The position numbers and the translations under genes are program-made. From assembly GCA_018970485.1 (NCBI GenBank), contig JAGWWH010000001.1, positions 79,951-143,950 of the forward strand: 64,000 bases of DNA, written 5' to 3'. Origin of the DNA: Pseudomonadota bacterium. GTDB taxonomy: Bacteria; Pseudomonadota; Alphaproteobacteria; Rickettsiales; UBA1997. How positions within the stretch are numbered: position 1 is the first letter of the stretch; the number at the start of each line of letters is the position of its first letter. Under the pieces are notes generated by a model. That model saw only the letters and a program-made list of their open reading frames with translations. It was not told the DNA's origin and did no database searches. This document shows, one piece after another, positions 1-64,000 of the stretch.

Positions 1-378
1 CTTCCTCCTCAAGCGGAGCTAAATCGCCCTCTCTTAGTAAGTGTAAAGTCTGGTTGCCGTCTTTTGACCTGCCAATAAAGGATCCACCAATCATTGGCAC
101 GAATACATCAAATTCATTCAGCGTCTCACCGAGATATTGTTTAACTTCTTCAAACTTTTGATTGCCGCTCAAAAGCTCTCTGCATGCATTTAAGTTGCGA
201 TCAAATTGCGAATCATTTCCCCAGATTTTGCATGTATGAGCACCAGCGTCTTGAAGCAAAATCTTATCACAAATTGTGCTTTTTCCAGCGGTCGAAGTTC
301 CAACTAAAAAAACTATCGGAGCATTAGTTTGTGATGGATTTTTTGATGGAAATTGTTCGGTAAAAGGTTTTTTGGACA
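1..378 (-). CDS. P-loop NTPase/kinase, C-terminally truncated by window edge (chloramphenicol-phosphotransferase-like or zeta-like kinase is only a guess)
   Basis: My own translation of the minus strand from ATG at 378..376 runs to the window edge without stops: MSKKPFTEQFPSKNPSQTNAPIVFLVGTSTAGKSTICDKILLQDAG... It has a Walker A motif, GTSTAGKST. Not in the ORF track because it is partial. Confidence 0.5.
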
Positions 379-404
379 TAAAAACTGCAAACTAACTTAA
401 AATT

Positions 405-1694
405 TTAATAGAGAATTTTGATGTCAGCGCCACAGGCGATTAGTTTTTCAGCTAGTCTTTCGTAGCCGCGTTCGAGGTGGTAAAGACGATTAATTACTGT
501 TTCTCCTTCAGCAACCAAGCCCGCCAAAACCAAACAAACAGAAGCACGAAGATCAGTTGCCATCACTTCTGCGCCAGTAAGTTTTTTAACACCTTTGACC
601 ACCGCAAGATTGCCGTGAGATTCAATGTTTGAGCTCATGCGTTGTAATTCCATCACATGCATGAAGCGATTTTCGAAGATATTTTCTTCGATGGTTGAAG
701 TGCCATCGGCAACAACCATCAAGGCCATGAATTGCGCTTGCATGTCGGTTGGAAAACCGGGGAAAGGTTGGGTGGAAATATTAACTGAGTGGATCACTTC
801 AGAAGCTCGAGTTACTTCAATTTCATTTGGTGCGACTTCTTTCAGGCTAAGTCCCGCTTGTTCTAATTCGCCTTTAAAACTCGAAATAACCCAAGGCTCA
901 ACGCCTCGCATCCTGATTTTTCCGCCAGTGATTCCAGCGGCGATTGCGTAAGTTCCAGCTTCGATTCGATCGGTAATTATTCTGTGACGTGCAGCGTGAA
1001 GCTTCTCGACACCTTGAATTACGATACGTGGAGTTCCTTCGCCTTCGATTTTTGCACCCATCGCGCGCAAACATTTTGCCAAATCTACAACTTCTGGCTC
1101 GCAAGCGGCGTTGCTTAAAACCGTCTCTCCTTCCGCCAAAGTTGCCGCCATCATAGCACTTTCGGTTGCGCCAACTGTTACTTTTTCAAAATGAATTTCA
1201 GCGCCGCGTAAACGACCATCGACTTTCGCGTCAATGTAGCCAGCGGTTAACTCGATTTTTGCGCCGAGTCTTTCCATCGCTTTTAAATGCAGATCAACAG
1301 GACGAGTGCCGATCGCACAACCTCCTGGAAGAGAAATTCTTGCTTTGCCACATCTCGCGAGAAGAGGCCCGAGAGCAAAAATTGAGGCGCGCATTTTTCT
1401 TACCAAATCGTAAGGCGCGACCGGATCGCTAGAAATATTTTTTGCGTTTAAAACAATCGCACGGCCCTGCTCTCCAAACTCCGGATCAGATCCATCAAAA
1501 GAAATTTCGATGCCCAAATTTTCGAGCAAATTTGCCATGGTTGCGATGTCTGAAACTTGCGGAACGTTGGTAAGAGTAAGTCCTTCATCCGTTAGAATCG
1601 AAGCCACCATCAAAGGCAGAGCGGCATTTTTTGCTCCGGTAATGTCGACCACGCCTTCGATTTTTTTGCCGCCGCGGATTAAAAGTTTTTTCAT
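405..1694 (-). CDS. murA: UDP-N-acetylglucosamine 1-carboxyvinyltransferase
   Basis: 429 aa. N-terminus [34 protein letters not shown], catalytic loop [15 protein letters not shown], length typical of MurA. Confidence 0.95.
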
Positions 1695-1702
1695 TTAGAT
1701 AT

Positions 1703-3115
1703 TTATTTTTCGTAAATTTTTACCAACTCATTCAAGAGCCTCACACCATATCCCGAAGCACCTTTAACCGCCATCGCATCACCCTTTCCTCTCCAAGCAA
1801 CTCCAGCAATATCAAGGTGTGCCCATTTAGTTTCACCGACAAAACGATGTAAAAATTGAGCAGCAGTTGTGCTTCCCGCACCGCGGCCAGAGCCGACGTT
1901 TTTCATATCAGCGATGTCTGAATTGATCATTTCATCATATTCTTCGCCAAGTGGTAAACGCCACGCGCGCTCTCCCACTTTGGCTCCGCAGCTTTCGATT
2001 TTTTTAGCTAGATCGTCATCGTTAGAAAATAATCCCGCGTAAACATCGGCGAGGGCGACAATGATCGCGCCAGTTAAGGTCGCTAAATCAACGATAAATT
2101 TCGGTTTGAATTTTGTGTTAGTGTAGTGAAGGACATCGGATAAAACTAATCTTCCTTCAGCGTCAGTATTGATCACTTCGATGGTTTGGCCAGACATTGA
2201 GCGCACGACATCTCCCGGTCTTTGCGCATTTCCCGATGGCATATTTTCAACCAATCCAATCGCGCCAACAACATTAACTTTCGCTTTACGTTGCGCGAGG
2301 TTACGCAGCAAACCAACTACAACAGCAGAACCGGCCATGTCAGTTTTCATGTCTTCCATGTTAGCTGAAGGTTTGATCGAAATTCCGCCAGTATCGAAGG
2401 TTACACCCTTGCCAACAAAGGCCAAAGGAGCTTCGCCTTTTTTGCCACCATTCCATTTGATGATGACCATTTTTGATTCTTTGTAACTTCCTTGACCGAC
2501 TCCAAGCAAGGCGTGCATACCTAATTTTTCCATTTCCGCTTCGCCAAAAACTTGCACTTCTAAGCCATCTTTTTTTAAGGCTTGGCAGATTTCTGCGTAG
2601 CTCTCTGGATTCAATACATTCGAAGGTTCAGAGACTAAATCACGAGTGAAGAAAATATTGTCAGCGAGAATTTTTAGCGGCGCAAAATCTTTGCTAACCT
2701 TAGAAACATCTGAGGTAACGAAAGTGAGAGATTCCAACTTTAGCTCTTTGCTTTTCTTCTTATTTTCAAAATATTTGTTAAAGCGATAAGACTGCAAAAG
2801 CCCGCCAAAAGCGACTTGCGCAAGGTTTTCTGACTCGAACAAAACTGCAGCTTGTTTGATTTTTGATGAATTTAAAAAGGCAACAATGCTTGAGCCCACT
2901 TTTTGCAAAACGAGTTCATCCATCTTCTTTATTGGTCCGGCGCCAATCAAAATATTTTCTGAAACCAAAGCGGCCTGATTAATTTTTCCCTCAAAACCGA
3001 AATTTTCTTTGGCGAATTTAACTATTTTAGAGCTAGATTTCTTAACCTCTTCTTCAGTTAAAACTAAAACTTTAGACAAGGAATTACCGGCTTGCGAAGC
3101 GAAGTTGATTTTCAT
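1703..3115 (-). CDS. pepA: leucyl aminopeptidase (M17)
   Basis: 470 aa. M17 signature VGKGVTFDTGGISIKP and NTDAEGRLVLSD. Confidence 0.93.
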   Translation of the reverse strand: MKINFASQAGNSLSKVLVLTEEEVKKSSSKIVKFAKENFGFEGKINQAALVSENILIGAGPIKKMDELVLQKVGSSIVAFLNSSKIKQAAVLFESENLAQVAFGGLLQSYRFNKYFENKKKSKELKLESLTFVTSDVSKVSKDFAPLKILADNIFFTRDLVSEPSNVLNPESYAEICQALKKDGLEVQVFGEAEMEKLGMHALLGVGQGSYKESKMVIIKWNGGKKGEAPLAFVGKGVTFDTGGISIKPSANMEDMKTDMAGSAVVVGLLRNLAQRKAKVNVVGAIGLVENMPSGNAQRPGDVVRSMSGQTIEVINTDAEGRLVLSDVLHYTNTKFKPKFIVDLATLTGAIIVALADVYAGLFSNDDDLAKKIESCGAKVGERAWRLPLGEEYDEMINSDIADMKNVGSGRGAGSTTAAQFLHRFVGETKWAHLDIAGVAWRGKGDAMAVKGASGYGVRLLNELVKIYEK

Positions 3116-3160
3116 GTTTTTATTGGAAATTGAATTTGGAAAACGCGAGTCAAACTAGGA

Positions 3161-3868
3161 GTGACTATCAAAATGCCAAACGATTTTACGTTAATTTTCT
3201 CTCTACTCACACTTGGTTTTTTCGGCGGATTTACTCATTGCATTGGCATGTGTGGACCATTCGTAATTACTCAAAATTCAAATCGTCTCCAACAAATTCC
3301 TCTCGAAAAATTTTACGGAATTGAGCGTTTAAAAAACCTCGCACTTCTGCCTTATCAATCTGGTCGGATCACCACTTACTCTTTGATTGGATTTTTTTCC
3401 TCCCTATTGAGTGAAAATATTCGCGAGGAATTTGGGTTTAAAATCGTCTCAATAATTTTACTGCTTTTGGCTTCTTTGTTTTTTTTTAATCTCGCCTTTG
3501 AAGGGAAATTAAAATTGTCATTTAAATCACCAATTTTAGAAGGAGTGAGGTTTTTTCCTCGAAAAATACTTAGCCTCTTATTCCTTAATCCACGTGGATT
3601 TAGGGGATATTTTCTTGGTATAATTTTGGGGTTTATTCCTTGTGGACTTCTTTACGGAGCATTCCTGATTTCAGCAGCAATTTTTAATCCATTTTTAGCT
3701 GCATTTGGAATGTTTGTTTTTGGTCTCGCAACATTTCCGTCATTATTTCTAACAGCTTGCGGCGGAAATATTTTACAAAGAATTCCTGAATTTAAAATTG
3801 TTGCCAAAGCCTTGATTTTGCTCAACGCAATCATGCTTTTGCTAATGGCAATAAAGTTAATTAATTAG
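3161..3868 (+). CDS. polytopic membrane protein, DsbD_2/UreH-like (TauE/SafE-annotated family)
   Basis: 235 aa, multiple hydrophobic helices, N-terminal [13 protein letters not shown] motif (HCxxMCGP). Lies directly upstream of ccoN with a 7-nt gap. An alternative start at MPNDF (3173) is possible. Confidence 0.6.
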
Positions 3869-3875
3869 ATCAATC

Positions 3876-5288
3876 ATGTCTTCGACTAGCAGCAACGCTC
3901 CGGTTTCTTACAATTATGATATTCTCAAACTATTCACTATTGCCGCAACTTTCTGGGCGATTGTTGGGATGAGCGCCGGAGTTTTGATTGCCTCGCAGCT
4001 CGCATTTCCTGCTTTAAATTTTGACATTGAGTGGTTGAGTTTTGGTCGCGTGCGCCCACTCCACACTTCAGCGGTAATTTTTGCTTTTGGCGGAAATGCG
4101 CTTTTTGCGACTAGCTTTTTCGTTGTTCAACGCACTTCTCAAGCAAGGCTTTGGGGATCTGACAATTTGCACAAATTTATCTTTTTTGGATATCAAACTT
4201 TCATCGTCATAGCAGCTTATGGATACTTAAACGGAATAACTCAGGCCAAGGAATATGCCGAACCAGAATGGTATGCGGATTTATTGCTAACCATCATTTG
4301 GGTTTGCTATTTCTTGGTTTACGTCATGACTCTCAAAAGCCGTCGCGAGCCGCATATTTACGTCGCAAACTGGTTCTATCTAGGCTTCATCGTTACTGTC
4401 GCAGTTCTTCACATCGTCAATAATCTTGCCATTCCTTTACGTTTAGATGGTGCAGAAAGTTATCCAATTTTTGGCGGAGTGCAAAGCGCGATGATTCAAT
4501 GGTGGTATGGTCACAATGCCGTCGGATTTTTCCTAACTGCGGGCTTTATCGGGATGATGTATTACTTCGTTCCAAAGCGCGCAGAGCGTCCAGTTTATTC
4601 TTATCGCCTTTCCATTCTGCACTTCTGGTCTTTGATCTTCATCTACATCTGGGCTGGCCCTCACCACTTGCACTACACCTCCCTCCCTGATTGGGTACAA
4701 ACTCTTGGCATGACATTCTCGATTATGCTTTGGATGCCATCTTGGGGCGGTATGATCAACGGGATCATGACGCTCTCTGGCGCTTGGGATAAATTGCGCA
4801 CTGATCCGGTTTTGCGCTTCTTAATAACCGCAGTTGCTTTCTACGGAATGAGCACTTTTGAAGGTCCACTAATGGCAATAAAATCAGTCAATGCTCTCTC
4901 TCATTACACCGATTGGACAGTTGGTCACGTCCACTCAGGTGCTCTTGGATGGGTTGCTTTAATCAGCTTTGGAGCTCTTTATCACATGGTTCCGATCCTT
5001 TGGAAAAAGAAAGATCTCTACTCAATAAAGCTCGTTTCGATCCACTTCTGGCTCGCCTCAACCGGTATCGTTCTTTATATCGTGGCAATGTGGATTTCGG
5101 GAATTACTCAAGGTCTGATGTGGCGCGCCTACGATAAAATGGGCTTCCTACAATATTCTTTCGTTGAAACCTTGGTCGCACTTCATCCTCTTTACGTCAC
5201 TCGCGCTCTCGGCGGCATTCTCTTCCTTGCCGGCGCTTGTGTGATGGCTTACAATTTCTACAAAACGATTAATTCAAAAAATGCTTAA
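3876..5288 (+). CDS. ccoN: cbb3-type cytochrome c oxidase subunit I
   Basis: 470 aa polytopic haem-copper oxidase. Conserved His-containing segments: [49 protein letters not shown]. Followed by ccoO/Q/P. Confidence 0.95.
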
Positions 5289-6015
5289 GCATCACGACAA
5301 AATCGAACGTAATTCGGTCTTACTTCTAATTCTAACTGTAATCGTTATTTCAATCGGTGGTTTGGTTGAAATCGTTCCACTCTTCCGCATCGAACAAACT
5401 ATCGAAAAAGTAGAGGGAATGAGGCCTTACACTCCGTTAGAATTGGCGGGCGCAAAAATCTACAAACGTGAGGGCTGCTATGGTTGTCACTCGCAACAAG
5501 TCCGGGTATTAAGAGATGAAGTTGAGCGCTACGGACACTACTCTCTCGCCGCTGAAAGCATGTATGATTACCCATTTCAGTGGGGATCAAAACGCACTGG
5601 CCCTGATTTGGCGAGGGTTGGTGGTAAATATTCCGATCAATGGCACACGCGTCACTTGATTAATCCGAGAAACCTCGTTCCAGAATCGATAATGCCTGGA
5701 TACAAATTTTTAATTGAGCGTGATGCAAAAATCTCTGATCTAGCCACAGACATGGAAGTTCTGCGTAAAATTGGCGTGCCCTACACCGATGAAATGATTC
5801 AAAACGCGGTCTCTGACGCTATGGTTCAGGCCTCTTCTGAGCGCGAATCGACTGGGCTAATTAATCGCTACGGTAAAAAAGTTAATACACGGGATTTCGA
5901 TGGTAATCCAAACAAAGTTTCCGAAATGGATGCTCTTGTATCCTATCTACAAACCTTAGGAACTTTCGTTGATTTCGCTAAATTTGATCCAATTTTAAAG
6001 AAAAAAGAAAAATGA
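5281..6015 (+). CDS. ccoO: cbb3-type cytochrome c oxidase subunit II (monohaem)
   Basis: 244 aa. N-terminal TM helix, one haem c site CYGCHSQ. Start overlaps the ccoN stop by 8 nt. Confidence 0.93.
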
Positions 6016-6164
6016 TCGAAAACCTGATTCGCTTAGCCCCAACAATCGGAACAATTTTTTTCTTCCTCACTTTTTGTTACGTGATTTATTCAGTTTTTAA
6101 AAAGGATTCCGGCAAGAAATTTGATCAATACTCAAAAATTCCCTTCAATGATCGAGAAAAATAA
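6012..6164 (+). CDS. ccoQ: cbb3 oxidase small subunit CcoQ/FixQ-like
   Basis: 50-aa ORF found by hand, below the ORF-track cutoff: [50 protein letters not shown]. Single TM helix. ATGA overlap with the ccoO stop. Canonical position between ccoO and ccoP. Confidence 0.6.
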   Translation: MIENLIRLAPTIGTIFFFLTFCYVIYSVFKKDSGKKFDQYSKIPFNDREK

Positions 6165-7008
6165 AGAAAACAAAAACACTTCAAAAACTACTGGTCACGA
6201 ATGGGATGGAATTTCTGAATATAATATTCCCGCCCCTCGTTGGTGGCTCATTGTTTGGATCGTATGCATCGTTTGGGCCTTAATTTATTGGGTATTTTAT
6301 CCAACTTGGCCAGTTCCTGGTGGACACTCAAAAGGAATCTTAAACTGGTCGCAGCAGTCTCAATTAAACGAGTCTCAAATGGAGATAACTGAGAAAAAAT
6401 CGACTTATCTCGAGAAAATTTCAAAAATGAGTCTGCAAGAAATCCAGAAGGATCCAAATTTAATGGAGTTTGCTCTTAATGGCGGAAGAGCTTCATTCAA
6501 AGAAAACTGCGCAGGATGTCACGGATCTGGGGCTCAAGGTTCAAAAGGATTTCCCAACTTAAATGATGATGACTGGCTCTGGGGCGGAACGCTCGATCAA
6601 ATTCAACAAACCCTCTATTACGGCATCAGATCTGGACATGATAAAGCTCGTACTAGCCAAATGCCTTCTTTTGGCCTCGATAAAATTTTAACCAAGAAAG
6701 AAATTTCCGATGTCGTAGATCACGTAATATCTCTAGCCCAAACTGATAAAGTCGGCAATGAAAATGGTGCAAAAATATTTGCTTCAAACTGCGCATCTTG
6801 TCATGGTTTAAAAGGCGAAGGAAATAGATCCGTAGGCGCACCGAACTTGTCTGATGCAATTTGGCTTTATGGCAAAGAAAAATCAGAAATTACCTTCTCA
6901 GTTTATTATGCCTATGCAGGAGTAATGCCTTATTGGACAGGAAGATTGGACGAGAATACGATTAAACAACTCGCGCTTTACGTTCACTCGCTTGGTGGCG
7001 GAGAATAG
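6148..7008 (+). CDS. ccoP: cbb3-type cytochrome c oxidase subunit III (dihaem)
   Basis: Two haem c sites, CAGCHG and CASCHG, after an N-terminal TM helix. The track ORF starts at a TTG (6121); I prefer the ATG at 6148 (MIEKNKENK...), which overlaps ccoQ by 17 nt. Confidence 0.9.
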   Translation: MIEKNKENKNTSKTTGHEWDGISEYNIPAPRWWLIVWIVCIVWALIYWVFYPTWPVPGGHSKGILNWSQQSQLNESQMEITEKKSTYLEKISKMSLQEIQKDPNLMEFALNGGRASFKENCAGCHGSGAQGSKGFPNLNDDDWLWGGTLDQIQQTLYYGIRSGHDKARTSQMPSFGLDKILTKKEISDVVDHVISLAQTDKVGNENGAKIFASNCASCHGLKGEGNRSVGAPNLSDAIWLYGKEKSEITFSVYYAYAGVMPYWTGRLDENTIKQLALYVHSLGGGE

Positions 7009-7096
7009 AAAAATTCTTTGCTGTAGAGAGGTTTGGAAATAGCTCTAAGAAAAGATCCTAAAAATATTCTATCCCAACTACTCTAAGATTTTTTTA

Positions 7097-7750
7097 TTAC
7101 TCTTTGAAAGAATTTGCTCGGACAGACCCTAAAGATTTATCGATGGCGTAGTTTAAGTTTTTTACCGCCACTTCTTCTCCTTCAGGATGATCCCAAACGT
7201 AAGAAATAACTGATACAAAATCAGCGCCAGCCCTTACTAAGTATTCACAATTTTTATCGGTAATTCCACCAATCGTCACCACCGGCAGATTAGTCATTTC
7301 ATTGGCCCATTCGATAATTTCTAATTTTGGCTTACCACGCGAAACTTTAGTTTTGCTTGGGAAAAATGCGCCAAAAGAAATATAATCTGCTCCCTGCTCT
7401 CCGGCCTCCATGGCTAAATGTCGTGAGTCGTAACAACTCGCACCAATAACAAAATTTTCTGGACAATTTTTACGCGCTTCAAGGATTGAGCCATCATCAA
7501 CTCCAAGATGAACGCCGCCTGCATTCAATTCCAGAGCGATTTGGTAAGAATCATTAAGTAAAAAAAGACAATTATTCTGATTACAAATCTTTTGTAACTC
7601 GCGCGCGGTTTTAATAATTTCTTTTTTTTCAGAACCCTTTGCTCGCATCTGAAAAACTGGAACGAGGCCGGTTTTTAAAACTTTTTCCAAGCGCGGTGAG
7701 AAGTTTTTTAAATCGATTTTTTCAGGAGAAATTAGATAAATTTTTGTCAT
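7097..7750 (-). CDS. thiE: thiamine-phosphate synthase
   Basis: Segments FQMRAKG, GVHLG, VVTIGGI and the length fit the ThiE TIM-barrel family. The track start (7762) is a TTG; the ATG at 7750 (MTKIYLISPE) is preferred. Confidence 0.85.
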   Translation of the reverse strand: MTKIYLISPEKIDLKNFSPRLEKVLKTGLVPVFQMRAKGSEKKEIIKTARELQKICNQNNCLFLLNDSYQIALELNAGGVHLGVDDGSILEARKNCPENFVIGASCYDSRHLAMEAGEQGADYISFGAFFPSKTKVSRGKPKLEIIEWANEMTNLPVVTIGGITDKNCEYLVRAGADFVSVISYVWDHPEGEEVAVKNLNYAIDKSLGSVRANSFKE

Positions 7751-7847
7751 CTTGGGCAGCAAAATTTTGTCTTGGGGCGATCGTAAATATTGTAAATTTG
7801 TTCCGAGATAATCCGCTACTCAGCTTTGATTAGCTTGGATAAACTCA

Positions 7848-9470
7848 CTATTTCTTGCGTCTAAAAAATGCAGGAACGTTCAAGATATCGTCATCAAACC
7901 TTACTTCGGTTTTCTCTTCTTCGCCTTCGTCAAAAACTGTTGATCCAAAAAATTGTTGACGCTTTTTCTCTAAATCTTCTTTTTTTGCCGAAGGAGATTT
8001 TTTGATTGGAGTTTCCTCAATCGCAAATTCTTCTGCAAAAACTTGATTTTCCGGCTCATCCTTTTCTTCGTTTTTAACAGAGTCGTCAGTATTTTTTGAC
8101 GGGTTCATAAAGCTAAAAAGACTGAATCCTGAGTTTTCTTTTTTAGCTTTTGGCTTTGATTTTATTGGTTTAGCGACTGATTTGATTTCTTCTGCTGGAT
8201 CTTCTTTTTCAACTTCAAAAAACCCTTCCTCTTGAACAGAAACTTCTTCAACCATTTCAAAGAAAGGTTCGCTTTTTTTGTAGTCAGATTTTTTTGGCTT
8301 GAAGTCGACTTCGCTGATCTCCTCAACCTCCTCCTCTTCTGGCATTACCGAAATACCAGGATCAAAGAAATTTTTTGCTGAAGGTTTTTCCTCGGATTCA
8401 ACTTTAAAACGAGAAGGCTCGAAATTTGTTTTAACAGACTCACGCCTGAAGTCTTCTCCGTCGATGCCAGTTGCCACGACAGAAATACGAATCTTTCCCT
8501 TCATATTTTCGTTGAAAGCAGATCCAAAAATAATGTTGGCATTAGAATCAACTTCTTTGCGAATTGCGTTTACAGCCATATCAGCCTCAAATAGCGTCAT
8601 ATCTGGGCCGCCAGTCATATTCACAAGAACGCCCTTTGCGCCTTTTATTGAAATATCATCAAGAAGTGGATTTGAAACCGCAGCTTCGCAAGCAACAATA
8701 GCGCGGTTTTCGCCTTCTGCTTCGCCCGTTCCCATCATCGCTTTGCCCATTTTAGTCATAATTGTGCGAATATCGGCAAAATCTAAATTAACTAAACCTG
8801 GCATGGTTATCAAATCAGTAATGCCGCGAACCCCCGCCTGCAAGACATCGTCAGCCATTTTAAATGCTGATTCAAAGGTTGTGTGTTCGTTAGCAATTCT
8901 GAAAAGATTTTGATTCGGAATGATGATCAAAGTGTCGACGTATTTTTTTAACTCTTCAATTCCCGCTTCAGCGATTTCCATGCGGTATTTTCCTTCAAAA
9001 TGAAAAGGTTTAGTAACAACGCCAACTGTCAAAATATCGCGCTCGCGAGCAAGTTTCGCAATAACTGGGGCTCCGCCAGTTCCTGTTCCACCGCCCATTC
9101 CAGCGGCAATGAAAACCATATTATTTCCTTCAAGAAATTGTGCGATTTCATCGAGATTTTCTTCAGCTGCGGCTCTTCCACGATCTGGAAAAGATCCAGC
9201 TCCAAGACCTTTTGTAGCTTTCAATCCAAGCTGAATTCTATTTGGGGTAAGAGAATTATTCAGAGCTTGTGCGTCGGTATTTGCCGCAACAAACTCAACT
9301 CCCTCGAGCTTTGAGCGCATCATATTGTTGATCGCATTACCTCCGGCACCTCCAACACCAAAAATTGTAATTCTTGGCTTAAGATTGTCTGATTCAGGAG
9401 AGTCGATATTGAGAGAAACGCTAGGAATAGATTTTGCTCTGCGTTTTGTCGGAGTAGGATTTTCTAGCAT
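7848..9470 (-). CDS. ftsZ: cell division GTPase FtsZ with long acidic/lysine-rich linker
   Basis: 540 aa. Tubulin signature [11 protein letters not shown] and N-terminal [14 protein letters not shown]. About 200-aa E/K-rich linker. C-terminal conserved peptide [15 protein letters not shown]. Confidence 0.95.
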
Positions 9471-10513
9471 GAAAGGGTAGATTTGATTATTTCGTCTTCG
9501 CGATTGATTGAGATTATTTTCTTTTCTTTGTCGATCAAAAGATCAACGAAATTAAAAATATTTTTAGCAAAAACTTTGCTCGCATCAGCAGCAACTCTGG
9601 AAGGAAAATTTTCGTGACCGATGATTTTCACGCCATTTATTTCGATGATTTTTCCTGGCTGAGTCAGTGCGCAATTTCCACCATTAACAGCTGCGAGATC
9701 AACAATGATCGAGCCTGACTTCATTGATCTCACCATTTCTTCTGAAATTAAAATTGGTGCTTTTTTGCCTGGAATTAATGCGGTCGTAATTACCACATCT
9801 TGATTTTTGATCGTGTCTTTAAGCAGCTGTTCCTGAAGTTTTTTATATTCCTCACTCACTTCTTTTGCGTAAACTCCGTCATTTTTTTCTTCGGATTTAA
9901 CTTCGATAAATTTCGCGCCAAGGCTTTGCACCTGCTCTTTCGCCGCAGCGCGAACATCAAAAGCACAAACCACCGCACCTAATCTTTTTGCAGTCGCGAT
10001 TGCCTGTAAGCCAGCAACGCCAGCGCCAATGATCATGAACTTCGCAGCGGAGATTGTTCCGGCTGCAGTCATCATCATTGGAAGAATTTTCGGCATTTCA
10101 TAAGCGGCGTCAATCACGGCGCGGTATCCCGCTAAATTGCTTTGCGAAGAAAGGGCATCCATGCTTTGCGCACGAGTGATGCGCGGAATGAAATCGAGAG
10201 CGAAAGCAAAAACATTGCCTTGAACCAATTTTTCTTTGGTGACGAAAAGAACGCCCGTCTTGGTTTTACTGAAATCAACATCAACTCTTTGCACAGAAAT
10301 AATCACATCAACATCCGCTAGAACTTGCGAAATGTCAGAAACGATTTGCGCTCCAGCTTTAGAAAATTCTGTATCAGGAATCGCTGACTTCTCTCCAGCT
10401 TTTTCTTCAACCAAAACTTCAAATCCAAGTTTTTGATATTTGACAACTAAATCAGGAGTAAGAGCAACGCGGTTTTCTGCTTGGTGAGTTTCTTTGAGAG
10501 CTAAGAGTTTCAT
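9464..10513 (-). CDS. pntAA: NAD(P) transhydrogenase alpha subunit part 1 (dI domain)
   Basis: 349 aa. N-terminus [40 protein letters not shown] and Rossmann motif [20 protein letters not shown] match the PntA/alanine-dehydrogenase fold. No pntAB/pntB is adjacent. Stop overlaps the ftsZ start by 7 nt. Confidence 0.85.
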
Positions 10514-10520
10514 GAGCGTG

Positions 10521-12440
10521 CTAGTTAAGAATGCCGATTTGTTTGAACGAAGAAATCAGGAAGAAAGAAATCACAATCACTCCAATCACCATCCAAAATG
10601 AGTAACTAAAAATGTAACCAGTTTGCAACTTAGAAACACGGCTGGAAGCAATTCTACAAAGCGTAGCGGCACCATTCGGAAGACCATCAACAAATTTCAC
10701 ATCAATAATTCTCCACAAAAAATTGCCGATTTTTTTGGTCGGACTAACGAAGGCAACTTGGTAAATTTCGTCGAAGTACCACTTGTTAAGAGACAGCTTG
10801 TAGAGAGGCTTCAGGGCATTCGCCAATTTTTTTGGCAGATTAGTTTTAACCAAGTAAAAAACGTAAGCCAAAGCGATCGCAACAACACCAACAAGGAGCG
10901 GAGAGATTTTAACCAAAAACGGAGAATGATGAATTTCTTCCAGCAATTCTAAATTTTGCGAAATCACGCCAGCGAAGAAATTTTCTTCGGCTGAAACCAT
11001 GTGAAAAACTTTTGCGCCGAGCATCCCGGCAAATATTGATCCAATCGCCAAAACAAAAAGCGGGATCAACATTGAAAGAGGAGATTCATGAGCGTGATCA
11101 AACGTGTGTTTGTCCGCACGAGTCTTGCCGTGGAAAGTCAAAAACAGCAATCTCCAAGAATAGAAAGCGGTCAGAAATGCCGCGGTGATTCCCATTGCGT
11201 AAGCCAATTTTCCGAAGTGTGAGTGCGACATGAAAGCAGCTTCAAGAATCACATCTTTTGAGTAGAATCCGGCGAATGGTGGAAAGCCAGCAAGAGCAAG
11301 AGAGCCAATCCAAAACATTGCGTAAGTGATTGGAATTTTTCTCCACAAGCCGCCCATTTTTTGAATGTCTTGCTCGTGATGCATTGCGTGAATCACAGAA
11401 CCCGCACCGAGGAACAACAAAGCTTTGAAGAAAGCGTGGGTTGCTAAGTGAAAGATCGCCGCCGAGTAAGCAGAAACTCCGCAAGCAAAAAACATGTAAC
11501 CAAGTTGCGAGCAAGTTGAGTAGGCGATGATTTTTTTGATGTCGTTTTGCGTGAGAGCGATTGTCGCTGCAAATAGTGCTGTCGTGGCACCAACCAATGT
11601 CACAACCGTCAAAGCGATTTCAGAAAGTTCAAAAAGCGGTGAACAGCGCGCAACTAAAAACACGCCAGCGGTCACCATCGTAGCCGCGTGAATCAAGGCA
11701 GAAACCGGAGTTGGACCTTCCATCGCATCAGCAAGCCAAACGTGTAATCCGATTTGCGCCGACTTACCCATCGCACCGATGAAAAGCAAAATGCAGATCC
11801 AATCAAGCGTGCCAGATTTAGTCGCCACTGCAAAAACTTTAGAAAACTCAACAGAGCCGAAAGTCATGTAAATCAAGGCGATGGCAAGTATCAAACCAAA
11901 ATCACCAACGCGATTTGCAACGAAAGCTTTGATCGCCGCGGCGTTAGCAGATTGTTTTTTGAACCAGAATCCAATCAGCAAGTAAGAAGCAACACCAACA
12001 CCTTCCCAACCAAAGAAAAGCTGCACGAAATTGTCGGCAGTAACCAAAGCCAACATGAAAAAAGTGAAGAGCGAAAGGTAAGACATGAAACGCGCGATCG
12101 ACTCGTCTTCATGCATGTAGCCGATTGAGTAGATGTGAACTAAACTCGAAACGAAGGTGACAACAACGAGCATGATTGCCGTAAGAGAATCAAGCTTCAG
12201 CGACCAATTAGCGACAAAATCTCCGGAAGAAATCCAGTTAATCAGGACAACATTTGTGTTAATTTTGTTTTGGTAAACATCAGCAAAAGTAAGAGCAGCG
12301 CAGATCGCGGAGGTAAGAAGCAAAGCGGTCGAAAAATATTCCGCGAATTTGTCAGAAAATTTTTTCTCAACAATTCGCGAGAAAATTCCGGAAAACAAAA
12401 AACCAAAAAGAGGTAGGAAAACCGTTAGTTTGAGAAGCAT
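10521..12440 (-). CDS. nuoL: NADH-quinone oxidoreductase subunit L (proton-pumping antiporter-like subunit)
   Basis: 639 aa polytopic. Conserved segments FFGWEGVGVASYLLIGFW, GAMGKSAQIGLHVWLADAMEGPTPVSALIHAATMV. The long C-terminal extension is consistent with NuoL rather than NuoM/N. No other nuo genes flank it. Confidence 0.85.
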   Translation of the reverse strand: MLLKLTVFLPLFGFLFSGIFSRIVEKKFSDKFAEYFSTALLLTSAICAALTFADVYQNKINTNVVLINWISSGDFVANWSLKLDSLTAIMLVVVTFVSSLVHIYSIGYMHEDESIARFMSYLSLFTFFMLALVTADNFVQLFFGWEGVGVASYLLIGFWFKKQSANAAAIKAFVANRVGDFGLILAIALIYMTFGSVEFSKVFAVATKSGTLDWICILLFIGAMGKSAQIGLHVWLADAMEGPTPVSALIHAATMVTAGVFLVARCSPLFELSEIALTVVTLVGATTALFAATIALTQNDIKKIIAYSTCSQLGYMFFACGVSAYSAAIFHLATHAFFKALLFLGAGSVIHAMHHEQDIQKMGGLWRKIPITYAMFWIGSLALAGFPPFAGFYSKDVILEAAFMSHSHFGKLAYAMGITAAFLTAFYSWRLLFLTFHGKTRADKHTFDHAHESPLSMLIPLFVLAIGSIFAGMLGAKVFHMVSAEENFFAGVISQNLELLEEIHHSPFLVKISPLLVGVVAIALAYVFYLVKTNLPKKLANALKPLYKLSLNKWYFDEIYQVAFVSPTKKIGNFLWRIIDVKFVDGLPNGAATLCRIASSRVSKLQTGYIFSYSFWMVIGVIVISFFLISSFKQIGILN

Positions 12441-12532
12441 GATTTATTCTAAAATGAGGAGAGAAAATTGAGGCGCGAAAAATTGTGAAAGGAAAGAAAG
12501 AAGCAAAGAATTTTTGAACTCGATTTTTAACT

Positions 12533-12615
12533 CGTCATCCCCGCGCAGGCGGGGATCCAGAAAAAGTCCAACACCTGGCAAAACCTCCTGGATCCCCGCC
12601 TGCGCGGGGATGACG
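12533..12615. repeat. palindromic element, family B (cgtcatccccgcgcaggcggggatccag ... ctggatccccgcctgcgcggggatgacg)
   Basis: 28-nt arms that are perfect reverse complements, separated by a 27-nt spacer. Lies in the nuoL-dnaJ intergenic region. Related copies at 14028..14113, 39988..40016 and 44792..44839. Confidence 0.9.
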
Positions 12616-12628
12616 TGACTAGTAACAT

Positions 12629-13759
12629 CTAGCCAAAAAAATCGCCGACTTTTTTAAAAAAACTTTCTGACTTCGGATTGCTTGATTTGTTCTGCATCAA
12701 CTTATCCAACTTCATCAACAAGTCACGCTCGTCACTCGAAAGTTTTACCGGAGTTTCAATGTTGATTTTCACATACATGTCGCCCCTACGGCCACCTGAG
12801 TTGATGACGCTCATTCCCTTCGACTTCAAACGCAATTGATCACCATTTTGCGAACCTTCATTGATCTGTAATTTAGCCTTCGTGCCGTCAATTGTTGGGA
12901 TCTCCATCGAGCCGCCGAGCGCTGCAGTTGTAAACTTGATCGGCATTTCAAAGTAAATGTCGTCGCCTTTGCGCGTGAAGAATTGGTGCTTACGAATTGA
13001 AATGTAGACGTAGAGATCTCCTGCTTTACCACCACGAGCCCCCGCCTCACCTTCTCCCGAGAGTCGAATACGATTTTCATCTTCAACACCCGCAGGAATT
13101 TTAACGGAAAGAGTTTTTTCTTTATTAACTCGACCTTCTCCACGACAGGTTTTACAAGGATTTTTGATCACTTGTCCGGTTCCACTGCAAGTTGTACAAG
13201 CTCTCTCGACAATAAAAAAACCTTGCTGAGCACGAATTTTGCCTTGGCCTTTGCAAGTTGCGCAGGTCTCTAAACTCTCTCCTCCCTTACCTCCACAAGG
13301 CTCGCAAACTGATGGAATCGTGAATGAAATTTTTTGCGTCACCCCGTTAAAAGCTTCTTCGAGTGAGATTTCTAAATTGTAGCGAACGTCACTGCCGCGA
13401 GGTGATGTGCTTCTTTTTTTGGTTTGACGTCCGCCGCCAAAATCACCAAAAATATCTGAAAAATTACTGAAAATATCGTTAAAATCGAAACCTTCTGCAC
13501 CTTGTCCAAAGCCATGTCCACCGCCCCCACCTTGTCCAAAAGCATCGTGACCATATTGATCATAAGCCGCTCTTTTTTGATCATCGCGCAAATTTTCGTA
13601 GGCCTCTGTCGCTTCTTTAAATTTCTTTTCTGCTTCTTTGTTGCCGGGATTGCGATCGGGATGGTGTTGCATCGCCAACTTGCGGTAAGCCTTTTTTATT
13701 TCGTCAGCCGTCGCTCTTTTACCGACGCCAAGAATTTCGTAAAAATCACGTTTGGACAT
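12629..13759 (-). CDS. dnaJ: molecular chaperone DnaJ
   Basis: 376 aa. J-domain with HPD ([10 protein letters not shown]), G/F-rich region, four zinc-finger CxxCxGxG repeats ([32 protein letters not shown]). No dnaK is adjacent. Confidence 0.95.
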
Positions 13760-13788
13760 TTTTTAATGAGAAGTGGATTGAATTAGAT

Positions 13789-13850
13789 CATGCCTCGACA
13801 AGCTCAGCACGACAGCGCGGTGTCACTCTCAGCTTGTCGAAGAGTGAGTG
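13789..13850. repeat. palindromic element, family A (cgacaagctcag / ctcagcttgtcgaag core)
   Basis: Inverted repeat ctcgacaagctcagcacgac ... gtcactctcagcttgtcgaag. Same core as the copies at 24324..24391, 44383..44450, 48662..48688 and 28823..28873. Confidence 0.8.
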
Positions 13851-13914
13851 CAACAGGGGCGTCTAAATAATTTCCAAACTTCCTTTTACAAGCTGTGGTT
13901 CAAAACATCGTGCC

Positions 13915-14190
13915 CACTCTTCTCTGGTCATCCTTCTGCTTCTCTAATCACTCCTGGACTTTCCCTTAGTCTCCACGCCCCTTCTCTACCCATCCCCGAC
14001 CTTTCCTAGTCTCTCCGCCCTTTCCTAGTCATCCCCGCGCAGGCTGGGATCCAGAACAACGCGCTTCCAGAAAACAACTAACCCTCCTGGATTCCCGCCT
14101 ACGCGGGAATGACGGAGAAGGGAGTGAGGGAGAAGGGAATGAGGGAGGAAAGAACGACGCGGGAATGACGGAGAAGGGAAAAAAGAATGG
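13915..14190. repeat. composite long imperfect palindrome: polypyrimidine arm, family B core, polypurine arm
   Basis: The left arm is a CT-rich run (ctcttctctggtcatccttctgcttctc...ccctttcctagtc). The core is gtcatccccgcgcaggctgggatccag ... ctggattcccgcctacgcgggaatgac (14028..14113). The right arm is GA-rich (ggagaagggagtgagggagaagggaatgagggaggaaag) followed by a second gcgggaatgacggagaaggg. Confidence 0.8.
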
Positions 14191-14197
14191 GGATTAA

Positions 14198-15700
14198 TCA
14201 GTAACGACCTTTCGCGCCAACATCTGCAGCAGGAATTTTCGAATTGTTTTCAACCGAACTAATTGCATCACTCACCCCACTTTCCACAAACTCTTTCGCC
14301 ACGATTTGAGTCGCGACCACCGGCAGTTCGGAATCAATCATTTCTCTTCTGTTAAACTCGCCAGAAATAGGATCTCGATACTTTGCAAGAACTGGTGCCG
14401 CTCTTTGCTCACAAACTTCTTTTTGAGATTGGCCAACAAAAACCTCGCCTCTTTCGACTCCCCATTTTTTTCCAACTTCACCAGTTAAATTTTCTTGCGC
14501 GCACATGTCGATTACGGCGTGATTTGTTTTGGCGTCAAAACGTAAAAACGAAGCGTAACCAAAAGTTCCGCCGCCTTTTTTGTAGCACGCCAACTCGCCC
14601 TCTGGAGTTTTTTCAGCAACAAAACCCGGCAGCTGAAAATCTTGATTCCCATTATCTTTGTTGACTCCGCACACAGGAAATTTGTCGCCTTCTGCTTTCA
14701 TTTTCTGAATCGTTTCTTTGGAGAAAAATTTGTTTTCGACATCGGCTTCTCCAGAAAATCCCTTAAAAAATTCAGCGAAAAATCTTTCTGAATCGTCTGC
14801 GGAAGACAAAATTCCGCCGGCCGCATTGGCTCCAGAAAATTGAGTTGCGTCAACCAATCTTCCATTCTCAAGCCAAGAACTACGGGCTACGTCGTCAGTT
14901 TTTTCTAAATCTTTCGGAAATTTTGTTTGATTGAATGGCTCCAGGCCTTCTCTAAATGCTCGACCCTCCGCCGGATGAAGCATGTAGTCGCGAGTTAGCT
15001 GCTTGTAGTCTTTGATTTCCTTTTCGCCGGTTGGATTTTTTTTCGCGTCGTAGGAGGCTTCCATCGCCAGGCCAAGTAACACGTAGCCCAAATTGCTGTA
15101 CTGATGTGCGCCGTACTTTGCGTCAGGAAGATCTTCGTCTGGAGTTTGCGGACTACTTTGCGCTCTCGGCTTGCCGAAACTATCTCTTGGAATGCCCCGA
15201 TGCTCTTCTGGAATTAGTAGCAAATCAGGAACAGAAAATTCTCGCTCGACTCCTTCCGCCTTCGTCAAACGCGCCTGATCTCTGGTTAGATCTCCAACTC
15301 CACTGCGATGAGTTGTGAGGTCAGCAAGTGTTGCCTGAGCTGAATCTCCAGAAAATAATTTTCCGATTTCAGTTTGCAGCGTCTCGCCTTGGCCCGGGTA
15401 TTTTTTTTCGAAAAATTTTCCGACTCCTTCACTCGCAAAAAATTCTCCTGCTGGAGTTTGCAGATCCATCACCCCTTCTTCATCCAACATGTAAGCCAAT
15501 CCGGCGTAACGAACTTTGCCGATTGAACCTTCGCAAAACATGGTCGAGCCAGTGACTTTTTCCGGCGTGGATTTTGTAAAATCCTTCTCGCCAGCTGAAT
15601 CAAGCTCACTTCCCGCTTTTCTCACAGCAGCAAAATTTGTTACTGTTGAGCCGAATGGACCGGGATTTGCTTTGTTGATTACTTTATCTTTTAGAGGCAT
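14198..15700 (-). CDS. serine hydrolase, beta-lactamase/PBP (class C-like) fold
   Basis: 500 aa. SxxK motif in EGSIGKVRY, YxN motif in HQYSNLGYVLLG, KxG-like KKGGGTFGY. No obvious N-terminal signal peptide. Confidence 0.7.
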   Translation of the reverse strand: MPLKDKVINKANPGPFGSTVTNFAAVRKAGSELDSAGEKDFTKSTPEKVTGSTMFCEGSIGKVRYAGLAYMLDEEGVMDLQTPAGEFFASEGVGKFFEKKYPGQGETLQTEIGKLFSGDSAQATLADLTTHRSGVGDLTRDQARLTKAEGVEREFSVPDLLLIPEEHRGIPRDSFGKPRAQSSPQTPDEDLPDAKYGAHQYSNLGYVLLGLAMEASYDAKKNPTGEKEIKDYKQLTRDYMLHPAEGRAFREGLEPFNQTKFPKDLEKTDDVARSSWLENGRLVDATQFSGANAAGGILSSADDSERFFAEFFKGFSGEADVENKFFSKETIQKMKAEGDKFPVCGVNKDNGNQDFQLPGFVAEKTPEGELACYKKGGGTFGYASFLRFDAKTNHAVIDMCAQENLTGEVGKKWGVERGEVFVGQSQKEVCEQRAAPVLAKYRDPISGEFNRREMIDSELPVVATQIVAKEFVESGVSDAISSVENNSKIPAADVGAKGRY

Positions 15701-15735
15701 GTCGATTCCTTAACGTTTAAGTAAGTTTGTAGAAA

Positions 15736-16263
15736 TTAGATCTTTTTGCCCAAAATTTTCTTAGTCACTTTTGGGTAAGAACCGCGTTCATCGAGCCAAA
15801 TATCAACAAAAAGACGCGCTAATTTTTGATCAGAAATTTTGCCGTTGAGCTTGCCGTTGTAGAACATTTCAACGCCTTGATTGGGAGTAAAAATCGCAAC
15901 TTTTTCATCGCCTTTTTTTACTGAGCTGAAAATTTTTTTTAGTTCCGCCAAAAAATTTTCTTTGTCTTGAGCGCTTAAAACATGAAGCCGCTCGATTTCT
16001 TCAATCGATTTTTTTGCTAGATCTTCTTTAGAAAAATTCATGTTGTAGCGAATTTGAATGGCGAATTTTTTGTCGTAAGAAAATTTTTGCGCCTCCGACC
16101 ACAAAGCGAGGTGATAAACTTTTAAGCCCAAAAAATTCAAATCAGAATCGCCAATTAAATAAGCCGGCTCAAGGTTTTGCGAAACTGTTGACGACATTTC
16201 CGCCGCCTGAATTTGCGCCGCAAAAAACCAAAAAAACAAAAAGCTGTAGCGGATTTTTTTCAT
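15736..16263 (-). CDS. chalcone-isomerase-like protein with signal peptide
   Basis: 175 aa. Signal peptide MKKIRYSFLFFWFFAAQIQA. FLGLKVYHLALWSE-type segment. Last gene of the CFA-synthase-like cluster, 0-nt gap to the upstream gene. Confidence 0.6.
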   Translation of the reverse strand: MKKIRYSFLFFWFFAAQIQAAEMSSTVSQNLEPAYLIGDSDLNFLGLKVYHLALWSEAQKFSYDKKFAIQIRYNMNFSKEDLAKKSIEEIERLHVLSAQDKENFLAELKKIFSSVKKGDEKVAIFTPNQGVEMFYNGKLNGKISDQKLARLFVDIWLDERGSYPKVTKKILGKKI

Positions 16264-17424
16264 CTAAATTTTTTCTAATTCAAATTGCACAACATCGGTT
16301 CTTTTGGCGTTAAAACCCGCGGCGCAGTAGCACAAATAAAAGCGCCATTTGCGGATAAATTCTTCAGAAAATCCTAAAGATTTAATCTCGTTATATTTTT
16401 GATCAAAGCGCTCGAGCCAGATCAATAGAGTTTTGGCGTAATCAAGACCAAAAGCAGTTTCGCTTTTTAAGGAAAAGCCACTTTCTTGCGCAAGCTTACG
16501 AATCGCGGTTTTTGAGGGTAAAAATCCACCCGGAAAAATATGTTTTTGAATGAAATCGACACGATTGACGTAATCTTTAAAAACCTGTTCATCGATTGTG
16601 ATAATTTGCAAAACCGCTTTGCCGCCTTGTTTCAAGGCTCTACTGACAACCTGAAAATATTGGCTCCAATATTCTTTTCCTACCGCTTCGAACATTTCGA
16701 TTGAAACCACATTGTCGTAAATGCCTTTTTCTTCGCGATAATCTTGCAGCTTAATATTTACGGCATTTTGCGCATTGATTTTAGCCATTCGCTCCAAAGC
16801 AAAAACGCGCTGTTTGGGCGAGATTGTCAGGCAAGTTAGCTGATGATTTTTCTGTACCGCTTCTGCCGCAAATCCACCCCAGCCACAGCCAATTTCTAGG
16901 ATCGATCCCGAGTTTAATTTTTCTAAAATATTGTGATATTTTTTGTGTTGCGCCGTTGCCAAATCGCAATTTTTTCCGTCAAAAAGAGCGCTGGAATAAG
17001 TCATGGTTTCATCAAGCCAGAGCTGGTAGAAATCGTTTCCTAAGTCGTAATGAGCTTCGATGTTTTTCTTACTTCCTTTCTTGGTATTTTTCGTGAGCAA
17101 ACTTTTAATAAAAAGCATGAAAGCCTGAAATTTTCTAGCGTGAAAAAATTCTTCTAAGGCATGCGAATTGAGAGTGAAAAAAGTAAGCAATTCTGCCAAG
17201 TCGTTGCTGTCCCACAAATTTTGCATGTAGCCTTCGCCAAGCGCAACGTCGCCGCCGGTAATTACCGAATCGATGAAGTTATAATCTTTGATTTCCATTT
17301 CGGCATTAACGCCAGAAATTTTTCCGTAAAATTCTTTTGTTTGTCCGTCTGGAAGTTTGATTTTTAAGGATCCGCAGCTGATGCCACTTAAAGCCTGCCA
17401 GATAAAGTCGTAATTTTTATTCAT
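16264..17424 (-). CDS. cyclopropane-fatty-acyl-phospholipid synthase-like SAM-dependent methyltransferase
   Basis: 386 aa. AHYDLGNDFYQLWLDETMTYSSALF and SAM motif ILEIGCGWGGFA are typical of the CFA/mycolic acid methyltransferase family. Confidence 0.88.
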   Translation of the reverse strand: MNKNYDFIWQALSGISCGSLKIKLPDGQTKEFYGKISGVNAEMEIKDYNFIDSVITGGDVALGEGYMQNLWDSNDLAELLTFFTLNSHALEEFFHARKFQAFMLFIKSLLTKNTKKGSKKNIEAHYDLGNDFYQLWLDETMTYSSALFDGKNCDLATAQHKKYHNILEKLNSGSILEIGCGWGGFAAEAVQKNHQLTCLTISPKQRVFALERMAKINAQNAVNIKLQDYREEKGIYDNVVSIEMFEAVGKEYWSQYFQVVSRALKQGGKAVLQIITIDEQVFKDYVNRVDFIQKHIFPGGFLPSKTAIRKLAQESGFSLKSETAFGLDYAKTLLIWLERFDQKYNEIKSLGFSEEFIRKWRFYLCYCAAGFNAKRTDVVQFELEKI

Positions 17425-18220
17425 GATTTGAGGTAAGATTATGCGCCAATTTTTTTGGCTTTGGAACGTATTTAATTTTTTTCAGCAAAATCTTTATTGC
17501 TTGCCAATGAATCAAAAAAGTGACCTTAAAAGTCATCAAAGGAATTGCGAAAAAAGCCTTGATTAGAGAGGCGTCAGAGAGTTTTTCTTTGCGACAAACA
17601 ACATTGGTTAGTAAAGATTTTTGTACACCTTCATCAAAGTAATCAATCCAAGCTGCGATATTTTTTTGATTAAAAACAAAGCGAAATTTGTAAGCGCCGC
17701 GCACATGAAAAAATGGCGAAACGTGAAATTCTTTTTTGGCATCAAACCATTGATTTTCCTCAATTGGCGAATGATCGGAATTAAAAATTAAATAATTGTG
17801 ATTTTCGCCAAAAGTGTTTTTCACCTCGCACAAAACCGCGATCAAATTTTCTGCTTCATCCAAACAAAACCAAAAACTGACTGGGCTGAAGACGTAGTTC
17901 AAAACGCGCGGGTAAGTTAGTAAAAAAATTTTCTTAACTTTTTTTTCTAAATTTTTGCTGTGAAGAATTTCTCTAATCCAAGTCTCAAGACTTGATCCAT
18001 CTCGCTTGCCGTGATCACGATCGTAAAAAGAAAATAAATTGAAGCGATTCAGCGACAAAAATTTCGAAGCAATTTTTTGTTTTTTTGCGATGTCAAAACA
18101 CAAATAAAAAACTCGGTAGACGAACTGATTTACTACCGGTTTTAATCTTTTGTGAGTGACGATTGCGGGGCAAAAAAAGACATCTGATTTTAGAATTCGC
18201 GACGGCGCCATTACTGCCAT
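17417..18220 (-). CDS. DUF1365 family protein
   Basis: 267 aa. N-terminal segment VTHKRLKPVVNQFVYRVFYLCFDI matches my memory of DUF1365. Overlaps both neighbours (8 and 10 nt). Confidence 0.7.
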   Translation of the reverse strand: MAVMAPSRILKSDVFFCPAIVTHKRLKPVVNQFVYRVFYLCFDIAKKQKIASKFLSLNRFNLFSFYDRDHGKRDGSSLETWIREILHSKNLEKKVKKIFLLTYPRVLNYVFSPVSFWFCLDEAENLIAVLCEVKNTFGENHNYLIFNSDHSPIEENQWFDAKKEFHVSPFFHVRGAYKFRFVFNQKNIAAWIDYFDEGVQKSLLTNVVCRKEKLSDASLIKAFFAIPLMTFKVTFLIHWQAIKILLKKIKYVPKPKKLAHNLTSNHE

Positions 18221-19479
18221 GGCGCAAAAACGTTGATTTTATTGATGGCAGCAAGCGCTGAAGAAATTCCATCTTCGTGAAAACCATATTTTTGGTAAGC
18301 GCCACAAAAGTAAATTTTATCAACTCCTTGAAGAGCTGAAATTTCTTCCTGAGCCTTTACAGCTTCTGAATCAAAGATCGGATGGTCGTAATTAAAACGC
18401 GCAAAAATTTTTTCTTCTAAGATTTTTTCTGACGGATTTAGCGTCACAAAAAGCGGATATTTTTGATCGATATTTTGCAGATTGTTCATCCAGTAAGTGA
18501 CAGAAATTTGCTGATTTTTGTTCTGGCTATTTTTGGCGTAAACCCAACTTGCCCAAGCTTTCTTTGACTTTGGCATTAATGAAGAATCGCGATGCAAAAC
18601 TGCTAAATTTGGCTGGTATTTGAAGTTAGAAAAAACTGCTTTTTCTTGCGGCGTTGGATTTTTTAGCGCACCTAAAACTTGATCGCCGTGACAAGCAAAA
18701 AAAACTGCATCGAAAAATTCTTCACCTTTTTTTGAACGCAGTAAAACCTTGTCCGCCAAGCGCTCAACGCTGATTACTTCATCATTTAGCGAGATTGATT
18801 CTGCACCAATTTTTGTGACAATTTTTTTGACATATTCTTTGGAGCCGCCCGCAACTGTGTACCATTGCGGCTGATTAGCCACCGTTAGCAATCCGTGATT
18901 TTTAAAAAAACGAACAAAACTTTGGGCGGGATAAGCCAACATCGTTTCAACTGGACAACTCCAGATGGCGCCTGACATCGGCAATAAATAAAATTCGCGA
19001 AAATAATCTTTAACACCCAAATCATCGAGCAGATTTTTTAGCGTGTAATTGACATCAAAATCGCGCGCCAAAATTTCTTCCGCTTTTTTATTGAAGCGCA
19101 TGATGTCGCTTAACATGCGCAAAAATTTTGGATTAAAAGCGTTTTTAAATTGAGCAAAAACTGAAGCTAAATTTGTGCCTGCATATTCAATTCGACCCCC
19201 GTCAATTTTGGCTGCAAAAGACATTTTGCTTTTGAGGCAAGTAACGTTCATCAACTCAAAAAAAGCTTTAAGATTGGGATAGGTTTGGTGGTTAAAAACG
19301 ATGAAACCGGTATCTACCGCAATTTTTTTGTCAGCGTAATTGACTTCAACAGTGTTGGAATGTCCGCCTAAATAATCGTTTTTTTCAAAAATTTTAATTT
19401 GATATTTTTCAGAGAGAAAATAGGCGCAAGATAGGCCAGATATGCCTGAACCGATGATTGCAATTTTTGGAAGATTCAT
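18211..19479 (-). CDS. FAD-dependent oxidoreductase (amine oxidase/desaturase-like)
   Basis: 422 aa. N-terminal dinucleotide-binding motif KIAIIGSGISGLSCAYFLSEKYQIKIFEKNDYLGGHSNT. Confidence 0.85.
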   Translation of the reverse strand: MNLPKIAIIGSGISGLSCAYFLSEKYQIKIFEKNDYLGGHSNTVEVNYADKKIAVDTGFIVFNHQTYPNLKAFFELMNVTCLKSKMSFAAKIDGGRIEYAGTNLASVFAQFKNAFNPKFLRMLSDIMRFNKKAEEILARDFDVNYTLKNLLDDLGVKDYFREFYLLPMSGAIWSCPVETMLAYPAQSFVRFFKNHGLLTVANQPQWYTVAGGSKEYVKKIVTKIGAESISLNDEVISVERLADKVLLRSKKGEEFFDAVFFACHGDQVLGALKNPTPQEKAVFSNFKYQPNLAVLHRDSSLMPKSKKAWASWVYAKNSQNKNQQISVTYWMNNLQNIDQKYPLFVTLNPSEKILEEKIFARFNYDHPIFDSEAVKAQEEISALQGVDKIYFCGAYQKYGFHEDGISSALAAINKINVFAPWQ

Positions 19480-19482
19480 TCT

Positions 19483-20238
19483 TCAGACAATTTTTTTGGT
19501 TAGAAAAAAGAATAATCGGTAAGGCAAAATTCGTAAAATCTTTAAGAAGAAAGTGAATTTTTTAGGAAAGTGAATTTCAAATTTTTGTGCTGCCAAGCCT
19601 TCAGAAATCTGCTTCGCAGCGTTTTCTGGCGAAATTATAAACGGCATCGAAAAAGGATTTTGGTCGGTCAAGCGCGTTTTGACAAATCCCGGATTTATCA
19701 CCGAAATTGCAATTCCTTGTTTTTTTAATTCGGGATAAATTCCTTCGCAAAGGTTGATTAGCGCGGCTTTAGAGGCGCCGTAAGCAAATGATTTTGGCAA
19801 TCCAACGTAACCAGCAACACTGGCGACAACGCCAATTTGGCCAGATTTTTGCGCCGCCATTTTTGGAATTATCACGTCAAACAAATTGAGTGCGCCGATT
19901 AAATTTACTTCAATTGTTTGACGCGCTAAAGCTAAATCAAAACCAATTGCCAAGCTTGGCTGGTAAAGCGCTGAGCAAAAAATTACTAAATCGATTTTTT
20001 GAAAATTTTGTAAAATTTCGTCACAAGATTTTTGCAAAGATTGGTGATCGCAAACATCAATTTTGCTGACCAAAATTTGTCCGCGATTTGGTGAAATTAG
20101 TTGAGTTTTAATCTGCTCTAATTTTTCCAAATCACGGGCTGAAATTGCTAAATTATAGCCTTGGTCGTAATAATTTTTAACCAACGCCTCCCCTATTCCG
20201 TGGCTAGCGCCAATGATCCAGCAGGTTTTTTTGCCCAT
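19483..20238 (-). CDS. short-chain dehydrogenase/reductase
   Basis: 251 aa. Cofactor motif IIGASHGIG and catalytic YGASKAAL (YxxxK). Confidence 0.85.
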   Translation of the reverse strand: MGKKTCWIIGASHGIGEALVKNYYDQGYNLAISARDLEKLEQIKTQLISPNRGQILVSKIDVCDHQSLQKSCDEILQNFQKIDLVIFCSALYQPSLAIGFDLALARQTIEVNLIGALNLFDVIIPKMAAQKSGQIGVVASVAGYVGLPKSFAYGASKAALINLCEGIYPELKKQGIAISVINPGFVKTRLTDQNPFSMPFIISPENAAKQISEGLAAQKFEIHFPKKFTFFLKILRILPYRLFFFLTKKIV

Positions 20239-20766
20239 CTAAAGTTTCTTAAAAGAGATTGTTAAAGTGCCGACGGTGAAGCCAAATTTTGTCATTTTTG
20301 AAACGTTAATCGCAGTTTTTTCGTCAACCAAATAAATCCAATCCACCAACTTGATGTCATATTTTTTGCCATCGACATCAATCTTTAAAACGTAATCCAT
20401 TTTGAAAGCATTGCCATATTGTTGACCCGTTGCGATTCCTACAGTGTCATGGGCTTTAGCAGTAAAATTGTTGTCATCAGAGAATTTAATTTCCCAAGTT
20501 CTTTGATCAGTTTTGCCGTCAGAAAAAGTAAAATTTTCTTTCAAAGTTCCTTCATTTCCTTGCCAAGTTCCTGTCATTTTTACAGTAAAACTTTTGATCA
20601 TTTTGCCGCTGCGATCTTGCAAAATTCCCTGCGCCTCAAGTGGTCCATTGAGGTAATTGCGGATATCCATTTTTGGTGAATTGTTGCTGTAGATTTTAGG
20701 ATTAATTGACGAGCAACCGAGTAAGAAGCCTAGAGACATAAGGATTGAGATTTTTTTAAGTTTCAT
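20239..20766 (-). CDS. DUF3833-like lipoprotein
   Basis: 175 aa. Lipobox LLGC after MKLKKISILMSLGF. Paralogous to 58876..59454. This family usually sits in this cluster type. Confidence 0.6.
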   Translation of the reverse strand: MKLKKISILMSLGFLLGCSSINPKIYSNNSPKMDIRNYLNGPLEAQGILQDRSGKMIKSFTVKMTGTWQGNEGTLKENFTFSDGKTDQRTWEIKFSDDNNFTAKAHDTVGIATGQQYGNAFKMDYVLKIDVDGKKYDIKLVDWIYLVDEKTAINVSKMTKFGFTVGTLTISFKKL

Positions 20767-22015
20767 ATTTTTTCCATTTTAAAAGAAGGACGATCACTAA
20801 AATTTTTAGCAAACACGGTAGGGCGGCATAGAAAAAGGAAATTAAATTTATGTGCCCTGAATCGAGATTGCTAGGGTGATAGTCCAACAATCCCAAGATA
20901 ATTAAACTACCGGAAGCGGCGATCATTAAACCCAGTTTTGCGGTAAAATTCCAAAGTGAAAAATAGGAAGAGGTTAGATCTTTTTGCTTTGAAGTAATTT
21001 GCGCCAATAGGCTTGGTGGAGCTATTAAATCCGCACCCAAAAAAGCTCCTGAAAAAAGACAAACTAAATAAAAATACTCAGAATTTTCAGCGCTCAAAAA
21101 GTAGGCCAGAAAGAAAGTTAAAACCGATCCAATGATTGAAATTATCCAAGATTGAATGATGCCAAAACGATTAAAACAGGCCTTCCACAACGGAATCGCT
21201 AAACATGCTGAAATAAAATAAATCGACAAAAACCAGCCGTAATTTTTTTCGGCAGACAAAACATCTCGAATGTAAAAATTTAGATTAGCAGCGGGAAGGC
21301 TTACTGCTATTGAGTTTACAAGAAAGATGATCAGAAAAATTAAAAATTTTCGATTTTTCAGAACGCGAAAAAAACTAATGTCGCGACTTTTTTCTTGAGG
21401 AACCTCCTCAAAAATAACTTTTACGCGCGGCAAAAAAACAAGAGTTGCTAACAGGATTAAAGCAGCAAAGACAAGGCTTAAGCAAAGATAGCTTTGGTTG
21501 AGATTTAAATCGAAAAATTGCTCACAAATAGTTGGTAAAATGAAAGCTAAAATCATTCCGAACAAACCAAATAGCTCTTTGCTGGAATTAATAAAAATTC
21601 TTTCTCGATCGTTTTGAGCAATAATCGCTGCTAAAGATTCAAAATTAATGATGGCGAGGTTAAAGCATGTGTAAGTAAGGCTCAGAGATGCAACAAACCA
21701 AATTACTGCCAATAATTTACCAAGATTTTGTGGCGGGTTGAAGGTTAAATAAAATCCAACGACCAGAAAGATTGATGCGACGTTGATGATTTTTTTACGA
21801 CTAATTTTCTTGTGAGCCAAACTGTCCGAGAAGTAACCAAGCAAAGGATCTTGCAAGGCATCGAAGCTGCGAACGAAGATCAGTAAGATGCCGATTAACG
21901 TTAGACTGAGGTCAAAATTTCTGGCGTAGAAGTCGCTGATGTTGAGGTAGATCGGAATGCCAACAAAAGACAGAGGTAGGGCTAAAAAACTGAAAGAGAA
22001 AATTTTTGATTTCAT
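20756..22015 (-). CDS. MFS-type transporter (GPH-like)
   Basis: 419 aa, about 12 hydrophobic helices. DALQDPLLGYFSD motif in loop 2-3. Confidence 0.7.
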   Translation of the reverse strand: MKSKIFSFSFLALPLSFVGIPIYLNISDFYARNFDLSLTLIGILLIFVRSFDALQDPLLGYFSDSLAHKKISRKKIINVASIFLVVGFYLTFNPPQNLGKLLAVIWFVASLSLTYTCFNLAIINFESLAAIIAQNDRERIFINSSKELFGLFGMILAFILPTICEQFFDLNLNQSYLCLSLVFAALILLATLVFLPRVKVIFEEVPQEKSRDISFFRVLKNRKFLIFLIIFLVNSIAVSLPAANLNFYIRDVLSAEKNYGWFLSIYFISACLAIPLWKACFNRFGIIQSWIISIIGSVLTFFLAYFLSAENSEYFYLVCLFSGAFLGADLIAPPSLLAQITSKQKDLTSSYFSLWNFTAKLGLMIAASGSLIILGLLDYHPSNLDSGHINLISFFYAALPCLLKILVIVLLLKWKKYET

Positions 22016-22040
22016 CGGATTTTTTTGTTTTTGGCTATTT

Positions 22041-23648
22041 TTACCGACACAAATTCAAATCTTCGTCAATAAAATCAGCACCAACTCCTGAGCAGCCTAA
22101 GATTGAATGAAAGACATATTCGTGAGTGATTTTCTTGTGAGAGTTTTTGAGTAGATTCTTTAGTAAATCAGGATTTTCTTTTTTGTATTGGTCGGAATGC
22201 CAAACGAAAAGTGGCACTGAAATTTGTTCAAAAGGCTTATTATTTGCGCCATTGCCAATTCTACCTTCATCCTGCAGAGAAAATCCGTGATCTGGTGTAA
22301 AAAATACCACCGCATTTTCTCTGGAAAAAAGCTCAAGAATATCTTCCAAGACCTTGAAGCTGTAAACCACTGAGTTTTTGTAGGAATTGATCAATTCTTC
22401 TTTTGAGCAATCAGAAACACTTTTTGTAACCAAGCAACGTGGTGAGAATTTTGCATATTCTTCGGGGTAGCGCAGGTCGAGATTCCAATGGCTTCCGAGC
22501 AGATGGATCAAAATAAATTTGTCTTTCTTAGCTTCGGTTTCGTCGCCAATTGCCTTTTTGATGTAAGGAAGAAGGAACTCGTCGTAGCGATTACTTTTGC
22601 CTAAATCTGCGCTAATGAATTTTCCCTCGATGATTACGTCTGAAGATTTTGCCAAGAATGAGTAAGTTGAATCGAAGTATCCGTAGAGATTTTGATTGTC
22701 GATCCAGTAAGTGCCGAAGTTCAGTTTTTTAAACACATCAATCATGTTAACCGAATTTGGAAAATCTTCCCAATGGCTGTGTTTAACGTTTGTTAGTAGG
22801 CATGGAATCGACTTACGGGTTAAGGTGCCGCAAGAATAAACTTCATTAAAAAAGGTGATGTTTTTTTCTTCTTTTAATTTTGCTGGAAGCATCTCGTAGA
22901 AGTAGTCGTTACGAAGACTTTCACCAATTATGAATACTACGGTTCTAGGTTTTTTGTCGTTAGTGTAAGAGATTTTGTGACGACTGATTATTTCTGAACT
23001 TTGGCTTTTTCGTATTTTGATGTCGGAATCTTTTTTGATTTTAGCATATTTGAAGATGCTAGTAAATATGCTCACCGGAGGGTAGTTGTAGCGTATTTTT
23101 TTTACAGTGAATTCATCAAAAATTGCCACCAACAGAATCGTCAAAATCAGAATCGAGTGAAGAATTAAAAATGATTTTGAGTTGAAAGATCTTCTTCCGC
23201 TCCAAGTTAGTCGCGCCAAAAATCCAAAAATAATCGTTAGCCCTAAAGCCAAGACCGCTGTCTTGATACTTAAATATTCAAAAGTGAGGCCGCCGATATT
23301 TTCAAAGATATCGTTAACCACCCAAGCATCAATATTCTTACCTAAGAAAACAAAAAAATAGGTAACCAGTAACGATGCTAAAAATAGAATTGTCCAAATA
23401 ACCAATCCAAAGAGACCAAGCGAAAGTAAGCCAAAAGCGATAAAATATTGAACAATAAAAGCAGTTAAAACCTCGACAGCAATTTGAAATCCACCAAAAT
23501 TCTCATGAGCAGTAACAAAAGATCCTTGGTAAAACTTAACGGTAATTGGAGTAACAACAATCAAGGCCGCAAATATTGACAATAAAGCGATCAATAACCA
23601 CTGCGGATATTTTTTTAGTTTAATACTCATTAGTGCTTTTTTTTCCAA
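22041..23648 (-). CDS. phosphoethanolamine transferase (EptA/sulfatase family)
   Basis: 535 aa. N-terminal polytopic domain plus a C-terminal sulfatase-like domain with VVFIIGESLRNDYF, HLLGSHWNLDLRYP, TPDHGFSL. Confidence 0.8.
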   Translation of the reverse strand: MEKKALMSIKLKKYPQWLLIALLSIFAALIVVTPITVKFYQGSFVTAHENFGGFQIAVEVLTAFIVQYFIAFGLLSLGLFGLVIWTILFLASLLVTYFFVFLGKNIDAWVVNDIFENIGGLTFEYLSIKTAVLALGLTIIFGFLARLTWSGRRSFNSKSFLILHSILILTILLVAIFDEFTVKKIRYNYPPVSIFTSIFKYAKIKKDSDIKIRKSQSSEIISRHKISYTNDKKPRTVVFIIGESLRNDYFYEMLPAKLKEEKNITFFNEVYSCGTLTRKSIPCLLTNVKHSHWEDFPNSVNMIDVFKKLNFGTYWIDNQNLYGYFDSTYSFLAKSSDVIIEGKFISADLGKSNRYDEFLLPYIKKAIGDETEAKKDKFILIHLLGSHWNLDLRYPEEYAKFSPRCLVTKSVSDCSKEELINSYKNSVVYSFKVLEDILELFSRENAVVFFTPDHGFSLQDEGRIGNGANNKPFEQISVPLFVWHSDQYKKENPDLLKNLLKNSHKKITHEYVFHSILGCSGVGADFIDEDLNLCR

Positions 23649-23866
23649 GAGATAACTAGGGTAGAAAGCGGCAATAAAACCCAGATTGCCTCTAAAAAAA
23701 TAAATGGAACAGCATGCTCGGCTATTGCGTAATAGAGCAGAAAAGCACCGCCAAATAGGTTTAGTAATTGATATTGCTTAGAATCTCCAAAGCCGTTTTT
23801 AAGAAGGGCGATTGCTAGGGCTAAAATACACAATACGCTTCCGACTATTCCAATGTAGATTTCCAT
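23630..23866 (-). CDS. small membrane protein (3 predicted helices)
   Basis: 78 aa from the ATG at 23866 (MEIYIGIVGSVLCILALAIALL...). Overlaps the EptA-like start by 19 nt. No function recognised. Confidence 0.45.
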   Translation of the reverse strand: MEIYIGIVGSVLCILALAIALLKNGFGDSKQYQLLNLFGGAFLLYYAIAEHAVPFIFLEAIWVLLPLSTLVISWKKKH

Positions 23867-23935
23867 GATTTTAATATTTTTTGAGATCGTGTCGTGATTA
23901 GACTTGAGCCCCTCCAAAGTTCTTCGTAAACAATT

Positions 23936-24718
23936 TTAATCAATAGCTTTAGCTTCAAGATTACGCCATTCTGGCATGAATTGATCCATCAAATTGTAAA
24001 ATCTTTTACTGTGTTTTCGCTCCAACAAGTGAACCATTTCGTGCACGACCGTAGACTCCAAATGTTTAATCGATTTTTTCGCTAATTCCAAACTAAGCCA
24101 GATCCGACGAGCTCTCACGTTACAAGTTCCCCAGCGCGTTTTCATTTTTTTTACCCCAAATTCTGCAACTTTTACATTCATCTTTTCTTCGTATTTCGCG
24201 ATTAATTGAGGAATAATTTCCTTCAAATTTTTGCGGTAAAAATCGTCCAACAGCTTCTCTCTCTGCTTAAAGTTTGATTGTCCTTTGACGTGAAGTTTAA
24301 TCACATTTTCATCTAACGAAGATGTCACCCTGAGCTTGTCGAAGGGTGATTTGGGCCCTTGTAAGTCATGCTTCGACAAGCTCAGCATGACCTCATTTTT
24401 GCTACTATTTTTGATTACTTCGAGCCGAAACTTCTCCCCAAAAAAATAATGCCCTTCTCCCGAAACAAACTTGGAAGGCATTCTGATTTTTCCTTCGTCT
24501 AGTAAGTTCCTAATCTGATTCTGGCCTTTTTTAATCCACTCAATTTTCTGTAAAACGAATTCACGAACTTGCGCGAAACTGTAAAGCAGAGGCGCTGACA
24601 CCCTCACCTCCCCATCCGGCGAACAAATTCTTAAATGCAAATTTCTGATTCTTTTTTGAGTGAGCAGAATTTTCACCCCGGCGATTTCGATTTGTTGTTT
24701 TGTTGTTTTAGGGGTCAT
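23936..24718 (-). CDS. YgjP/DUF45-type zinc metallohydrolase (M48-like)
   Basis: 260 aa. WGTCNVRARRIWLSLELAK and HExxH in VVHEMVHLLERKHSKRF. Carries an in-frame palindromic-element insertion (see repeat 24324..24391). Confidence 0.75.
   Translation of the reverse strand: MTPKTTKQQIEIAGVKILLTQKRIRNLHLRICSPDGEVRVSAPLLYSFAQVREFVLQKIEWIKKGQNQIRNLLDEGKIRMPSKFVSGEGHYFFGEKFRLEVIKNSSKNEVMLSLSKHDLQGPKSPFDKLRVTSSLDENVIKLHVKGQSNFKQREKLLDDFYRKNLKEIIPQLIAKYEEKMNVKVAEFGVKKMKTRWGTCNVRARRIWLSLELAKKSIKHLESTVVHEMVHLLERKHSKRFYNLMDQFMPEWRNLEAKAID
24324..24391. repeat. palindromic element family A, inserted in frame in the YgjP-like CDS
   Basis: gtcaccctgagcttgtcgaagggtgatttgggcccttgtaagtcatgcttcgacaagctcagcatgac. 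Same 68-nt length as the alaS copy and near-identical to it. Encodes ...[22 protein letters not shown]. Confidence 0.9.
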
Positions 24719-24902
24719 TGAACTTAAAATTCTAATTGCTCACTAGACTAACATTTTCGCCACTCAATCTAAGGCTAAACTGGCGAAAGCGCCCCCCAAT
24801 CCTTGATTTTAGTGGATTAGAGCAAAATTAATGAATTTTCGTTGCCAGCAAAAATCTTATTTTAAGCAGTATTGACGAGACTTAAAGCTAGTAACTTTTT
24901 TT

Positions 24903-25661
24903 TCACAGAAACATTACTCCGACCATCGAAATCGAACCTAAGTCAATCGCGTTATTAAATAACTCAAGACGATCACTTTCGCGTCGCAAAGCCAAAATGT
25001 AGAGCAGCGGAAGAAAATGTTCCGAGGTTGGAACCGCTAATTTGGACTGCGCAATCTTCGTAAAATTTATTACCTTCTCGTCATCCTTCGCCAAAATCGC
25101 CGCTACAATTTCTTGATTAAATTGCTCCGCCCAATCGTAGCTTCCACCTCCCCAATTAAGAAGACGCAGGTTGTGAACAATATTGCCACTTCCAAGAATT
25201 AGCACGCCTTCGTTGCACAAAACCGAAAGTTTTTTTGCCAGTTCAAAATGCTCGCGCGCTGATTTGGCGCGATCCAAACTCAATTGCAAAACTGGTATTT
25301 GCGGCTTCGGATGCGTGTGCAAAAGAATCGACCAAGCCCCGTGATCCAGCCCCCAATTTTCGTCAATCTCTCCTTCTCCCAAAACTTCCAGAACCCTTTG
25401 TGCCCAAGCAGAATCGCCGCGCGCCGGATATTGCACCGCAAATAATTCGTCAGGAAATCCGTAAAAATCGTGAATCGTTTTTTGATTTTTTGAGCAGGCA
25501 ACCTTCACCCCGTTAGTCTCGTAATGCGCCGAAATAATCAAAATCATTTTCGCCTCAGGCAAGCCAGATGCAATCTCCCGCCACTTCTGCGTGAATTGAT
25601 TGTCTTCAATCGCATTCATTGGACTGCCGTGACCGAAGAAAATAGCAGGTTGTTGAGGCAT
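24903..25661 (-). CDS. class III extradiol dioxygenase, 4,5-DOPA dioxygenase (YgiD)-like
   Basis: 252 aa. N-terminus MPQQPAIFFGHGSPMNA, then HDFYGFP and LGSGNIVHNL. Confidence 0.8.
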   Translation of the reverse strand: MPQQPAIFFGHGSPMNAIEDNQFTQKWREIASGLPEAKMILIISAHYETNGVKVACSKNQKTIHDFYGFPDELFAVQYPARGDSAWAQRVLEVLGEGEIDENWGLDHGAWSILLHTHPKPQIPVLQLSLDRAKSAREHFELAKKLSVLCNEGVLILGSGNIVHNLRLLNWGGGSYDWAEQFNQEIVAAILAKDDEKVINFTKIAQSKLAVPTSEHFLPLLYILALRRESDRLELFNNAIDLGSISMVGVMFL

Positions 25662-25720
25662 AAATTTTCCCGATTTTTTGTTTTTCCGATTTGCTTTTGT
25701 TTTACTCCGTGCTTTAAGCC

Positions 25721-25798
25721 GTCATTGCGAGGGCAGCGCGGCAATCCACACTCACTCGTACTCGTGCTAATAGATTGCCGCGCTGCGCTCGTAATGAC
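25721..25798. repeat. palindromic element, family C (gtcattgcgag...gcaatcc / ggattgc...cgcaatgac type)
   Basis: gtcattgcgagggcagcgcggcaatc ... gattgccgcgctgcgctcgtaatgac. Second copy at 61047..61117. Confidence 0.85.
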
Positions 25799-25938
25799 GC
25801 GATGAGAATGGGTGGAAATTAATAACTGTTTTAATTCCCCAGCTAAAATGACTCTCTGACTCAATCCACATGTTCGTTTCCATTTTGACATGAAAGTAGG
25901 AACGGAGTCAGAGACCACGTCCTGCGAGAGTTTTTTCT

Positions 25939-27315
25939 TTAGGTTAAGAGAGATAGTTCGCCCACCAAGCTACTTGGACGGCTCTTCAAAATTTTTACAT
26001 CCGCGATTTTTCCGAAATATTTTTTGGCTTCTTCTTCGTTGGCGACGTCGACGATTACGGATTGGAGGTAAGGCGATTTGCCCCAGAGTTGGGTGGCGGC
26101 GCGGGCTTTCGATTTACCGGAGCTTGGGGCTTTGCGCTCGAACAAGACGGGCATGGTTTGGCCTTCTGAGCGTTGGTTGAATTCGATTTGTTGGTCGGTG
26201 AGAAGTTTTTGTAACTCGGCCAATCTTTCTTCTTTTACTTTTTCTTCGACTTGGATTTTAGCGTCTGCCGCAGGCGTTCCTGGTCTTGGGGAATATTTGA
26301 AGGAGTAGCATTGCGTGAATTTTATTTGGCGGACTAGATCCATTGTGTCCTCAAAATCTTTGTCAGTTTCTCCTGGAAAGCCGACGATGAAGTCAGAAGA
26401 CAAGCCCATGTCTGATCTGGCAGCGCGGAGTTTTTCGATGATTTTGAAATAGTCTTGTCTGGTGTGTTTGCGGTTCATTCCTTTTAAGACAGCGTTGGCA
26501 CCGGATTGGATTGGGAGGTGTAAGAAAGGCATTAATTTTTCGATGTCGCGGTGAGCGGAGATTAGGTCATCGGACATGTCGCGAGGGTGTGAGGTGGTGT
26601 AACGAATACGTTTTACGGCGTCAATTTTAGCGACTTCTTCGATTAATTTGGCGAGGCTTGCGGGTGCGCCTTTGCTGTCTAATCCGTGGTAGGCATTAAC
26701 GTTTTGTCCCAAGAAATAAATCTCGACCACACCTTGATCTACAAGGCGTTTTGCGTCATCGACAATTTTAGAAACTTCGCGCGAATATTCCGCGCCTCTG
26801 GTGTAAGGAACGACGCAGAAGGTGCAGAATTTGTCGCAACCTTCTTGTACAGTAACAAAGGCCGAGGCCCCTACTCCAGTTCTGCTCTCGGGAAGAATGT
26901 CAAATTTATTGTCGGGAATGAAATCTAAATTAATCTGTTTCTTCTTGTCGCGGATCATCTTTCCGACCAAATCTGGCAAGGTTTGGTAGCTTTCGGGACC
27001 AACAATAATGTCGACAACTTTCGAGCGTTTGAAAATTTCTTCGCCTTCCGCTTGCGCCACGCAGCCAGCAACGGCAACGATCATCTGACTTCCGCTTTCG
27101 GCTTTTTTATTTTTGTGTGGACGGATTCGGCCGAGATCTGAAAAAAGTTTTTCGCTCGCTTTTTCGCGAATGTGACAGGTGTTAATGATGACCATGTCGG
27201 CGCCTTCGGGAGAATCGATTGTTTCGTAGCCAACATTTTCCATGAGATCTTGCATGCGATCAGAGTCGTAAACGTTCATTTGGCAGCCGTAGGTTTTAAT
27301 GTGTAACTTTTTCAT
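25939..27315 (-). CDS. miaB: tRNA-2-methylthio-N6-dimethylallyladenosine synthase
   Basis: 458 aa. N-terminus MKKLHIKTYGCQMNVYDS, radical SAM CDKFCTFC (CxxxCxxC), C-terminal TRAM region. Confidence 0.93.
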   Translation of the reverse strand: MKKLHIKTYGCQMNVYDSDRMQDLMENVGYETIDSPEGADMVIINTCHIREKASEKLFSDLGRIRPHKNKKAESGSQMIVAVAGCVAQAEGEEIFKRSKVVDIIVGPESYQTLPDLVGKMIRDKKKQINLDFIPDNKFDILPESRTGVGASAFVTVQEGCDKFCTFCVVPYTRGAEYSREVSKIVDDAKRLVDQGVVEIYFLGQNVNAYHGLDSKGAPASLAKLIEEVAKIDAVKRIRYTTSHPRDMSDDLISAHRDIEKLMPFLHLPIQSGANAVLKGMNRKHTRQDYFKIIEKLRAARSDMGLSSDFIVGFPGETDKDFEDTMDLVRQIKFTQCYSFKYSPRPGTPAADAKIQVEEKVKEERLAELQKLLTDQQIEFNQRSEGQTMPVLFERKAPSSGKSKARAATQLWGKSPYLQSVIVDVANEEEAKKYFGKIADVKILKSRPSSLVGELSLLT

Positions 27316-28190
27316 TATTTAGGATCGACGAAAGATTGACTCGAAATTGTGCTGCAGCGCACCAAAGCAGAAGGAGAATCGCGGCTAATTCCATTGCCGT
27401 CTCCAAGATCGAGCACGGCAAGCTGTGGTAAATAAAAGGAATTTCTCATTAAAAGAGCGACAGTGTTTTTGCCAAAATTATTCGATTTTAAATCAAGAAT
27501 TTGCAGGTTTTTCATCAGTGGCATTGAAAACATGGCGAAGCGTTTGAGAGAAGCGTCTGTAAGGTTGTTGGCAGTAAGGCTTAAGATTTGGAGATTAGGA
27601 AGATTGGTGAAAGCGCCATTCATTAAGCGATTAAAACCTTCGTCACCGATGTTGTTATTTCCCAAATAAAGTATGCGCAGATTTTTCATGTTATGAAGAG
27701 AGCTGGCCAGCATTACGCAATCTTCAGCGCTGAGTTTAATATTGCTGAGATCAAGAATTTCGATTTTGCTCGCCAAATTTATTAGAATAAAATTCATCAA
27801 TACTCTTTTGTCCCCAATTGAGCTACCGCCGAAGTAGAAATCAGTGACTGTAGTCATGCGTGAAACGAGTTTGTTAAACTGGATTAGATCGTCCGCACTC
27901 AATTCAGTATTGCGTAAATCTAGGCTATTTACCTGCGGAAAGAATGGTGTGGTCTGAATGAATTTCAGCATCTCAGAAAGAGTGAGGCCACGATCTTTAA
28001 GCGACAAAGTGCTTGAACGAGATTTGACTATCGTCACAGGTACCGAGTTTTCTGATGAGCAGTTTCCCTGTGTTTCGATCCAAGCGCGATTTAGTTCAGT
28101 AGAAAATGCAGCTGGGTTTTCCCAAAACCTGTTGGCCTGTTGTGCATTTGCTAAGAAAGGAAAGAAGAGAATTAATAGAAAAAATTTCAT
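27315..28190 (-). CDS. secreted leucine-rich repeat protein (RNI/ribonuclease-inhibitor-type LRRs)
   Basis: Preferred start MKFFLLILFFPFLANAQQ (signal peptide) at 28190. Repeats of about 28 residues such as LRILYLGNNNIGDEGFNRLMNGAFTNLPNLQILSLTANNLTDASLKRF. Stop overlaps the miaB ATG (TAATG). Confidence 0.75.
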   Translation of the reverse strand: MKFFLLILFFPFLANAQQANRFWENPAAFSTELNRAWIETQGNCSSENSVPVTIVKSRSSTLSLKDRGLTLSEMLKFIQTTPFFPQVNSLDLRNTELSADDLIQFNKLVSRMTTVTDFYFGGSSIGDKRVLMNFILINLASKIEILDLSNIKLSAEDCVMLASSLHNMKNLRILYLGNNNIGDEGFNRLMNGAFTNLPNLQILSLTANNLTDASLKRFAMFSMPLMKNLQILDLKSNNFGKNTVALLMRNSFYLPQLAVLDLGDGNGISRDSPSALVRCSTISSQSFVDPK

Positions 28191-28318
28191 TTGATTATCC
28201 TTGTTTGTGACCATGATTTTTTGTCGTGAAAGCAGTGAAGGATTTTGTGAATTAAGGCTTCCAAGATCACTCACTAGATTCGGGATGACAGTTGTTTTAC
28301 TCAGAATAGCGGTTGTGT

Positions 28319-29062
28319 TTATTTCGCTCCCATGATTGTGACGATTTCAAAAGTCGCCAAAACTTTACTTTCGAAAATTCCGTACATTTCGCGATAATTT
28401 TCTGAAATTTTGTTGAGAAAATTTTTGGTAAAGAAGCGGCGCGAGCGTTGAGTCAAAATATTGCCCTGCCCCATCATTTTTAAATCTTTGAGGAGATCAA
28501 GTGGACTCGAGTAATCGACTTCGATTCTGTCAAAAACAGAAATTGGATTTTGAAATCCTGCCTTGTGAAGCAATGCTGCAGCTGTCTTCACATCGATTGT
28601 CGGTGGCATGCGCGGCGAAATTCCGTCGTAAATTTCATTTTCAGTTTTGTGCAAAACATGAGCGAGTTGAGAGAGATTTTCTTCACCAAAAAAGCTAGCG
28701 ATGAAGATTCCGTCAGGCGTGAGAAGGTTTTTGATTTGGAGTAAATATTGCGGGATTTCGTTGATGTAGTGGAAGTTGAGGTTGCTGATGATCAGATCGT
28801 AAGAACCTTCACTCGGTGTCTCGCTGAGCATGTCGAAGATTATCTCATCGCCCTTCGACAGGCTCATGGTGACTAGCTTTTGTAAATAATCATCCATCGC
28901 ATCTAACTCTAAAATTCTCTCAAACTTGCGATTCAACAATTCAAGATTCTCGGCAATTCTATTTGCAACTTCGTGATATAAAAAATTATGCTGAGCAAAA
29001 TTTTTGAACGCTCGCGCCCTGTTCTGGCGAAGCAAATCAAGATCGAATAAAATTTCTGACAT
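28319..29062 (-). CDS. class I methyltransferase-fold protein (BioC-like / NDUFAF5-like family), glycine-rich SAM loop not evident
   Basis: 247 aa from the ATG at 29062 (MSEILFDLDLLRQNRARAF...). YDLIISNLNFHYINEIP and PDGIFIASFFG fit the fold. The position of motif I reads ILELDAMDD. Contains a decayed family A element (28823..28873). Confidence 0.65.
   Translation of the reverse strand: MSEILFDLDLLRQNRARAFKNFAQHNFLYHEVANRIAENLELLNRKFERILELDAMDDYLQKLVTMSLSKGDEIIFDMLSETPSEGSYDLIISNLNFHYINEIPQYLLQIKNLLTPDGIFIASFFGEENLSQLAHVLHKTENEIYDGISPRMPPTIDVKTAAALLHKAGFQNPISVFDRIEVDYSSPLDLLKDLKMMGQGNILTQRSRRFFTKNFLNKISENYREMYGIFESKVLATFEIVTIMGAK
28823..28873. repeat. decayed family A palindromic element inside the methyltransferase CDS (opposite orientation)
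   Basis: gctgagcatgtcgaag...cttcgacaggctcatggtgac. 51 nt (17 codons). The gene strand reads gtcaccatgagcctgtcgaagggcgat, giving VTMSLSKGD. Confidence 0.6.
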
Positions 29063-29072
29063 CACCAAAGAA

Positions 29073-29786
29073 ATGAAATTTTTAAAGAAAATTTTGGAAA
29101 TTATTTTTCCAAATCACTGCCTGTATTGCCAAGAAATCATCACCGCAGAAGGTCTTTTTTGTAGCGATTGTTGGGTAAAATTGCAATTCATCACTGAGCC
29201 AAAATGCGAGATTTGTTCTTATCCCTTTGAGATCGAAATCAAACACATGAAACCTTCATGTGCAGCTTGTTTGCTCAAGCATCCAGCTTACGACAAGTTG
29301 GTAACAATTTTTCGTTACAATAAAATAATCGGTAAAGCGATCGGCGATTTAAAATACCAAGATCAAACTTTTTTAGCGAAAAAATTAGCAAAACTTTTGA
29401 GCGAAAAAGCGAAAGAAGAAATTATCGATTGCGACTTGATTTGCGCAGTTCCGCTTCATTTAAAAAAATTAAGAAAAAGAAAATTTAATCAGGCGATTTT
29501 GATCGGAAAATACTTGTCGAAAGAAAAATTTATGCCCGATTTATTGTGGCGAGTAAACGACACCGCACCACAAGTTTCGCTTAGAAAAAAAGAGCGCGAA
29601 AAGAATTTAAAGCGCGCCTTTTTGGTGAATAAAAAGTATCGCAAAGAACTTCGTGGGAAAAAAATTTTGTTGATTGATGATGTAATGACAACAGGCGCGA
29701 CAGTAGAAAATTGTGCTAAAGCGTTAAGAAAATCTGGTGTTGAAAAAGTTACGGTCTTAACAATCGCCAAAACAATTTTTGACTAA
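29073..29786 (+). CDS. comF: ComF family protein (phosphoribosyltransferase domain)
   Basis: Start MKFLKKILEIIFPNHCLYC. Cys-rich N-terminal zinc-finger-like region. PRTase motif ILLIDDVMTTGATV. Confidence 0.8.
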   Translation: MKFLKKILEIIFPNHCLYCQEIITAEGLFCSDCWVKLQFITEPKCEICSYPFEIEIKHMKPSCAACLLKHPAYDKLVTIFRYNKIIGKAIGDLKYQDQTFLAKKLAKLLSEKAKEEIIDCDLICAVPLHLKKLRKRKFNQAILIGKYLSKEKFMPDLLWRVNDTAPQVSLRKKEREKNLKRAFLVNKKYRKELRGKKILLIDDVMTTGATVENCAKALRKSGVEKVTVLTIAKTIFD

Positions 29787-29791
29787 AAACA

Positions 29792-30106
29792 ATGCGCCTA
29801 ATTAACGATTTTCTAATCCGAATTTCTTCTAACGAAGTTGGCTCTGACGAGTTTGGAAACCAATATTACAAACACAAAAAAGACGAAAAAAGATTCGTCA
29901 TCTACAAAGGATTGGCAGAACCTTCGAAGGTCCCGATGGAGTGGAGAAGTTGGCTGCATTACACTATTAATTCAGTTCCAGCTTCAATCAATACTCACCG
30001 GTTTTCTTGGCAAAAAATTCATTTGCCTAATTTAACCGGAACAAAAAATGCTCACACCCCAAAAAACTCAACTAACCAGCAATATCAAGCTTGGAAACCG
30101 GAGTAA
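29792..30106 (+). CDS. NDUFA12-family protein (complex I accessory subunit homologue)
   Basis: 104 aa. GSDEFGNQYYKHKKDEKRFVIY...PSKVPMEWRSWLHYT matches the NDUFA12 signature as I recall it. Confidence 0.75.
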   Translation: MRLINDFLIRISSNEVGSDEFGNQYYKHKKDEKRFVIYKGLAEPSKVPMEWRSWLHYTINSVPASINTHRFSWQKIHLPNLTGTKNAHTPKNSTNQQYQAWKPE

Positions 30107-30110
30107 AACA

Positions 30111-30581
30111 ATGACCAAAACTAGTAATTATTTCGAAATTATCGTTGGAACTTTTGTTCTTTTTTGTGCGATTTTTTTCTTTTTTACCTCTTTTCGAAGC
30201 GCCCAAGTTGGCGAATCAAGCGGCTATTATTTAATCGCTAAATTCGACAATATTGACGGCATCAGCGCTGGCAGCGACGTAAAAATTTCTGGAGTAAAAA
30301 TAGGTACAGTCGAAGAACAATTTCTTGACGAGAAAGATTTTCGCGCAGCCTTAAAACTTAATATCAAAAACTCAGTTAAGCTGTCTTCCGATTCTTCCGC
30401 CAAAATTGCTTCGGAAGGCTTGCTTGGATCAAAATATCTTTCGATCACTCCAGGTGGAGATGAAGAAAATTTGAAAGATGGCGAAGAAATTCAGTTCACT
30501 CAATCTTCAGTAAATCTTGAAGACCTTCTTGGTAAGTTCATTTTCAGCGACAAAGAAAAAGGCAAAAATGAGAAAAAGTAA
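30111..30581 (+). CDS. mlaD: MlaD-like MCE-domain protein (outer membrane lipid asymmetry)
   Basis: Start MTKTSNYFEIIVGTFVLFCAIFFFF (TM anchor). MCE-type segment ISAGSDVKISGVKIGTVEEQ. Confidence 0.7.
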   Translation: MTKTSNYFEIIVGTFVLFCAIFFFFTSFRSAQVGESSGYYLIAKFDNIDGISAGSDVKISGVKIGTVEEQFLDEKDFRAALKLNIKNSVKLSSDSSAKIASEGLLGSKYLSITPGGDEENLKDGEEIQFTQSSVNLEDLLGKFIFSDKEKGKNEKK

Positions 30582-30975
30582 TTTTCTGTTCGGAATTTTT
30601 TTATTGCTTGCCAGCAACTCTTTTGCTCAAGAAATTGAGGTGGAAGATCCTGAAGCCGCTAATTCTTACAAGGTCGCTAACCTTCAGGTTCTAAACAAAA
30701 CTACCGCCAAAACATCCTTGCTCGAAATCAAAGTTGGTGAAAAAGCCAATTTTAGCGGCATCGATATTTCTGTTCGTAAATGTTGGCAGGCGCCTTTAGA
30801 TCAAAGGCCAGAAAGTAAAATTCTGATTGATGTTTCTGAGATCAAAATTGATGAAAAAAAAGAAGAGCGAAAAGTACGAATTTTCTACGGCTGGATTTTT
30901 GCATCAAGCCCCTCCCTTTCTGGATTGGAACATCCAATTTACGACATCGTAGCCGTGGGCTGCAAAAATAAGTAA
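30568..30975 (+). CDS. DUF2155-like secreted protein
   Basis: Start MRKSNFLFGIFLLLASNSFAQE (signal peptide). Conserved alphaproteobacterial position after NDUFA12-like/mlaD. LQVLNKTTAKTSLLEIKVGE segment. Confidence 0.55.
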   Translation: MRKSNFLFGIFLLLASNSFAQEIEVEDPEAANSYKVANLQVLNKTTAKTSLLEIKVGEKANFSGIDISVRKCWQAPLDQRPESKILIDVSEIKIDEKKEERKVRIFYGWIFASSPSLSGLEHPIYDIVAVGCKNK

Positions 30976-30978
30976 CCA

Positions 30979-31623
30979 ATGTTAAAAATTTCCCCTTCAA
31001 TTCTTTCCGCCGACTTTTCACGACTTGGCGAAGAAATAAAAAATATCGAAAAAGCCGGCGCAGACTACATCCACATTGATGTGATGGACGGAAGTTTTGT
31101 GCCGAATTTAACGATTGGCAATGAAGTGGTGAAGGCGATTAGGAAGGTTTCCAACCTGCCTTACGATGTGCATTTGATGATCAACAATCCCGACAATCAC
31201 ATTAAAAATTTTGCCGAAGCTGGTTCGGATATTATTACGATTCATGCCGAGGCCTCAATTCATCTCGATCGCAGCTTAGATCTAATCAAATCTTTCAACA
31301 AAAAAGCCGGTGTTTCTCTAGTTCCTTCAACTCACGAAGATGTTTTGGATTATGTTTTGGAGAAACTCGATTTGATTTTAGTGATGACTGTAAATCCGGG
31401 TTTTGGTGGGCAAAAGTTTTTGTCATCGCAGCTAAAGAAAATCGAAAATATCAGAAAAAAAATCGAAAAATCGGGCAGAAAAATTGAACTCGAAGTTGAT
31501 GGTGGCATCAACGAAGAAACCTCTAAAATGGTAGTCTCAGCTGGTGCAGATGTTTTGGTTTCTGGCTCCTACATCTTTGGTTCAAAAAATTACTCAGAAG
31601 CAATTTTAAAGCTGCGCTCTTAA
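30979..31623 (+). CDS. rpe: ribulose-phosphate 3-epimerase
   Basis: 214 aa. PSILSADF, HIDVMDGSFVPN, MTVNPGFGGQKF, VDGGIN. Confidence 0.93.
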   Translation: MLKISPSILSADFSRLGEEIKNIEKAGADYIHIDVMDGSFVPNLTIGNEVVKAIRKVSNLPYDVHLMINNPDNHIKNFAEAGSDIITIHAEASIHLDRSLDLIKSFNKKAGVSLVPSTHEDVLDYVLEKLDLILVMTVNPGFGGQKFLSSQLKKIENIRKKIEKSGRKIELEVDGGINEETSKMVVSAGADVLVSGSYIFGSKNYSEAILKLRS

Positions 31624-32945
31624 TGAAATATGTTGTCTACGGCCTTGGAATTTCAGGCCTCTCAGCTGCAAAATATTTGAAACAAGCTGGCAATGAAGTG
31701 ATTACAACTGACGATAGTCTAAATAATCCCGAGGCTTCGGCCAAGCCAGATCAAATTTCCTACGACTCCAAAACCATAATCAGTCTTTCTCCCGGAATTT
31801 TTCCTACGCATAAAATTTTTGATTTTGCTAAAAAATCTGGAGCAGAAATTGCTTGCGACATCGAAATTTTTTATCGCCTAAATCATCAAAATAACTTCAT
31901 CGCAATCACTGGAACGAACGGCAAATCAACTACAACCGCCCTCACCGGCTTTGTTTTTAAAGAGCTGAATATTTCTTCTGCGATTGGTGGAAATATCGGC
32001 ATTCCTTGCTTCGATTTACCGATGGATGATGAGATGACTTACATCTTCGAAACCTCTTCTTACCAACTCGATCTTCTCACCAAAACTCACTTCAAAATCG
32101 CCGCACTTTTAAATATTACGCCCGATCACCTCGATCACCATGGATCGATGGAAGCTTACATTGAGGCGAAGAAAAAAATCTTCCAAAACCAAACCGAACA
32201 AGACTTCGCTTTGATTGACGTCGACAATGAAAATTCACGAAAGGTTTTTGAAGAATTAAAAAATAACAAAAATTTCCGCGCTAAATTGATTCCGATCTCG
32301 ACGAGAAAAATTCAGGAAAATGGCGTTTCGTTAATTGCAGGAAAATTAGTTAATAAAATTGCCGGCGCTGATTCGCATCTCGAATTGAGCTCGGAATTTC
32401 TAAGCGGCCAGCACAATGATCAAAACATGGCTTTCGCCTTTGCGATTACTTACTGCTTTGGAATTTCTGATGAGAAAAAAATAATTTCTGCGATTCAAAA
32501 ATTTGAAGGCCTTCCACATCGCTGTAAAATTGTTGGACAAAAAGATGGAATAAAATTTGTTAATGACAGCAAAGCAACAAATGCAGAATCAACAGAGCCA
32601 GCGCTTAAGGCTTTTGAAAATATTTTTTGGATTCTTGGCGGCAGGCCAAAAGAAGGCGGAATTTCAATCCTTGCGCCCTATTTCAACAAAATTGCCAAAG
32701 CTTATTTGATCGGAGAAGCGACTGAAGAATTTGCGAAAATTTTGGAGGAAAATTCTGTAAATTTTGAAAAGTGTGGCGATCTGAAAAACGCCTTCAGAGC
32801 AGCTTATTTCGACGCAAAAAAATCTAGCCTAACAGAAAAAGTGCTCTTACTTTCGCCTGCCTGCGCATCGCTTGATCAATGGAAAAATTTTGAACAACGT
32901 GGCGATTATTTCTGCAAGCTAGTTGATGAATTTTGGAAATCCTGA
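31623..32945 (+). CDS. murD: UDP-N-acetylmuramoylalanine--D-glutamate ligase
   Basis: 440 aa. ITGTNGKSTT P-loop. Mur ligase central and C-terminal domains (NDSKATN, LSPACASLDQW). TAATG overlap with rpe. Confidence 0.92.
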   Translation: MKYVVYGLGISGLSAAKYLKQAGNEVITTDDSLNNPEASAKPDQISYDSKTIISLSPGIFPTHKIFDFAKKSGAEIACDIEIFYRLNHQNNFIAITGTNGKSTTTALTGFVFKELNISSAIGGNIGIPCFDLPMDDEMTYIFETSSYQLDLLTKTHFKIAALLNITPDHLDHHGSMEAYIEAKKKIFQNQTEQDFALIDVDNENSRKVFEELKNNKNFRAKLIPISTRKIQENGVSLIAGKLVNKIAGADSHLELSSEFLSGQHNDQNMAFAFAITYCFGISDEKKIISAIQKFEGLPHRCKIVGQKDGIKFVNDSKATNAESTEPALKAFENIFWILGGRPKEGGISILAPYFNKIAKAYLIGEATEEFAKILEENSVNFEKCGDLKNAFRAAYFDAKKSSLTEKVLLLSPACASLDQWKNFEQRGDYFCKLVDEFWKS

Positions 32946-35900
32946 AACAACAAAAATAACCGTAAAAAACTCAACCGCTTTCGTTGTCTTACTTTTGGTG
33001 TTTTTAGCGATTTTTTTTGCACCAAAAACTTCCTCCTCCCCTCCCAATCAAGACTGTAGTGCCGTTATTGGTACGCCTCAAGCTGGAGATAATTGTCTCT
33101 ATTTTTATCCTTTGCCTTTGTGCTCAGCTGTTCCTCGAGCTGGCTGGATTATTCCTTCGAGCTCCATTCTTGAAGCCACAACTAATCCAAATCACCGAGT
33201 TAACTGCGCCGATCTCGCTGATTTACCGCTTTGTAATCAGCTCGAGGATAACGGAGTAACCGCTTATCCACTAAAAAATTGCGTTAAAGAATGCTCTGAT
33301 ATTACAGGAAGTGGAAATCGCGGCATTGATTATGCCGTTCACAATCGTGATTGCATTAGATTTTGTGGAGATGTTGAGGAGGGAGTTACCACCTCAGGCG
33401 GCGATCAAAATTGCGTAGCGAAGAATTGTCATCAAATAGAATATAATGCTGGAAATCCTTCAGCCAGTATCGCTCCGAATCCAACAAATAATTGTAATCT
33501 TTTGCCATGCAATTTGTTGACTACGAACGAATTGAATGAAGCCAAGTTTACAAACGAGGCCACGATCAATTACGAGTATTGCAAAAACGAAAATAAATGC
33601 CTCGATTTCGCACAAACTCAATTGCCTTACCTAATCCCAAATAAGAGCTGCAAAATGCATAATTGCCGAGTCAGTTGCATAGATAATGCCACTGACGATG
33701 TGCAAAAAATTAAGGATAAGGGAGTTTCCTACACCAACGATTATCAGAACTACATCAACTCAAATTATCAGATTGGTACCGAGTCAGACACTTTGTGCCA
33801 AAGAACTTTTTGTCAGCCTGTGATTAAAAATCCTCTACACTGTTTTCCAGAAAATAACCCTGAAGCAACAATTCGTAACGAACAGTGTGATGATCCATCA
33901 ACCCCAGGCGGAATATGCAGTGGTGGATATTGCTACAAAACGATCGACTGCAATTCGGAAACAAATAACTCTCTTTGCCAATCTTCTAGCACAGCGACAG
34001 TCGGATCTACTGAAGATAGCTCGGTTAAATCTTGGTTTTATCGTCCAAAACCAATGGATAGCGCCACCAATGGATCTGGAGTTCCTCGCAATTTTGACGC
34101 CGACAGATTTTGCTACAGCAAAGATAACATGCTTGATAATAACTGGGGAGAAGATGCTTACATAACTACGATCTTCGGAAGAATTCCATTAGGCTATTGG
34201 CATCCATTTTGGGAAGATCCGAGATCGCCAGGAAAGTGTAGCGCTAACAATATCGGGGTTCGCGGAGTAGGACCTGAATATTTGTGCGGGATGAACCTCA
34301 ATATTTACAACAAACCCAATAGTTACGCTGGATATCACAGCGGCTATACCGAGACCACTTTCAACGACATAGGTGGAACAAGTATCGTTTCAGTTTGTTT
34401 GAGATTTGATGCTGGTGGCGCAATAGGAAGAAGCTGTGGCAAGAGAGAGTGCCAAGTTAGCTGCGCCTTTGGCGAGTGTAATCAGATTTGCGGTTCTGAT
34501 GAATGCGTTACTTTGGTTGTTAAAGAGGAAGATGCCGATGAATGCACCATGACCAACTCTCTCAGCGCAATGCCTGAGGGAGATTCGGTGGAGCTAGATG
34601 GAACAACTCGCGAATGCATGAAAACAATAGACGAAAAAATCAGAATAAGAGCTGTAAGATTCGATGATTACATCTGCACCTTTCTCGATATCAGAGGAAC
34701 ATTTGCGTATAGTCCGATCTATTTTGATGGATCGGAAAAAATCACTTTAGGCGGCGAAACTCCTGATACAGCGGACGATAAAACTTACTGCTTCTCTGGG
34801 ACTTACGACGAAAGCACCAGAAATTGCAATAACAGCAAAAACAGCAATGACGCAGTATCTTCCGATCAAAGATGGAGAGCCATAATGCAAATTCCTTACA
34901 TTCAAAATAATCAGCCAAGTGGCGAACCTAGGGGTTATTTGGATAAGAATGGCAGATTATTTCCTGAGCAAGGTTGTATCAAAATTGGTCATCGCATAAC
35001 GGTTCCACGCCTTTACAACCTTGCTAATATAGAAAATTCACCGCGGATATTTACGCCTCCTCTTTACATACTAAACGCCTCAACAAAAAGAGGTGGCGCC
35101 ATCTCTATTCCTTCGGGCTCACAAACATTTGGGGACACTGATTTTCACTACCCAGAAATAACAATAAATTTTGGTTCCAGCACGCAAAAGCTCAGCCTTG
35201 GTTTTGGAAAAACTGGTTACGAAGAAAGTTCTACTGATATCGATCCGCTTTCTAATGCAACTATTTCTACGGCTATCGATGGCGACATCACAGAATCTTT
35301 ATCTGCGGAAGTGATGGTGCGCAAAGAATTTGAAAACGCATCCAACCGCCCAACTTTTTGCCTTTATCAAAAAATCAAGGATGAGAATCAGACTTACTTA
35401 ACTCCGCAAAGAATTGGCTGCGTTTACAGAAAATATCCAGAAATAGACAATTCCAGAACAAGACTCTCTTCAGATAACTACTACAAACTCGTCCTTTCAT
35501 CAGATACAAATAACAGCTATTCGAGCTCAAAAATTGTTATTCGATATTTAAGCAGTTCGCTTGCTAATGCTAGCTGCGAATCAAACCCTTCTTCTTGTAG
35601 CACTCCCATAATTTTAGGAAATGACGATCCGTCTCTCGAAACTTGCGATCCACCAACTCAGCAAAGCAATTCAATCTCGGTCGAACAAAATAAAATATGC
35701 GTCAGGCGCGATGAGTGTAATAAGCTCAATAATGAGTGCATTCAAAATGAAATTAATCTCCACAACGCTAGAGCAACTAATCAATCAATAGACTCCCTTC
35801 TAACCATCCAGAATTATTGCAATAGAACCCTGCTTCCTATCTGTAACAATAAATTTGGCATTAACACTTCAAATCAGGCCACAGTCTACAATCCAAACCC

Positions 35901-38850
35901 ATCCGGAGCCACTGGTGATAATGATGCTTACGGATGGTTTAATGAACTTTGTATCACCCAAGGTTTTGAGCAGCAAAAAAAGCGAGTTGTGGCGAAGCTA
36001 ACCGATAATGGTGTTATGGGAAAATGCGTCATCGATGGAGTAACCGCTGCCGATTGTAGTGCTGGCGGTAAAAAGCCAGACTGCCCTTGTCTTGAATATG
36101 TAAACGGCACATCTCTTGCCGCAGATCAATACGATCGACTAGAAACAAGCCATGAAGCTGGTCTTTGCATCGACATACCTTTGCCGCAAGTTTGTCCGGC
36201 CATCAATCACAACCTGATACCAAATACTATTGAGGGTGATGAAAATTATATTTACAGCTCTCTACTTCAAGAACATTACGGCAACGATACTTCGCAATCT
36301 ACCAATGTGGTTCACATTTCTCATAGATATCGGACCGAAGGCTTATTAACTAATGATGGAGTGGTGATTCCAATCGCCGGACATGCCGAGTTTCCTCAAG
36401 CAATTTTCGGCTTTAACGATGTAACAGGAAGATGTGAGGGCTTCTGGGACGAAATTACAAATAGTGAAGGAGTTAAAGTTCCTCCAACAATGAGCTGCTT
36501 ATATTCTGCAGGATCGGCAATATGGGGAGAAGTGAGCAATCCTTGTGTTCGTTACTCTTGTCCTTTGGTTGATGCCTCACAAATTGACCCAAATGGATCT
36601 TATCCAAATGGTTACGGAGCTTCTGAAACTGGAGAAAATAAGGGCTCAAGCCACGGCTTTGCTAATTGGCCAGAAACTTCATTAACTAGCGATTTTGCCG
36701 TAGACTCTTCGGCGACAAGCTGCGTTACCGGATTCAAGAAAGCTAACTCAAGCATTATTATATCTAACTCCTCATCGCCAATATCCTCTAATCATAGCTG
36801 TGCGGGAGATTATGGAAATGCAAACCGAGCCGCTCTTTATTCCTGCATTAGTGGTTATAGCGGAGGCGCTTCACCAACCAGAAAATGTAATCAGACTGGA
36901 TCTTGGCAAACTCCAGAAAACTACTGCCAAAGAATTTCTTGTCCGGCAATCAACCCACCAACGCCTTCTGGATCTGACGATACTGCAAGTTGGGAACTTT
37001 GGAGCAATTCCGGTGGCGCCACCTTCCCTTCCGTTAATGCAGCTCGCAGCGAAACTTTGGTCGATGGATCAATAGTTAAATTATCCGCCACTTCAACTGG
37101 CACCTGTAATAATGATTTAGGATTTTTTCAAATTTCCGGTGGACCAGCGCCAACAAGAGTTTGTGATTATTTAGGAAACTGGAGTGCGGTAGAAAATCCT
37201 TGTATAACAAAATGTAACGCAATTTCTACTTCGACATTAGCCTCCAGCGAAGGCAACGGTCATGCTTATTGGTATGAAGCCATAAACATTCCCGTTCCTG
37301 GAGAATTACTAAGTACATCAAATGGCTGTTCTTCTCCATCAAATCCGCCAAATCCGCAATTCACCGATAACGGAGTATGCAAGACTAACGCTTTTAATGG
37401 CTGCGTTGATGGCTATTTTACATATCCTTATCCACCACTTCGTAACGCTTACGGAACAGCCTACACGCTTGGAAATTGTAAAACAGAAACTTGTCCAGCC
37501 GGAACAATTCCTAAGGACGTAAATAATGACACTAGAGCTGTCGGCAATCCCGAGCGTTATTGCAAATCAATTAACGTAGTTAGTAGTGCAAGCAGCGAAG
37601 TAAATGTTTGGACTTCAACCTCATCAAGCTGCGTAAATAGCTGTCCTGGATATGATGTTGATCCTAGAATCAATGTCGGAAAAACGGAGCACCCAGCCAG
37701 TAATAATGCAGATGGAAGTTTTAATGGAACACTAACAATCAATTGGCCAACTACAGCTTTCGGTCAAACTGCTTACATTAATTCGCCTAGTGATATTAAT
37801 ACCCATAACGGTTCTCACTATTATTATGGTAGAACCAACGGCTATTATTCTTTGTCGAGATATTGCAATCCAAATACTCATAAGTGGGAAAATCCTACTC
37901 CTTACTGCGCTACGAATAATGGACAAATCAAGGTTGGCCCATCAAATATTGCCGATGCTTTAGCAACCTACAATTCCCCAACTCCGCGCGTTGCCGTTGG
38001 ATCAACAACTGGAACGGGAACTTGTTTGTCAGGATCTTATTCTGATGCAAATGGAAGCATATCGGCCTCTGCCGCAACATGTTCTTACAAAGATGCCAAT
38101 GCCAATAACAGAATTGACGAAACTTATTTCGATACCGGTAGCGTAAAAAAATGTAATCCGATGTGCAGAAGTAGAAGCGGCGATAACTACGGAAATGGAT
38201 CAACTGACGCTACAAGTGGGGTTAATTACAAATATTACGTAGCCAACAGTCGGTTAAATCTTAACTGTAGAGACGGTTATGGTAGCACCATAATTTCTGG
38301 ATCATCGGTTAATAACTCTTACAATAGCTGTAATAGAAGCAATTACGGCGCAACAAGCGACCGTAGCCCTAATCAACCTTACACATTATGCACGCTAAAT
38401 AGCGATGGAAGCGCTTCATGGAGTACAATTTTAAATGATTGCAGCCTATGTAGAAGCTGTAGTAGAGCTACTTCCAGCATAATACCAAACAATAATAGTG
38501 TTGGTAATGGAGATAGCGCCCCTTCACAAAGCAAAGTATTCTCTGGTGAAAAAATCGTTCATTTTTATAGCAGCGGCCAGGAAAACTGTGGTAGCAACGA
38601 TGATGCAAGAGACATAACCGACTTCATAACAAACAAGTGCTCGACTAGTAGTTGGTTCAGCCTTTCTCATGGTCAATGCGTTAGAATGGGCTTTACTAGA
38701 GGCCAATCTTGTCGCAATAGCGCTGGTCAAACTCGCCACACTGACACCAATGCTTATTTTGATTTAGTTTGTTCGGACGGGGTATATGTGCCAGATACAA
38801 ATGCCAGCGCCTGCAGCGGAGCAACCAATAATATTTGTGAACGACGATAA
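32923..38850 (+). CDS. giant (1975 aa) cysteine-rich, N-terminally anchored surface/secreted protein of unknown function with Sushi/CCP-like modules
   Basis: Uninterrupted 5.9-kb ORF. One hydrophobic segment, AFVVLLLVFLAIFFA, near the N-terminus. Cys/Asn/Ser/Thr/Gly-rich throughout. No catalytic motif and no beta-barrel-like C-terminus recognised. Confidence 0.8.
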   Translation: MMNFGNPETTKITVKNSTAFVVLLLVFLAIFFAPKTSSSPPNQDCSAVIGTPQAGDNCLYFYPLPLCSAVPRAGWIIPSSSILEATTNPNHRVNCADLADLPLCNQLEDNGVTAYPLKNCVKECSDITGSGNRGIDYAVHNRDCIRFCGDVEEGVTTSGGDQNCVAKNCHQIEYNAGNPSASIAPNPTNNCNLLPCNLLTTNELNEAKFTNEATINYEYCKNENKCLDFAQTQLPYLIPNKSCKMHNCRVSCIDNATDDVQKIKDKGVSYTNDYQNYINSNYQIGTESDTLCQRTFCQPVIKNPLHCFPENNPEATIRNEQCDDPSTPGGICSGGYCYKTIDCNSETNNSLCQSSSTATVGSTEDSSVKSWFYRPKPMDSATNGSGVPRNFDADRFCYSKDNMLDNNWGEDAYITTIFGRIPLGYWHPFWEDPRSPGKCSANNIGVRGVGPEYLCGMNLNIYNKPNSYAGYHSGYTETTFNDIGGTSIVSVCLRFDAGGAIGRSCGKRECQVSCAFGECNQICGSDECVTLVVKEEDADECTMTNSLSAMPEGDSVELDGTTRECMKTIDEKIRIRAVRFDDYICTFLDIRGTFAYSPIYFDGSEKITLGGETPDTADDKTYCFSGTYDESTRNCNNSKNSNDAVSSDQRWRAIMQIPYIQNNQPSGEPRGYLDKNGRLFPEQGCIKIGHRITVPRLYNLANIENSPRIFTPPLYILNASTKRGGAISIPSGSQTFGDTDFHYPEITINFGSSTQKLSLGFGKTGYEESSTDIDPLSNATISTAIDGDITESLSAEVMVRKEFENASNRPTFCLYQKIKDENQTYLTPQRIGCVYRKYPEIDNSRTRLSSDNYYKLVLSSDTNNSYSSSKIVIRYLSSSLANASCESNPSSCSTPIILGNDDPSLETCDPPTQQSNSISVEQNKICVRRDECNKLNNECIQNEINLHNARATNQSIDSLLTIQNYCNRTLLPICNNKFGINTSNQATVYNPNPSGATGDNDAYGWFNELCITQGFEQQKKRVVAKLTDNGVMGKCVIDGVTAADCSAGGKKPDCPCLEYVNGTSLAADQYDRLETSHEAGLCIDIPLPQVCPAINHNLIPNTIEGDENYIYSSLLQEHYGNDTSQSTNVVHISHRYRTEGLLTNDGVVIPIAGHAEFPQAIFGFNDVTGRCEGFWDEITNSEGVKVPPTMSCLYSAGSAIWGEVSNPCVRYSCPLVDASQIDPNGSYPNGYGASETGENKGSSHGFANWPETSLTSDFAVDSSATSCVTGFKKANSSIIISNSSSPISSNHSCAGDYGNANRAALYSCISGYSGGASPTRKCNQTGSWQTPENYCQRISCPAINPPTPSGSDDTASWELWSNSGGATFPSVNAARSETLVDGSIVKLSATSTGTCNNDLGFFQISGGPAPTRVCDYLGNWSAVENPCITKCNAISTSTLASSEGNGHAYWYEAINIPVPGELLSTSNGCSSPSNPPNPQFTDNGVCKTNAFNGCVDGYFTYPYPPLRNAYGTAYTLGNCKTETCPAGTIPKDVNNDTRAVGNPERYCKSINVVSSASSEVNVWTSTSSSCVNSCPGYDVDPRINVGKTEHPASNNADGSFNGTLTINWPTTAFGQTAYINSPSDINTHNGSHYYYGRTNGYYSLSRYCNPNTHKWENPTPYCATNNGQIKVGPSNIADALATYNSPTPRVAVGSTTGTGTCLSGSYSDANGSISASAATCSYKDANANNRIDETYFDTGSVKKCNPMCRSRSGDNYGNGSTDATSGVNYKYYVANSRLNLNCRDGYGSTIISGSSVNNSYNSCNRSNYGATSDRSPNQPYTLCTLNSDGSASWSTILNDCSLCRSCSRATSSIIPNNNSVGNGDSAPSQSKVFSGEKIVHFYSSGQENCGSNDDARDITDFITNKCSTSSWFSLSHGQCVRMGFTRGQSCRNSAGQTRHTDTNAYFDLVCSDGVYVPDTNASACSGATNNICERR

Positions 38851-38865
38851 TTTAATTTTTGAAAT

Positions 38866-39339
38866 ATGATCCCAATCTCAATAATAATGGGCAGTAAATC
38901 AGACTTTGCGACAATGCAAAATGCCTGTGCAATTCTCGATGAGTTTAAAATTTCCTACGAAACAAAAATTGTCTCTGCTCATCGCACCCCAAAGCGTTTA
39001 TATGAATTTTGTGAATCGGCAAAAGAACGAGGCGTAAAAGTAATTATTGCTGGCGCTGGCGGCGCGGCTCATCTTCCAGGAATGACTGCATCAATGACTG
39101 ATCTTCCTGTTCTTGGCGTTCCCGTTGAAAGTCGTGCGCTTAAAGGTCTAGATTCGCTTCTTTCAATCGCCCAAATGCCAGCAGGAATTCCGGTTGGATG
39201 TCTAGCGATTGGCGAAGCTGGAGCCAAAAACGCGGCACTTTTAGCAATCGCGATTCTAGCTTTGTCTGATGAAAAACTGGCAAAAAAATTAAGAAAGTTT
39301 CGCGAAGATCAAACCAAGTCAGTCGCGATTAAACCTTAA
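38866..39339 (+). CDS. purE: N5-carboxyaminoimidazole ribonucleotide mutase
   Basis: 157 aa. [24 protein letters not shown] signatures. Confidence 0.9.
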
Positions 39340-39539
39340 ATTTGCCTTTAAGATTTCCAGCTCTACAAAGCCGCGCCCTTCACTTAATTTTCGACTAAAT
39401 CCAATGCTTAAATCATTCGAATTACGCCAATTTCTTTTTGGATTTGTTTCGGTTCCAACATTAGGCCTGATTGGCACTAAACCACCATCATTCAAACCAA
39501 ACTCAAACAGATCCTTCCCTAAAAAATTTACAAACAACA

Positions 39540-39908
39540 ATGAAAGACCAAGAACATCATCACACTCGCCAAGAAAACTCTCCTAGAGAATACTCATCTG
39601 ATCGCCCTCGCCAAACTCGTCCAGACTCACGCAACTCATTTAAACCAAGAAAAAATTCATCAAAATTAATTGGGCAAATTTTTGGCTTAATCTACAATCT
39701 AGTTCTGCTTTATCTCGTTTATGACTTAGCAAAATCAGGTTCAGAAAAATTGGCATTAGGAATCTTTGCCATAAATGCAGCATTCATCTTCTTTGTTGCA
39801 GTCTCCGTTAAAAAATCTTTTAAACACAAACCTCACAACAGTTCTTACAGAGATGGGGGAAATAGATCTTCTCGCCCTTCTCGCTCTTCACAATCATCTG
39901 CTCGTTAA
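39540..39908 (+). CDS. small membrane protein with Ser/Arg-rich basic tails (hypothetical)
   Basis: MKDQEHHHTRQENSPREYSSDRPRQTRPDSRNSF... Two hydrophobic helices (IGQIFGLIYNLVLLYLVY, LALGIFAINAAFIFFVAV). C-terminal NRSSRPSRSSQSSAR. The track ORF starts earlier (39471) and the start is uncertain. Confidence 0.35.
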   Translation: MKDQEHHHTRQENSPREYSSDRPRQTRPDSRNSFKPRKNSSKLIGQIFGLIYNLVLLYLVYDLAKSGSEKLALGIFAINAAFIFFVAVSVKKSFKHKPHNSSYRDGGNRSSRPSRSSQSSAR

Positions 39909-39987
39909 GACATTACCCCCCATTCCGACTTCTTGTTTGTCTTCACCACTGAAGTCGGAAATCCAGATATCATCCAAAAAACAAATC

Positions 39988-40016
39988 CCAGATCCCCGCT
40001 CCTTTGCGGGGATGAC
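39988..40016. repeat. family B palindromic element fragment
   Basis: ccagatccccgctcctttgcggggatgac, upstream of the helicase gene. Confidence 0.55.
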
Positions 40017-40098
40017 AAGATGTTATTTAGGGGGTAACAACAGGATGCTGCTAACCTCTCTTTACCCAGATGTTCTTTAAAAATTTACTAAACAAAAA

Positions 40099-41901
40099 AT
40101 GACTACTTTCCAAGACCTCGGACTAAATCCAAAAATCCTTTCAGCACTTGATGCCAAGGGATACACAACTCCAACACCAATACAACTTCAAGCAATCCCA
40201 CATTTACTCGAGGGTAAAGATATCCTAGGAATCGCTCAAACTGGAACCGGTAAAACAGCCGCTTTTTCTCTGCCAATAATTCACAATCTCGTAAAAAGTA
40301 ACTCACCCGTTAAAAGCGGCTGCGTACGTACTTTGATTTTAACTCCAACAAGAGAGCTCGCTTCGCAAATCGCAGAAAATGTCGAGCTTTACGGTAAAGA
40401 CTTAAATCTCCGTCATGCTGTTATTTTTGGTGGTGTTTCTGAACGTCCGCAAATCACCAACTTGCAGCGCGGCGTTGATATTTTGATCGCAACTCCAGGG
40501 CGCCTTCTTGACCTTGCGAGCCAAGGCCACATTCGCTTCATGAATCTAGAAATTTTTGTTTTGGATGAGGCAGATCGCATGCTCGACATGGGATTCATCA
40601 ACGACATCAAAAAAATCATCGCCAAGCTTCCGGCAAAAAAACAAACACTTTTCTTCTCGGCTACCATGCCTTCAGTGATTAGCGGCTTGGCGGATTCGAT
40701 TCTTAAAGATCCAATAAAAATCGAAGTAACTCCTCAATCAACAACGGTCGAGCGCATTAAACAAAGAATTAACTACGTCGAAAAATCGAACAAATTAGCG
40801 CTTTTAAAACGCATCGTAAAAGACGAAGGTGCGACAAGTGTTCTGGTATTTTGCAGAACAAAGCACGGCTCAGATCGTGTTGAAGAATTTTTGGAACGCG
40901 GAGGAGTCAAAGTTGCCGCAATTCATGGCAATAAATCACAAGGCGCACGCGAAAAGGCTTTGGGCAGTTTTCGTGATGGGACTGTGCAAGTTCTAATCGC
41001 CACTGATATTGCCGCACGCGGTATCGATATTCCTGCGATCAGCCACGTAATTAACTACGACATCCCGATGGATCCTGAAAGTTACGTTCACCGTATCGGT
41101 CGTACTGCTCGCGCTGGCAGACAAGGCATTGCGATTTCTTTTTGCGATCCAACGGAAGTTAAACTTTTGCAAGCCGTCGAAAAAGTGATAAATTACAAAA
41201 TTCCAGTCGATCAAACTCATCCATTTCACAATGTTGATGCGGCTCCAACTGCACGTGATTCAAGGCGTGACGATCGCGATTTCGACTCAAGTCGCGGTAA
41301 AAGAACTTTTGGCTATTCAGTAAGTAAAGAGCGCAGATCTTCCTCTTCTTCTCGACCATCACGTGATCGCGACGACAGAAGAGACTCATCTTCTGAGCGC
41401 AGAGCACCAAGAGAAAGGGACGATTCTTTCGGCAACACCGACAGACCTCGCTCTTCTGACAGAAAACATAAGTCTGGCGGATTACTTGACTTCATCGGAT
41501 TGGGCAAAAAGAGGTTTGAAAAATCTGATCAACCAAGAAGCAGAAGTCCTCAATCAAGCCGAAGCGGCTCTGGTTTCGGCTGGTTCAAAAAATCAGATTC
41601 ACGCGATTCGGCGCCAAGAGGCGAAAGAAGCGAATCGAGACCTGATTCTTTCGGCAATAGAGAAAGAGCAGCTCAGCGCGGAGACAGAGAAAGAGGGGGG
41701 AAAAATGATCGTTTTCGCTCAAGCGGATTTGGTAGCGATAGCAGAAGATCTTCTTCAGACAGGCCGGAAAGAAGTGAGCGTCCTCGCTCAGGCGGATTTG
41801 GTAGCAGATTATCTTCTGGAAGACCTTCATCCGGTAGAACATCTCCAGGACCTAGAAGTGGCGGAAACAGAACTGACGGAAATCGCGGAAATAAATTCTA
41901 G
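40099..41901 (+). CDS. rhlE: DEAD-box ATP-dependent RNA helicase (RhlE-like) with long Arg/Ser/Asp/Gly-rich tail
   Basis: 600 aa. Q-motif region, AQTGTGKT, DEAD, SAT, HRIGRTARAG. The last ~200 aa are low-complexity (RSSSSSRPSRDRDDRRDSSSERR..., repeated R[SG]GGFGS units). Confidence 0.9.
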   Translation: MTTFQDLGLNPKILSALDAKGYTTPTPIQLQAIPHLLEGKDILGIAQTGTGKTAAFSLPIIHNLVKSNSPVKSGCVRTLILTPTRELASQIAENVELYGKDLNLRHAVIFGGVSERPQITNLQRGVDILIATPGRLLDLASQGHIRFMNLEIFVLDEADRMLDMGFINDIKKIIAKLPAKKQTLFFSATMPSVISGLADSILKDPIKIEVTPQSTTVERIKQRINYVEKSNKLALLKRIVKDEGATSVLVFCRTKHGSDRVEEFLERGGVKVAAIHGNKSQGAREKALGSFRDGTVQVLIATDIAARGIDIPAISHVINYDIPMDPESYVHRIGRTARAGRQGIAISFCDPTEVKLLQAVEKVINYKIPVDQTHPFHNVDAAPTARDSRRDDRDFDSSRGKRTFGYSVSKERRSSSSSRPSRDRDDRRDSSSERRAPRERDDSFGNTDRPRSSDRKHKSGGLLDFIGLGKKRFEKSDQPRSRSPQSSRSGSGFGWFKKSDSRDSAPRGERSESRPDSFGNRERAAQRGDRERGGKNDRFRSSGFGSDSRRSSSDRPERSERPRSGGFGSRLSSGRPSSGRTSPGPRSGGNRTDGNRGNKF

Positions 41902-41976
41902 ATTTTCCGCGCACTTACTTTCGACCCGTCAACAATTCATTATCGAGAACAAAGATTAATGAATCCGTTTCGATAA

Positions 41977-42795
41977 TTAAGGTTTCGATGAAAAGACAAA
42001 CCTAAGTCCTTTTGAGATCGCTAGCGGCAAGGTTGAGCAATGATATTCTCCTTCGAAAATTTCTAGTTTTGTGCTGATGTTTTCTAGCGCACTAATCTCT
42101 GCGTGGAATCTTTTTAGGTTCTTAAAAAAGTCGGGATGAAAGTTTTCGCAAGCGCCGGCGCTAAGATAAATTTTTGCAGGAATGACTTTGGAAAGATTTG
42201 AAATTTCCTCAAAAATTCGTCCATCTTCGTAATGAAAAATTGGACTGATAACGAGGTAATTTTGAAAAATTTCTGGATGATTTAGTGCGATCCAAGATGC
42301 GAATAGTCCGCCAAATGAATGGCCAATCAAGGTTCGCTCAGCCTTTGTTCTGTAGCTCTTATCAATGAATGGGATTACTTCTGACGCGATAAAATTTTTA
42401 AATTCTTCAGCGCGACCTGAATGTTTTACGATTTTAGCCTCAAGCTCCAAATCAGCGTGCGTAAAAAATTTGGTGAATTTGTCGAACTTCCAAGGCAACA
42501 AATCCCGAGCTCTGTGAATCTCGGCGCGAGCGTTGCGGGTTGATTCATCTAATTCTTTAAAATCTAAATCTGCGTGACCAATTCCGACAATAATTGCCTC
42601 GGGGATCATTGTCGCGAGCGACTTTGCAACGCCCAGCAAAATCAGAAAAATGAAATCTGGATCAGTCGTAAAAATAACCGGAAAACGCTCCTTGCTACCA
42701 CTATACCCAGCTGGAACGACTACAAAAAGCTCGTATTCAACGGCATTAATTTTTGATTTGAGGCGATGAGTCGTGGCGTTTGGGATGGGGAGCAT
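41977..42795 (-). CDS. alpha/beta hydrolase, 'putative esterase' family (siderophore-esterase/IroE-like)
   Basis: 272 aa. Nucleophile elbow GHSFGG. Confidence 0.65.
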   Translation of the reverse strand: MLPIPNATTHRLKSKINAVEYELFVVVPAGYSGSKERFPVIFTTDPDFIFLILLGVAKSLATMIPEAIIVGIGHADLDFKELDESTRNARAEIHRARDLLPWKFDKFTKFFTHADLELEAKIVKHSGRAEEFKNFIASEVIPFIDKSYRTKAERTLIGHSFGGLFASWIALNHPEIFQNYLVISPIFHYEDGRIFEEISNLSKVIPAKIYLSAGACENFHPDFFKNLKRFHAEISALENISTKLEIFEGEYHCSTLPLAISKGLRFVFSSKP

Positions 42796-42902
42796 TTTAT
42801 TTTTAATTTTTAATCGGAGTTAAAAACTTTCGTCGGTCGAGCGGAGTTAAGACTTGGCGAATAAAGCCTTTAGAGGTATCGACTGTGCTCGAGCGATGAA
42901 TT

Positions 42903-44771
42903 CTAGCTCAGCAGATTCTTCAGAACTTCAATCGCTTGCGCAATTCCCTCTTTATTCGCGCCACCGCCCATCGCTAAATCTTTTTTTCCGCCGCCGCCTT
43001 TTCCACCGACCGCTTCAACAACGGGCGCGATTAATTTTGCCGCATCAAATTGCAGATTAGCGCTTACAGCCACGGAGACCGCAACCTTCCCATCCTTAAA
43101 TCCAAAAAGTGCAAAAACACAAGAATCTTGGAATTCTTTTTTTGACTTAACGTCGCTCAAAATTTCGCGTACATCTTTCGCTTCTGCATTTTCAAAAAGA
43201 TGAGAAACCAAAGTTACGTCACCGATTTTTTCAGCTTTCAGATTGTCCAAATTGGCGAGAAGAGCTTGTTTTTTCAGACGCTCGATTTCCTTGTCTTTTT
43301 TCTTCAAAATTTCTTCGAGGATTTTTGCATCACCTTCGTCAGCGTGTGAATTATCTGGCTTTGCGCCACCTAAATCAAAAATTTCCTGATTCTTTTTGTT
43401 AATTTTTTCGTAGAGTTCAGAAATAAAATTCTGCGATTTTTCGGCTTGTTGGGCTAAATATTTTTTTACTTCATCACCACTTCTAGCCTCGATTCTTCTA
43501 ATCCCAGAGGCCACAGACTTTTCAGAAATAATTTTAAAAACTTCAATTTCTGAAGTGTTTTTCACGTGAGTTCCGCCGCATAATTCAACCGAAGATCCCA
43601 TTTTTACGACACGAACTTCTGCATCATATTTCTCACCAAACAAGGCTTCTGCTCCACTGTCGCGAGCTGCTTCTAGAGCCATTAAATTGGTATTTACTTC
43701 CGACTTATTTGCGATCCAACCATTCACCAATTCTTCAACTTTTTTGATTTCTTCCGCCGTCATTTGGCGATTAAAATTGAAGTCAAAAGTGAAATATTCG
43801 GCATCAACATTTGAGCCTTTTTGCGAGATCGAATTACCTAAAACTTCTTTCAAAGCCTTGTGCATCAAATGTGTCGCCGAGTGATTCGCTGCGCGGGCTG
43901 CACGAGTTGTTTGATTTACTTCAGCAGTAACCTCATCACCAACTTTTAGATCAATTTTCTGCTTGGCAAAAAAGTGAACAAATAAATTTCCGGCGAATTT
44001 TTTGGTCTCGAAAATTTCTACTCCAGCAATTTTTCCATCATCACCTTTTTGACCGCCGGAAGTAGCGTAGAATGGGGTTTTATCGAGAATTATCGCATCG
44101 TCTAAAATCGCCAAAACTGTCGCTTTTGCGCTCAAGTTTTCGTAACCCAAAAATTTTGTTTCACCGTATTTTTCTTTGAGATCAAAAAAGATTTTTTCCT
44201 CTTTTTCTTCGCCTGAACCAACCCAATTTTTTCTTGCGCGTTCACGCTGCAATTCCATCTCGCGATTGAATTCTTCGACATCAACTTCGAGATTTTTTTC
44301 CTTCAAAATATCTTGCGTGAGATCAAGCGGGAAGCCGTAAGTATCGTAGAGTTTGAAGGCAGTAGCTCCGGAGAATTTCGGCGTCACCCTGAGCTTGTCG
44401 AAGGGTGATTTTTCTTGCCCAGAATCATGCTTCGACAAGCTCGGCATGACTTTGATTTCCTCTTCCAAAATTTTTAAACCCTTCTCCAAAGTTTCGCGGA
44501 ATTTCTCTTCTTCGTTTTTTAGTGTTTCGACGATCGTATCACGAGCCCGCCCCAGCTCTGGATAGGCAACACCCATTTCGTTAATTAGCGCTTCAACAAG
44601 TTTGTACATCGAAACTTCTTTCGCGCCGAGTTTGTGCAATTGGCGCATGGCACGACGCATGATACGACGCAGAACATAACCACGTCCTTCGTTGCTTGGC
44701 ATCACACCGTCGGCGATTAAAAAAGATGAAGAACGTAGATGATCAGCGATGATTTTGAATTCTGCTTTCAT
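42903..44771 (-). CDS. alaS: alanine--tRNA ligase fragment lacking the N-terminal class II catalytic core (tRNA-recognition, editing and C-Ala domains present)
   Basis: 622 aa. It begins at MKAEFKIIADHLRSSSFLIADGVMPSNEGRGYVLRRIMRRA, which aligns to about residue 260-300 of full-length AlaRS. Editing motifs HSATHLMH and CGGTHV and the C-terminal GGKGGGGKKDLAMGGG are intact. The in-frame upstream sequence is repeat/RNase J 3' sequence, not AlaRS. Confidence 0.85.
   Translation of the reverse strand: MKAEFKIIADHLRSSSFLIADGVMPSNEGRGYVLRRIMRRAMRQLHKLGAKEVSMYKLVEALINEMGVAYPELGRARDTIVETLKNEEEKFRETLEKGLKILEEEIKVMPSLSKHDSGQEKSPFDKLRVTPKFSGATAFKLYDTYGFPLDLTQDILKEKNLEVDVEEFNREMELQRERARKNWVGSGEEKEEKIFFDLKEKYGETKFLGYENLSAKATVLAILDDAIILDKTPFYATSGGQKGDDGKIAGVEIFETKKFAGNLFVHFFAKQKIDLKVGDEVTAEVNQTTRAARAANHSATHLMHKALKEVLGNSISQKGSNVDAEYFTFDFNFNRQMTAEEIKKVEELVNGWIANKSEVNTNLMALEAARDSGAEALFGEKYDAEVRVVKMGSSVELCGGTHVKNTSEIEVFKIISEKSVASGIRRIEARSGDEVKKYLAQQAEKSQNFISELYEKINKKNQEIFDLGGAKPDNSHADEGDAKILEEILKKKDKEIERLKKQALLANLDNLKAEKIGDVTLVSHLFENAEAKDVREILSDVKSKKEFQDSCVFALFGFKDGKVAVSVAVSANLQFDAAKLIAPVVEAVGGKGGGGKKDLAMGGGANKEGIAQAIEVLKNLLS
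44383..44450. repeat. palindromic element family A, inserted in frame in alaS
   Basis: gtcaccctgagcttgtcgaagggtgatttttcttgcccagaatcatgcttcgacaagctcggcatgac. Encodes [23 protein letters not shown] between conserved LEEE and TAFKLYDTYGFP. Confidence 0.9.
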
Positions 44772-44791
44772 GCTCGGAAGTAAGTTGCCAA

Positions 44792-44839
44792 CTCCTCTTA
44801 GATCCGCGCCTTCGCGGGGATGGTGGGATGAGAGAGGAG
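44792..44839. repeat. hairpin containing a family B fragment, between the RNase J stop and the truncated alaS start
   Basis: ctcctcttagatccgcgccttcgcggggatggtgggatgagagaggag. Outer arms are ctcctct/agaggag, inner arms ccgcg/cgcgg. Confidence 0.6.
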
Positions 44840-46582
44840 TTAATTTATTAGGTGAATTGCGATCTCTAGTGCTGGCCTTTTGCCCATCAAATCTTCAAGA
44901 ATTTTCAATAATCTTGAGCGCAATGCTTTTTCAATTTCGGAGAAAATTTTTGCCTCTTGAAGTTTTTTATTTTTCTTCTTTTTCAAAAAGCGAAGTCCGA
45001 AGCCGTCATGTAAATCAAGCTCTTTGGCTCTTTGTTTTAGGAAAAATGCGATTTCTTTTTTGATGATTTCTTCGGCATCTCTGTCTGATCTAAAATCGTA
45101 AGAACCAACCGCTGTTAAGTTAATTTTCGACATTGGAACCAATGAGCCATTCACTGCGAATGAGATCATTACTATTCCCGCCATTTGCAGTTTCTTGCGT
45201 TCACGAATCACTTCGCCTTTTAGATCAAGCAATTGCTTGCCGTCGACGCCGAAATAACCAACTTTTACCGAACCAACTGCAACTGAGTTTGAAGGATTTT
45301 CTCCGTCAATTTTTACCGCTAGACCATTTTCAATTTGAATAACGCGCCCTACTCCCGCTTCATCTGCAAGCTCGCAGTGAGATTTAGTGTGAAGGAATTC
45401 TCCGTGAACGGGAATGGCAATTTTTGGTCTTGCCAGTGCGTACATTTCGCGCAACTCATCTTGCGAAGGATGCCCTGAAACGTGGACGAAATGATCTTTT
45501 TCAGTCATTACGTCGATTTGTTTTTTGGCGAGTTCGGCAAAAAGTTCGAAGATTTTTTTCTCGTTTCCGGGAATAATTTTTGAAGAAAAAATCATCAAAT
45601 CACCGCGTGCAAAATGAATGCTTGGGTGAAGATTAGTCGCGATTTTGCGTGTTGCGGCTCTAGGCTCGCCTTGGCATCCAGTGGCGATTACGAGAATTTC
45701 TTTTTTGTCGTAAAACTTCATTTCGCGATCGGAAATAAACTCAAAATCTTCGGTAAAAAATCCGCTTTTTTTACCAACTTCGTGAAGACGGTGCAGAGAA
45801 AATCCTGCAAGTACAACCTTGCGACCCACGTCACGAGCGATGCGAGCGATGGTGTGAATACGAGCAATGTTTGACGCAAAAGTTGTAACGCCAACCAATC
45901 CACTTCTTCCCGCAATTAAACTTTTTAGTGAATCGTAAAGTTCGCCTTCAGAACGGGAATGGCCGGGAGATAGCGAGTTTGTTGAGTCGCAGATCATCGC
46001 GGTAATTTCGCCAGCATCGCCTAAAGCACGAATTTTTTCTTTTTCAGAAACTTCGCCAACTACTGGATTTGGATCGAATTTCCAATCTCCCGTGTGCAAA
46101 ACATTGCCTTTGTGAGTGCGGATCATCAGCGCTTTCATCTCAGGAACTGAATGAGTTAGGCCGATAAAATCGATTTTAAACGGATGAAGATCAAGTTGCT
46201 TTGAGCCATCAATGATGCGGATTGGCACAACTTTATCGAGTTTGTATTCATCCAGCTTTGTGCGTAAAAAATGTGCGCCAAAATTTGTTGCGTAAACTGG
46301 CACGCGTAATTCTTCCCACAAATATTGAACCGCGCCCATGTGGTCTTCGTGGATGTGGGTTAATACGATTCCAAGAAGGTTGTGACGATGTTGTTTAATG
46401 AAGGAAATATCGGCAGTCATCATGTCGACACCAGGAATGTCGTAGGCGAAGCCAACGCCGCAATCGACCATTAACCACTTACCATCGAGATGGTAAAGAT
46501 TGAGATTCATCCCAATTTCATTAGCGCCGCCAAGGGGAAGAAAGAGAAGGTCGGAGTGATGTTTTTTTAGATTAAGTTCCAT
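44840..46582 (-). CDS. rnj: ribonuclease J (metallo-beta-lactamase/beta-CASP)
   Basis: 580 aa. THIHEDHMG (HxHxDH). beta-CASP segments HTGDWKFD and VSGHPSQDEL. Confidence 0.9.
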   Translation of the reverse strand: MELNLKKHHSDLLFLPLGGANEIGMNLNLYHLDGKWLMVDCGVGFAYDIPGVDMMTADISFIKQHRHNLLGIVLTHIHEDHMGAVQYLWEELRVPVYATNFGAHFLRTKLDEYKLDKVVPIRIIDGSKQLDLHPFKIDFIGLTHSVPEMKALMIRTHKGNVLHTGDWKFDPNPVVGEVSEKEKIRALGDAGEITAMICDSTNSLSPGHSRSEGELYDSLKSLIAGRSGLVGVTTFASNIARIHTIARIARDVGRKVVLAGFSLHRLHEVGKKSGFFTEDFEFISDREMKFYDKKEILVIATGCQGEPRAATRKIATNLHPSIHFARGDLMIFSSKIIPGNEKKIFELFAELAKKQIDVMTEKDHFVHVSGHPSQDELREMYALARPKIAIPVHGEFLHTKSHCELADEAGVGRVIQIENGLAVKIDGENPSNSVAVGSVKVGYFGVDGKQLLDLKGEVIRERKKLQMAGIVMISFAVNGSLVPMSKINLTAVGSYDFRSDRDAEEIIKKEIAFFLKQRAKELDLHDGFGLRFLKKKKNKKLQEAKIFSEIEKALRSRLLKILEDLMGKRPALEIAIHLIN

Positions 46583-46586
46583 TTTT

Positions 46587-46663
46587 TAGTGCTTGGTGCT
46601 TCGCGCTTCGTACTTCGTGAGTCGCGGTGTATTTACACACTACGAGGCACGATGCACTAAGCA

Positions 46664-46671
<8 letters not shown>
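46587..46671. repeat. imperfect palindrome, family D (gtgcttggtgcttcg... / ...gcactaagcactaagcac)
   Basis: Arms tagtgcttggtgcttcgcgcttcgtacttcgtga and acactacgaggcacgatgcactaagcactaagcac. Lies between rnj and coaX; the right arm runs into the coaX stop region. Confidence 0.65.
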
Positions 46672-48740
<2,069 letters not shown>

Positions 48741-48821
48741 TATGGCGATAGTTCGGTTGACTTTTCAGGGGGCGGCGCGTTTTATGCGCCGCATTCTTCC
48801 AATTCAATATTCAATTTAAAA

Positions 48822-49118
48822 ATGTCCGGCCAACTCGGTACCGATCCACTGTTTCTGGGTCTTACTCGACCATCAATGCTGTTTGGTGTGAGTTATACTT
48901 TTGCTGCACTTAATGGAATTTTTTCTTTGCTCGCCTTCGTAATTACGGGTAAGTTTTTCTACCTTTTAATCTTGCTTCCCGGCCTTCACATGATCGGCTG
49001 GTTCATCTGTTTAAAAGAGCCTCGCGCCATCGAACTCTTCATCGCCCGCATGTCAAAATGCAATGTTTGCCGCAACAGATATTACCACAGCGGCACCAAC
49101 TCCTACGACGTTTATTAA
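48822..49118 (+). CDS. virB3: type IV secretion system protein VirB3
   Basis: 98 aa from [25 protein letters not shown]... Two TM helices and [13 protein letters not shown], as in the VirB3/TrbD family and Rickettsia RvhB3. Stop overlaps the aspS ATG (TAATG). Confidence 0.8.
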
Positions 49119-50869
49119 TGCACAAATATCGCTCACATAATTGTTCCGAGCTAAGCAAATCGCATGTCGGACAAACAGTAAAACTTTCCGGTTGGGTTCA
49201 CTCGAAACGTGATCACGGGAGCTTGATCTTCATTGATCTGCGTGACCATTTTGGCATTACGCAACTTGTTACTGATTCACTTGAAAGCATCAAATTGGAA
49301 TCAGTAATCACCGTTACCGGACAAGTCGTTGCGCGCGCTGCCGAAGCAGTTAATCCAAATATCAAAACCGGCGAAATCGAAGTAAAAATTAGTGAATTAA
49401 TTGTTGAATCTGCCGCTGAACAAATCCCATTCCAAATCAACGACAATAACGAATATCCCGAAGAGCTGCGTTTGAAGTATCGCTTCCTTGATCTTCGTCG
49501 CGAAAAAACTCACAAGAATATTGTTCTGCGCAGCCAAGTGATCTCAAGCATTCGCGCCGAAATGACTGCGCAAGGATTTTTGGAAATTCAAACTCCAATC
49601 TTAACCGCCTCATCTCCAGAAGGTGCGCGCGATTATTTGGTCCCTGCCCGCTTGCATCACGGAAAGTTTTATGCTCTTCCGCAAGCGCCACAGCAGTTCA
49701 AGCAGCTTTTGATGGTTTCTGGATTTAACCGTTATTTCCAAATCGCGCCATGTTTTCGTGATGAAGATTTGCGCGCAGATCGCACGCCAGAATTTTATCA
49801 GCTCGACATGGAAATGTCTTTTGTTGAGCAAGAAGATGTCTTCGAAGCAATCGAGCCAGTTCTTAAAACCATCTTCAAAAAATACGGCGTAAAAAAAGCC
49901 TCGGATGAGAAGTTTGTTCGCATCAAGTATGAAGACGCGATGTTGAAATACGGCATCGACAAGCCTGATTTGCGTAATCCAATTTTAATTTCTGACGCGA
50001 CTGAAATTTTCCGCGGCTCAGATTTTTCGATTTTTGCTAAACAAATCGAGCAAGGCGCAACTATTCGCGCGATTCCTGCTCCGAAATGTGCGGCGCAAGC
50101 TAGATCATTCTTTGATAAAATGATCGAATTCGCGCAAGGCAACGGCGCCAAGGGTTTGGCTTACATTATTTTTGATGAGAATGGCGAAGGAAAAGGTCCG
50201 ATCGCGAAATTTTTATCAGCAGAAAAATTAGCTGAATTGAAAAAAACTGCCGGCTTAGAAAATGGCGATGCGGTTTTTTTCTCATGTGGAAAAAAATCCG
50301 AAGCCGCGAAAATCGCCGGCCAAGTGCGTATAAAACTCGGTAATGATTTAAAATTGATCGACGAATCAGTTTACAAATTCTGCTGGATCGTCGACTTCCC
50401 GATGTATGAAATGGATGAAGAAAATGGAAAAGTTGACTTCTCGCACAATCCTTTCTCAATGCCACAAGGAGGTCTTGAAGCCTTGAATTCACAGGATCCA
50501 CTCACCATTAAAGCTTTCCAATATGACATCGTTTGTAACGGTGTTGAATTGTCTTCAGGCGCAATTCGCAATCACAAACCAGAAATCATGTACAGAGCCT
50601 TCGAGCTTGCGGGATATGGTCGCGAAGTGGTTGAAGAAAAATTCGGCGCGATGCTTAACGCTTTCAAATATGGCGCTCCGCCACACGGTGGTATAGCTCC
50701 AGGAATTGATCGAATAGTCATGCTTCTTGCCGATGAACCAAATATTCGCGAAGTAATTCCATTCCCGATGAATGGCAGAGCGCAAGATTTGATGATGAAT
50801 GCGCCAGCTGAAGTTTCTTTGAAACAATTACGCGAATTAGGTCTGGAGTTAAAGAATTTAAAAAAATAA
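49118..50869 (+). CDS. aspS: aspartate--tRNA ligase
   Basis: 583 aa from [43 protein letters not shown]. Class II motifs [17 protein letters not shown] and [14 protein letters not shown]. Confidence 0.95.
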
Positions 50870-50901
50870 TTTTCGCGAAAATCTTTCAAAAAAACTCCCC
50901 C

Positions 50902-50989
50902 GCCTGCGTGATGGAATGGTAGACATAACGGACTTAAAATCCGTGGAGCTTTATCGCTCTTGCCGGTTCAAGTCCGGCCGCAGGTACCA
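50902..50989 (+). tRNA. tRNA-Leu (anticodon UAA), class II with long variable arm, CCA encoded
   Basis: Folded by hand. Acceptor GCCTGCG/CGCAGGT (G1-U72 wobble). 3-bp D stem ATG/CAT. Anticodon stem ACGGA/TCCGT with loop CTTAAAA. 17-nt variable arm. T arm GCCGG-TTCAAGT-CCGGC. Discriminator A plus CCA. Confidence 0.9.
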
Positions 50990-51014
50990 GCTCTCCCAAT
51001 AGTTCAGTAACTGC

Positions 51015-54000
51015 ATGAGTTTTACCAAAAAAATAGCACAGTTTTTAGCGCTGATTTTTTTGGCCTTACCACTTTTTTCCTGCAAGGAAGGTTGTGTTGC
51101 CGCTGATGAATTTGACTCCCAGTCAATAACAATCGAATCACTCCCTGATCAAATATACGGAAGTTACGATCCGATTAATGGCGGCCAAAGAGTCGATTGG
51201 AAAAATACTGAATTAAGAGTTAACGGCTTGCCTTTATTGATGCAGATCTCGGGATCATGGTCTTCTTTGCAGGGTGGCAGCAGTGGAAGTCAGGGTATCC
51301 TCGATAGACTACCTCGCTGCAACATATGTACAAAAAGAGATCCGGCGGATAATTGCATATGCCGCTGGGATCAAGAACCAGAGCCAGAACTCGCTCCCTC
51401 CGGAAATCCTTACACCTTGGATGCTGATGGAAACACCCTCAACTGCGCCAGTAATGCAGATCACCAAGATGACGCGCTGAGATGCACTTGCACAAAACAA
51501 CATGGGAAGGCGACTGATTATGGCTTGTATCACTTTCCGCGAGACCTTCTCAATAAAGACGAAACGGTCAAACTTCCGGATCAACAAAATAACTGTAAAT
51601 ACGATCGAGGTTTAGGCGCCTACATGTCTTTGTGGGGATCTAATGGCGTTACAACTCCTTTAAGAGCTTATCACTTATATTCGGAAGAGTCGGTTTGTAA
51701 CATCACGCTTAACTCCGATGGAGAGTGTATTGATTCGCAGGGCAGAGACAGAACTCGCTGGATCTTCCGCAGCGCCAACAGACTTCCTTTCATGAAGGAT
51801 GATAATAGCGGAAATACAGACATTGATTTAAACACCGTAGATGACGTTTATCACTCAGCCAATGAGCAGCTTAAAACGATCATGTATGACCAATATTATC
51901 GCGATAATTACGGTAGCTACAATGTGCAGATTTTTGGTGGAGTAGGCAAATCTAAGTTTTCCGGCATTCTGGAAAGTTTGGTGGGTTTGGTTGAAGACTC
52001 TATTCTTGGTAAAGTTGGTGATGATGGCAAAAGAGAGGGCGGAATTTTACGCTCGATGTATCAATCAATCGTTACCGATTCTGGCTTCGCACAAATATTA
52101 CAAATCTCTCTCGCTTTATACATCGCGATCTTTGGTGCTGCCCATATTTGGGGATTGGCCGAAATGAATAAAAAAGAAATCTTTGGTCGGGTGATAAAGA
52201 TTGGTCTGATCATGCTTTTTGTTAGCCCCACAAGTTGGGAATTTTACAACACTTTTATCGTCGGATTCTTCAAAGATGGCTTAGATTACCTAGTTGGAAT
52301 ATTCATGACTTTAACCGACTCAAACATCGAGCAGACCTCGATGATTAAGGTCTCTCAAATGGATCGAGTCACCGATAGCAGCAGTGCCACGCGTTTTGCT
52401 TACGTAGATCTCATCATTCGCAATCTAATGTCGGAAGCGGTTTCGAAGAAAATAATATCCCTCTTCTTTACCAACTTCTTTGGCTGGTTCTACATCATCG
52501 CCATCTACCTACTCATATTTTTCTTCATCAGCGTAATGCTCTACGTAGCACTGATCTACGTTGTTAACTACCTGATGAAGATTGTTTTTGTGATGTCGAT
52601 TGGGCCAATATTTATAATTTTTTCTCTCTTCAAAAAAACATCGGGATATTTCCGTAATTGGCTCAGTTACATCGCCGCGAGATCTTTTGAGATGCTGGTG
52701 CTTTTCATCGTGCTTTATTTATTCGTGACGATCATCGACAAAAACTTTAACGAAATGTTGCTCTACAATGCCTGCGCTGAACCTTGGGGATTGGGGCCTT
52801 TGAAGATGATGGTTTTGAAATCTGATGTTGATCGCGGCCTCGCTCAATGGCTTCTTTATTTTGTCACAATATTCGGGCTTATTTTTATCATGCTGCAAGT
52901 GATAGAGCAGGTTCCGCGCCTTTCTGGCTCACTCTTCACCATTAATATTGGCGATGAAAAAGCTGACGGTGGTTACGGTTATGGTGGTGCTGATTTCTAT
53001 ACTGATAATAAGGGATATGCCTCAAAAAGTATTGCCGGCTCGATTGCTGCAGACTTTAAGCCAGTTCAAGATTTTGCCTTAGCGACTTCGACATCTTTGT
53101 TTGGACGCGTCGGAAGTGGTGTATTCTACGGCGGACTAAGAGCAATAAATGCTTTAGGAGACATCACTGGATTCAACTCTGTTTACAAATCGACGACATA
53201 TCGAGGCGGAATTGCTGGTAACTTTATGGACGACAAATTCAAAGCCGCATTGGAAAAAAATTCTGGTAATGAAGATGGGGCAAGAGACGCCTTCAATTCT
53301 GAGATGAGAGATTTGTTAAAAACAGATCCATTAAAAATGGCTGCTGTCGGCATCAATGAAAGATCAATCTCCGAATTCTTGGATGAAAAACTAATCAGAG
53401 ATCCTCTAAGAAATTTCCTGAAAGAAGAGACAAAAAGAATGAAAAAAATGCCCGCCGACCAAATTCCAATTGGTGAGGCCGATGTCTCTGATTACTTAAA
53501 GCGTAAAGCTGATGAATGGACTAAAAAGAACTTATCCCAATCATCTGCAAAAAGAGCTTCCGAAATCATGAGAGAGAAAGGCATAAGAGAGCTCATGAGA
53601 AATCAAGGAACTCTAAATGCCAAAGAAGCCAAAGAAGCCTTTGCGGGCAATAAAGCTTTGGAAGACAAATTCCGAGCCGATCTCGCCAACCGTCAATTCG
53701 CAGAAAAACAAAAAGGGGATAATGCTTGGAAGAATCCGGTCTCCGTAGGTCTAAAAAGATTGCTTAAAAACGCTTACCGCAGATCGGTTGGAGACCCATT
53801 CCACAATCCTGGAATGGTCTTAAAATCTTTTGAAAAAGGACGTCTGGACTCTGATACAGGAAATCTTGGCGCGATGCGTTCTTATTTGAGAGAATCTGGT
53901 GCTCCAATCGATACAACGGGAATGAATGCAAGCTCAAGAAGAGCGGCCGAAAGACAAAATGAAAGAAATCAATTTTTCAAAGATCAGCTGCGTAAATCAG

Positions 54001-54941
54001 CTTCAGAATATGCGGGATCGCATCCCGATCATGCCAAGAGAGCGGAATTATTAGGAGTTTTTGGTCGTGATGATGGCAGAACTATTTTTGAAAAAGCTGT
54101 AGCTCTAGATCAGCTTAATAAACACAACGGCTTCGGCGGAGAAAGTGCACAAACCAGACTAGCTAAAATGATGGATAATAGAGCAAATTTACTCGCCAGA
54201 GAGGCCAAAAAAGGCGATAAAAAAGCAGAACAAGATCTCAAAAGAATGGCAAAAGATGGAATGTATGCCACTAGGTTAGACAGAGAAACGCTGGATGCTT
54301 TCATGGCGAAAGAATTAGCTAAAAGGCAGGGGCAGGAAGTAATCGAAAAGGAAAATCAAAAAGAAATCGACGCTGAATTGGAAAGACGACAACAATCTGT
54401 CAGAGAAAAACTCGCAGAGATTTCTAGCTTTAGAGCTGATCCAGAAAAAGGTGCGATGTCAGAAAAAGCTGAATTAGACGAGATTTTTGCTAGGTCACAA
54501 AAAGAATCTGCAGATGCGAGAAATGAAGAAGAAAGAAGACAATCTTTAACTAATTCTGCTGAAGAGCTAGTTGCCAAAATACCTTCCATTATTCCTGAGG
54601 GCACTTCACTTCAAGATATTTTTGGTGCAGGAGCATCTGGGGTTCTTATTCCGGGCGGCAACGTAATGCTTGGCGCAGATGGTCAGCCGCTTGTTGATGC
54701 ACCTAAAGAAGCACAAATCAACCTATTAAAATTAAACAATAATCAACTTTACGCACAGGTTCAGCTCACTCGACTCAACTTACAGGTGAAGCAAATAGAC
54801 TTAGAGCAAGCTAAAAGTTCTGGCGACGCTGAAAAAATTCGAGAATTGGAAGGTCAAGTCGCGAAACTCGAAAATGATTTGCAGGACAGAAGAGGTGACT
54901 ACGACAAAGGAATGAATGATCTCAAAGAACTGTCCAAATAA
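51015..54941 (+). CDS. giant VirB6/TrbL-like type IV secretion membrane protein (Rickettsiales RvhB6-like architecture)
   Basis: 1308 aa. Lipoprotein-like signal (LALPLFSC). About 330-aa Cys-containing periplasmic region. Polytopic core (about aa 350-640) with the VirB6-like segment LALYIAIFGAAHIWGLAEMNKKEIFGRVIKIGLIMLFV. About 650-aa hydrophilic K/E/R-rich, coiled-coil-like tail. Confidence 0.55.
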   Translation: MSFTKKIAQFLALIFLALPLFSCKEGCVAADEFDSQSITIESLPDQIYGSYDPINGGQRVDWKNTELRVNGLPLLMQISGSWSSLQGGSSGSQGILDRLPRCNICTKRDPADNCICRWDQEPEPELAPSGNPYTLDADGNTLNCASNADHQDDALRCTCTKQHGKATDYGLYHFPRDLLNKDETVKLPDQQNNCKYDRGLGAYMSLWGSNGVTTPLRAYHLYSEESVCNITLNSDGECIDSQGRDRTRWIFRSANRLPFMKDDNSGNTDIDLNTVDDVYHSANEQLKTIMYDQYYRDNYGSYNVQIFGGVGKSKFSGILESLVGLVEDSILGKVGDDGKREGGILRSMYQSIVTDSGFAQILQISLALYIAIFGAAHIWGLAEMNKKEIFGRVIKIGLIMLFVSPTSWEFYNTFIVGFFKDGLDYLVGIFMTLTDSNIEQTSMIKVSQMDRVTDSSSATRFAYVDLIIRNLMSEAVSKKIISLFFTNFFGWFYIIAIYLLIFFFISVMLYVALIYVVNYLMKIVFVMSIGPIFIIFSLFKKTSGYFRNWLSYIAARSFEMLVLFIVLYLFVTIIDKNFNEMLLYNACAEPWGLGPLKMMVLKSDVDRGLAQWLLYFVTIFGLIFIMLQVIEQVPRLSGSLFTINIGDEKADGGYGYGGADFYTDNKGYASKSIAGSIAADFKPVQDFALATSTSLFGRVGSGVFYGGLRAINALGDITGFNSVYKSTTYRGGIAGNFMDDKFKAALEKNSGNEDGARDAFNSEMRDLLKTDPLKMAAVGINERSISEFLDEKLIRDPLRNFLKEETKRMKKMPADQIPIGEADVSDYLKRKADEWTKKNLSQSSAKRASEIMREKGIRELMRNQGTLNAKEAKEAFAGNKALEDKFRADLANRQFAEKQKGDNAWKNPVSVGLKRLLKNAYRRSVGDPFHNPGMVLKSFEKGRLDSDTGNLGAMRSYLRESGAPIDTTGMNASSRRAAERQNERNQFFKDQLRKSASEYAGSHPDHAKRAELLGVFGRDDGRTIFEKAVALDQLNKHNGFGGESAQTRLAKMMDNRANLLAREAKKGDKKAEQDLKRMAKDGMYATRLDRETLDAFMAKELAKRQGQEVIEKENQKEIDAELERRQQSVREKLAEISSFRADPEKGAMSEKAELDEIFARSQKESADARNEEERRQSLTNSAEELVAKIPSIIPEGTSLQDIFGAGASGVLIPGGNVMLGADGQPLVDAPKEAQINLLKLNNNQLYAQVQLTRLNLQVKQIDLEQAKSSGDAEKIRELEGQVAKLENDLQDRRGDYDKGMNDLKELSK

Positions 54942-55003
54942 TGAAGTTAAAAAATAAAATATTTTTGCGAGCCCAACAGCGCCAAGGGTTTTAATGGGGA
55001 GGT

Positions 55004-55025
55004 TTGTCGCCACCGGTGGCGACAA
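55004..55025. terminator. perfect 22-nt palindrome between convergent genes (possible bidirectional terminator hairpin)
   Basis: ttgtcgccaccggtggcgacaa, between the VirB6-like stop (54941) and the thiD stop (55045). No clear U-tract on either strand. Confidence 0.35.
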
Positions 55026-55044
55026 TTGAGATAAAAAAGCTTAA

Positions 55045-55833
55045 TTAGAAGTGAGACAAAACAGCGCTACCCTTCCCCACTGAAAGATTTTTTACCGCCG
55101 AACGAAAAACGTAGCGATTAGCTTTTTTTGTCGCACTGAGCAGATCCATTTTTTTTGCAATATTACAAGCAAGGGCCGAAGCCAAGGTGCAGCCGGTTCC
55201 GTGCAGTTGAATATTTTCAATTTTTTTGCTGCTGATGCGGTGAAAATTATTTTTTTCGTCGAGCAAAATATTGTGAATTCTTCCGTCAGAGAAATTTAAA
55301 TGACCACCTTTAATCAAAACCGCTTCGCATCCTAGAGCCTTTATTTTCAAGGCTGCTTGCTGCATGTTGAAAATATTTTTAATCTCCATTTCCGCTAAAA
55401 CTTCTGCTTCATCAATGTTGGGCGTAACGATGTAAGCACCGTTAATTAATTTTAATTTTAATGCCGCAATGGCATTTTTTTTGAGAAGTAAATCGCCAGA
55501 AGTTGCAACCATTACGGTGTCTAAAATTAGCGGAATATTTTTTGCCTTCTTTCGTAAGAGATCAGCAACGCAATCAATGATTTCAGCGGTTCCAAGCATG
55601 CCAATTTTAATCGCGTCGAACTGGATGTCTTCCAAAACAACTGCGATTTGCTCACGTAAAAATTCGATTGGAGAATTGTGAATCGCAAAAACTTTTTTAG
55701 TATTTTGTGCAGTTAGGCAAGTGATTGCCGCGGCGGAATAAACTTTGTGCGCGGTGGCGGTTTTGATGTCAGCCTGAATACCAGCGCCACCAGATGGGTC
55801 GGAACCGGCAATTATTAAAATTTTTGGAGTCAT
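55045..55833 (-). CDS. thiD: hydroxymethylpyrimidine/phosphomethylpyrimidine kinase
   Basis: 262 aa. IAGSDPSGGAGIQADIKT, GTGCTLASALA. Confidence 0.9.
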   Translation of the reverse strand: MTPKILIIAGSDPSGGAGIQADIKTATAHKVYSAAAITCLTAQNTKKVFAIHNSPIEFLREQIAVVLEDIQFDAIKIGMLGTAEIIDCVADLLRKKAKNIPLILDTVMVATSGDLLLKKNAIAALKLKLINGAYIVTPNIDEAEVLAEMEIKNIFNMQQAALKIKALGCEAVLIKGGHLNFSDGRIHNILLDEKNNFHRISSKKIENIQLHGTGCTLASALACNIAKKMDLLSATKKANRYVFRSAVKNLSVGKGSAVLSHF

Positions 55834-55882
55834 TATTTAAGAAAAAAGGTGAAGTGGTAATCGCTTAATAATCCTTATGGCT

Positions 55883-56989
55883 CTAGATGTCAGTCTGCCT
55901 TGTCTTAGTCTTTTTTTGGTCCAGAAAGCCAAGTGACATCGCTTTCAAACTATTTCTGGGAGAGGTATCCAACATTTTTTTACCAAGCATTCGAATATTT
56001 TCCTCCCCTTCTTTTTCGGTAATCTTCAAAGCGTCTTCTACCAGAACATCAACAACCGAAGGAATGTAGCGAGTTTTAAATTTACTATTTTGAGCATCCG
56101 ATTTGCCTTCTTGCATCCGAGCAAAATATCCATCCGGACGATTGATTAAATAGCAGGCAACCTCTCTTGTAACGCTTTCGTAGGATGCATCTACGGCCTG
56201 TCGCATTTCGCGATTATTCTGAATATTTTCAACCGTCAAAACGTCGCTCGGGAAATTAATTGGCTCGCCACTTATTAATTTTGCAACTTCAGCTTCGTTC
56301 ATGGCATTAGTAAAATCGGAGCCGTATTTCGCCCGATACTCCTCAATCACTTCACTATTTATTGAAAAAATCTGACCAGAACTTGGATGGTAAATTGCTA
56401 CCTCGCCAAATCTTTTTAGCAGATTTGGATTTCCCTCTTGGAATGAGTGATCTGAAGAAAAATAATCTAAATTCATTTTAGGAACGTCACCGATGAATTT
56501 AGAATAATTTGAGAGAGCTGCGACAGTGTTCTCTTCCGTGGCATCAGTCCAAGTTTCATTGTAAGGAAAGATTTTGGCCGCGTCTTGAAATCCTCTTCTC
56601 TGGAAAATCTTTAATTTAAGTTTGAACAAGGCGGGAATTGGAACTAGCGGAAATTGATCACAATGCAAATCGTTGTGAGGCAGGTTGGTTCGGCCATCAA
56701 CGGGATATGCTCTAAAACCTTTTCCCAAACTTTCTAAGGATAATATTCCGCCTCTTTGTGTTTGGTAGGGCATGATCGGCAAGCCGGGAAATAAGGCAGT
56801 AGCTGGGCCACTCAATTTTTGGTATTGAAGATTTTCAGAGTCCAATGAGCGAAAAAGTAAAACTCTGTATTTGCTTTGCATTTCATCCCCCTCATCAGCG
56901 CGATAAGGATTCTTCATTTCATTGCGAGAAGCCGAGTAAAATCTGACTTGGAACCAAGGAAAATGATTTCGCGGAATTGCTTTCTTCAC
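55883..56989 (-). CDS. hypothetical protein, no family recognised
   Basis: 368-aa ORF, soluble, no signal peptide. 7 nt downstream of pyrC. Basic C-terminus (QKKTKTRQTDI). Confidence 0.5.
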   Translation of the reverse strand: MKKAIPRNHFPWFQVRFYSASRNEMKNPYRADEGDEMQSKYRVLLFRSLDSENLQYQKLSGPATALFPGLPIMPYQTQRGGILSLESLGKGFRAYPVDGRTNLPHNDLHCDQFPLVPIPALFKLKLKIFQRRGFQDAAKIFPYNETWTDATEENTVAALSNYSKFIGDVPKMNLDYFSSDHSFQEGNPNLLKRFGEVAIYHPSSGQIFSINSEVIEEYRAKYGSDFTNAMNEAEVAKLISGEPINFPSDVLTVENIQNNREMRQAVDASYESVTREVACYLINRPDGYFARMQEGKSDAQNSKFKTRYIPSVVDVLVEDALKITEKEGEENIRMLGKKMLDTSPRNSLKAMSLGFLDQKKTKTRQTDI

Positions 56990-56996
56990 AGAATAA

Positions 56997-58313
56997 TTAA
57001 AGTTCGTAAACTACCTTTCCAGCCACTACAGTTCTAATCGCGCGACCTTTCACCTTAAATCCGTCAAACGGAGAATTTTTGGATTTGCTGTAAAATTTTT
57101 GCGAATCGATTTCCCATTCAACATCAAGATCAATCAAGACCAAATCAGCGCGCGCACCCTTTTTAATAACTCCGCCGTCGTAGTTAATTATCTCTGCCGC
57201 GTTGCAAGTCATTTTCGCAAGTAGATCGCGAAGGCTCAACACGCCTCGATGTACAAGATTTAGCGAAAGTGGTAGCATTGTCTCAACACCAACAATTCCG
57301 AAAGTTGCTTCTGACAAAGGTTTTTCTTTTGAAGCTAAATCGTGCGGCGCGTGATCGGTTGCAATCGCGTCAATCAAGCCCGAACGCAAACCTTCGATCA
57401 ATGCCAAACGATCTTTTTTAGAACGCAGCGGCGGATTCATTTTTGCGTTAGTTCCTGATTTCAAAACTTGTTCGTCATCCAACATGAAATGGTGCGGAGC
57501 TACTTCTACCGTAGCTGCAAGCCCTTTGTCTTTCGCGCGTTTAATCGCGTCCAAAGCCTCTTTGGTTGAAACGTGAAGCAAGTGGTAACGACCGCCAATC
57601 GCTTCAAGAATAGCCAAATCGCGCTCAACAATTACCGATTCAGAAATATTTGGAATACCACGCACACCAAGTTTTTTCGACACTTCGCCTTCATTGATGC
57701 AGCCTTTATTGGTAAGGTTTAGATCTTCTGCGTGCTGAGCAATTACAACTCCAAGATCGCGTGAATTTTCGAAAGCACGACGCATTAATTGCGCATTCAT
57801 TACCGGCAGACCGTCGTCAGTAAATCCTACCGCCCCAGCATCTTTCAAGGCTGGTAAATCCGCCAGTTCTTCACCTTTCATGTTTGTTGTAACACAGGCG
57901 TAAGCGCGAATATTGCAATGCGCGACTTCGCGGGCTTTGCTGTGGAGATCGTTTAACACTTCAACTGAATCAAGAGTTGGAATGGTATTTGGCTGACACA
58001 CAACCGCAGTGATTCCACCCGCCACCGCTGATTTCGAACCTGAATCTAAATCTTCTTTGTGGGTTTGACCGGGGTAGCGGAAATGCACTTGAATGTCGAT
58101 CAATCCGGGTGCGAGTACGTGACCTTGGCAATCAATAATTTCTGCATCTTCGACAAAAATATTTTCACCAAAATCTGCAATTTTATCGCCAATGGTTAAA
58201 AGGCTTCCGAGCTTGTCAAATCCTGACTTCGGATCAATGATGCGTGCGTTGATGTAGAGAGTTTTTTTATCTGCAGAAATTGGGTTTAAGTAAGGTAAAT
58301 CGAAGTTTGACAT
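56997..58313 (-). CDS. pyrC: dihydroorotase (long, allantoinase-like type)
   Basis: 438 aa. GLIDIQVHFRYPG metal-binding HxH, ATDHAPH. Confidence 0.9.
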   Translation of the reverse strand: MSNFDLPYLNPISADKKTLYINARIIDPKSGFDKLGSLLTIGDKIADFGENIFVEDAEIIDCQGHVLAPGLIDIQVHFRYPGQTHKEDLDSGSKSAVAGGITAVVCQPNTIPTLDSVEVLNDLHSKAREVAHCNIRAYACVTTNMKGEELADLPALKDAGAVGFTDDGLPVMNAQLMRRAFENSRDLGVVIAQHAEDLNLTNKGCINEGEVSKKLGVRGIPNISESVIVERDLAILEAIGGRYHLLHVSTKEALDAIKRAKDKGLAATVEVAPHHFMLDDEQVLKSGTNAKMNPPLRSKKDRLALIEGLRSGLIDAIATDHAPHDLASKEKPLSEATFGIVGVETMLPLSLNLVHRGVLSLRDLLAKMTCNAAEIINYDGGVIKKGARADLVLIDLDVEWEIDSQKFYSKSKNSPFDGFKVKGRAIRTVVAGKVVYEL

Positions 58314-58393
58314 GAGCTGAGAATTGGATTGAGAATTTTTTTTGATTACTAACTTTTGCCGCTCTTTTTCTTAATATCAAAAGAACTCCTCGC

Positions 58394-58768
58394 ATGCCGC
58401 ACGTAATCATCGAACATTCCGCAAATTTCCCAAAAAACTCGATTCAAGAAATTCAAACTGAGATTCAAAAAATCATGGCCTCAATCACTGAAGGCAATTT
58501 TGATCCAGATCAGTGTAGGTGTCGTAGCATTTCTTTTGACGAATATTTGGTCGGATTTGCCAATCAATCAAACGCGTCATTCATTCACATTTCGATTAAA
58601 CTTCTTAGCGGGAGATCTGTTGAGGTCAGAAAAAAACTCGCCGCAAAAAGCAGAGATTTTGTTGAAAAAATTTTTAACGAACTGGGCCTTAAAAATAATC
58701 GCTGCGACATTTCGGTGGATGTGATCGAAATGGATCGCGAAACTTACCAAAAAATTCGAATTTCGTGA
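58394..58768 (+). CDS. 5-carboxymethyl-2-hydroxymuconate isomerase-like (tautomerase superfamily)
   Basis: 124 aa. N-terminal MPHVIIEHSANF (catalytic Pro1 after Met removal) and the length are typical of the CHMI family. Confidence 0.65.
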   Translation: MPHVIIEHSANFPKNSIQEIQTEIQKIMASITEGNFDPDQCRCRSISFDEYLVGFANQSNASFIHISIKLLSGRSVEVRKKLAAKSRDFVEKIFNELGLKNNRCDISVDVIEMDRETYQKIRIS

Positions 58769-58875
58769 TTAAGCAAAATTAATTGAATCATTACCTTCCC
58801 AAGCAGCAGCTTATGAACATTCAGACTCGGTCTGGTGCAGAGGGATCCAATAACGCTAAAGGCTTAGATAACAAT

Positions 58876-59454
58876 TTATTGCTGAGCAGAAGTTTTTTTA
58901 ATCGAAAGAATAATTTTTCCGGCAGCGCCTTTCGATGATTTTTTTGACTGAAATTCTGAAATTATGATCGCTGATTTTTCATCAACCAAATATATTTTAT
59001 CTTCAAAGCCAAACTCTTCTTTAAGTCCTTTCGAGTCTTTGATATTAAGGCTGTAGATCATTTGTGCAGCGTTGCCCTCTTGTTTGCCGACTAGAGATTT
59101 AATAGCATCGTGGCCAACTCCTTCAAAGGATCCATCAGCGTTAGTGGTAATTAACCAAGTTCTGCTGCTCTTTGCGCTGTCAGAGCCGCGATAACTAAAC
59201 TGCAAAACGCCTCTATTTTCTTCCCACTTGCCGTTAATTTTTGTAGTAAAAGTTTCGATAATTTTTCCAGCTGAATCTTGCTTAATCGCAAAACCCTCGA
59301 GATCGCCATCAAAGAATTTTTTAAAATCCATTTTAACTGATTTGTCTAGATAATCCAAATTCCGAACCTCTTTTTTGCTAAACGAGAACTCAGCGCAGGA
59401 AGAAATTGTTAAAACCGTTACGATTAAAGAGGCTGCTTTGATAAGTTTTTTCAT
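58876..59454 (-). CDS. DUF3833-like lipoprotein (paralogue of 20239..20766)
   Basis: 192 aa from MKKLIKAASLIVTVLTISSC. Aligns by eye with the other copy (FFDGDLEGFAIKQDSAGKIIETFTTKINGKWEENRGVL... vs YLNGPLEAQGILQDRSGKMIKSFTVKMTGTWQGNEGTL...). The track ORF extends spuriously into guaA. Confidence 0.6.
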   Translation of the reverse strand: MKKLIKAASLIVTVLTISSCAEFSFSKKEVRNLDYLDKSVKMDFKKFFDGDLEGFAIKQDSAGKIIETFTTKINGKWEENRGVLQFSYRGSDSAKSSRTWLITTNADGSFEGVGHDAIKSLVGKQEGNAAQMIYSLNIKDSKGLKEEFGFEDKIYLVDEKSAIIISEFQSKKSSKGAAGKIILSIKKTSAQQ

Positions 59455-59482
59455 ATTTTTTGATTGAGTAATTAATTTAATT

Positions 59483-61021
59483 TTATTCCCACTCGATTGT
59501 TCCCGGTGGTTTCGAGGTGAAGTCGTAGACCACGCGGTTGATGCCGCGAACTTCGTTGATGATGCGATTTGCGACTGCACACAAAAATTCAGATTCAAAG
59601 TGATAAACCTCGGCTGTCATCCCATCAATTGAAGTGACGGCACGAAGAGCCAAAACATTTTCGTAGGTTCGCGCATCGCCCATTACACCGACGGTTTTGA
59701 TTGGAGTTAAGACCGAAAAAGCCTGCCAAATTTTGTCGTAAAGTCCGGCTTTGCGGATTTCTTCGATGTAGATTGCGTCAGCTTCTTGCAGCACTTTTAT
59801 TTTTTCTGGCGTGATTTCGCCAATGATTCGAATTGCCAAACCTGGGCCCGGAAATGGGTGACGACCAACTGTCGTGTCAGGCAATCCCAACTCTTTTCCA
59901 AGCACCCTCACCTCATCTTTAAACAACATTCTGACGGGTTCGAGCAATTTCAATTTCATCTTTTTTGGCAAGCCACCAACGTTGTGATGCGATTTAATTG
60001 TTTGGCTGGCGCCTTTGTTTGGATGGCTCGACTCGATTACGTCGGGATACAAAGTCCCTTGCGCGAGAAAAATTGCGTCTTTGATTTTCGCTGATTCCTT
60101 GTCGAAAACTTCGATGAAAGTTTTGCCAATAATTTTGCGTTTTTTCTCGGGATCAGAAACGCCTTTTAACTTCGATAAAAATAATTCCGAGGCATCGACG
60201 TAAACCAGATTAGTCTTAAATTTTTTGGCAAAAACTTCTCTGACCTGCGCGCCCTCGCCTTTTCTCAAAAGGCCGTGATCAACAAAAATGCAGGTTAATT
60301 GTTTGCCAATTGCTTCGTTGATTAAAGCCGCAACCACCGATGAATCCACGCCACCACTGAGTCCGCAGATCACTTGATTTTTGCCGACAATTTTTTTGAC
60401 ACGAGCAATTTCTTCTTTTTTGAAATTTTTCATCGTCCATTCCGGTTTACAGCCGGCAATTTTTACGACGAAGTTTTCGATTATTTTTTTGCCGTCGATT
60501 GAATGCACAACTTCCGGATGAAACTGCACGCCGTAGATTTTATTTTTCTCGTCAGCGATTGCGGCGTAAGGCGCTTTTGGCGTGTTGGCGATTACTTTGA
60601 AGCCTGTTGGAATTTTGCTGATGTGGTCACCGTGCGACATCCAAACTTGTTTGTTTTTTACTCCGACAAAAAATTTCGAAGTAGAAATAACTTTGATTTC
60701 CGCCTTGCCAAATTCACGTTCAAAAGATTTTCCAACTTTGCCGCCAAGCAAGTGACAGATTAGTTGCTCGCCGTAGCAAATTCCTAAAATTGGCAGACCT
60801 AGATCGAAGATTTTTTTATCAATTGTTGGTGCGCCTTTTTCGTAAACTGAAGCTGGGCCGCCGGAAAAAATTATTGCTTTAGGCGCAATTTTTTTGATTT
60901 CCTCGAGCTTGATGTCGGGATTTTTTACTTCGCAAAAAACGCCAAATTCACGAATTCTGCGCGCGATTAATTGAGTGACTTGGCTACCGAAATCGATGAT
61001 TAGAACTGAGTTGTTCGACAT
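59483..61021 (-). CDS. guaA: GMP synthase (glutamine-hydrolysing)
   Basis: 512 aa. GATase segment [21 protein letters not shown]-PPase loop [11 protein letters not shown]-terminal PPGTIEWE. Confidence 0.95.
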
Positions 61022-61046
61022 ATTTTTAAGTACATTTTTTTAAGTC

Positions 61047-61117
61047 GTCATTGCGAGCGAAGCGAAGCAATCCAGTGCGTTAATGGATTGCCACGTCGCT
61101 ACGCTCTTCGCAATGAC
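61047..61117. repeat. palindromic element, family C
   Basis: gtcattgcgagcgaagcgaagcaatccagtgcgttaatggattgccacgtcgctacgctcttcgcaatgac, between guaA and gpsA. Confidence 0.85.
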
Positions 61118-61120
61118 GAA

Positions 61121-62080
61121 CTACTGAAGAATTGCTTTTGAGATTATTTTTCTGATTTGTTCGGCAGAAGATTTGCGTTTGAGAATTTGATTTATCCCCT
61201 CACACAAATCGAGTTTTACTTTTAATTTTTTACCAAGAGCGACTAAGGCTGAGGCGGATGAAATGCCTTCGTAAGTTTTTCCGATTTCTTGTTCTTTTTC
61301 TTGTGCAAGCAAAACCCCAAGCGAGTTATTGCGCGATTTTTCTGAGGAGCAGGTGAGAAAAATATCGCCAAATCCCGCAGCATTTACGACGTCGGTTGAG
61401 GCTTTAATTTCCTTACAAATAACTTGAATTTCGGAAATTCCCTTCATCACCAACGCAGATTTGGCATTAATACCAAGATCAAGCCCATCAACAATTCCAC
61501 AGCCAATCGCCATTACATTTTTAACTACGCCACAAATTTCAGCGGTGCGCGGATCTTTGAAATAAAAGGCGCGAAAGTGATCATTGTTTAAAAGATTAAT
61601 CACCGTCATCGCTAATTTTTTATTTTTTGAAGCAATCGTAGTGATTGTTGGAACTTCGTTTGCAACCTCAGCGGCAAAATTTGGACCAGATAAAACTACG
61701 TAGTTTTTATTGCCGGTAATTTTAGCAAATGAATCACTTAAAAGCTCTCCAGTCTTAGCGTTAAGACCTTTTGAGCAAATTGCAAAAATCGTATTTTTTT
61801 TGAATTTCGTCAGCGCGATTTTTTGAAAAACCTTAACGCAAGCAATGCTGGGAGTGACAATAAAAACAAAATCGACATCTGTCACAAAGTCCCTTACGGC
61901 GAAGATTTTTGGACTTAGTTTTATGTTGGGTAAAAATTTTGAGTTGGCGCTCTCGTGACTTATTTCATCAATAATTTCACTTTTATTCGCGTTCAAAAAA
62001 ACTTCGTTAGAATTTTTGGCGATTAAGTTGGCGATTGAGGTTCCCCAAGCTCCCGCACCAATTACTAGGATTCTTTTCAT
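61121..62080 (-). CDS. gpsA: NAD(P)H-dependent glycerol-3-phosphate dehydrogenase
   Basis: 319 aa. VIGAGAWGTSIA, GPNFAAEV, NVMAIGCGI. Confidence 0.92.
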   Translation of the reverse strand: MKRILVIGAGAWGTSIANLIAKNSNEVFLNANKSEIIDEISHESANSKFLPNIKLSPKIFAVRDFVTDVDFVFIVTPSIACVKVFQKIALTKFKKNTIFAICSKGLNAKTGELLSDSFAKITGNKNYVVLSGPNFAAEVANEVPTITTIASKNKKLAMTVINLLNNDHFRAFYFKDPRTAEICGVVKNVMAIGCGIVDGLDLGINAKSALVMKGISEIQVICKEIKASTDVVNAAGFGDIFLTCSSEKSRNNSLGVLLAQEKEQEIGKTYEGISSASALVALGKKLKVKLDLCEGINQILKRKSSAEQIRKIISKAILQ

Positions 62081-62469
62081 GAAATTTTTTCGATTAAAAC
62101 AATTGCATTTGCGAATGATTTTTCGTCACTCAACGAAAGGTGAATCGCAAAATTCTCGCAGTTAAAATGTTTTTTAATGAACGCATTTTTTTCGTTCAGA
62201 ATTTTTATTCTTGGTTTACCGAAATCATCATTTTCAACTTCAATATCTTGGAAGTTAATTCCGCGACCGATGCCCAAACCAAGAGCCTTTGAAAAGGCTT
62301 CTTTTGCAGCAAATCTTTTAGCTAAAAAAATTGCGGAAGAGATTTTTTTTTTACTTTCGGCGCTCTCGTTTTTGGTGAAAATTTTTTGTAAGAATTTTTT
62401 TCCAAATTGATCTTCAAGATTTTGAATCCTTTCCACCGAGACTAGATCTATTCCAATTCCAAGAATCAT
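62077..62469 (-). CDS. acpS: holo-[acyl-carrier-protein] synthase
   Basis: 130 aa. MILGIGIDLVSVERI, AAKEAFSKALG. ATGA overlap with gpsA. Confidence 0.9.
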   Translation of the reverse strand: MILGIGIDLVSVERIQNLEDQFGKKFLQKIFTKNESAESKKKISSAIFLAKRFAAKEAFSKALGLGIGRGINFQDIEVENDDFGKPRIKILNEKNAFIKKHFNCENFAIHLSLSDEKSFANAIVLIEKIS

Positions 62470-62545
62470 TAGGAAAAAAATTGCATGTTTAGGAGGTGAT
62501 TTTTAGACAGCGCGCAAACTACTTAACACGTTATCGCAAATTCAA

Positions 62546-64000
62546 ATGCTTTCTGAAAAAAATATTGTCGTCACAATAGGAAACTATGGCGCGATCGTTG
62601 CTTTGCATTCAGGCGGTAAAATAGAAGATCACGTCTTTCTTGATGATTTTAATGAAGAATCTCGCACCCAAATTTCTAAAATCTGCTTAGCGAATAAGCG
62701 CCACCCAATTTACGTTTTGCTCGATACGATCGATCAAAGTTACAAGAAAAAAATCTACCCTTCAGTAAAGAAGTCCGATCTTGCCAAAATCGTGAAACGC
62801 GACTTGGCAAATGATGGAGACACTACCCTTCTAAAAGGGTACATGATCATGAACAGCAAGAAACCTAGTATTAAGAAAACCAAACAAGGTACGTCGGATC
62901 GCTGGGAATGCTTATTTATTTCATCTTCAGATTCAGATCTGATCAATAAGTGGCTAGAATACCTCTTGGAAATGCCCAACAATCTTGTTGGTATCTACAT
63001 GTCGCCGGTCGAAACCTTCGGCCTATTCCAAATGATGCAAGCGAGCATCAAATCGCATTCAAAAACAAAAAATAAAAACAACGATCTCTACTGCGTCGTA
63101 CTTCAGAACCAAGTTAGTGGCATCAGACAAATCGTATTTTCAAGCCAAGGAATAGTCTTTACTCGTATCGTTAATTACGATTTCAACCAAGCAGATTTTT
63201 TAGAAAAGTACGAACGCGATCTTTACAGCACCTTCGAATATTTAAAAAGAATCTTTCCGAATTTGATGATGTCGGAATTGGATATCGTGAACATCTTTCC
63301 GGAAAAAGCTCTGTCGCTAATAGGCAATATTAGTAATCCGGAGTTAAACTTGATTAACTACACTCCGAACCAAGCCTCAATAGCTATTGGATATCCCTCC
63401 CTTTTGGATTCAGACAGTAGTTTTTGTGATTTTTTAGTTTCGAAAGCTTTCTCTAAAGGAAAAAAAATTCTAAAATTCACCACACCCAAAATAAATATTT
63501 TGGAGAGATTTTTTCTCACCATCAGATATTCCTATTACCTAAACCTAGTTTTGATCGCATTGATAATCGGGACTGGAGTTGCGAACTTGTTTTCTCGAGA
63601 CAAGGTAGCTCAATCGATAGAAGCTGCCGAAACTATCCGCTACAAAGCTAGCGAAGAACTATCCTTGCTAAAAAAATTAGTTTTCGAAGGCAGTAAAATT
63701 AACGATGAGAATAAAATTGTACTTGCAGAAAGGGTGATTGATTTCGGAAAAGTTGATGAAGTTCTAAATCAAAAAAAAGGACTTACCGAATCCTACACTA
63801 AGATGAATTTTCTTAGAAACTTTGATGTAAAGCTAACATCATTCTCTTTTAGCGCCGTCAATTTCAACAACACCTATCCCAGCCAGAACCTAAGCTACAA
63901 AATCACGTTCGCTGGAAATATGATAAATAGAACTGGTGACATCGAAGACCTATTTCGTCAATTCGACTATCTAACCGCAGAGATCAAAAAGAATTTCCCT
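62546..64000 (+). CDS. partial ORF (485 codons, runs off window): PilM/GspL-like cytoplasmic domain, TM helix, PilN/PilO-like periplasmic region (architecture-level guess)
   Basis: Hand translation from the ATG at 62546 has no stop to position 64000 (1455 nt, exactly 485 codons): MLSEKNIVVTIGNYGAIVALHSGGK...IYVLLDTIDQSYKKKIYPSVKKSDLAKIVKRDLAND... Single TM helix YYLNLVLIALIIGTGVANLF, then a coiled segment and VKLTSFSFSAVN...YKITFAGNMINRTGDIEDLFRQFDYL. Not in the ORF track because it is open-ended. Confidence 0.5.
   Translation, partial: MLSEKNIVVTIGNYGAIVALHSGGKIEDHVFLDDFNEESRTQISKICLANKRHPIYVLLDTIDQSYKKKIYPSVKKSDLAKIVKRDLANDGDTTLLKGYMIMNSKKPSIKKTKQGTSDRWECLFISSSDSDLINKWLEYLLEMPNNLVGIYMSPVETFGLFQMMQASIKSHSKTKNKNNDLYCVVLQNQVSGIRQIVFSSQGIVFTRIVNYDFNQADFLEKYERDLYSTFEYLKRIFPNLMMSELDIVNIFPEKALSLIGNISNPELNLINYTPNQASIAIGYPSLLDSDSSFCDFLVSKAFSKGKKILKFTTPKINILERFFLTIRYSYYLNLVLIALIIGTGVANLFSRDKVAQSIEAAETIRYKASEELSLLKKLVFEGSKINDENKIVLAERVIDFGKVDEVLNQKKGLTESYTKMNFLRNFDVKLTSFSFSAVNFNNTYPSQNLSYKITFAGNMINRTGDIEDLFRQFDYLTAEIKKNFP

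Follow-up and report, generated by a model that had tools for sequence, protein, structure and literature searches.

The window analysed here, a stretch of 64,000 nucleotides from a Rickettsiales contig, holds a single open reading frame of 5.9 kb on the forward strand between murD (31623..32945) and purE; the features of this gene given below all lie on the same strand. The frame, at 32923/32926..38850, is present as an earlier note on this DNA had described it, encodes 1974-1975 residues and is complete with its stop codon. It can be read as 1975 codons from a TTG at 32923, the start that the note had taken, but the in-frame ATG at codon 2 (32926..38850, 1974 residues) appears from sequence to be the likelier start, because the sequence MN[FYL]xNPE opens both the database copy (P0001) and every homologue. 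With the murD stop at 32945, the overlap is 23 nt from the TTG, as claimed, or 20 nt (32926..32945) from the ATG. Overlap recurs in relatives, at 20 nt in one locus and 4 nt in L053, and in L001, L003, L006 and L013 murD ends at 6017 and the giant gene starts at 6001. The arrangement looks like translational coupling inside an operon, and a promoter and terminator scan found no signal above chance. This is a real gene, because an open frame of 1975 codons in 41% GC DNA cannot be chance. An assembly artefact, which the note had named as grounds for refutation, is ruled out along with a pseudogene by the same intact frame in more than 100 independent assemblies, and recent horizontal acquisition is ruled out by a GC content (0.42) that matches the flanks and by conserved synteny.

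The protein begins with a predicted export signal (32926..33039), in which a long basic n-region (aa 1-17, three Lys) leads into a hydrophobic core of 15 residues, AFVVLLLVFLAIFFA (aa 18-32), and then PKTSSS. As the note had observed, this is the only hydrophobic segment (aa ~18-32), and the same is true of every full-length homologue. Judged by sequence it would be a signal peptide of the Sec pathway or else a signal-anchor; distant homologues carry classical A-x-A/S-x-A sites directly ahead of the first conserved Cys. Without its first 38 residues the protein has a mass of about 209.5 kDa and a pI of 4.9. It is rich in Ser (11.3%), Asn (9.8%), Thr (8.0%) and Gly (7.9%), and with 100 Cys (5.1%) it has the highest Cys share of any protein in the window, where the others range from 0 to 2.3% with the one exception of a 260-aa zinc-ribbon protein (4.2%). 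The count of 26 Cys in the first ~355 residues is exact. A claimed depletion of Lys, Arg and Glu relative to all other proteins of the window holds against the soluble ones, among which the giant protein is lowest (K+R+E 11.7%), but not against three integral membrane proteins, which are lower still.

These cysteines behave as pairs. Of 117 family members, 100 have an even number of Cys (p=1.7e-15), 79 of the 100 positions keep Cys in at least 90% of sequences, and the variable Cys columns co-vary pairwise, giving 12 mutually best pairs with phi>=0.8, of which 147/163, 396/438, 1468/1485 and 1518/1523 are gained or lost jointly (phi=1.0). Even parity and paired covariation indicate that the protein folds with disulfides, outside the cytoplasm. 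An export signal and paired Cys, the marks of the general class of disulfide-bonded extracytoplasmic proteins, are thus both found, and the earlier proposal of a disulfide-rich protein of this kind is sustained. The 64-kb window contains no ORF with a thioredoxin-type CxxC (DsbA-like), and its sole Dsb-related match is a DsbD_2 membrane protein at 3161-3868. An S-layer protein was considered and rejected, as S-layer proteins normally contain no Cys.

AlphaFold2 models of the giant protein are confident (pLDDT 85 and 87), the family alignment covered 51 sequences, and three parts can be told apart in the first ~1,050 residues. The first, Cys-rich region (aa 44-352; 33055..33981; 26 Cys) contains short motifs of the type NC-x(5-8)-LPLC, is modelled as mostly irregular structure with short helices (pLDDT 80-90), has a weak internal repeat (aa 41-76 against 100-138) and keeps nearly every Cys invariant among homologues; it has no Pfam match. 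The second, poorer in Cys and β-rich (aa ~365-880; 34018..35565), is where conservation peaks (0.57-0.64), in motifs such as SWFYRPKP, IPYIxNNxP, LYNLANxxNSxKLFxPPLYI and TDFHYPEIxVxFG; it is modelled as long β-hairpins (pLDDT about 90), for which neither PDB nor BFVD gave a structural match at E<0.001. The third, again Cys-rich (aa 884-1084; 35575..36177), has a predicted helical hairpin at aa ~930-976 (tile positions 895-941) and the invariant motifs AYGWFNExC and TPREAGLC, conserved enough to have been used as family search patterns. Over the whole ~1,050 residues, searches of Pfam, NCBIfam, PDB and BFVD gave no match. When the N-terminal model was compared by Foldseek with PDB and BFVD, nothing came up below E=0.03; the hits were assorted β-propellers and β-barrels, all with probability <0.15, to which I attach no reading. 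As modelled, this is a structure without a relative in PDB or BFVD.

The C-terminal 40% of the protein is of another kind. An array of at least seven enlarged Sushi/CCP-like modules spans aa ~1085-1848 (36178..38469), as indicated by internal repeats (hhalign probability up to 97%), the AlphaFold2 model (pLDDT 87.1) and Foldseek. The modules lie approximately at 36178-36555 (M1), 36550-36936 (M2, aa 1209-1337), 36931-37212 (M3), 37204-37641 (M4), 37633-37917 (M5), 37909-38175 (M6) and 38155-38469 (M7). M1-M5 and M7 show the pattern C-P...C-x-x-G-[FY]...C...G-x-W...C, though M5 has three Cys only; examples are C1212-P ... C1266-VTGF ... C1321 ... GSW1327 ... C1334 and C1339-P ... C1394-NNDLGFF ... 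C1413 ... GNW1419 ... C1426. The Cys and Trp of this pattern vary little or not at all across 36-51 homologues, and the Sushi framework of four Cys in a putative C1-C3/C2-C4 connectivity, a Trp between the third and fourth, the Pro and the G-[FY] can be recognised at the level of sequence. When the array model was compared with PDB, the top 22 Foldseek matches were all CCP-repeat proteins, 12 of them at E<=0.001; CR2 was best (3e-7), and the matches included factor H, FXIII-B, Crry, DAF, β2-GPI, CD46, PAPP-A and the EphA2 CRD, in alignments of 12-14% identity. The predicted β-sandwiches superpose on CCP modules and are arranged as beads on a string, so that in the model aa ~1085-1848 have a Sushi-like fold.

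Sequence profiles see this array only at their margins. Isolated M2 matches Pfam Sushi (PF00084) at 22.4 bits (cut-off 20.7; E=1.6e-4; profile positions 17-56 of 56), M5 matches HRM at 21.9 bits, and the remaining six modules fall below detection by Pfam Sushi. The full-length protein has no Sushi match in Pfam, where HRM alone appears, at E=0.035. Sushi or Ephrin_CRD matches occur in 9-11 of 24 homologues; Ephrin_CRD is matched near its cut-off in nine, and Sushi is passed by two. In a PDB profile search the nine top matches were all Sushi proteins, none individually significant. Sushi arrays work outside the cell as elongated rods, binding glycans as well as proteins, and such modules are otherwise typical of animal extracellular proteins; related Sushi-type folds are found in the Ephrin-receptor CRD (PF25599) and the class-B GPCR hormone receptor domain (PF02793). 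The likeness to CR2, factor H, DAF/CD55 and β2-glycoprotein I is in the head-to-tail series of small disulfide-bonded β-modules and in the module signature. The differences begin with module length, 89-146 residues where about 60 is usual, owing to large insertions between the first and second Cys. The modules also have extra Cys pairs and mostly stay under the Pfam threshold, the host organism is a bacterium, and the array is joined to a 1,050-aa region unknown in any Sushi protein. The earlier view that no family could be assigned thus stands for the N-terminal ~55% and gives way for the array. Over its full length the protein matches no characterised family in Pfam, in NCBIfam or in PDB searches with the single sequence and the family profile, as the note had expected; this is a new family, in which a novel region is joined to a known module type.

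The protein closes with a variable domain (aa 1849-1974; 38470..38847), modelled as a small α/β unit with eight Cys (strands and helices at tile positions 793-889, pLDDT 54-88). Conservation is lowest here (0.21-0.29, compared with about 0.55 in the rest), and the domain has no β-barrel, hydrophobic tail, known sorting signal or Pfam match. The C-terminus is ...CSGATNNICERR, as reported before. Pfam searches of the full length, of tiles and of homologues found no Sca, RTX or autotransporter signature, in line with the note, which had seen no autotransporter-like C-terminus. A Sca autotransporter was rejected on the lack of a PF03797 match, the non-autotransporter end ...NNICERR and the modelling of the last 100 residues as a small α/β unit. 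An RTX adhesin or T1SS substrate was rejected on the lack of an RTX/HemolysinCabind match and on the N-terminal signal in all members, and a TpsA (FhaB-like) protein on the lack of a Pfam match in N-terminal tiles (TPS being PF05860) and on its neighbours, murD and purE. Nothing in the protein can be recognised as a device for crossing the outer membrane or for anchoring, be it an autotransporter barrel, a TPS domain, a T1SS signal, a lipobox or a signal of the sortase type, and surface exposure in a diderm would therefore be without explanation.

The earlier note had called the protein an orphan, a label that does not survive. Full-length homologues number more than 120 (25-68% identity) and share one architecture; they are spread over about 50 species-level MAGs, conserved and vertically inherited, and none has an annotation or a name in databases or in the Gamibacteraceae literature. 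Among 1.84 billion representative proteins the family is confined to giants of 1,800-4,131 aa. Its taxonomic spread, a check the note had proposed, is a single family, Candidatus Gamibacteraceae of the freshwater Rickettsiales, including the founding MAGs UBA2645, RIFCSPLOWO2_01_FULL_40_26 and C-132; the giant gene is a lineage-defining core gene of this family. The Gamibacteraceae, freshwater or aquatic Rickettsiales, probably correspond to GTDB family UBA1997, because the descriptions match (sisters of the Deianiraea lineage, aquatic or freshwater, without ATP/ADP translocase), a correspondence drawn from two papers and stated in neither. Gamibacteraceae are sister to the ectosymbiont Deianiraea (PMC9352585), and UBA1997 cells were found by CARD-FISH attached to cryptophyte algae (preprint 10.1101/2023.01.31.526412).

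In nearly all copies the locus reads NDUFA12-mlaD-DUF2155-rpe-murD-X-purE, where X is the giant gene, and this order holds down to 25-31% identity of the giant protein. In L047 and L050 purE is lodged between murD and the giant gene, and several copies, including two paralogues in one MAG, sit outside the usual block. At the same loci median identity to relatives is 35% for the giant protein against 66% for MurD, 83% for Rpe and 82% for PurE, so that it evolves about twice as fast as its neighbours and is the fastest in its operon. Length and Cys framework are retained across the family despite this divergence, and some relatives have inserted β/γ-crystallin modules or sub-threshold SUEL-lectin modules. 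Fast evolution, the variable C-terminal domain and the inserted modules together resemble, in sequence, the evolution of a surface protein. The well-conserved N-terminal part is atypical for arms-race adhesins and counts against reading the protein as an adhesin.

What, then, might such a protein do? I tentatively favour, at slightly less than even chances, an adhesin or other binding protein of ~210 kDa in an epibiotic lineage, built of modules, exported by Sec and with all its disulfides formed. From the N-terminus an export signal would be followed by ~1,050 Cys-framed residues, a Sushi rod of at least seven modules, some 25-30 nm long when extended, and a small, fast-evolving C-terminal domain. 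The protein would tether epibiotic bacteria to the surface of a eukaryotic (cryptophyte or protist) partner, with the Sushi rod as spacer and interaction surface and the disulfide framework lending stability outside the cell. Its location at the surface rather than in the periplasm, its outer-membrane route and its function in adhesion are what I infer. Like Sca autotransporters, FhaB/TpsA and RTX/Bap-type adhesins, it is very large, has a modular repeat rod, evolves fast and belongs to a host-attached lineage with a presumed attachment role; unlike them, it has another repeat type and 100 Cys, where they are typically Cys-poor. A bolder form of the same idea, possible but somewhat unlikely, is a family-defining attachment organelle of the Gamibacteraceae: a new adhesin class with a novel disulfide-framed head of ~1,050 residues on a Sushi/CCP rod, oxidised in the periplasm and brought out by an undescribed Rickettsiales surface route. 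If this were true, it would mediate the epibiotic stage through which Rickettsiales passed before they became intracellular, and would open that transition to molecular study.

The murD-coupled position in a housekeeping operon could point instead to an envelope role. The protein would then be held by an uncleaved signal-anchor as an inner-membrane tether, its conserved N-terminal domains at the membrane and its Sushi rod spanning the periplasm, and would serve either as a disulfide-stabilised scaffold or ruler tied to cell-wall synthesis or, by analogy in principle with the chlamydial Cys-rich OmcB/OmcA complex, as an envelope component cross-linked by disulfides. I consider this unlikely, though several observations speak for it: the start codon overlaps murD and the linkage is kept to about 31% identity, the constitutive-looking operon includes the envelope lipid transport genes mlaD and DUF2155, no outer-membrane export device is recognisable, the Pro after the hydrophobic core (FFA-PK) makes a poor signal-peptidase site, and the rod, roughly 25-30 nm if extended (my own estimate for at least seven CCP-like modules), is on the scale of the periplasm. 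However, the whole block is conserved although its genes are functionally unrelated, and the synteny therefore probably reflects low rearrangement, not function; the purE insertions and displaced copies likewise weaken the tie to murD. A core envelope scaffold would not usually evolve at twice the rate of murD, the hydrophobic core has just 15 residues and distant members carry canonical cleavage sites, and Pfam finds no peptidoglycan-binding domain in the protein, its tiles or 24 homologues. Chlamydial OmcB/OmcA are Cys-rich (about 4-5%), Sec-exported envelope proteins of an obligately host-associated bacterium. The giant protein shares Cys richness and predicted Sec export with them, and a dual structural and adhesive role via envelope disulfides is possible, but it is four times larger and its Cys parity and covariation indicate intramolecular pairs, not intermolecular cross-links. 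OmcB itself was rejected, as no sequence relationship was seen and Chlam_OMP6 matched neither the window protein nor any of 24 homologues.

Less probable still is a secreted toxin, effector or enzyme whose N-terminal ~1,050 residues would be active (in glycan or cell-wall degradation, or as a pore) and whose array and C-terminal domain would target the host; once exported by Sec and oxidised in the periplasm, it could take a dedicated exit, by analogy with pertussis toxin and its VirB-type T4SS. The conserved central region with invariant E202, K224, H245, D341, R493, R507 and R573, and further invariant polar residues (R575, D588, K800, E920, E1007 and E1077), would suit an enzyme, as would a weak, non-significant Foldseek resemblance to β-propeller sialidases. 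Against this, invariant positions are mostly a framework of Cys, Gly, Pro or aromatic residues, and no catalytic motif or family emerged from Pfam, NCBIfam, PDB sequence or fold searches; a motif scan for HExxH, Walker and Walker A bore out the note's own failure to see one, found no RGD or RTX-type motif either, and found GxSxG three times. The neighbouring rvh-type T4SS genes, among them a VirB6-like ORF (51015-54941 of the window) and, near homologues, VirB3, count in favour of this reading, but by proximity within 64 kb alone. A strict host mimic, a complement-regulator-like protein from an animal host that disturbs complement-type immunity, is highly improbable: complement regulators (CR2, factor H, DAF, Crry, CD46) are indeed the best structural matches, but protists and algae, the partners known or suspected, have no complement system, and the modules are 90-145 aa long and carry large insertions. 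In sequence they barely resemble Sushi, scoring 22 bits with Pfam Sushi and aligning at 12-14% identity in Foldseek, and family-wide vertical inheritance leaves no recent transfer.

A literature search on bacterial Sushi-domain proteins found nothing relevant, and the array adds a deep-rooted bacterial example of Sushi/CCP-type modules that bears on the origin of "eukaryote-like" modules. Published work on the clade has proposed FhaB/FhaC and type IV pili as adhesion candidates, and its genome comparisons list only these, overlooking the giant gene. Gamibacteraceae and Deianiraea mark the point at which host-attached extracellular life is thought to precede intracellular parasitism, and the gene gives work on how the clade attaches, or on its envelope biology, a concrete candidate that can be tested. 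It is also among the largest genes of these ~1-1.5 Mb genomes.

The giant gene lies on the plus strand at 32923-38850, 1975 codons when counted from TTG, as the earlier note described it. The ATG at 32926 (codon 2) is the likelier start because P0001, the database copy of the protein (1974 aa), and all homologues open with MN[FYL]xNPE. Depending on the start codon, the gene begins 20-23 nt inside murD (31623..32945), also as claimed; purE follows 15 nt downstream of its stop, and its GC content of 0.42 is the same as that of its flanks. The protein contains 100 Cys (5.1%), exactly 26 of them in the first 355 residues as that note had counted, together with 11.3% Ser, 9.8% Asn, 8.0% Thr and 7.9% Gly, and its Cys and Asn/Ser/Thr contents are indeed the highest among the window proteins. 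Lys, Arg and Glu, said to be below every other protein in the window, are together lowest among its soluble proteins, but three membrane proteins are lower still. The one hydrophobic segment (aa 18-32) has no counterpart in the remainder, and the reported absence of a catalytic motif agrees with a motif scan that found no HExxH, Walker or RGD sequence.

The protein is not, however, the orphan it was taken to be. Among 5.8 billion proteins searched, 124 matched, essentially all full-length (1,800-2,100 aa) at 29-68% identity, every one either unnamed or 'hypothetical'. An exhaustive phmmer search of 1.84 billion representatives with the N-terminal 1,065 residues yielded 119 proteins and no more; since each is a giant of 1,800-4,131 aa or a fragment of one, this region is found in no other architecture. 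Among GTDB species representatives the gene was located at 50 loci, all in MAGs with lakes as the main source, labelled Rickettsiales or Alphaproteobacteria (some of these automatic labels are obviously wrong). They take in UBA2645, RIFCSPLOWO2_01_FULL_40_26 and C-132, founding members of Candidatus Gamibacteraceae according to Schön et al. (PMC9352585). Distant relatives in L051 (P0202, 4131 aa) and L052 (P0191, 3712 aa), and P0198 (3704 aa), reach roughly double the length, and a 1503-aa version in L041, labelled Rickettsiaceae, adjoins uvrB. A 1945-aa member at 28% identity lies on a contig assigned in binning to 'Lentimonas sp.' (Verrucomicrobiota; L042), most likely through a binning error and not a transfer.

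The block NDUFA12-mlaD-DUF2155-rpe-murD-X-purE, in which X is the giant gene, is kept in about 40 of the 50 loci, down to 27% identity; it is also intact on a 284-kb contig and at the loci of highly diverged relatives (3,712 aa and 2,415 aa). Given this conserved block and the spread of the homologues, the giant gene is old, has passed down vertically and belongs to the core genes of Candidatus Gamibacteraceae, and the same two observations rule out an assembly artefact or a recent import. There are exceptions: purE precedes the giant gene in L047 and L050, the copy in L050 (the most divergent lineage) is shortened or split into 931 aa and then a separate Cys-rich ORF, and MAG CAZUPN01 (L014, L029) carries two paralogues (2018 and 1944 aa), both away from the murD-purE context. 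In L052 a 203-aa ORF without a Pfam match separates murD from the giant gene. Within the window's own block, the mechanical start of the MlaD-homologue ORF (30048-30581, plus strand) falls inside the NDUFA12-like gene (29792-30106), and the Met near 30111 (MTKTSNYF...) is probably where the gene truly starts; the DUF2155 ORF (30517-30975, plus strand) overlaps the mlaD 3' end as well. Downstream of purE, a plus-strand ORF of 145 aa (39471-39908) combines a low-complexity N-terminus rich in His, Ser, Arg and Pro with two hydrophobic segments; it has no Pfam match and one spurious NCBIfam match. Its position is kept in L007, and unannotated ORFs also follow purE in L052 and on the contig of homologue P0007 (125 aa), a likeness of position.

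Over the same loci the giant proteins have a median identity of 35% with the window copy, whereas the value is 83% for Rpe, 82% for PurE, 73.5% for MlaD, 66% for MurD, 58.5% for NDUFA12 and 50.5% for DUF2155. Thus the giant protein's surface changes fast while length, cysteine framework and module order persist, as one would expect if it were an exposed interaction protein.

That framework bears on the earlier suggestion of a disulfide-knotted, extracytoplasmic protein. At least 90% of 36 diverse homologues conserve 79 of the 100 Cys, and once the signal is removed the Cys number is even in 100 of 117 full-length members (binomial p=1.7e-15). In a 115-sequence alignment, those Cys columns that are not universal come and go in pairs, each column being the other's best partner: 147/163, 396/438, 1468/1485 and 1518/1523 with phi=1.0, 1839/1842 with 0.96, and 513/518 and 884/891 with 0.83. 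Parity, paired gain and loss, and an N-terminal signal universal among family members together show that the protein folds in an oxidising extracytoplasmic compartment, bearing that suggestion out. In the window protein a Pro follows the signal's hydrophobic core, and distant members have canonical A-x-A-type sites directly ahead of the first conserved Cys. The sole thiol-redox-related gene seen within the window encodes a DsbD_2-family membrane protein (3161-3868, plus strand; HCIGMCGP motif, 107.8 bits); no DsbA- or DsbB-like ORF was found in these 64 kb. It lies directly upstream of three ORFs (3876-7008) that, by position and N-terminal sequence, look like the cbb3 oxidase genes ccoN/O/P.

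AlphaFold2 models of two tiles, each built on a 51-sequence family alignment, reached a mean pLDDT of 84.9 (tile A, aa 36-1100) and 87.1 (tile B, aa 1085-1974), with pTM 0.57 in both, so local folds are confident and inter-domain packing is not. In tile A, a Cys-knotted segment of mostly irregular structure (aa 44-352) is followed by a β-rich core under strong conservation (aa ~365-880) and then by another Cys-rich part, which contains a helical hairpin (aa 884-1084). This tile has no match at E<0.001 in PDB or BFVD, and the N-terminal region, whole or tiled, has none in Pfam or NCBIfam; this 55% of the protein has no known relative. Tile B, by contrast, matched Sushi/CCP-repeat proteins exclusively when compared with PDB by Foldseek (complement receptor 2 at 3e-7, then factor H, factor XIII B, Crry, DAF/CD55, β2-glycoprotein I, CD46, PAPP-A and the EphA2 cysteine-rich domain). 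Four independent lines agree on a Sushi-type array. Profile-profile comparison of alignment tiles detects internal repeats with probability up to 97% (aa ~1157-1213, 1255-1340, 1385-1430, 1490-1573, 1600-1662, 1687-1750 and 1780-1845); module M2 of the window protein scores 22.4 bits against Pfam Sushi (cut-off 20.7) and M5 21.9 bits against the Sushi-fold HRM domain; 9 of 24 homologues match Ephrin_CRD and 2 of 24 Sushi; and an M2-M3 profile finds only Sushi proteins among PDB sequences, below significance. The modules share the hallmark C-P...C-x-x-G-[FY]...C...G-x-W...C, with Cys and Trp invariant, but differ from Sushi in being enlarged to 89-146 aa through insertions. The C-terminal 40% belongs to a known module type in divergent form, and the claim that the protein fits no described family stands for the N-terminal 55%; no characterised family spans the protein whole. 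A small α/β domain, the least conserved part, takes up the last ~125 residues. Some relatives carry inserted β/γ-crystallin modules or sub-threshold SUEL-lectin-like modules, the SUEL-type (galactose/rhamnose) matches lying near aa 2000 in P0202 and P0198, two of the three long relatives. About 5 kb upstream of the operon, a 319-aa LRR protein (27315-28274, minus strand; LRR_4, LRR_8; 10.3% Asn) is another protein with eukaryote-like repeats, exported to judge by its N-terminal signal-like segment.

What might such a protein do? Members of GTDB family UBA1997, a freshwater sister of the Deianiraea lineage without an ATP/ADP translocase, were seen attached to cryptophyte algae by CARD-FISH (preprint 10.1101/2023.01.31.526412), and Gamibacteraceae share their phylogenetic position and traits (Schön et al., PMC9352585), from which I infer that the two are one clade. 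The best-supported reading, held tentatively and at somewhat less than even odds, is a host-surface binding protein or adhesin: an exported, disulfide-stabilised, rod-containing and fast-evolving giant in an epibiotic lineage. What chiefly weakens it is that the protein shows no recognisable device for outer-membrane export or anchoring. The main rival, less probable, is a periplasm-spanning or structural role in the envelope, which the conserved coupling to murD and a signal that is possibly an uncleaved signal-anchor would suit; yet the neighbourhood is syntenic throughout, whatever its genes do, and murD evolves much more slowly than the giant gene. That the novel N-terminal part acts as a toxin or enzyme is improbable, and protist hosts make strict complement mimicry unlikely. 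The adhesion candidates in the preprint, Schön et al. and Castelli et al. 2024 are FhaB/FhaC and type IV pili; none of the three mentions the giant protein. The family has been neither annotated nor discussed; with its known repeat type and presumed function, the protein would rank among large, modular binding proteins that are exported and carry eukaryote-like modules. For a lineage that is central to how rickettsial association with hosts arose, it offers a concrete and surprising candidate in attachment or envelope biology.

Elsewhere in the window, Pfam recognises a TrbL/VirB6 domain (aa 367-581, 74.7 bits) in a second very large ORF (51015-54941, plus strand, 1308 aa), which has no NCBIfam match and an N-terminus resembling a lipoprotein signal (LALPLFSC). 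This ORF is similar to the oversized VirB6 paralogues that belong to the rvh type IV secretion system of Rickettsiales, and the Pfam match leaves ~700 C-terminal residues uncovered. A DEAD-box helicase (40099-41901, plus strand) ends in an unusually long low-complexity tail of ~200 residues rich in Arg, Ser, Asp and Gly; the compositional bias there probably accounts for the ORFs that overlap on both strands, which would then be artefacts. Two DUF3833 paralogues occur on the minus strand, at 58876-59598 (88 bits) and at 20239-20766 (206 bits, with a lipoprotein-type signal), the latter within a run of minus-strand ORFs (15736-23648) of which the two scanned encode an EptA-like sulfatase-family protein and a chalcone-isomerase-like protein.

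Follow-up and report, generated by a model that had tools for sequence, protein, structure and literature searches.

A giant, predicted exported protein of an environmental Rickettsiales lineage carries a chain of divergent Sushi/HRM-type modules

Results

A conserved giant gene between murD and purE

The 64,000-nucleotide window analysed here contains a giant open reading frame on the forward strand (32926..38850), which encodes 1,974 aa from an ATG at 32926 or 1,975 aa from a TTG at 32923, and whose product has 100 cysteines (5.1%). The local gene order is rpe-murD-giant-purE: the 3' end of murD (31623..32945, +) overlaps the ATG of the giant gene by 20 nt, an adjacency found in 46 related loci, and purE (AIR carboxylase; 38866..39339, +) is the conserved downstream neighbour. 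In full-length comparisons the protein family yields 124 clusters at 30-68% identity; more than 100 clusters, all annotated as hypothetical, have lengths of 1,800-4,800 aa, and members diverge to about 27-30% identity. A genome scan based on exact peptide patterns recovered 56 loci with a family gene, about 45 of which kept the synteny, and an orthologue of 3,704 aa is likewise placed between murD and purE. It is a single-copy gene with a fixed position between these two neighbours and with vertical inheritance. A sequence-only reading of this DNA had raised horizontal acquisition; nothing points to a recent event, GC and GC3 values being equal to those of the neighbouring genes and the same slot being used in about 45 species-level genomes, and the giant gene is a long-established core gene passed on vertically, not one copied lately from an animal complement regulator. 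The strong conservation of the N-terminal region and of modules A-C (below), in a gene that is universally single-copy, gives it the look of a housekeeping envelope component, which speaks against a fast-evolving host-contact adhesin.

The DNA, which had been guessed to come from an intracellular-type bacterium, belongs to a member of the Rickettsiales: three Candidatus Gamibacteraceae MAGs (L002, L028 and L049, named in bioRxiv 10.1101/2021.08.31.458344) are represented in the family, and the window contains a 1,308-aa TrbL/VirB6 gene. The related genomes are all aquatic MAGs (lakes, aquifer, sea). Gamibacteraceae, the sister group of the ectosymbiont Ca. Deianiraea, are known from MAGs only and are without an ATP/ADP translocase; a ciliate and Hydra have yielded 16S sequences of the clade (PMC9352585). 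No locus named Deianiraea appeared in our scan with exact peptide patterns, which is weak evidence of absence.

A predicted export helix and an orphan N-terminal region

The giant protein starts with a hydrophobic, predicted export helix (about aa 17-33; 32971..33021, +), a putative Sec signal or signal anchor that was read by inspection and that appears as a helix at positions 16-30 of the AF2 model, which starts at aa 2. By inspection the N-terminus has no lipobox. Domain scans and the sequence itself revealed neither an autotransporter barrel nor a T1SS signal, nor any further recognised route across the outer membrane, so that the protein, given its Sec-type N-terminus, may remain periplasmic. 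Downstream of the helix lies a strongly conserved, cysteine-rich and mostly beta region of about 1,050 aa (aa 44-1085; 33052..36177, +), for which searches of Pfam, NCBIfam, PDB sequences and PDB folds returned no match. Of the 58 cysteines preceding aa 1086, 52 are conserved in 90% or more of homologues, and the AF2 model places a helical hairpin at about aa 933-977.

A chain of modules with a shared Cys/Trp framework

From aa 1086 onwards at least six modules (A-E and G) of the Sushi/CCP-HRM-EphCRD superfamily follow one another in a chain, all encoded on the forward strand. Modules A-D each have four invariant cysteines (C1 to C4) and an invariant tryptophan, and are joined by linkers of 3-4 residues. 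Across 100 full-length homologues, the four framework cysteines of each of these modules are conserved at 98-100%, and the tryptophan between C3 and C4 (W1201, W1328, W1420, W1563 and, in module E, W1655) at 90-100%. Module A (36193..36546) is built on C1091, C1171, C1192, W1201 and C1208, with an insert of about 80 aa between C1 and C2; module B (36559..36927) on C1213, C1267, C1322, W1328 and C1335, with an extra pair, C1293/C1308, specific to the subclade of the study protein; module C (36940..37203) on C1340, C1395, C1414, W1420 and C1427; and module D (37213..37632) on C1431, C1494, C1547, W1563 and C1570, with two subclade-specific extra cysteine pairs. Module E (37642..37908; C1574, C1648, W1655, C1662) is HRM-like and has three conserved cysteines only. 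The following segment F (aa 1663-1747; 37909..38163) has conserved C1701, C1720 and C1744, its assignment to a module type being uncertain, and module G (38164..38460; C1748, C1782, C1823, W1833, C1840/1846) has four to six cysteines that are less conserved than those of modules A-D in the 100 homologues, W1833 being kept in 85%. The C-terminal tail (aa 1847-1975; 38461..38847) is variable, contains cysteines and is not recognisably Sushi-like.

Each module carries a partly helical insert of 25-80 aa between C1 and C2, and DSSP of the AF2 model of aa 1086-1432 shows short helices within these inserts. It is because of them that the C1-to-C4 spans are 118 (A), 123 (B), 88 (C) and 140 aa (D), rather than the roughly 60 residues of an all-beta Sushi module; the sequence-only reading had put the module length at 60-90 aa, which is too short.

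That reading had proposed Sushi modules at 36430-37215, which corresponds exactly to codons 1170-1431 of the giant frame, and had quoted four strings, all of which occur in the translation of the ORF at 32923-38850 (+): CEGFWDEIT...CVRYSCP (aa 1171-1214), ALYSCISGY...CQRISCP (aa 1304-1341), CPAINPP...CITKC (aa 1340-1431) and, as a 'later trace', YYSLSRYCNPNTHKWENPTPYC (aa 1641-1662, inside module E). Compared with 2000 composition-preserving shuffles of the giant protein, the underlying motifs are enriched: C-x(3,6)-[GSTHAN]-x-W-x(4,10)-C was observed 4 times against 0.54 expected (P=0.008), the composite C2..C3..W..C4 twice against 0.04 (P=0.001) and C-x(3,4)-C-P 4 times against 0.59 (P=0.0015). 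The string YSCISGY holds the cysteine that looks most canonical (C1308), but a mere 2% of homologues have C1308 and its partner C1293, and the conserved C2 of module B is C1267, in the string SCVTGF.

Weak Pfam matches, a Sushi-like predicted fold and eukaryotic relatives

Pfam matches to the modules were weak and scattered among Sushi, HRM and Ephrin_CRD. The full-length giant protein had no Pfam Sushi match; on fragments, Sushi scored 21.9, 21.8 and 20.6 bits against a cut-off of 20.7, covering only model positions 17-56. In the Sushi check suggested by the earlier reading, the cut-off was thus reached marginally, by fragments and with partial model coverage, and the modules are not canonical CCPs of about 60 aa. 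The match, located in module B (aa 1296-1335), relies on a cysteine absent from 98% of relatives. Among homologue segments corresponding to aa 1086-1432, Ephrin_CRD was found in 19 of 44 (best 2.1e-8) and Sushi in 7 of 44 (best 8.1e-6), while for aa 1428-1975 the counts were 4/31 for Sushi, 3/31 for HRM and 2/31 for Ephrin_CRD, the Sushi counts being taken at E<0.01. Family consensus sequences did somewhat better: that of module G passed the Sushi gathering score (25.4 bits, E=1.9e-5), that of module E reached 28.1 bits for HRM against a cut-off of 26.2 (the study protein itself, as a sequence tile, gave E=0.0023 and 18.7 bits, under that cut-off), and that of module C matched Ephrin_CRD weakly, with a local hmmsearch of module C giving 23.3 bits at aa 1389-1427.

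The AF2 model of modules A-C (aa 1086-1432) has a pLDDT of 94.5 and a pTM of 0.85, and its predicted fold resembles solved CCP modules. The Foldseek comparison with such modules that had been called for placed only CCP- or Eph-CRD-containing proteins at ranks 1-37 in the PDB, including CD46 (best, E=3.4e-4), beta2-GPI, CD55, Crry, CR1, C1s, MASP-2 and PAPP-A as well as the Eph receptor ectodomains EphA2, EphA4 and EphB2; the EphA2 CRD (chain 8trs_D) was matched with probability 1.00 at an rmsd of 3.0 over 92 columns and 23% identity. Below rank 37 came unrelated propellers (probability at most 0.04). The E-values are modest and the query-normalised TM is low (at most 0.27) because the three-module model was compared whole.

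Family profiles found no match among PDB sequences. Searched against 1.84 billion proteins, the family profile retrieved multi-repeat proteins at E 1e-13 to 1e-64, and all ten out-of-family matches scanned with Pfam were HRM/Sushi/Ephrin_CRD arrays, two of them canonical: P0199 (Sushi x11, E=2.9e-24) and P0211 (Sushi x13, E=7e-19). We then compared the modules by hhalign with two repeat profiles, one of protist HRM/Sushi-like repeats and one of canonical Sushi. Against the protist profile, modules A, B, C, D and G reached 95.3%, 96.8%, 97.1%, 87.8% and 95.2%, and module E 66%; against canonical Sushi, B, E and G reached 88.1%, 88.8% and 90.0%, but A, C and D only 0.3%, 27% and 2.4%. Segment F reached 30% only, and six cysteine-rich control segments from the N-terminal region of the same protein gave 0.1-0.7%. 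By these sequence signals it is HRM, Ephrin_CRD and the protist repeats, rather than Pfam Sushi, that the modules appear to resemble most, which goes against the likeness to complement regulators and selectins that had been suggested. What stood of the earlier reading is its core, namely modules of the Sushi/CCP superfamily with short C4-x3/4-C1 linkers, on which the fold, the profile-profile comparison, the library search and the conserved framework of four cysteines and a tryptophan agree.

The description 'eukaryote-like' was also borne out: contigs were examined for five out-of-family matches, and two of these matches sit on clearly eukaryotic and two on probably eukaryotic contigs, all four being HRM/Sushi-like repeat proteins. 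Mito_carr, Hus1, Ribosomal_L14e and Tim17 are encoded on the contigs of P0195 and P0186. P0211, in turn, has 13 canonical repeats on a contig of 72% GC and a lipoprotein-like N-terminus, and is probably a bacterial canonical Sushi array. The module is mostly eukaryotic; as P0211 shows, Sushi arrays among bacteria are not confined to the present lineage. At least one probably bacterial canonical array is also a point against eukaryote-to-bacterium capture.

Discussion

The C-terminal half of the giant protein consists of divergent Sushi/HRM-type modules in a chain, a type of module that is mostly eukaryotic. With Sushi/CCP/SCR arrays (PF00084; CD55, CD46, CR1, beta2-glycoprotein I) it shares the four-cysteine framework and the tryptophan between C3 and C4, the 'C-x-x-G-[FY]' at C2, the tandem layout with 3-4-residue C4-C1 linkers and, judging from the top PDB fold matches, the beta-sandwich fold. 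It differs from these arrays of about 60-aa modules in its module length of 88-140 aa, C1-C2 inserts and marginal Pfam score, and in being a bacterial protein in which the modules are fused to an orphan region of about 1,050 aa; regulators of complement activation are essentially all CCP, whereas more than half of the giant protein is non-CCP orphan region. HRM (PF02793, the class-B GPCR ectodomain) and the Eph-receptor CRD (PF25599) have been described as Sushi-like folds. They are the source of the best Pfam E-values among homologues, but the giant protein has no receptor architecture and no EGF or 7TM partner, and module E keeps three conserved cysteines where HRM has six. A further comparison is with metagenomic arrays of HRM/Sushi-like repeats of about 50-55 aa (P0151, P0186, P0195 and P0189; two on clearly eukaryotic contigs), some with kinase domains or adjoining kinase ORFs, which share with the giant protein '...G-T-C-x-x-G-[YF]-x-G-x-P-[TS]-R-x-C-x-x-x-G-x-W-x(5-7)-C-x(3-4)-C-P' and about 25-29% BLASTP identity across several modules. 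Those eukaryotic repeats are compact, without inserts and iterated 10-30 times, whereas the six or seven modules of the giant protein are enlarged, individually distinct and positionally conserved. P0211 is likewise exported with Sushi-type repeats, but Pfam Sushi covers it over the full model (E=9e-145), while our modules diverge much further and form part of a separate, Rickettsiales-restricted family.

We think it probable that the array belongs to an exported, disulfide-stapled binding protein of the envelope or surface, derived from an ancient eukaryotic capture and likely in contact with protists. The roughly 100 cysteines would form disulfides outside the cytoplasm, and the three modelled modules, judging from their pTM of 0.85, may pack rigidly. 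By analogy with Sushi arrays elsewhere, the result would be a stiff, disulfide-stapled spacer with a surface to which proteins or glycans could bind; such an array, for binding or adhesion, could serve the bacterial envelope or surface and most likely meet a eukaryotic (protist) partner. The distribution of the modules suggests both that a transfer took place and that it ran from eukaryote to bacterium, followed by duplication and divergence within the lineage; any such transfer would be ancient, since protist repeat proteins next to kinase ORFs are among the nearest out-of-family relatives.

A rival that we regard as rather unlikely, though worth weighing, sees a structural protein of the periplasm or envelope that stays tethered to the inner membrane and in which roughly 50 predicted disulfides and a Sushi-like rod act as scaffold or spacer, co-expressed with murD and without a role in host contact. 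Chlamydia, with its cysteine-rich envelope proteins, offers a functional comparison. The Sec-type N-terminus without a recognised outer-membrane export module would fit, as would the 20-nt overlap with murD and its adjacency in 46 loci, the single-copy, highly conserved gene with near-invariant cysteines, and the rigid packing suggested by the pTM. However, the rpe-murD-giant-purE order is functionally mixed, and adjacency may only reflect genome compaction; elsewhere Sushi/HRM modules are extracellular binding modules, and sequence and fold searches showed no similarity to any known envelope scaffold.

The sequence-only reading had suggested host-protein mimicry; taken as mimicry of animal complement regulators or selectins by modules that came from an animal host in recent times and bind C3b/C4b or similar host proteins, it is very improbable, and we found nothing that points to such mimicry as a function. 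CD46, CD55, CR1 and Crry do stand among the top Foldseek matches and the C4-x3/4-C1-P linkers are present, but the HRM, Ephrin_CRD and protist-repeat signals are stronger than Pfam Sushi, the modules are long and carry inserts, the family is old, syntenic and compositionally native, and its genomes are aquatic, the ciliate and Hydra 16S being the clade's only published hints of host association (PMC9352585). Coincidental Cys/Trp spacing in a cysteine-rich protein, with no real relationship to Sushi, has next to no probability. It could draw on the lack of a Pfam match for the full-length protein, on a single threshold match that depends on a non-conserved cysteine and on the absence of PDB sequences from the family-profile results; it is refuted by the fold comparison, in which only CCP or Eph-CRD proteins fill the first 37 ranks, by the retrieval of canonical Sushi arrays from 1.84 billion proteins, and by the same hhalign test, in which equally cysteine-rich N-terminal segments stayed below 1% against 88-97% for the modules.

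A bolder version of the preferred reading, in which a protist Sushi/HRM repeat, captured by an ancestor of this aquatic clade, was duplicated, enlarged and joined to a previously unseen, cysteine-rich fold of about 1,050 aa, giving a lineage-defining giant protein of a surface organelle that docks to a eukaryotic host, strikes us as unlikely. If true, environmental Rickettsiales would possess in this docking protein a host-attachment system that had gone unrecognised and that differs from Sca autotransporters, FhaB/FhaC and T4SS effectors. More generally, a universally conserved, syntenic, predicted exported protein of 2-5 kaa, half of which is built from a mostly eukaryotic extracellular module, is an obvious candidate for a part in the envelope or host-contact biology of its clade, for which the published screen of 'eukaryotic-like' domains covered only Ank, LRR, TPR and pentapeptide repeats (PMC9352585). 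The N-terminal part is a confidently modelled region without known fold relatives, and the modules extend the Sushi/HRM superfamily by a bacterial branch that is well supported and deeply divergent. The giant gene is, in addition, a convenient marker for the clade.

Sushi-superfamily modules in a giant Rickettsiales protein

The giant protein encoded between murD and purE on the forward strand (ORF 32923-38850; 1,975 codons if started at a TTG, whereas the version in the protein collection starts at the ATG 32926 and has 1,974 aa) contains 100 Cys (5.1%) and 20 Trp and starts with a hydrophobic helix (approximately aa 17-33) which on inspection is of the Sec-signal type. Its C-terminal 45% consists of six or more Sushi-superfamily modules in tandem, referred to here as A-E and G from aa 1086 onward, with a doubtful segment F and a tail H. 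A sequence-only reading had placed eukaryote-like Sushi/CCP modules at 36430-37215, that is, at codons 1170-1431 of the ORF. All four motif strings it quoted were found in the translation, and regular expressions for the CCP second half and for the C4-x3/4-C1-P linker (C1-C4 being the module Cys in order) matched several-fold above the level in 2,000 shuffled versions of the protein (P = 0.001-0.008). The observation of Sushi-like motifs in this protein is therefore real and is confirmed.

Conventional family searches see little of this array. For the full-length protein NCBIfam gave no match and Pfam a sub-threshold HRM only, with no Sushi; the latter was visible only after tiling into fragments, where aa 1296-1335 matched Sushi (PF00084) at 21.9 bits (cut-off 20.7, E=2.4e-4), covering model positions 17-56 only, and aa 1606-1660 matched HRM at E=0.0023. 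This Sushi match is marginal, to a fragment of the protein and part of the model. The HRM fold and that of the N-terminal part of the Eph-receptor cysteine-rich region are themselves Sushi-like, and all three families recurred among homologues: segments homologous to aa 1086-1432 matched Ephrin_CRD in 19 of 44 cases (best 2.1e-8), Sushi in seven (best 8.1e-6) and HRM in one, and among 31 homologues of aa 1428-1975 there were four Sushi, three HRM and two Ephrin_CRD matches. The family consensus of module E exceeded the HRM cut-off (28.1 vs 26.2 bits) and that of module G the Sushi cut-off (25.4 vs 20.7 bits); Pfam found no match for the consensus sequences of A, B, D, F and H, and family profiles of aa 1086-1432 and of the full length had no meaningful match among PDB sequences.

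An AlphaFold2 model of aa 1086-1432, built on a 39-sequence alignment, was predicted with high confidence (mean pLDDT 94.5, pTM 0.85), and Foldseek ranks 1-37 against the PDB were exclusively proteins built from CCPs or containing an Eph-CRD (CD46, beta2-glycoprotein I, CD55, Crry, CR1, C1s, MASP-2, PAPP-A, EphA2/A4/B2), so that the fold comparison agrees with the initial suggestion. The best E-value for the three-module model was 3.4e-4, and the EphA2 CRD (8trs_D) aligned with probability 1.00 and an rmsd of 3.0 A over 92 columns; lower ranks were unrelated propellers (probability <=0.04). TM-scores were low because the rigid three-module model was compared as one whole.

In a set of 1.84 billion representative proteins, the profile of the AlphaFold2 alignment had 246 matches at E<=1e-3, of which the 102 at E<=1e-30 correspond to the giant family. 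Approximately 35 other proteins showed 7-31 separate matching stretches, largely at profile positions ~190-245 (the second half of module B), and all ten of the non-family multi-stretch matches scanned with Pfam were HRM/Sushi/Ephrin_CRD arrays, among them P0199 (Sushi x11, E=1e-104) and P0211 (Sushi x13, E=9e-145). With hhalign, profiles of the modules were compared with a profile of 99 repeats from the protist-type arrays, which are metagenomic proteins built of ~50-55-aa HRM/Sushi-like repeats, and with 24 canonical Sushi repeats from P0199 and P0211. The protist-type profile gave 95.3% for A, 96.8% for B, 97.1% for C, 87.8% for D, 66% for E, 30% for F, 95.2% for G and 0.3% for H; the canonical profile gave 88% for B, 89% for E, 90% for G, 27% for C, 2.4% for D and 0.3% for A. 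Six control segments from the N-terminal part of the family, comparable in length and Cys content, reached only 0.1-0.7%, hence Cys-richness alone does not yield a Sushi signal, and we rejected a chance Cys/Trp pattern.

The framework of the array is strongly conserved. Across 100 full-length homologues, modules A-D have exactly four Cys each (98-100% kept) and a Trp between C3 and C4 (90-100%). C1308 of the 'YSCISGY' motif, on which the Pfam Sushi match depends and to which module B owes its most canonical look, occurs together with C1293 in only 2% of homologues; C1469/1486 and C1519/1524 are further subclade-specific pairs. The idea of Sushi/CCP modules thus stands at the level of the superfamily, but these are not canonical CCPs: from C1 to C4 they measure 88-140 aa, short helices occur within their inserts, and they resemble complement-type CCPs less than they do HRM, Eph-CRD and protist repeats. 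What is new is this insert-bearing form of a known domain type inside an undescribed giant protein family. In the library searched, the literature on bacterial Sushi domains, Sushi in Rickettsiales and Gamibacteraceae held no description of the protein, and one review mentioned Sushi solely in the context of apicomplexans and their animal-like adhesion domains.

The region preceding the array (aa 44-1085) is also strongly conserved, with many invariant motifs, and of the 58 Cys ahead of aa 1086, 52 are conserved to at least 90%; it had no Pfam match in tiles and no sequence relative in the PDB. The AlphaFold2 model of aa 2-1090, of fair confidence (pLDDT 80.5), consists mainly of beta structure and includes a helical hairpin (model residues 932-976), and Foldseek against the PDB found no significant fold for it (best E=9e-3, probability 0.08).

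Distribution, inheritance and origin

The protein search returned 124 clusters of 1,800-2,100 aa with 30-68% identity over the full length, all annotated as hypothetical, and the few named ones belong to 'Rickettsiales bacterium' MAGs. The species-representative genome scan gave 56 loci, all in MAGs of lake, aquifer or marine origin. They include RIFCSPLOWO2_01_FULL_40_26, UBA2645 and C-132, the founding MAGs of Ca. Gamibacteraceae (bioRxiv 10.1101/2021.08.31.458344). The ectosymbiont Ca. Deianiraea vastatrix is the sister lineage of this family, which is without the ATP/ADP translocase, and related 16S sequences were obtained from a ciliate and Hydra (PMC9352585).

Most loci share the order mlaD-DUF2155-rpe-murD-giant-purE, with murD adjacent in 46 and purE in 44; the murD-giant junction and downstream purE recur in ~45 related genomes (L001-L043, L060). 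In the window the giant-gene ATG overlaps the murD stop by 20 nt (32926-32945), and comparable overlaps are implied at the related loci. One orthologue at this murD-purE position is 3,704 aa long, and variants of 3.2-4.8 kaa likewise carry the label 'Rickettsiales bacterium' and are hypotheticals. These longer relatives (3,200-4,800 aa; P0176-P0239; L060, L061) match modules A-B of the profile, two being so named at NCBI. At two loci (L051, L056) murD lies directly beside purE and the giant gene follows purE, a local rearrangement of an otherwise fixed order. Given the shared synteny and a GC (0.42) and GC3 (0.35) like those of neighbouring genes, we regard this as an old, vertically inherited core gene rather than an island; recent horizontal transfer was rejected on these grounds.

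Genomic context was available for five non-family matches. The contigs of P0195 and P0186, with Mito_carr, Hus1, Ribosomal_L14e and Tim17 fragments, are eukaryotic as judged from gene content; those of P0151, which adjoins a kinase ORF, and P0224 are gene-sparse and probably eukaryotic; and P0211 is probably bacterial because of its 72% GC contig and lipoprotein-like N-terminus. Several modules of the window segment align with P0151 by BLASTP at ~25-29% identity, and both share the signature G-T-C-x-x-G-[YF]-x-G-x-P-[TS]-R-x-C-x-x-x-G-x-W...C-x(3-4)-C-P. The closest non-family relatives of the bacterial modules are the long arrays of ~50-55-aa HRM/Sushi-like repeats at two metagenomic loci (L058 5115-9779, clearly on a eukaryotic contig, and L063 5126-12128, probably so), which are followed by protein-kinase ORFs and resemble an as yet uncharacterised type of receptor-kinase ectodomain of protists. 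The modules were rightly called eukaryote-like, since relatives lie on eukaryotic or probably eukaryotic contigs. Because the superfamily is mostly eukaryotic and MAGs labelled Rickettsiales were the only source of these bacterial modules, an ancient capture of the module type from a eukaryote is a plausible hypothesis. Mimicry of animal complement regulators received no support.

Possible function

The three-module model is a confident, apparently rigid array, and the ~100 Cys of the giant protein are largely invariant. The protein would fold oxidatively outside the cytoplasm, and its array may act as a stiff spacer with a ligand-binding surface, like such arrays in eukaryotes. We consider contact with a eukaryotic partner somewhat more likely than a purely structural, periplasmic or envelope role. 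The latter is nonetheless a serious rival: the gene is coupled to murD, its conservation is housekeeping-like and no recognised outer-membrane export module was found in the protein.

Other genes in the window

A 145-aa ORF (39471-39908, +) had no family match; it carries two hydrophobic helices, and its N-terminus is of low complexity, rich in His, Arg and Ser. A homologue with 74% identity occupies the same position at one related locus (L007). The alaS ORF (42903-44771, -), with an RNase J gene (44840-46582) immediately upstream, has only 622 aa, and its Pfam tRNA-synt_2c match begins at model position 270, so the N-terminal catalytic part is missing from the ORF; the gene could be split, truncated or mis-assembled.

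A 1,308-aa TrbL/VirB6 ORF (51015-54941, +) stands alone beside tRNA-Leu (50902-50989). Its N-terminus is lipoprotein-like ('LPLFSC'), the match to TrbL/VirB6 (PF04610, E=1.2e-20, aa 367-581) is by a multi-TM core, and a long charged extension forms the C-terminus. The ORF resembles the enlarged rvhB6 proteins; VirB6 proteins of such size typify the rvh T4SS of Rickettsiales. Finally, a run of envelope- and lipid-related genes (14198-23648, -) comprises a serine beta-lactamase-family protein (PF00144), cyclopropane-fatty-acid synthase (CMAS), an amine-oxidase-type flavoprotein, an MFS_2 transporter and an EptA-like phosphoethanolamine transferase.
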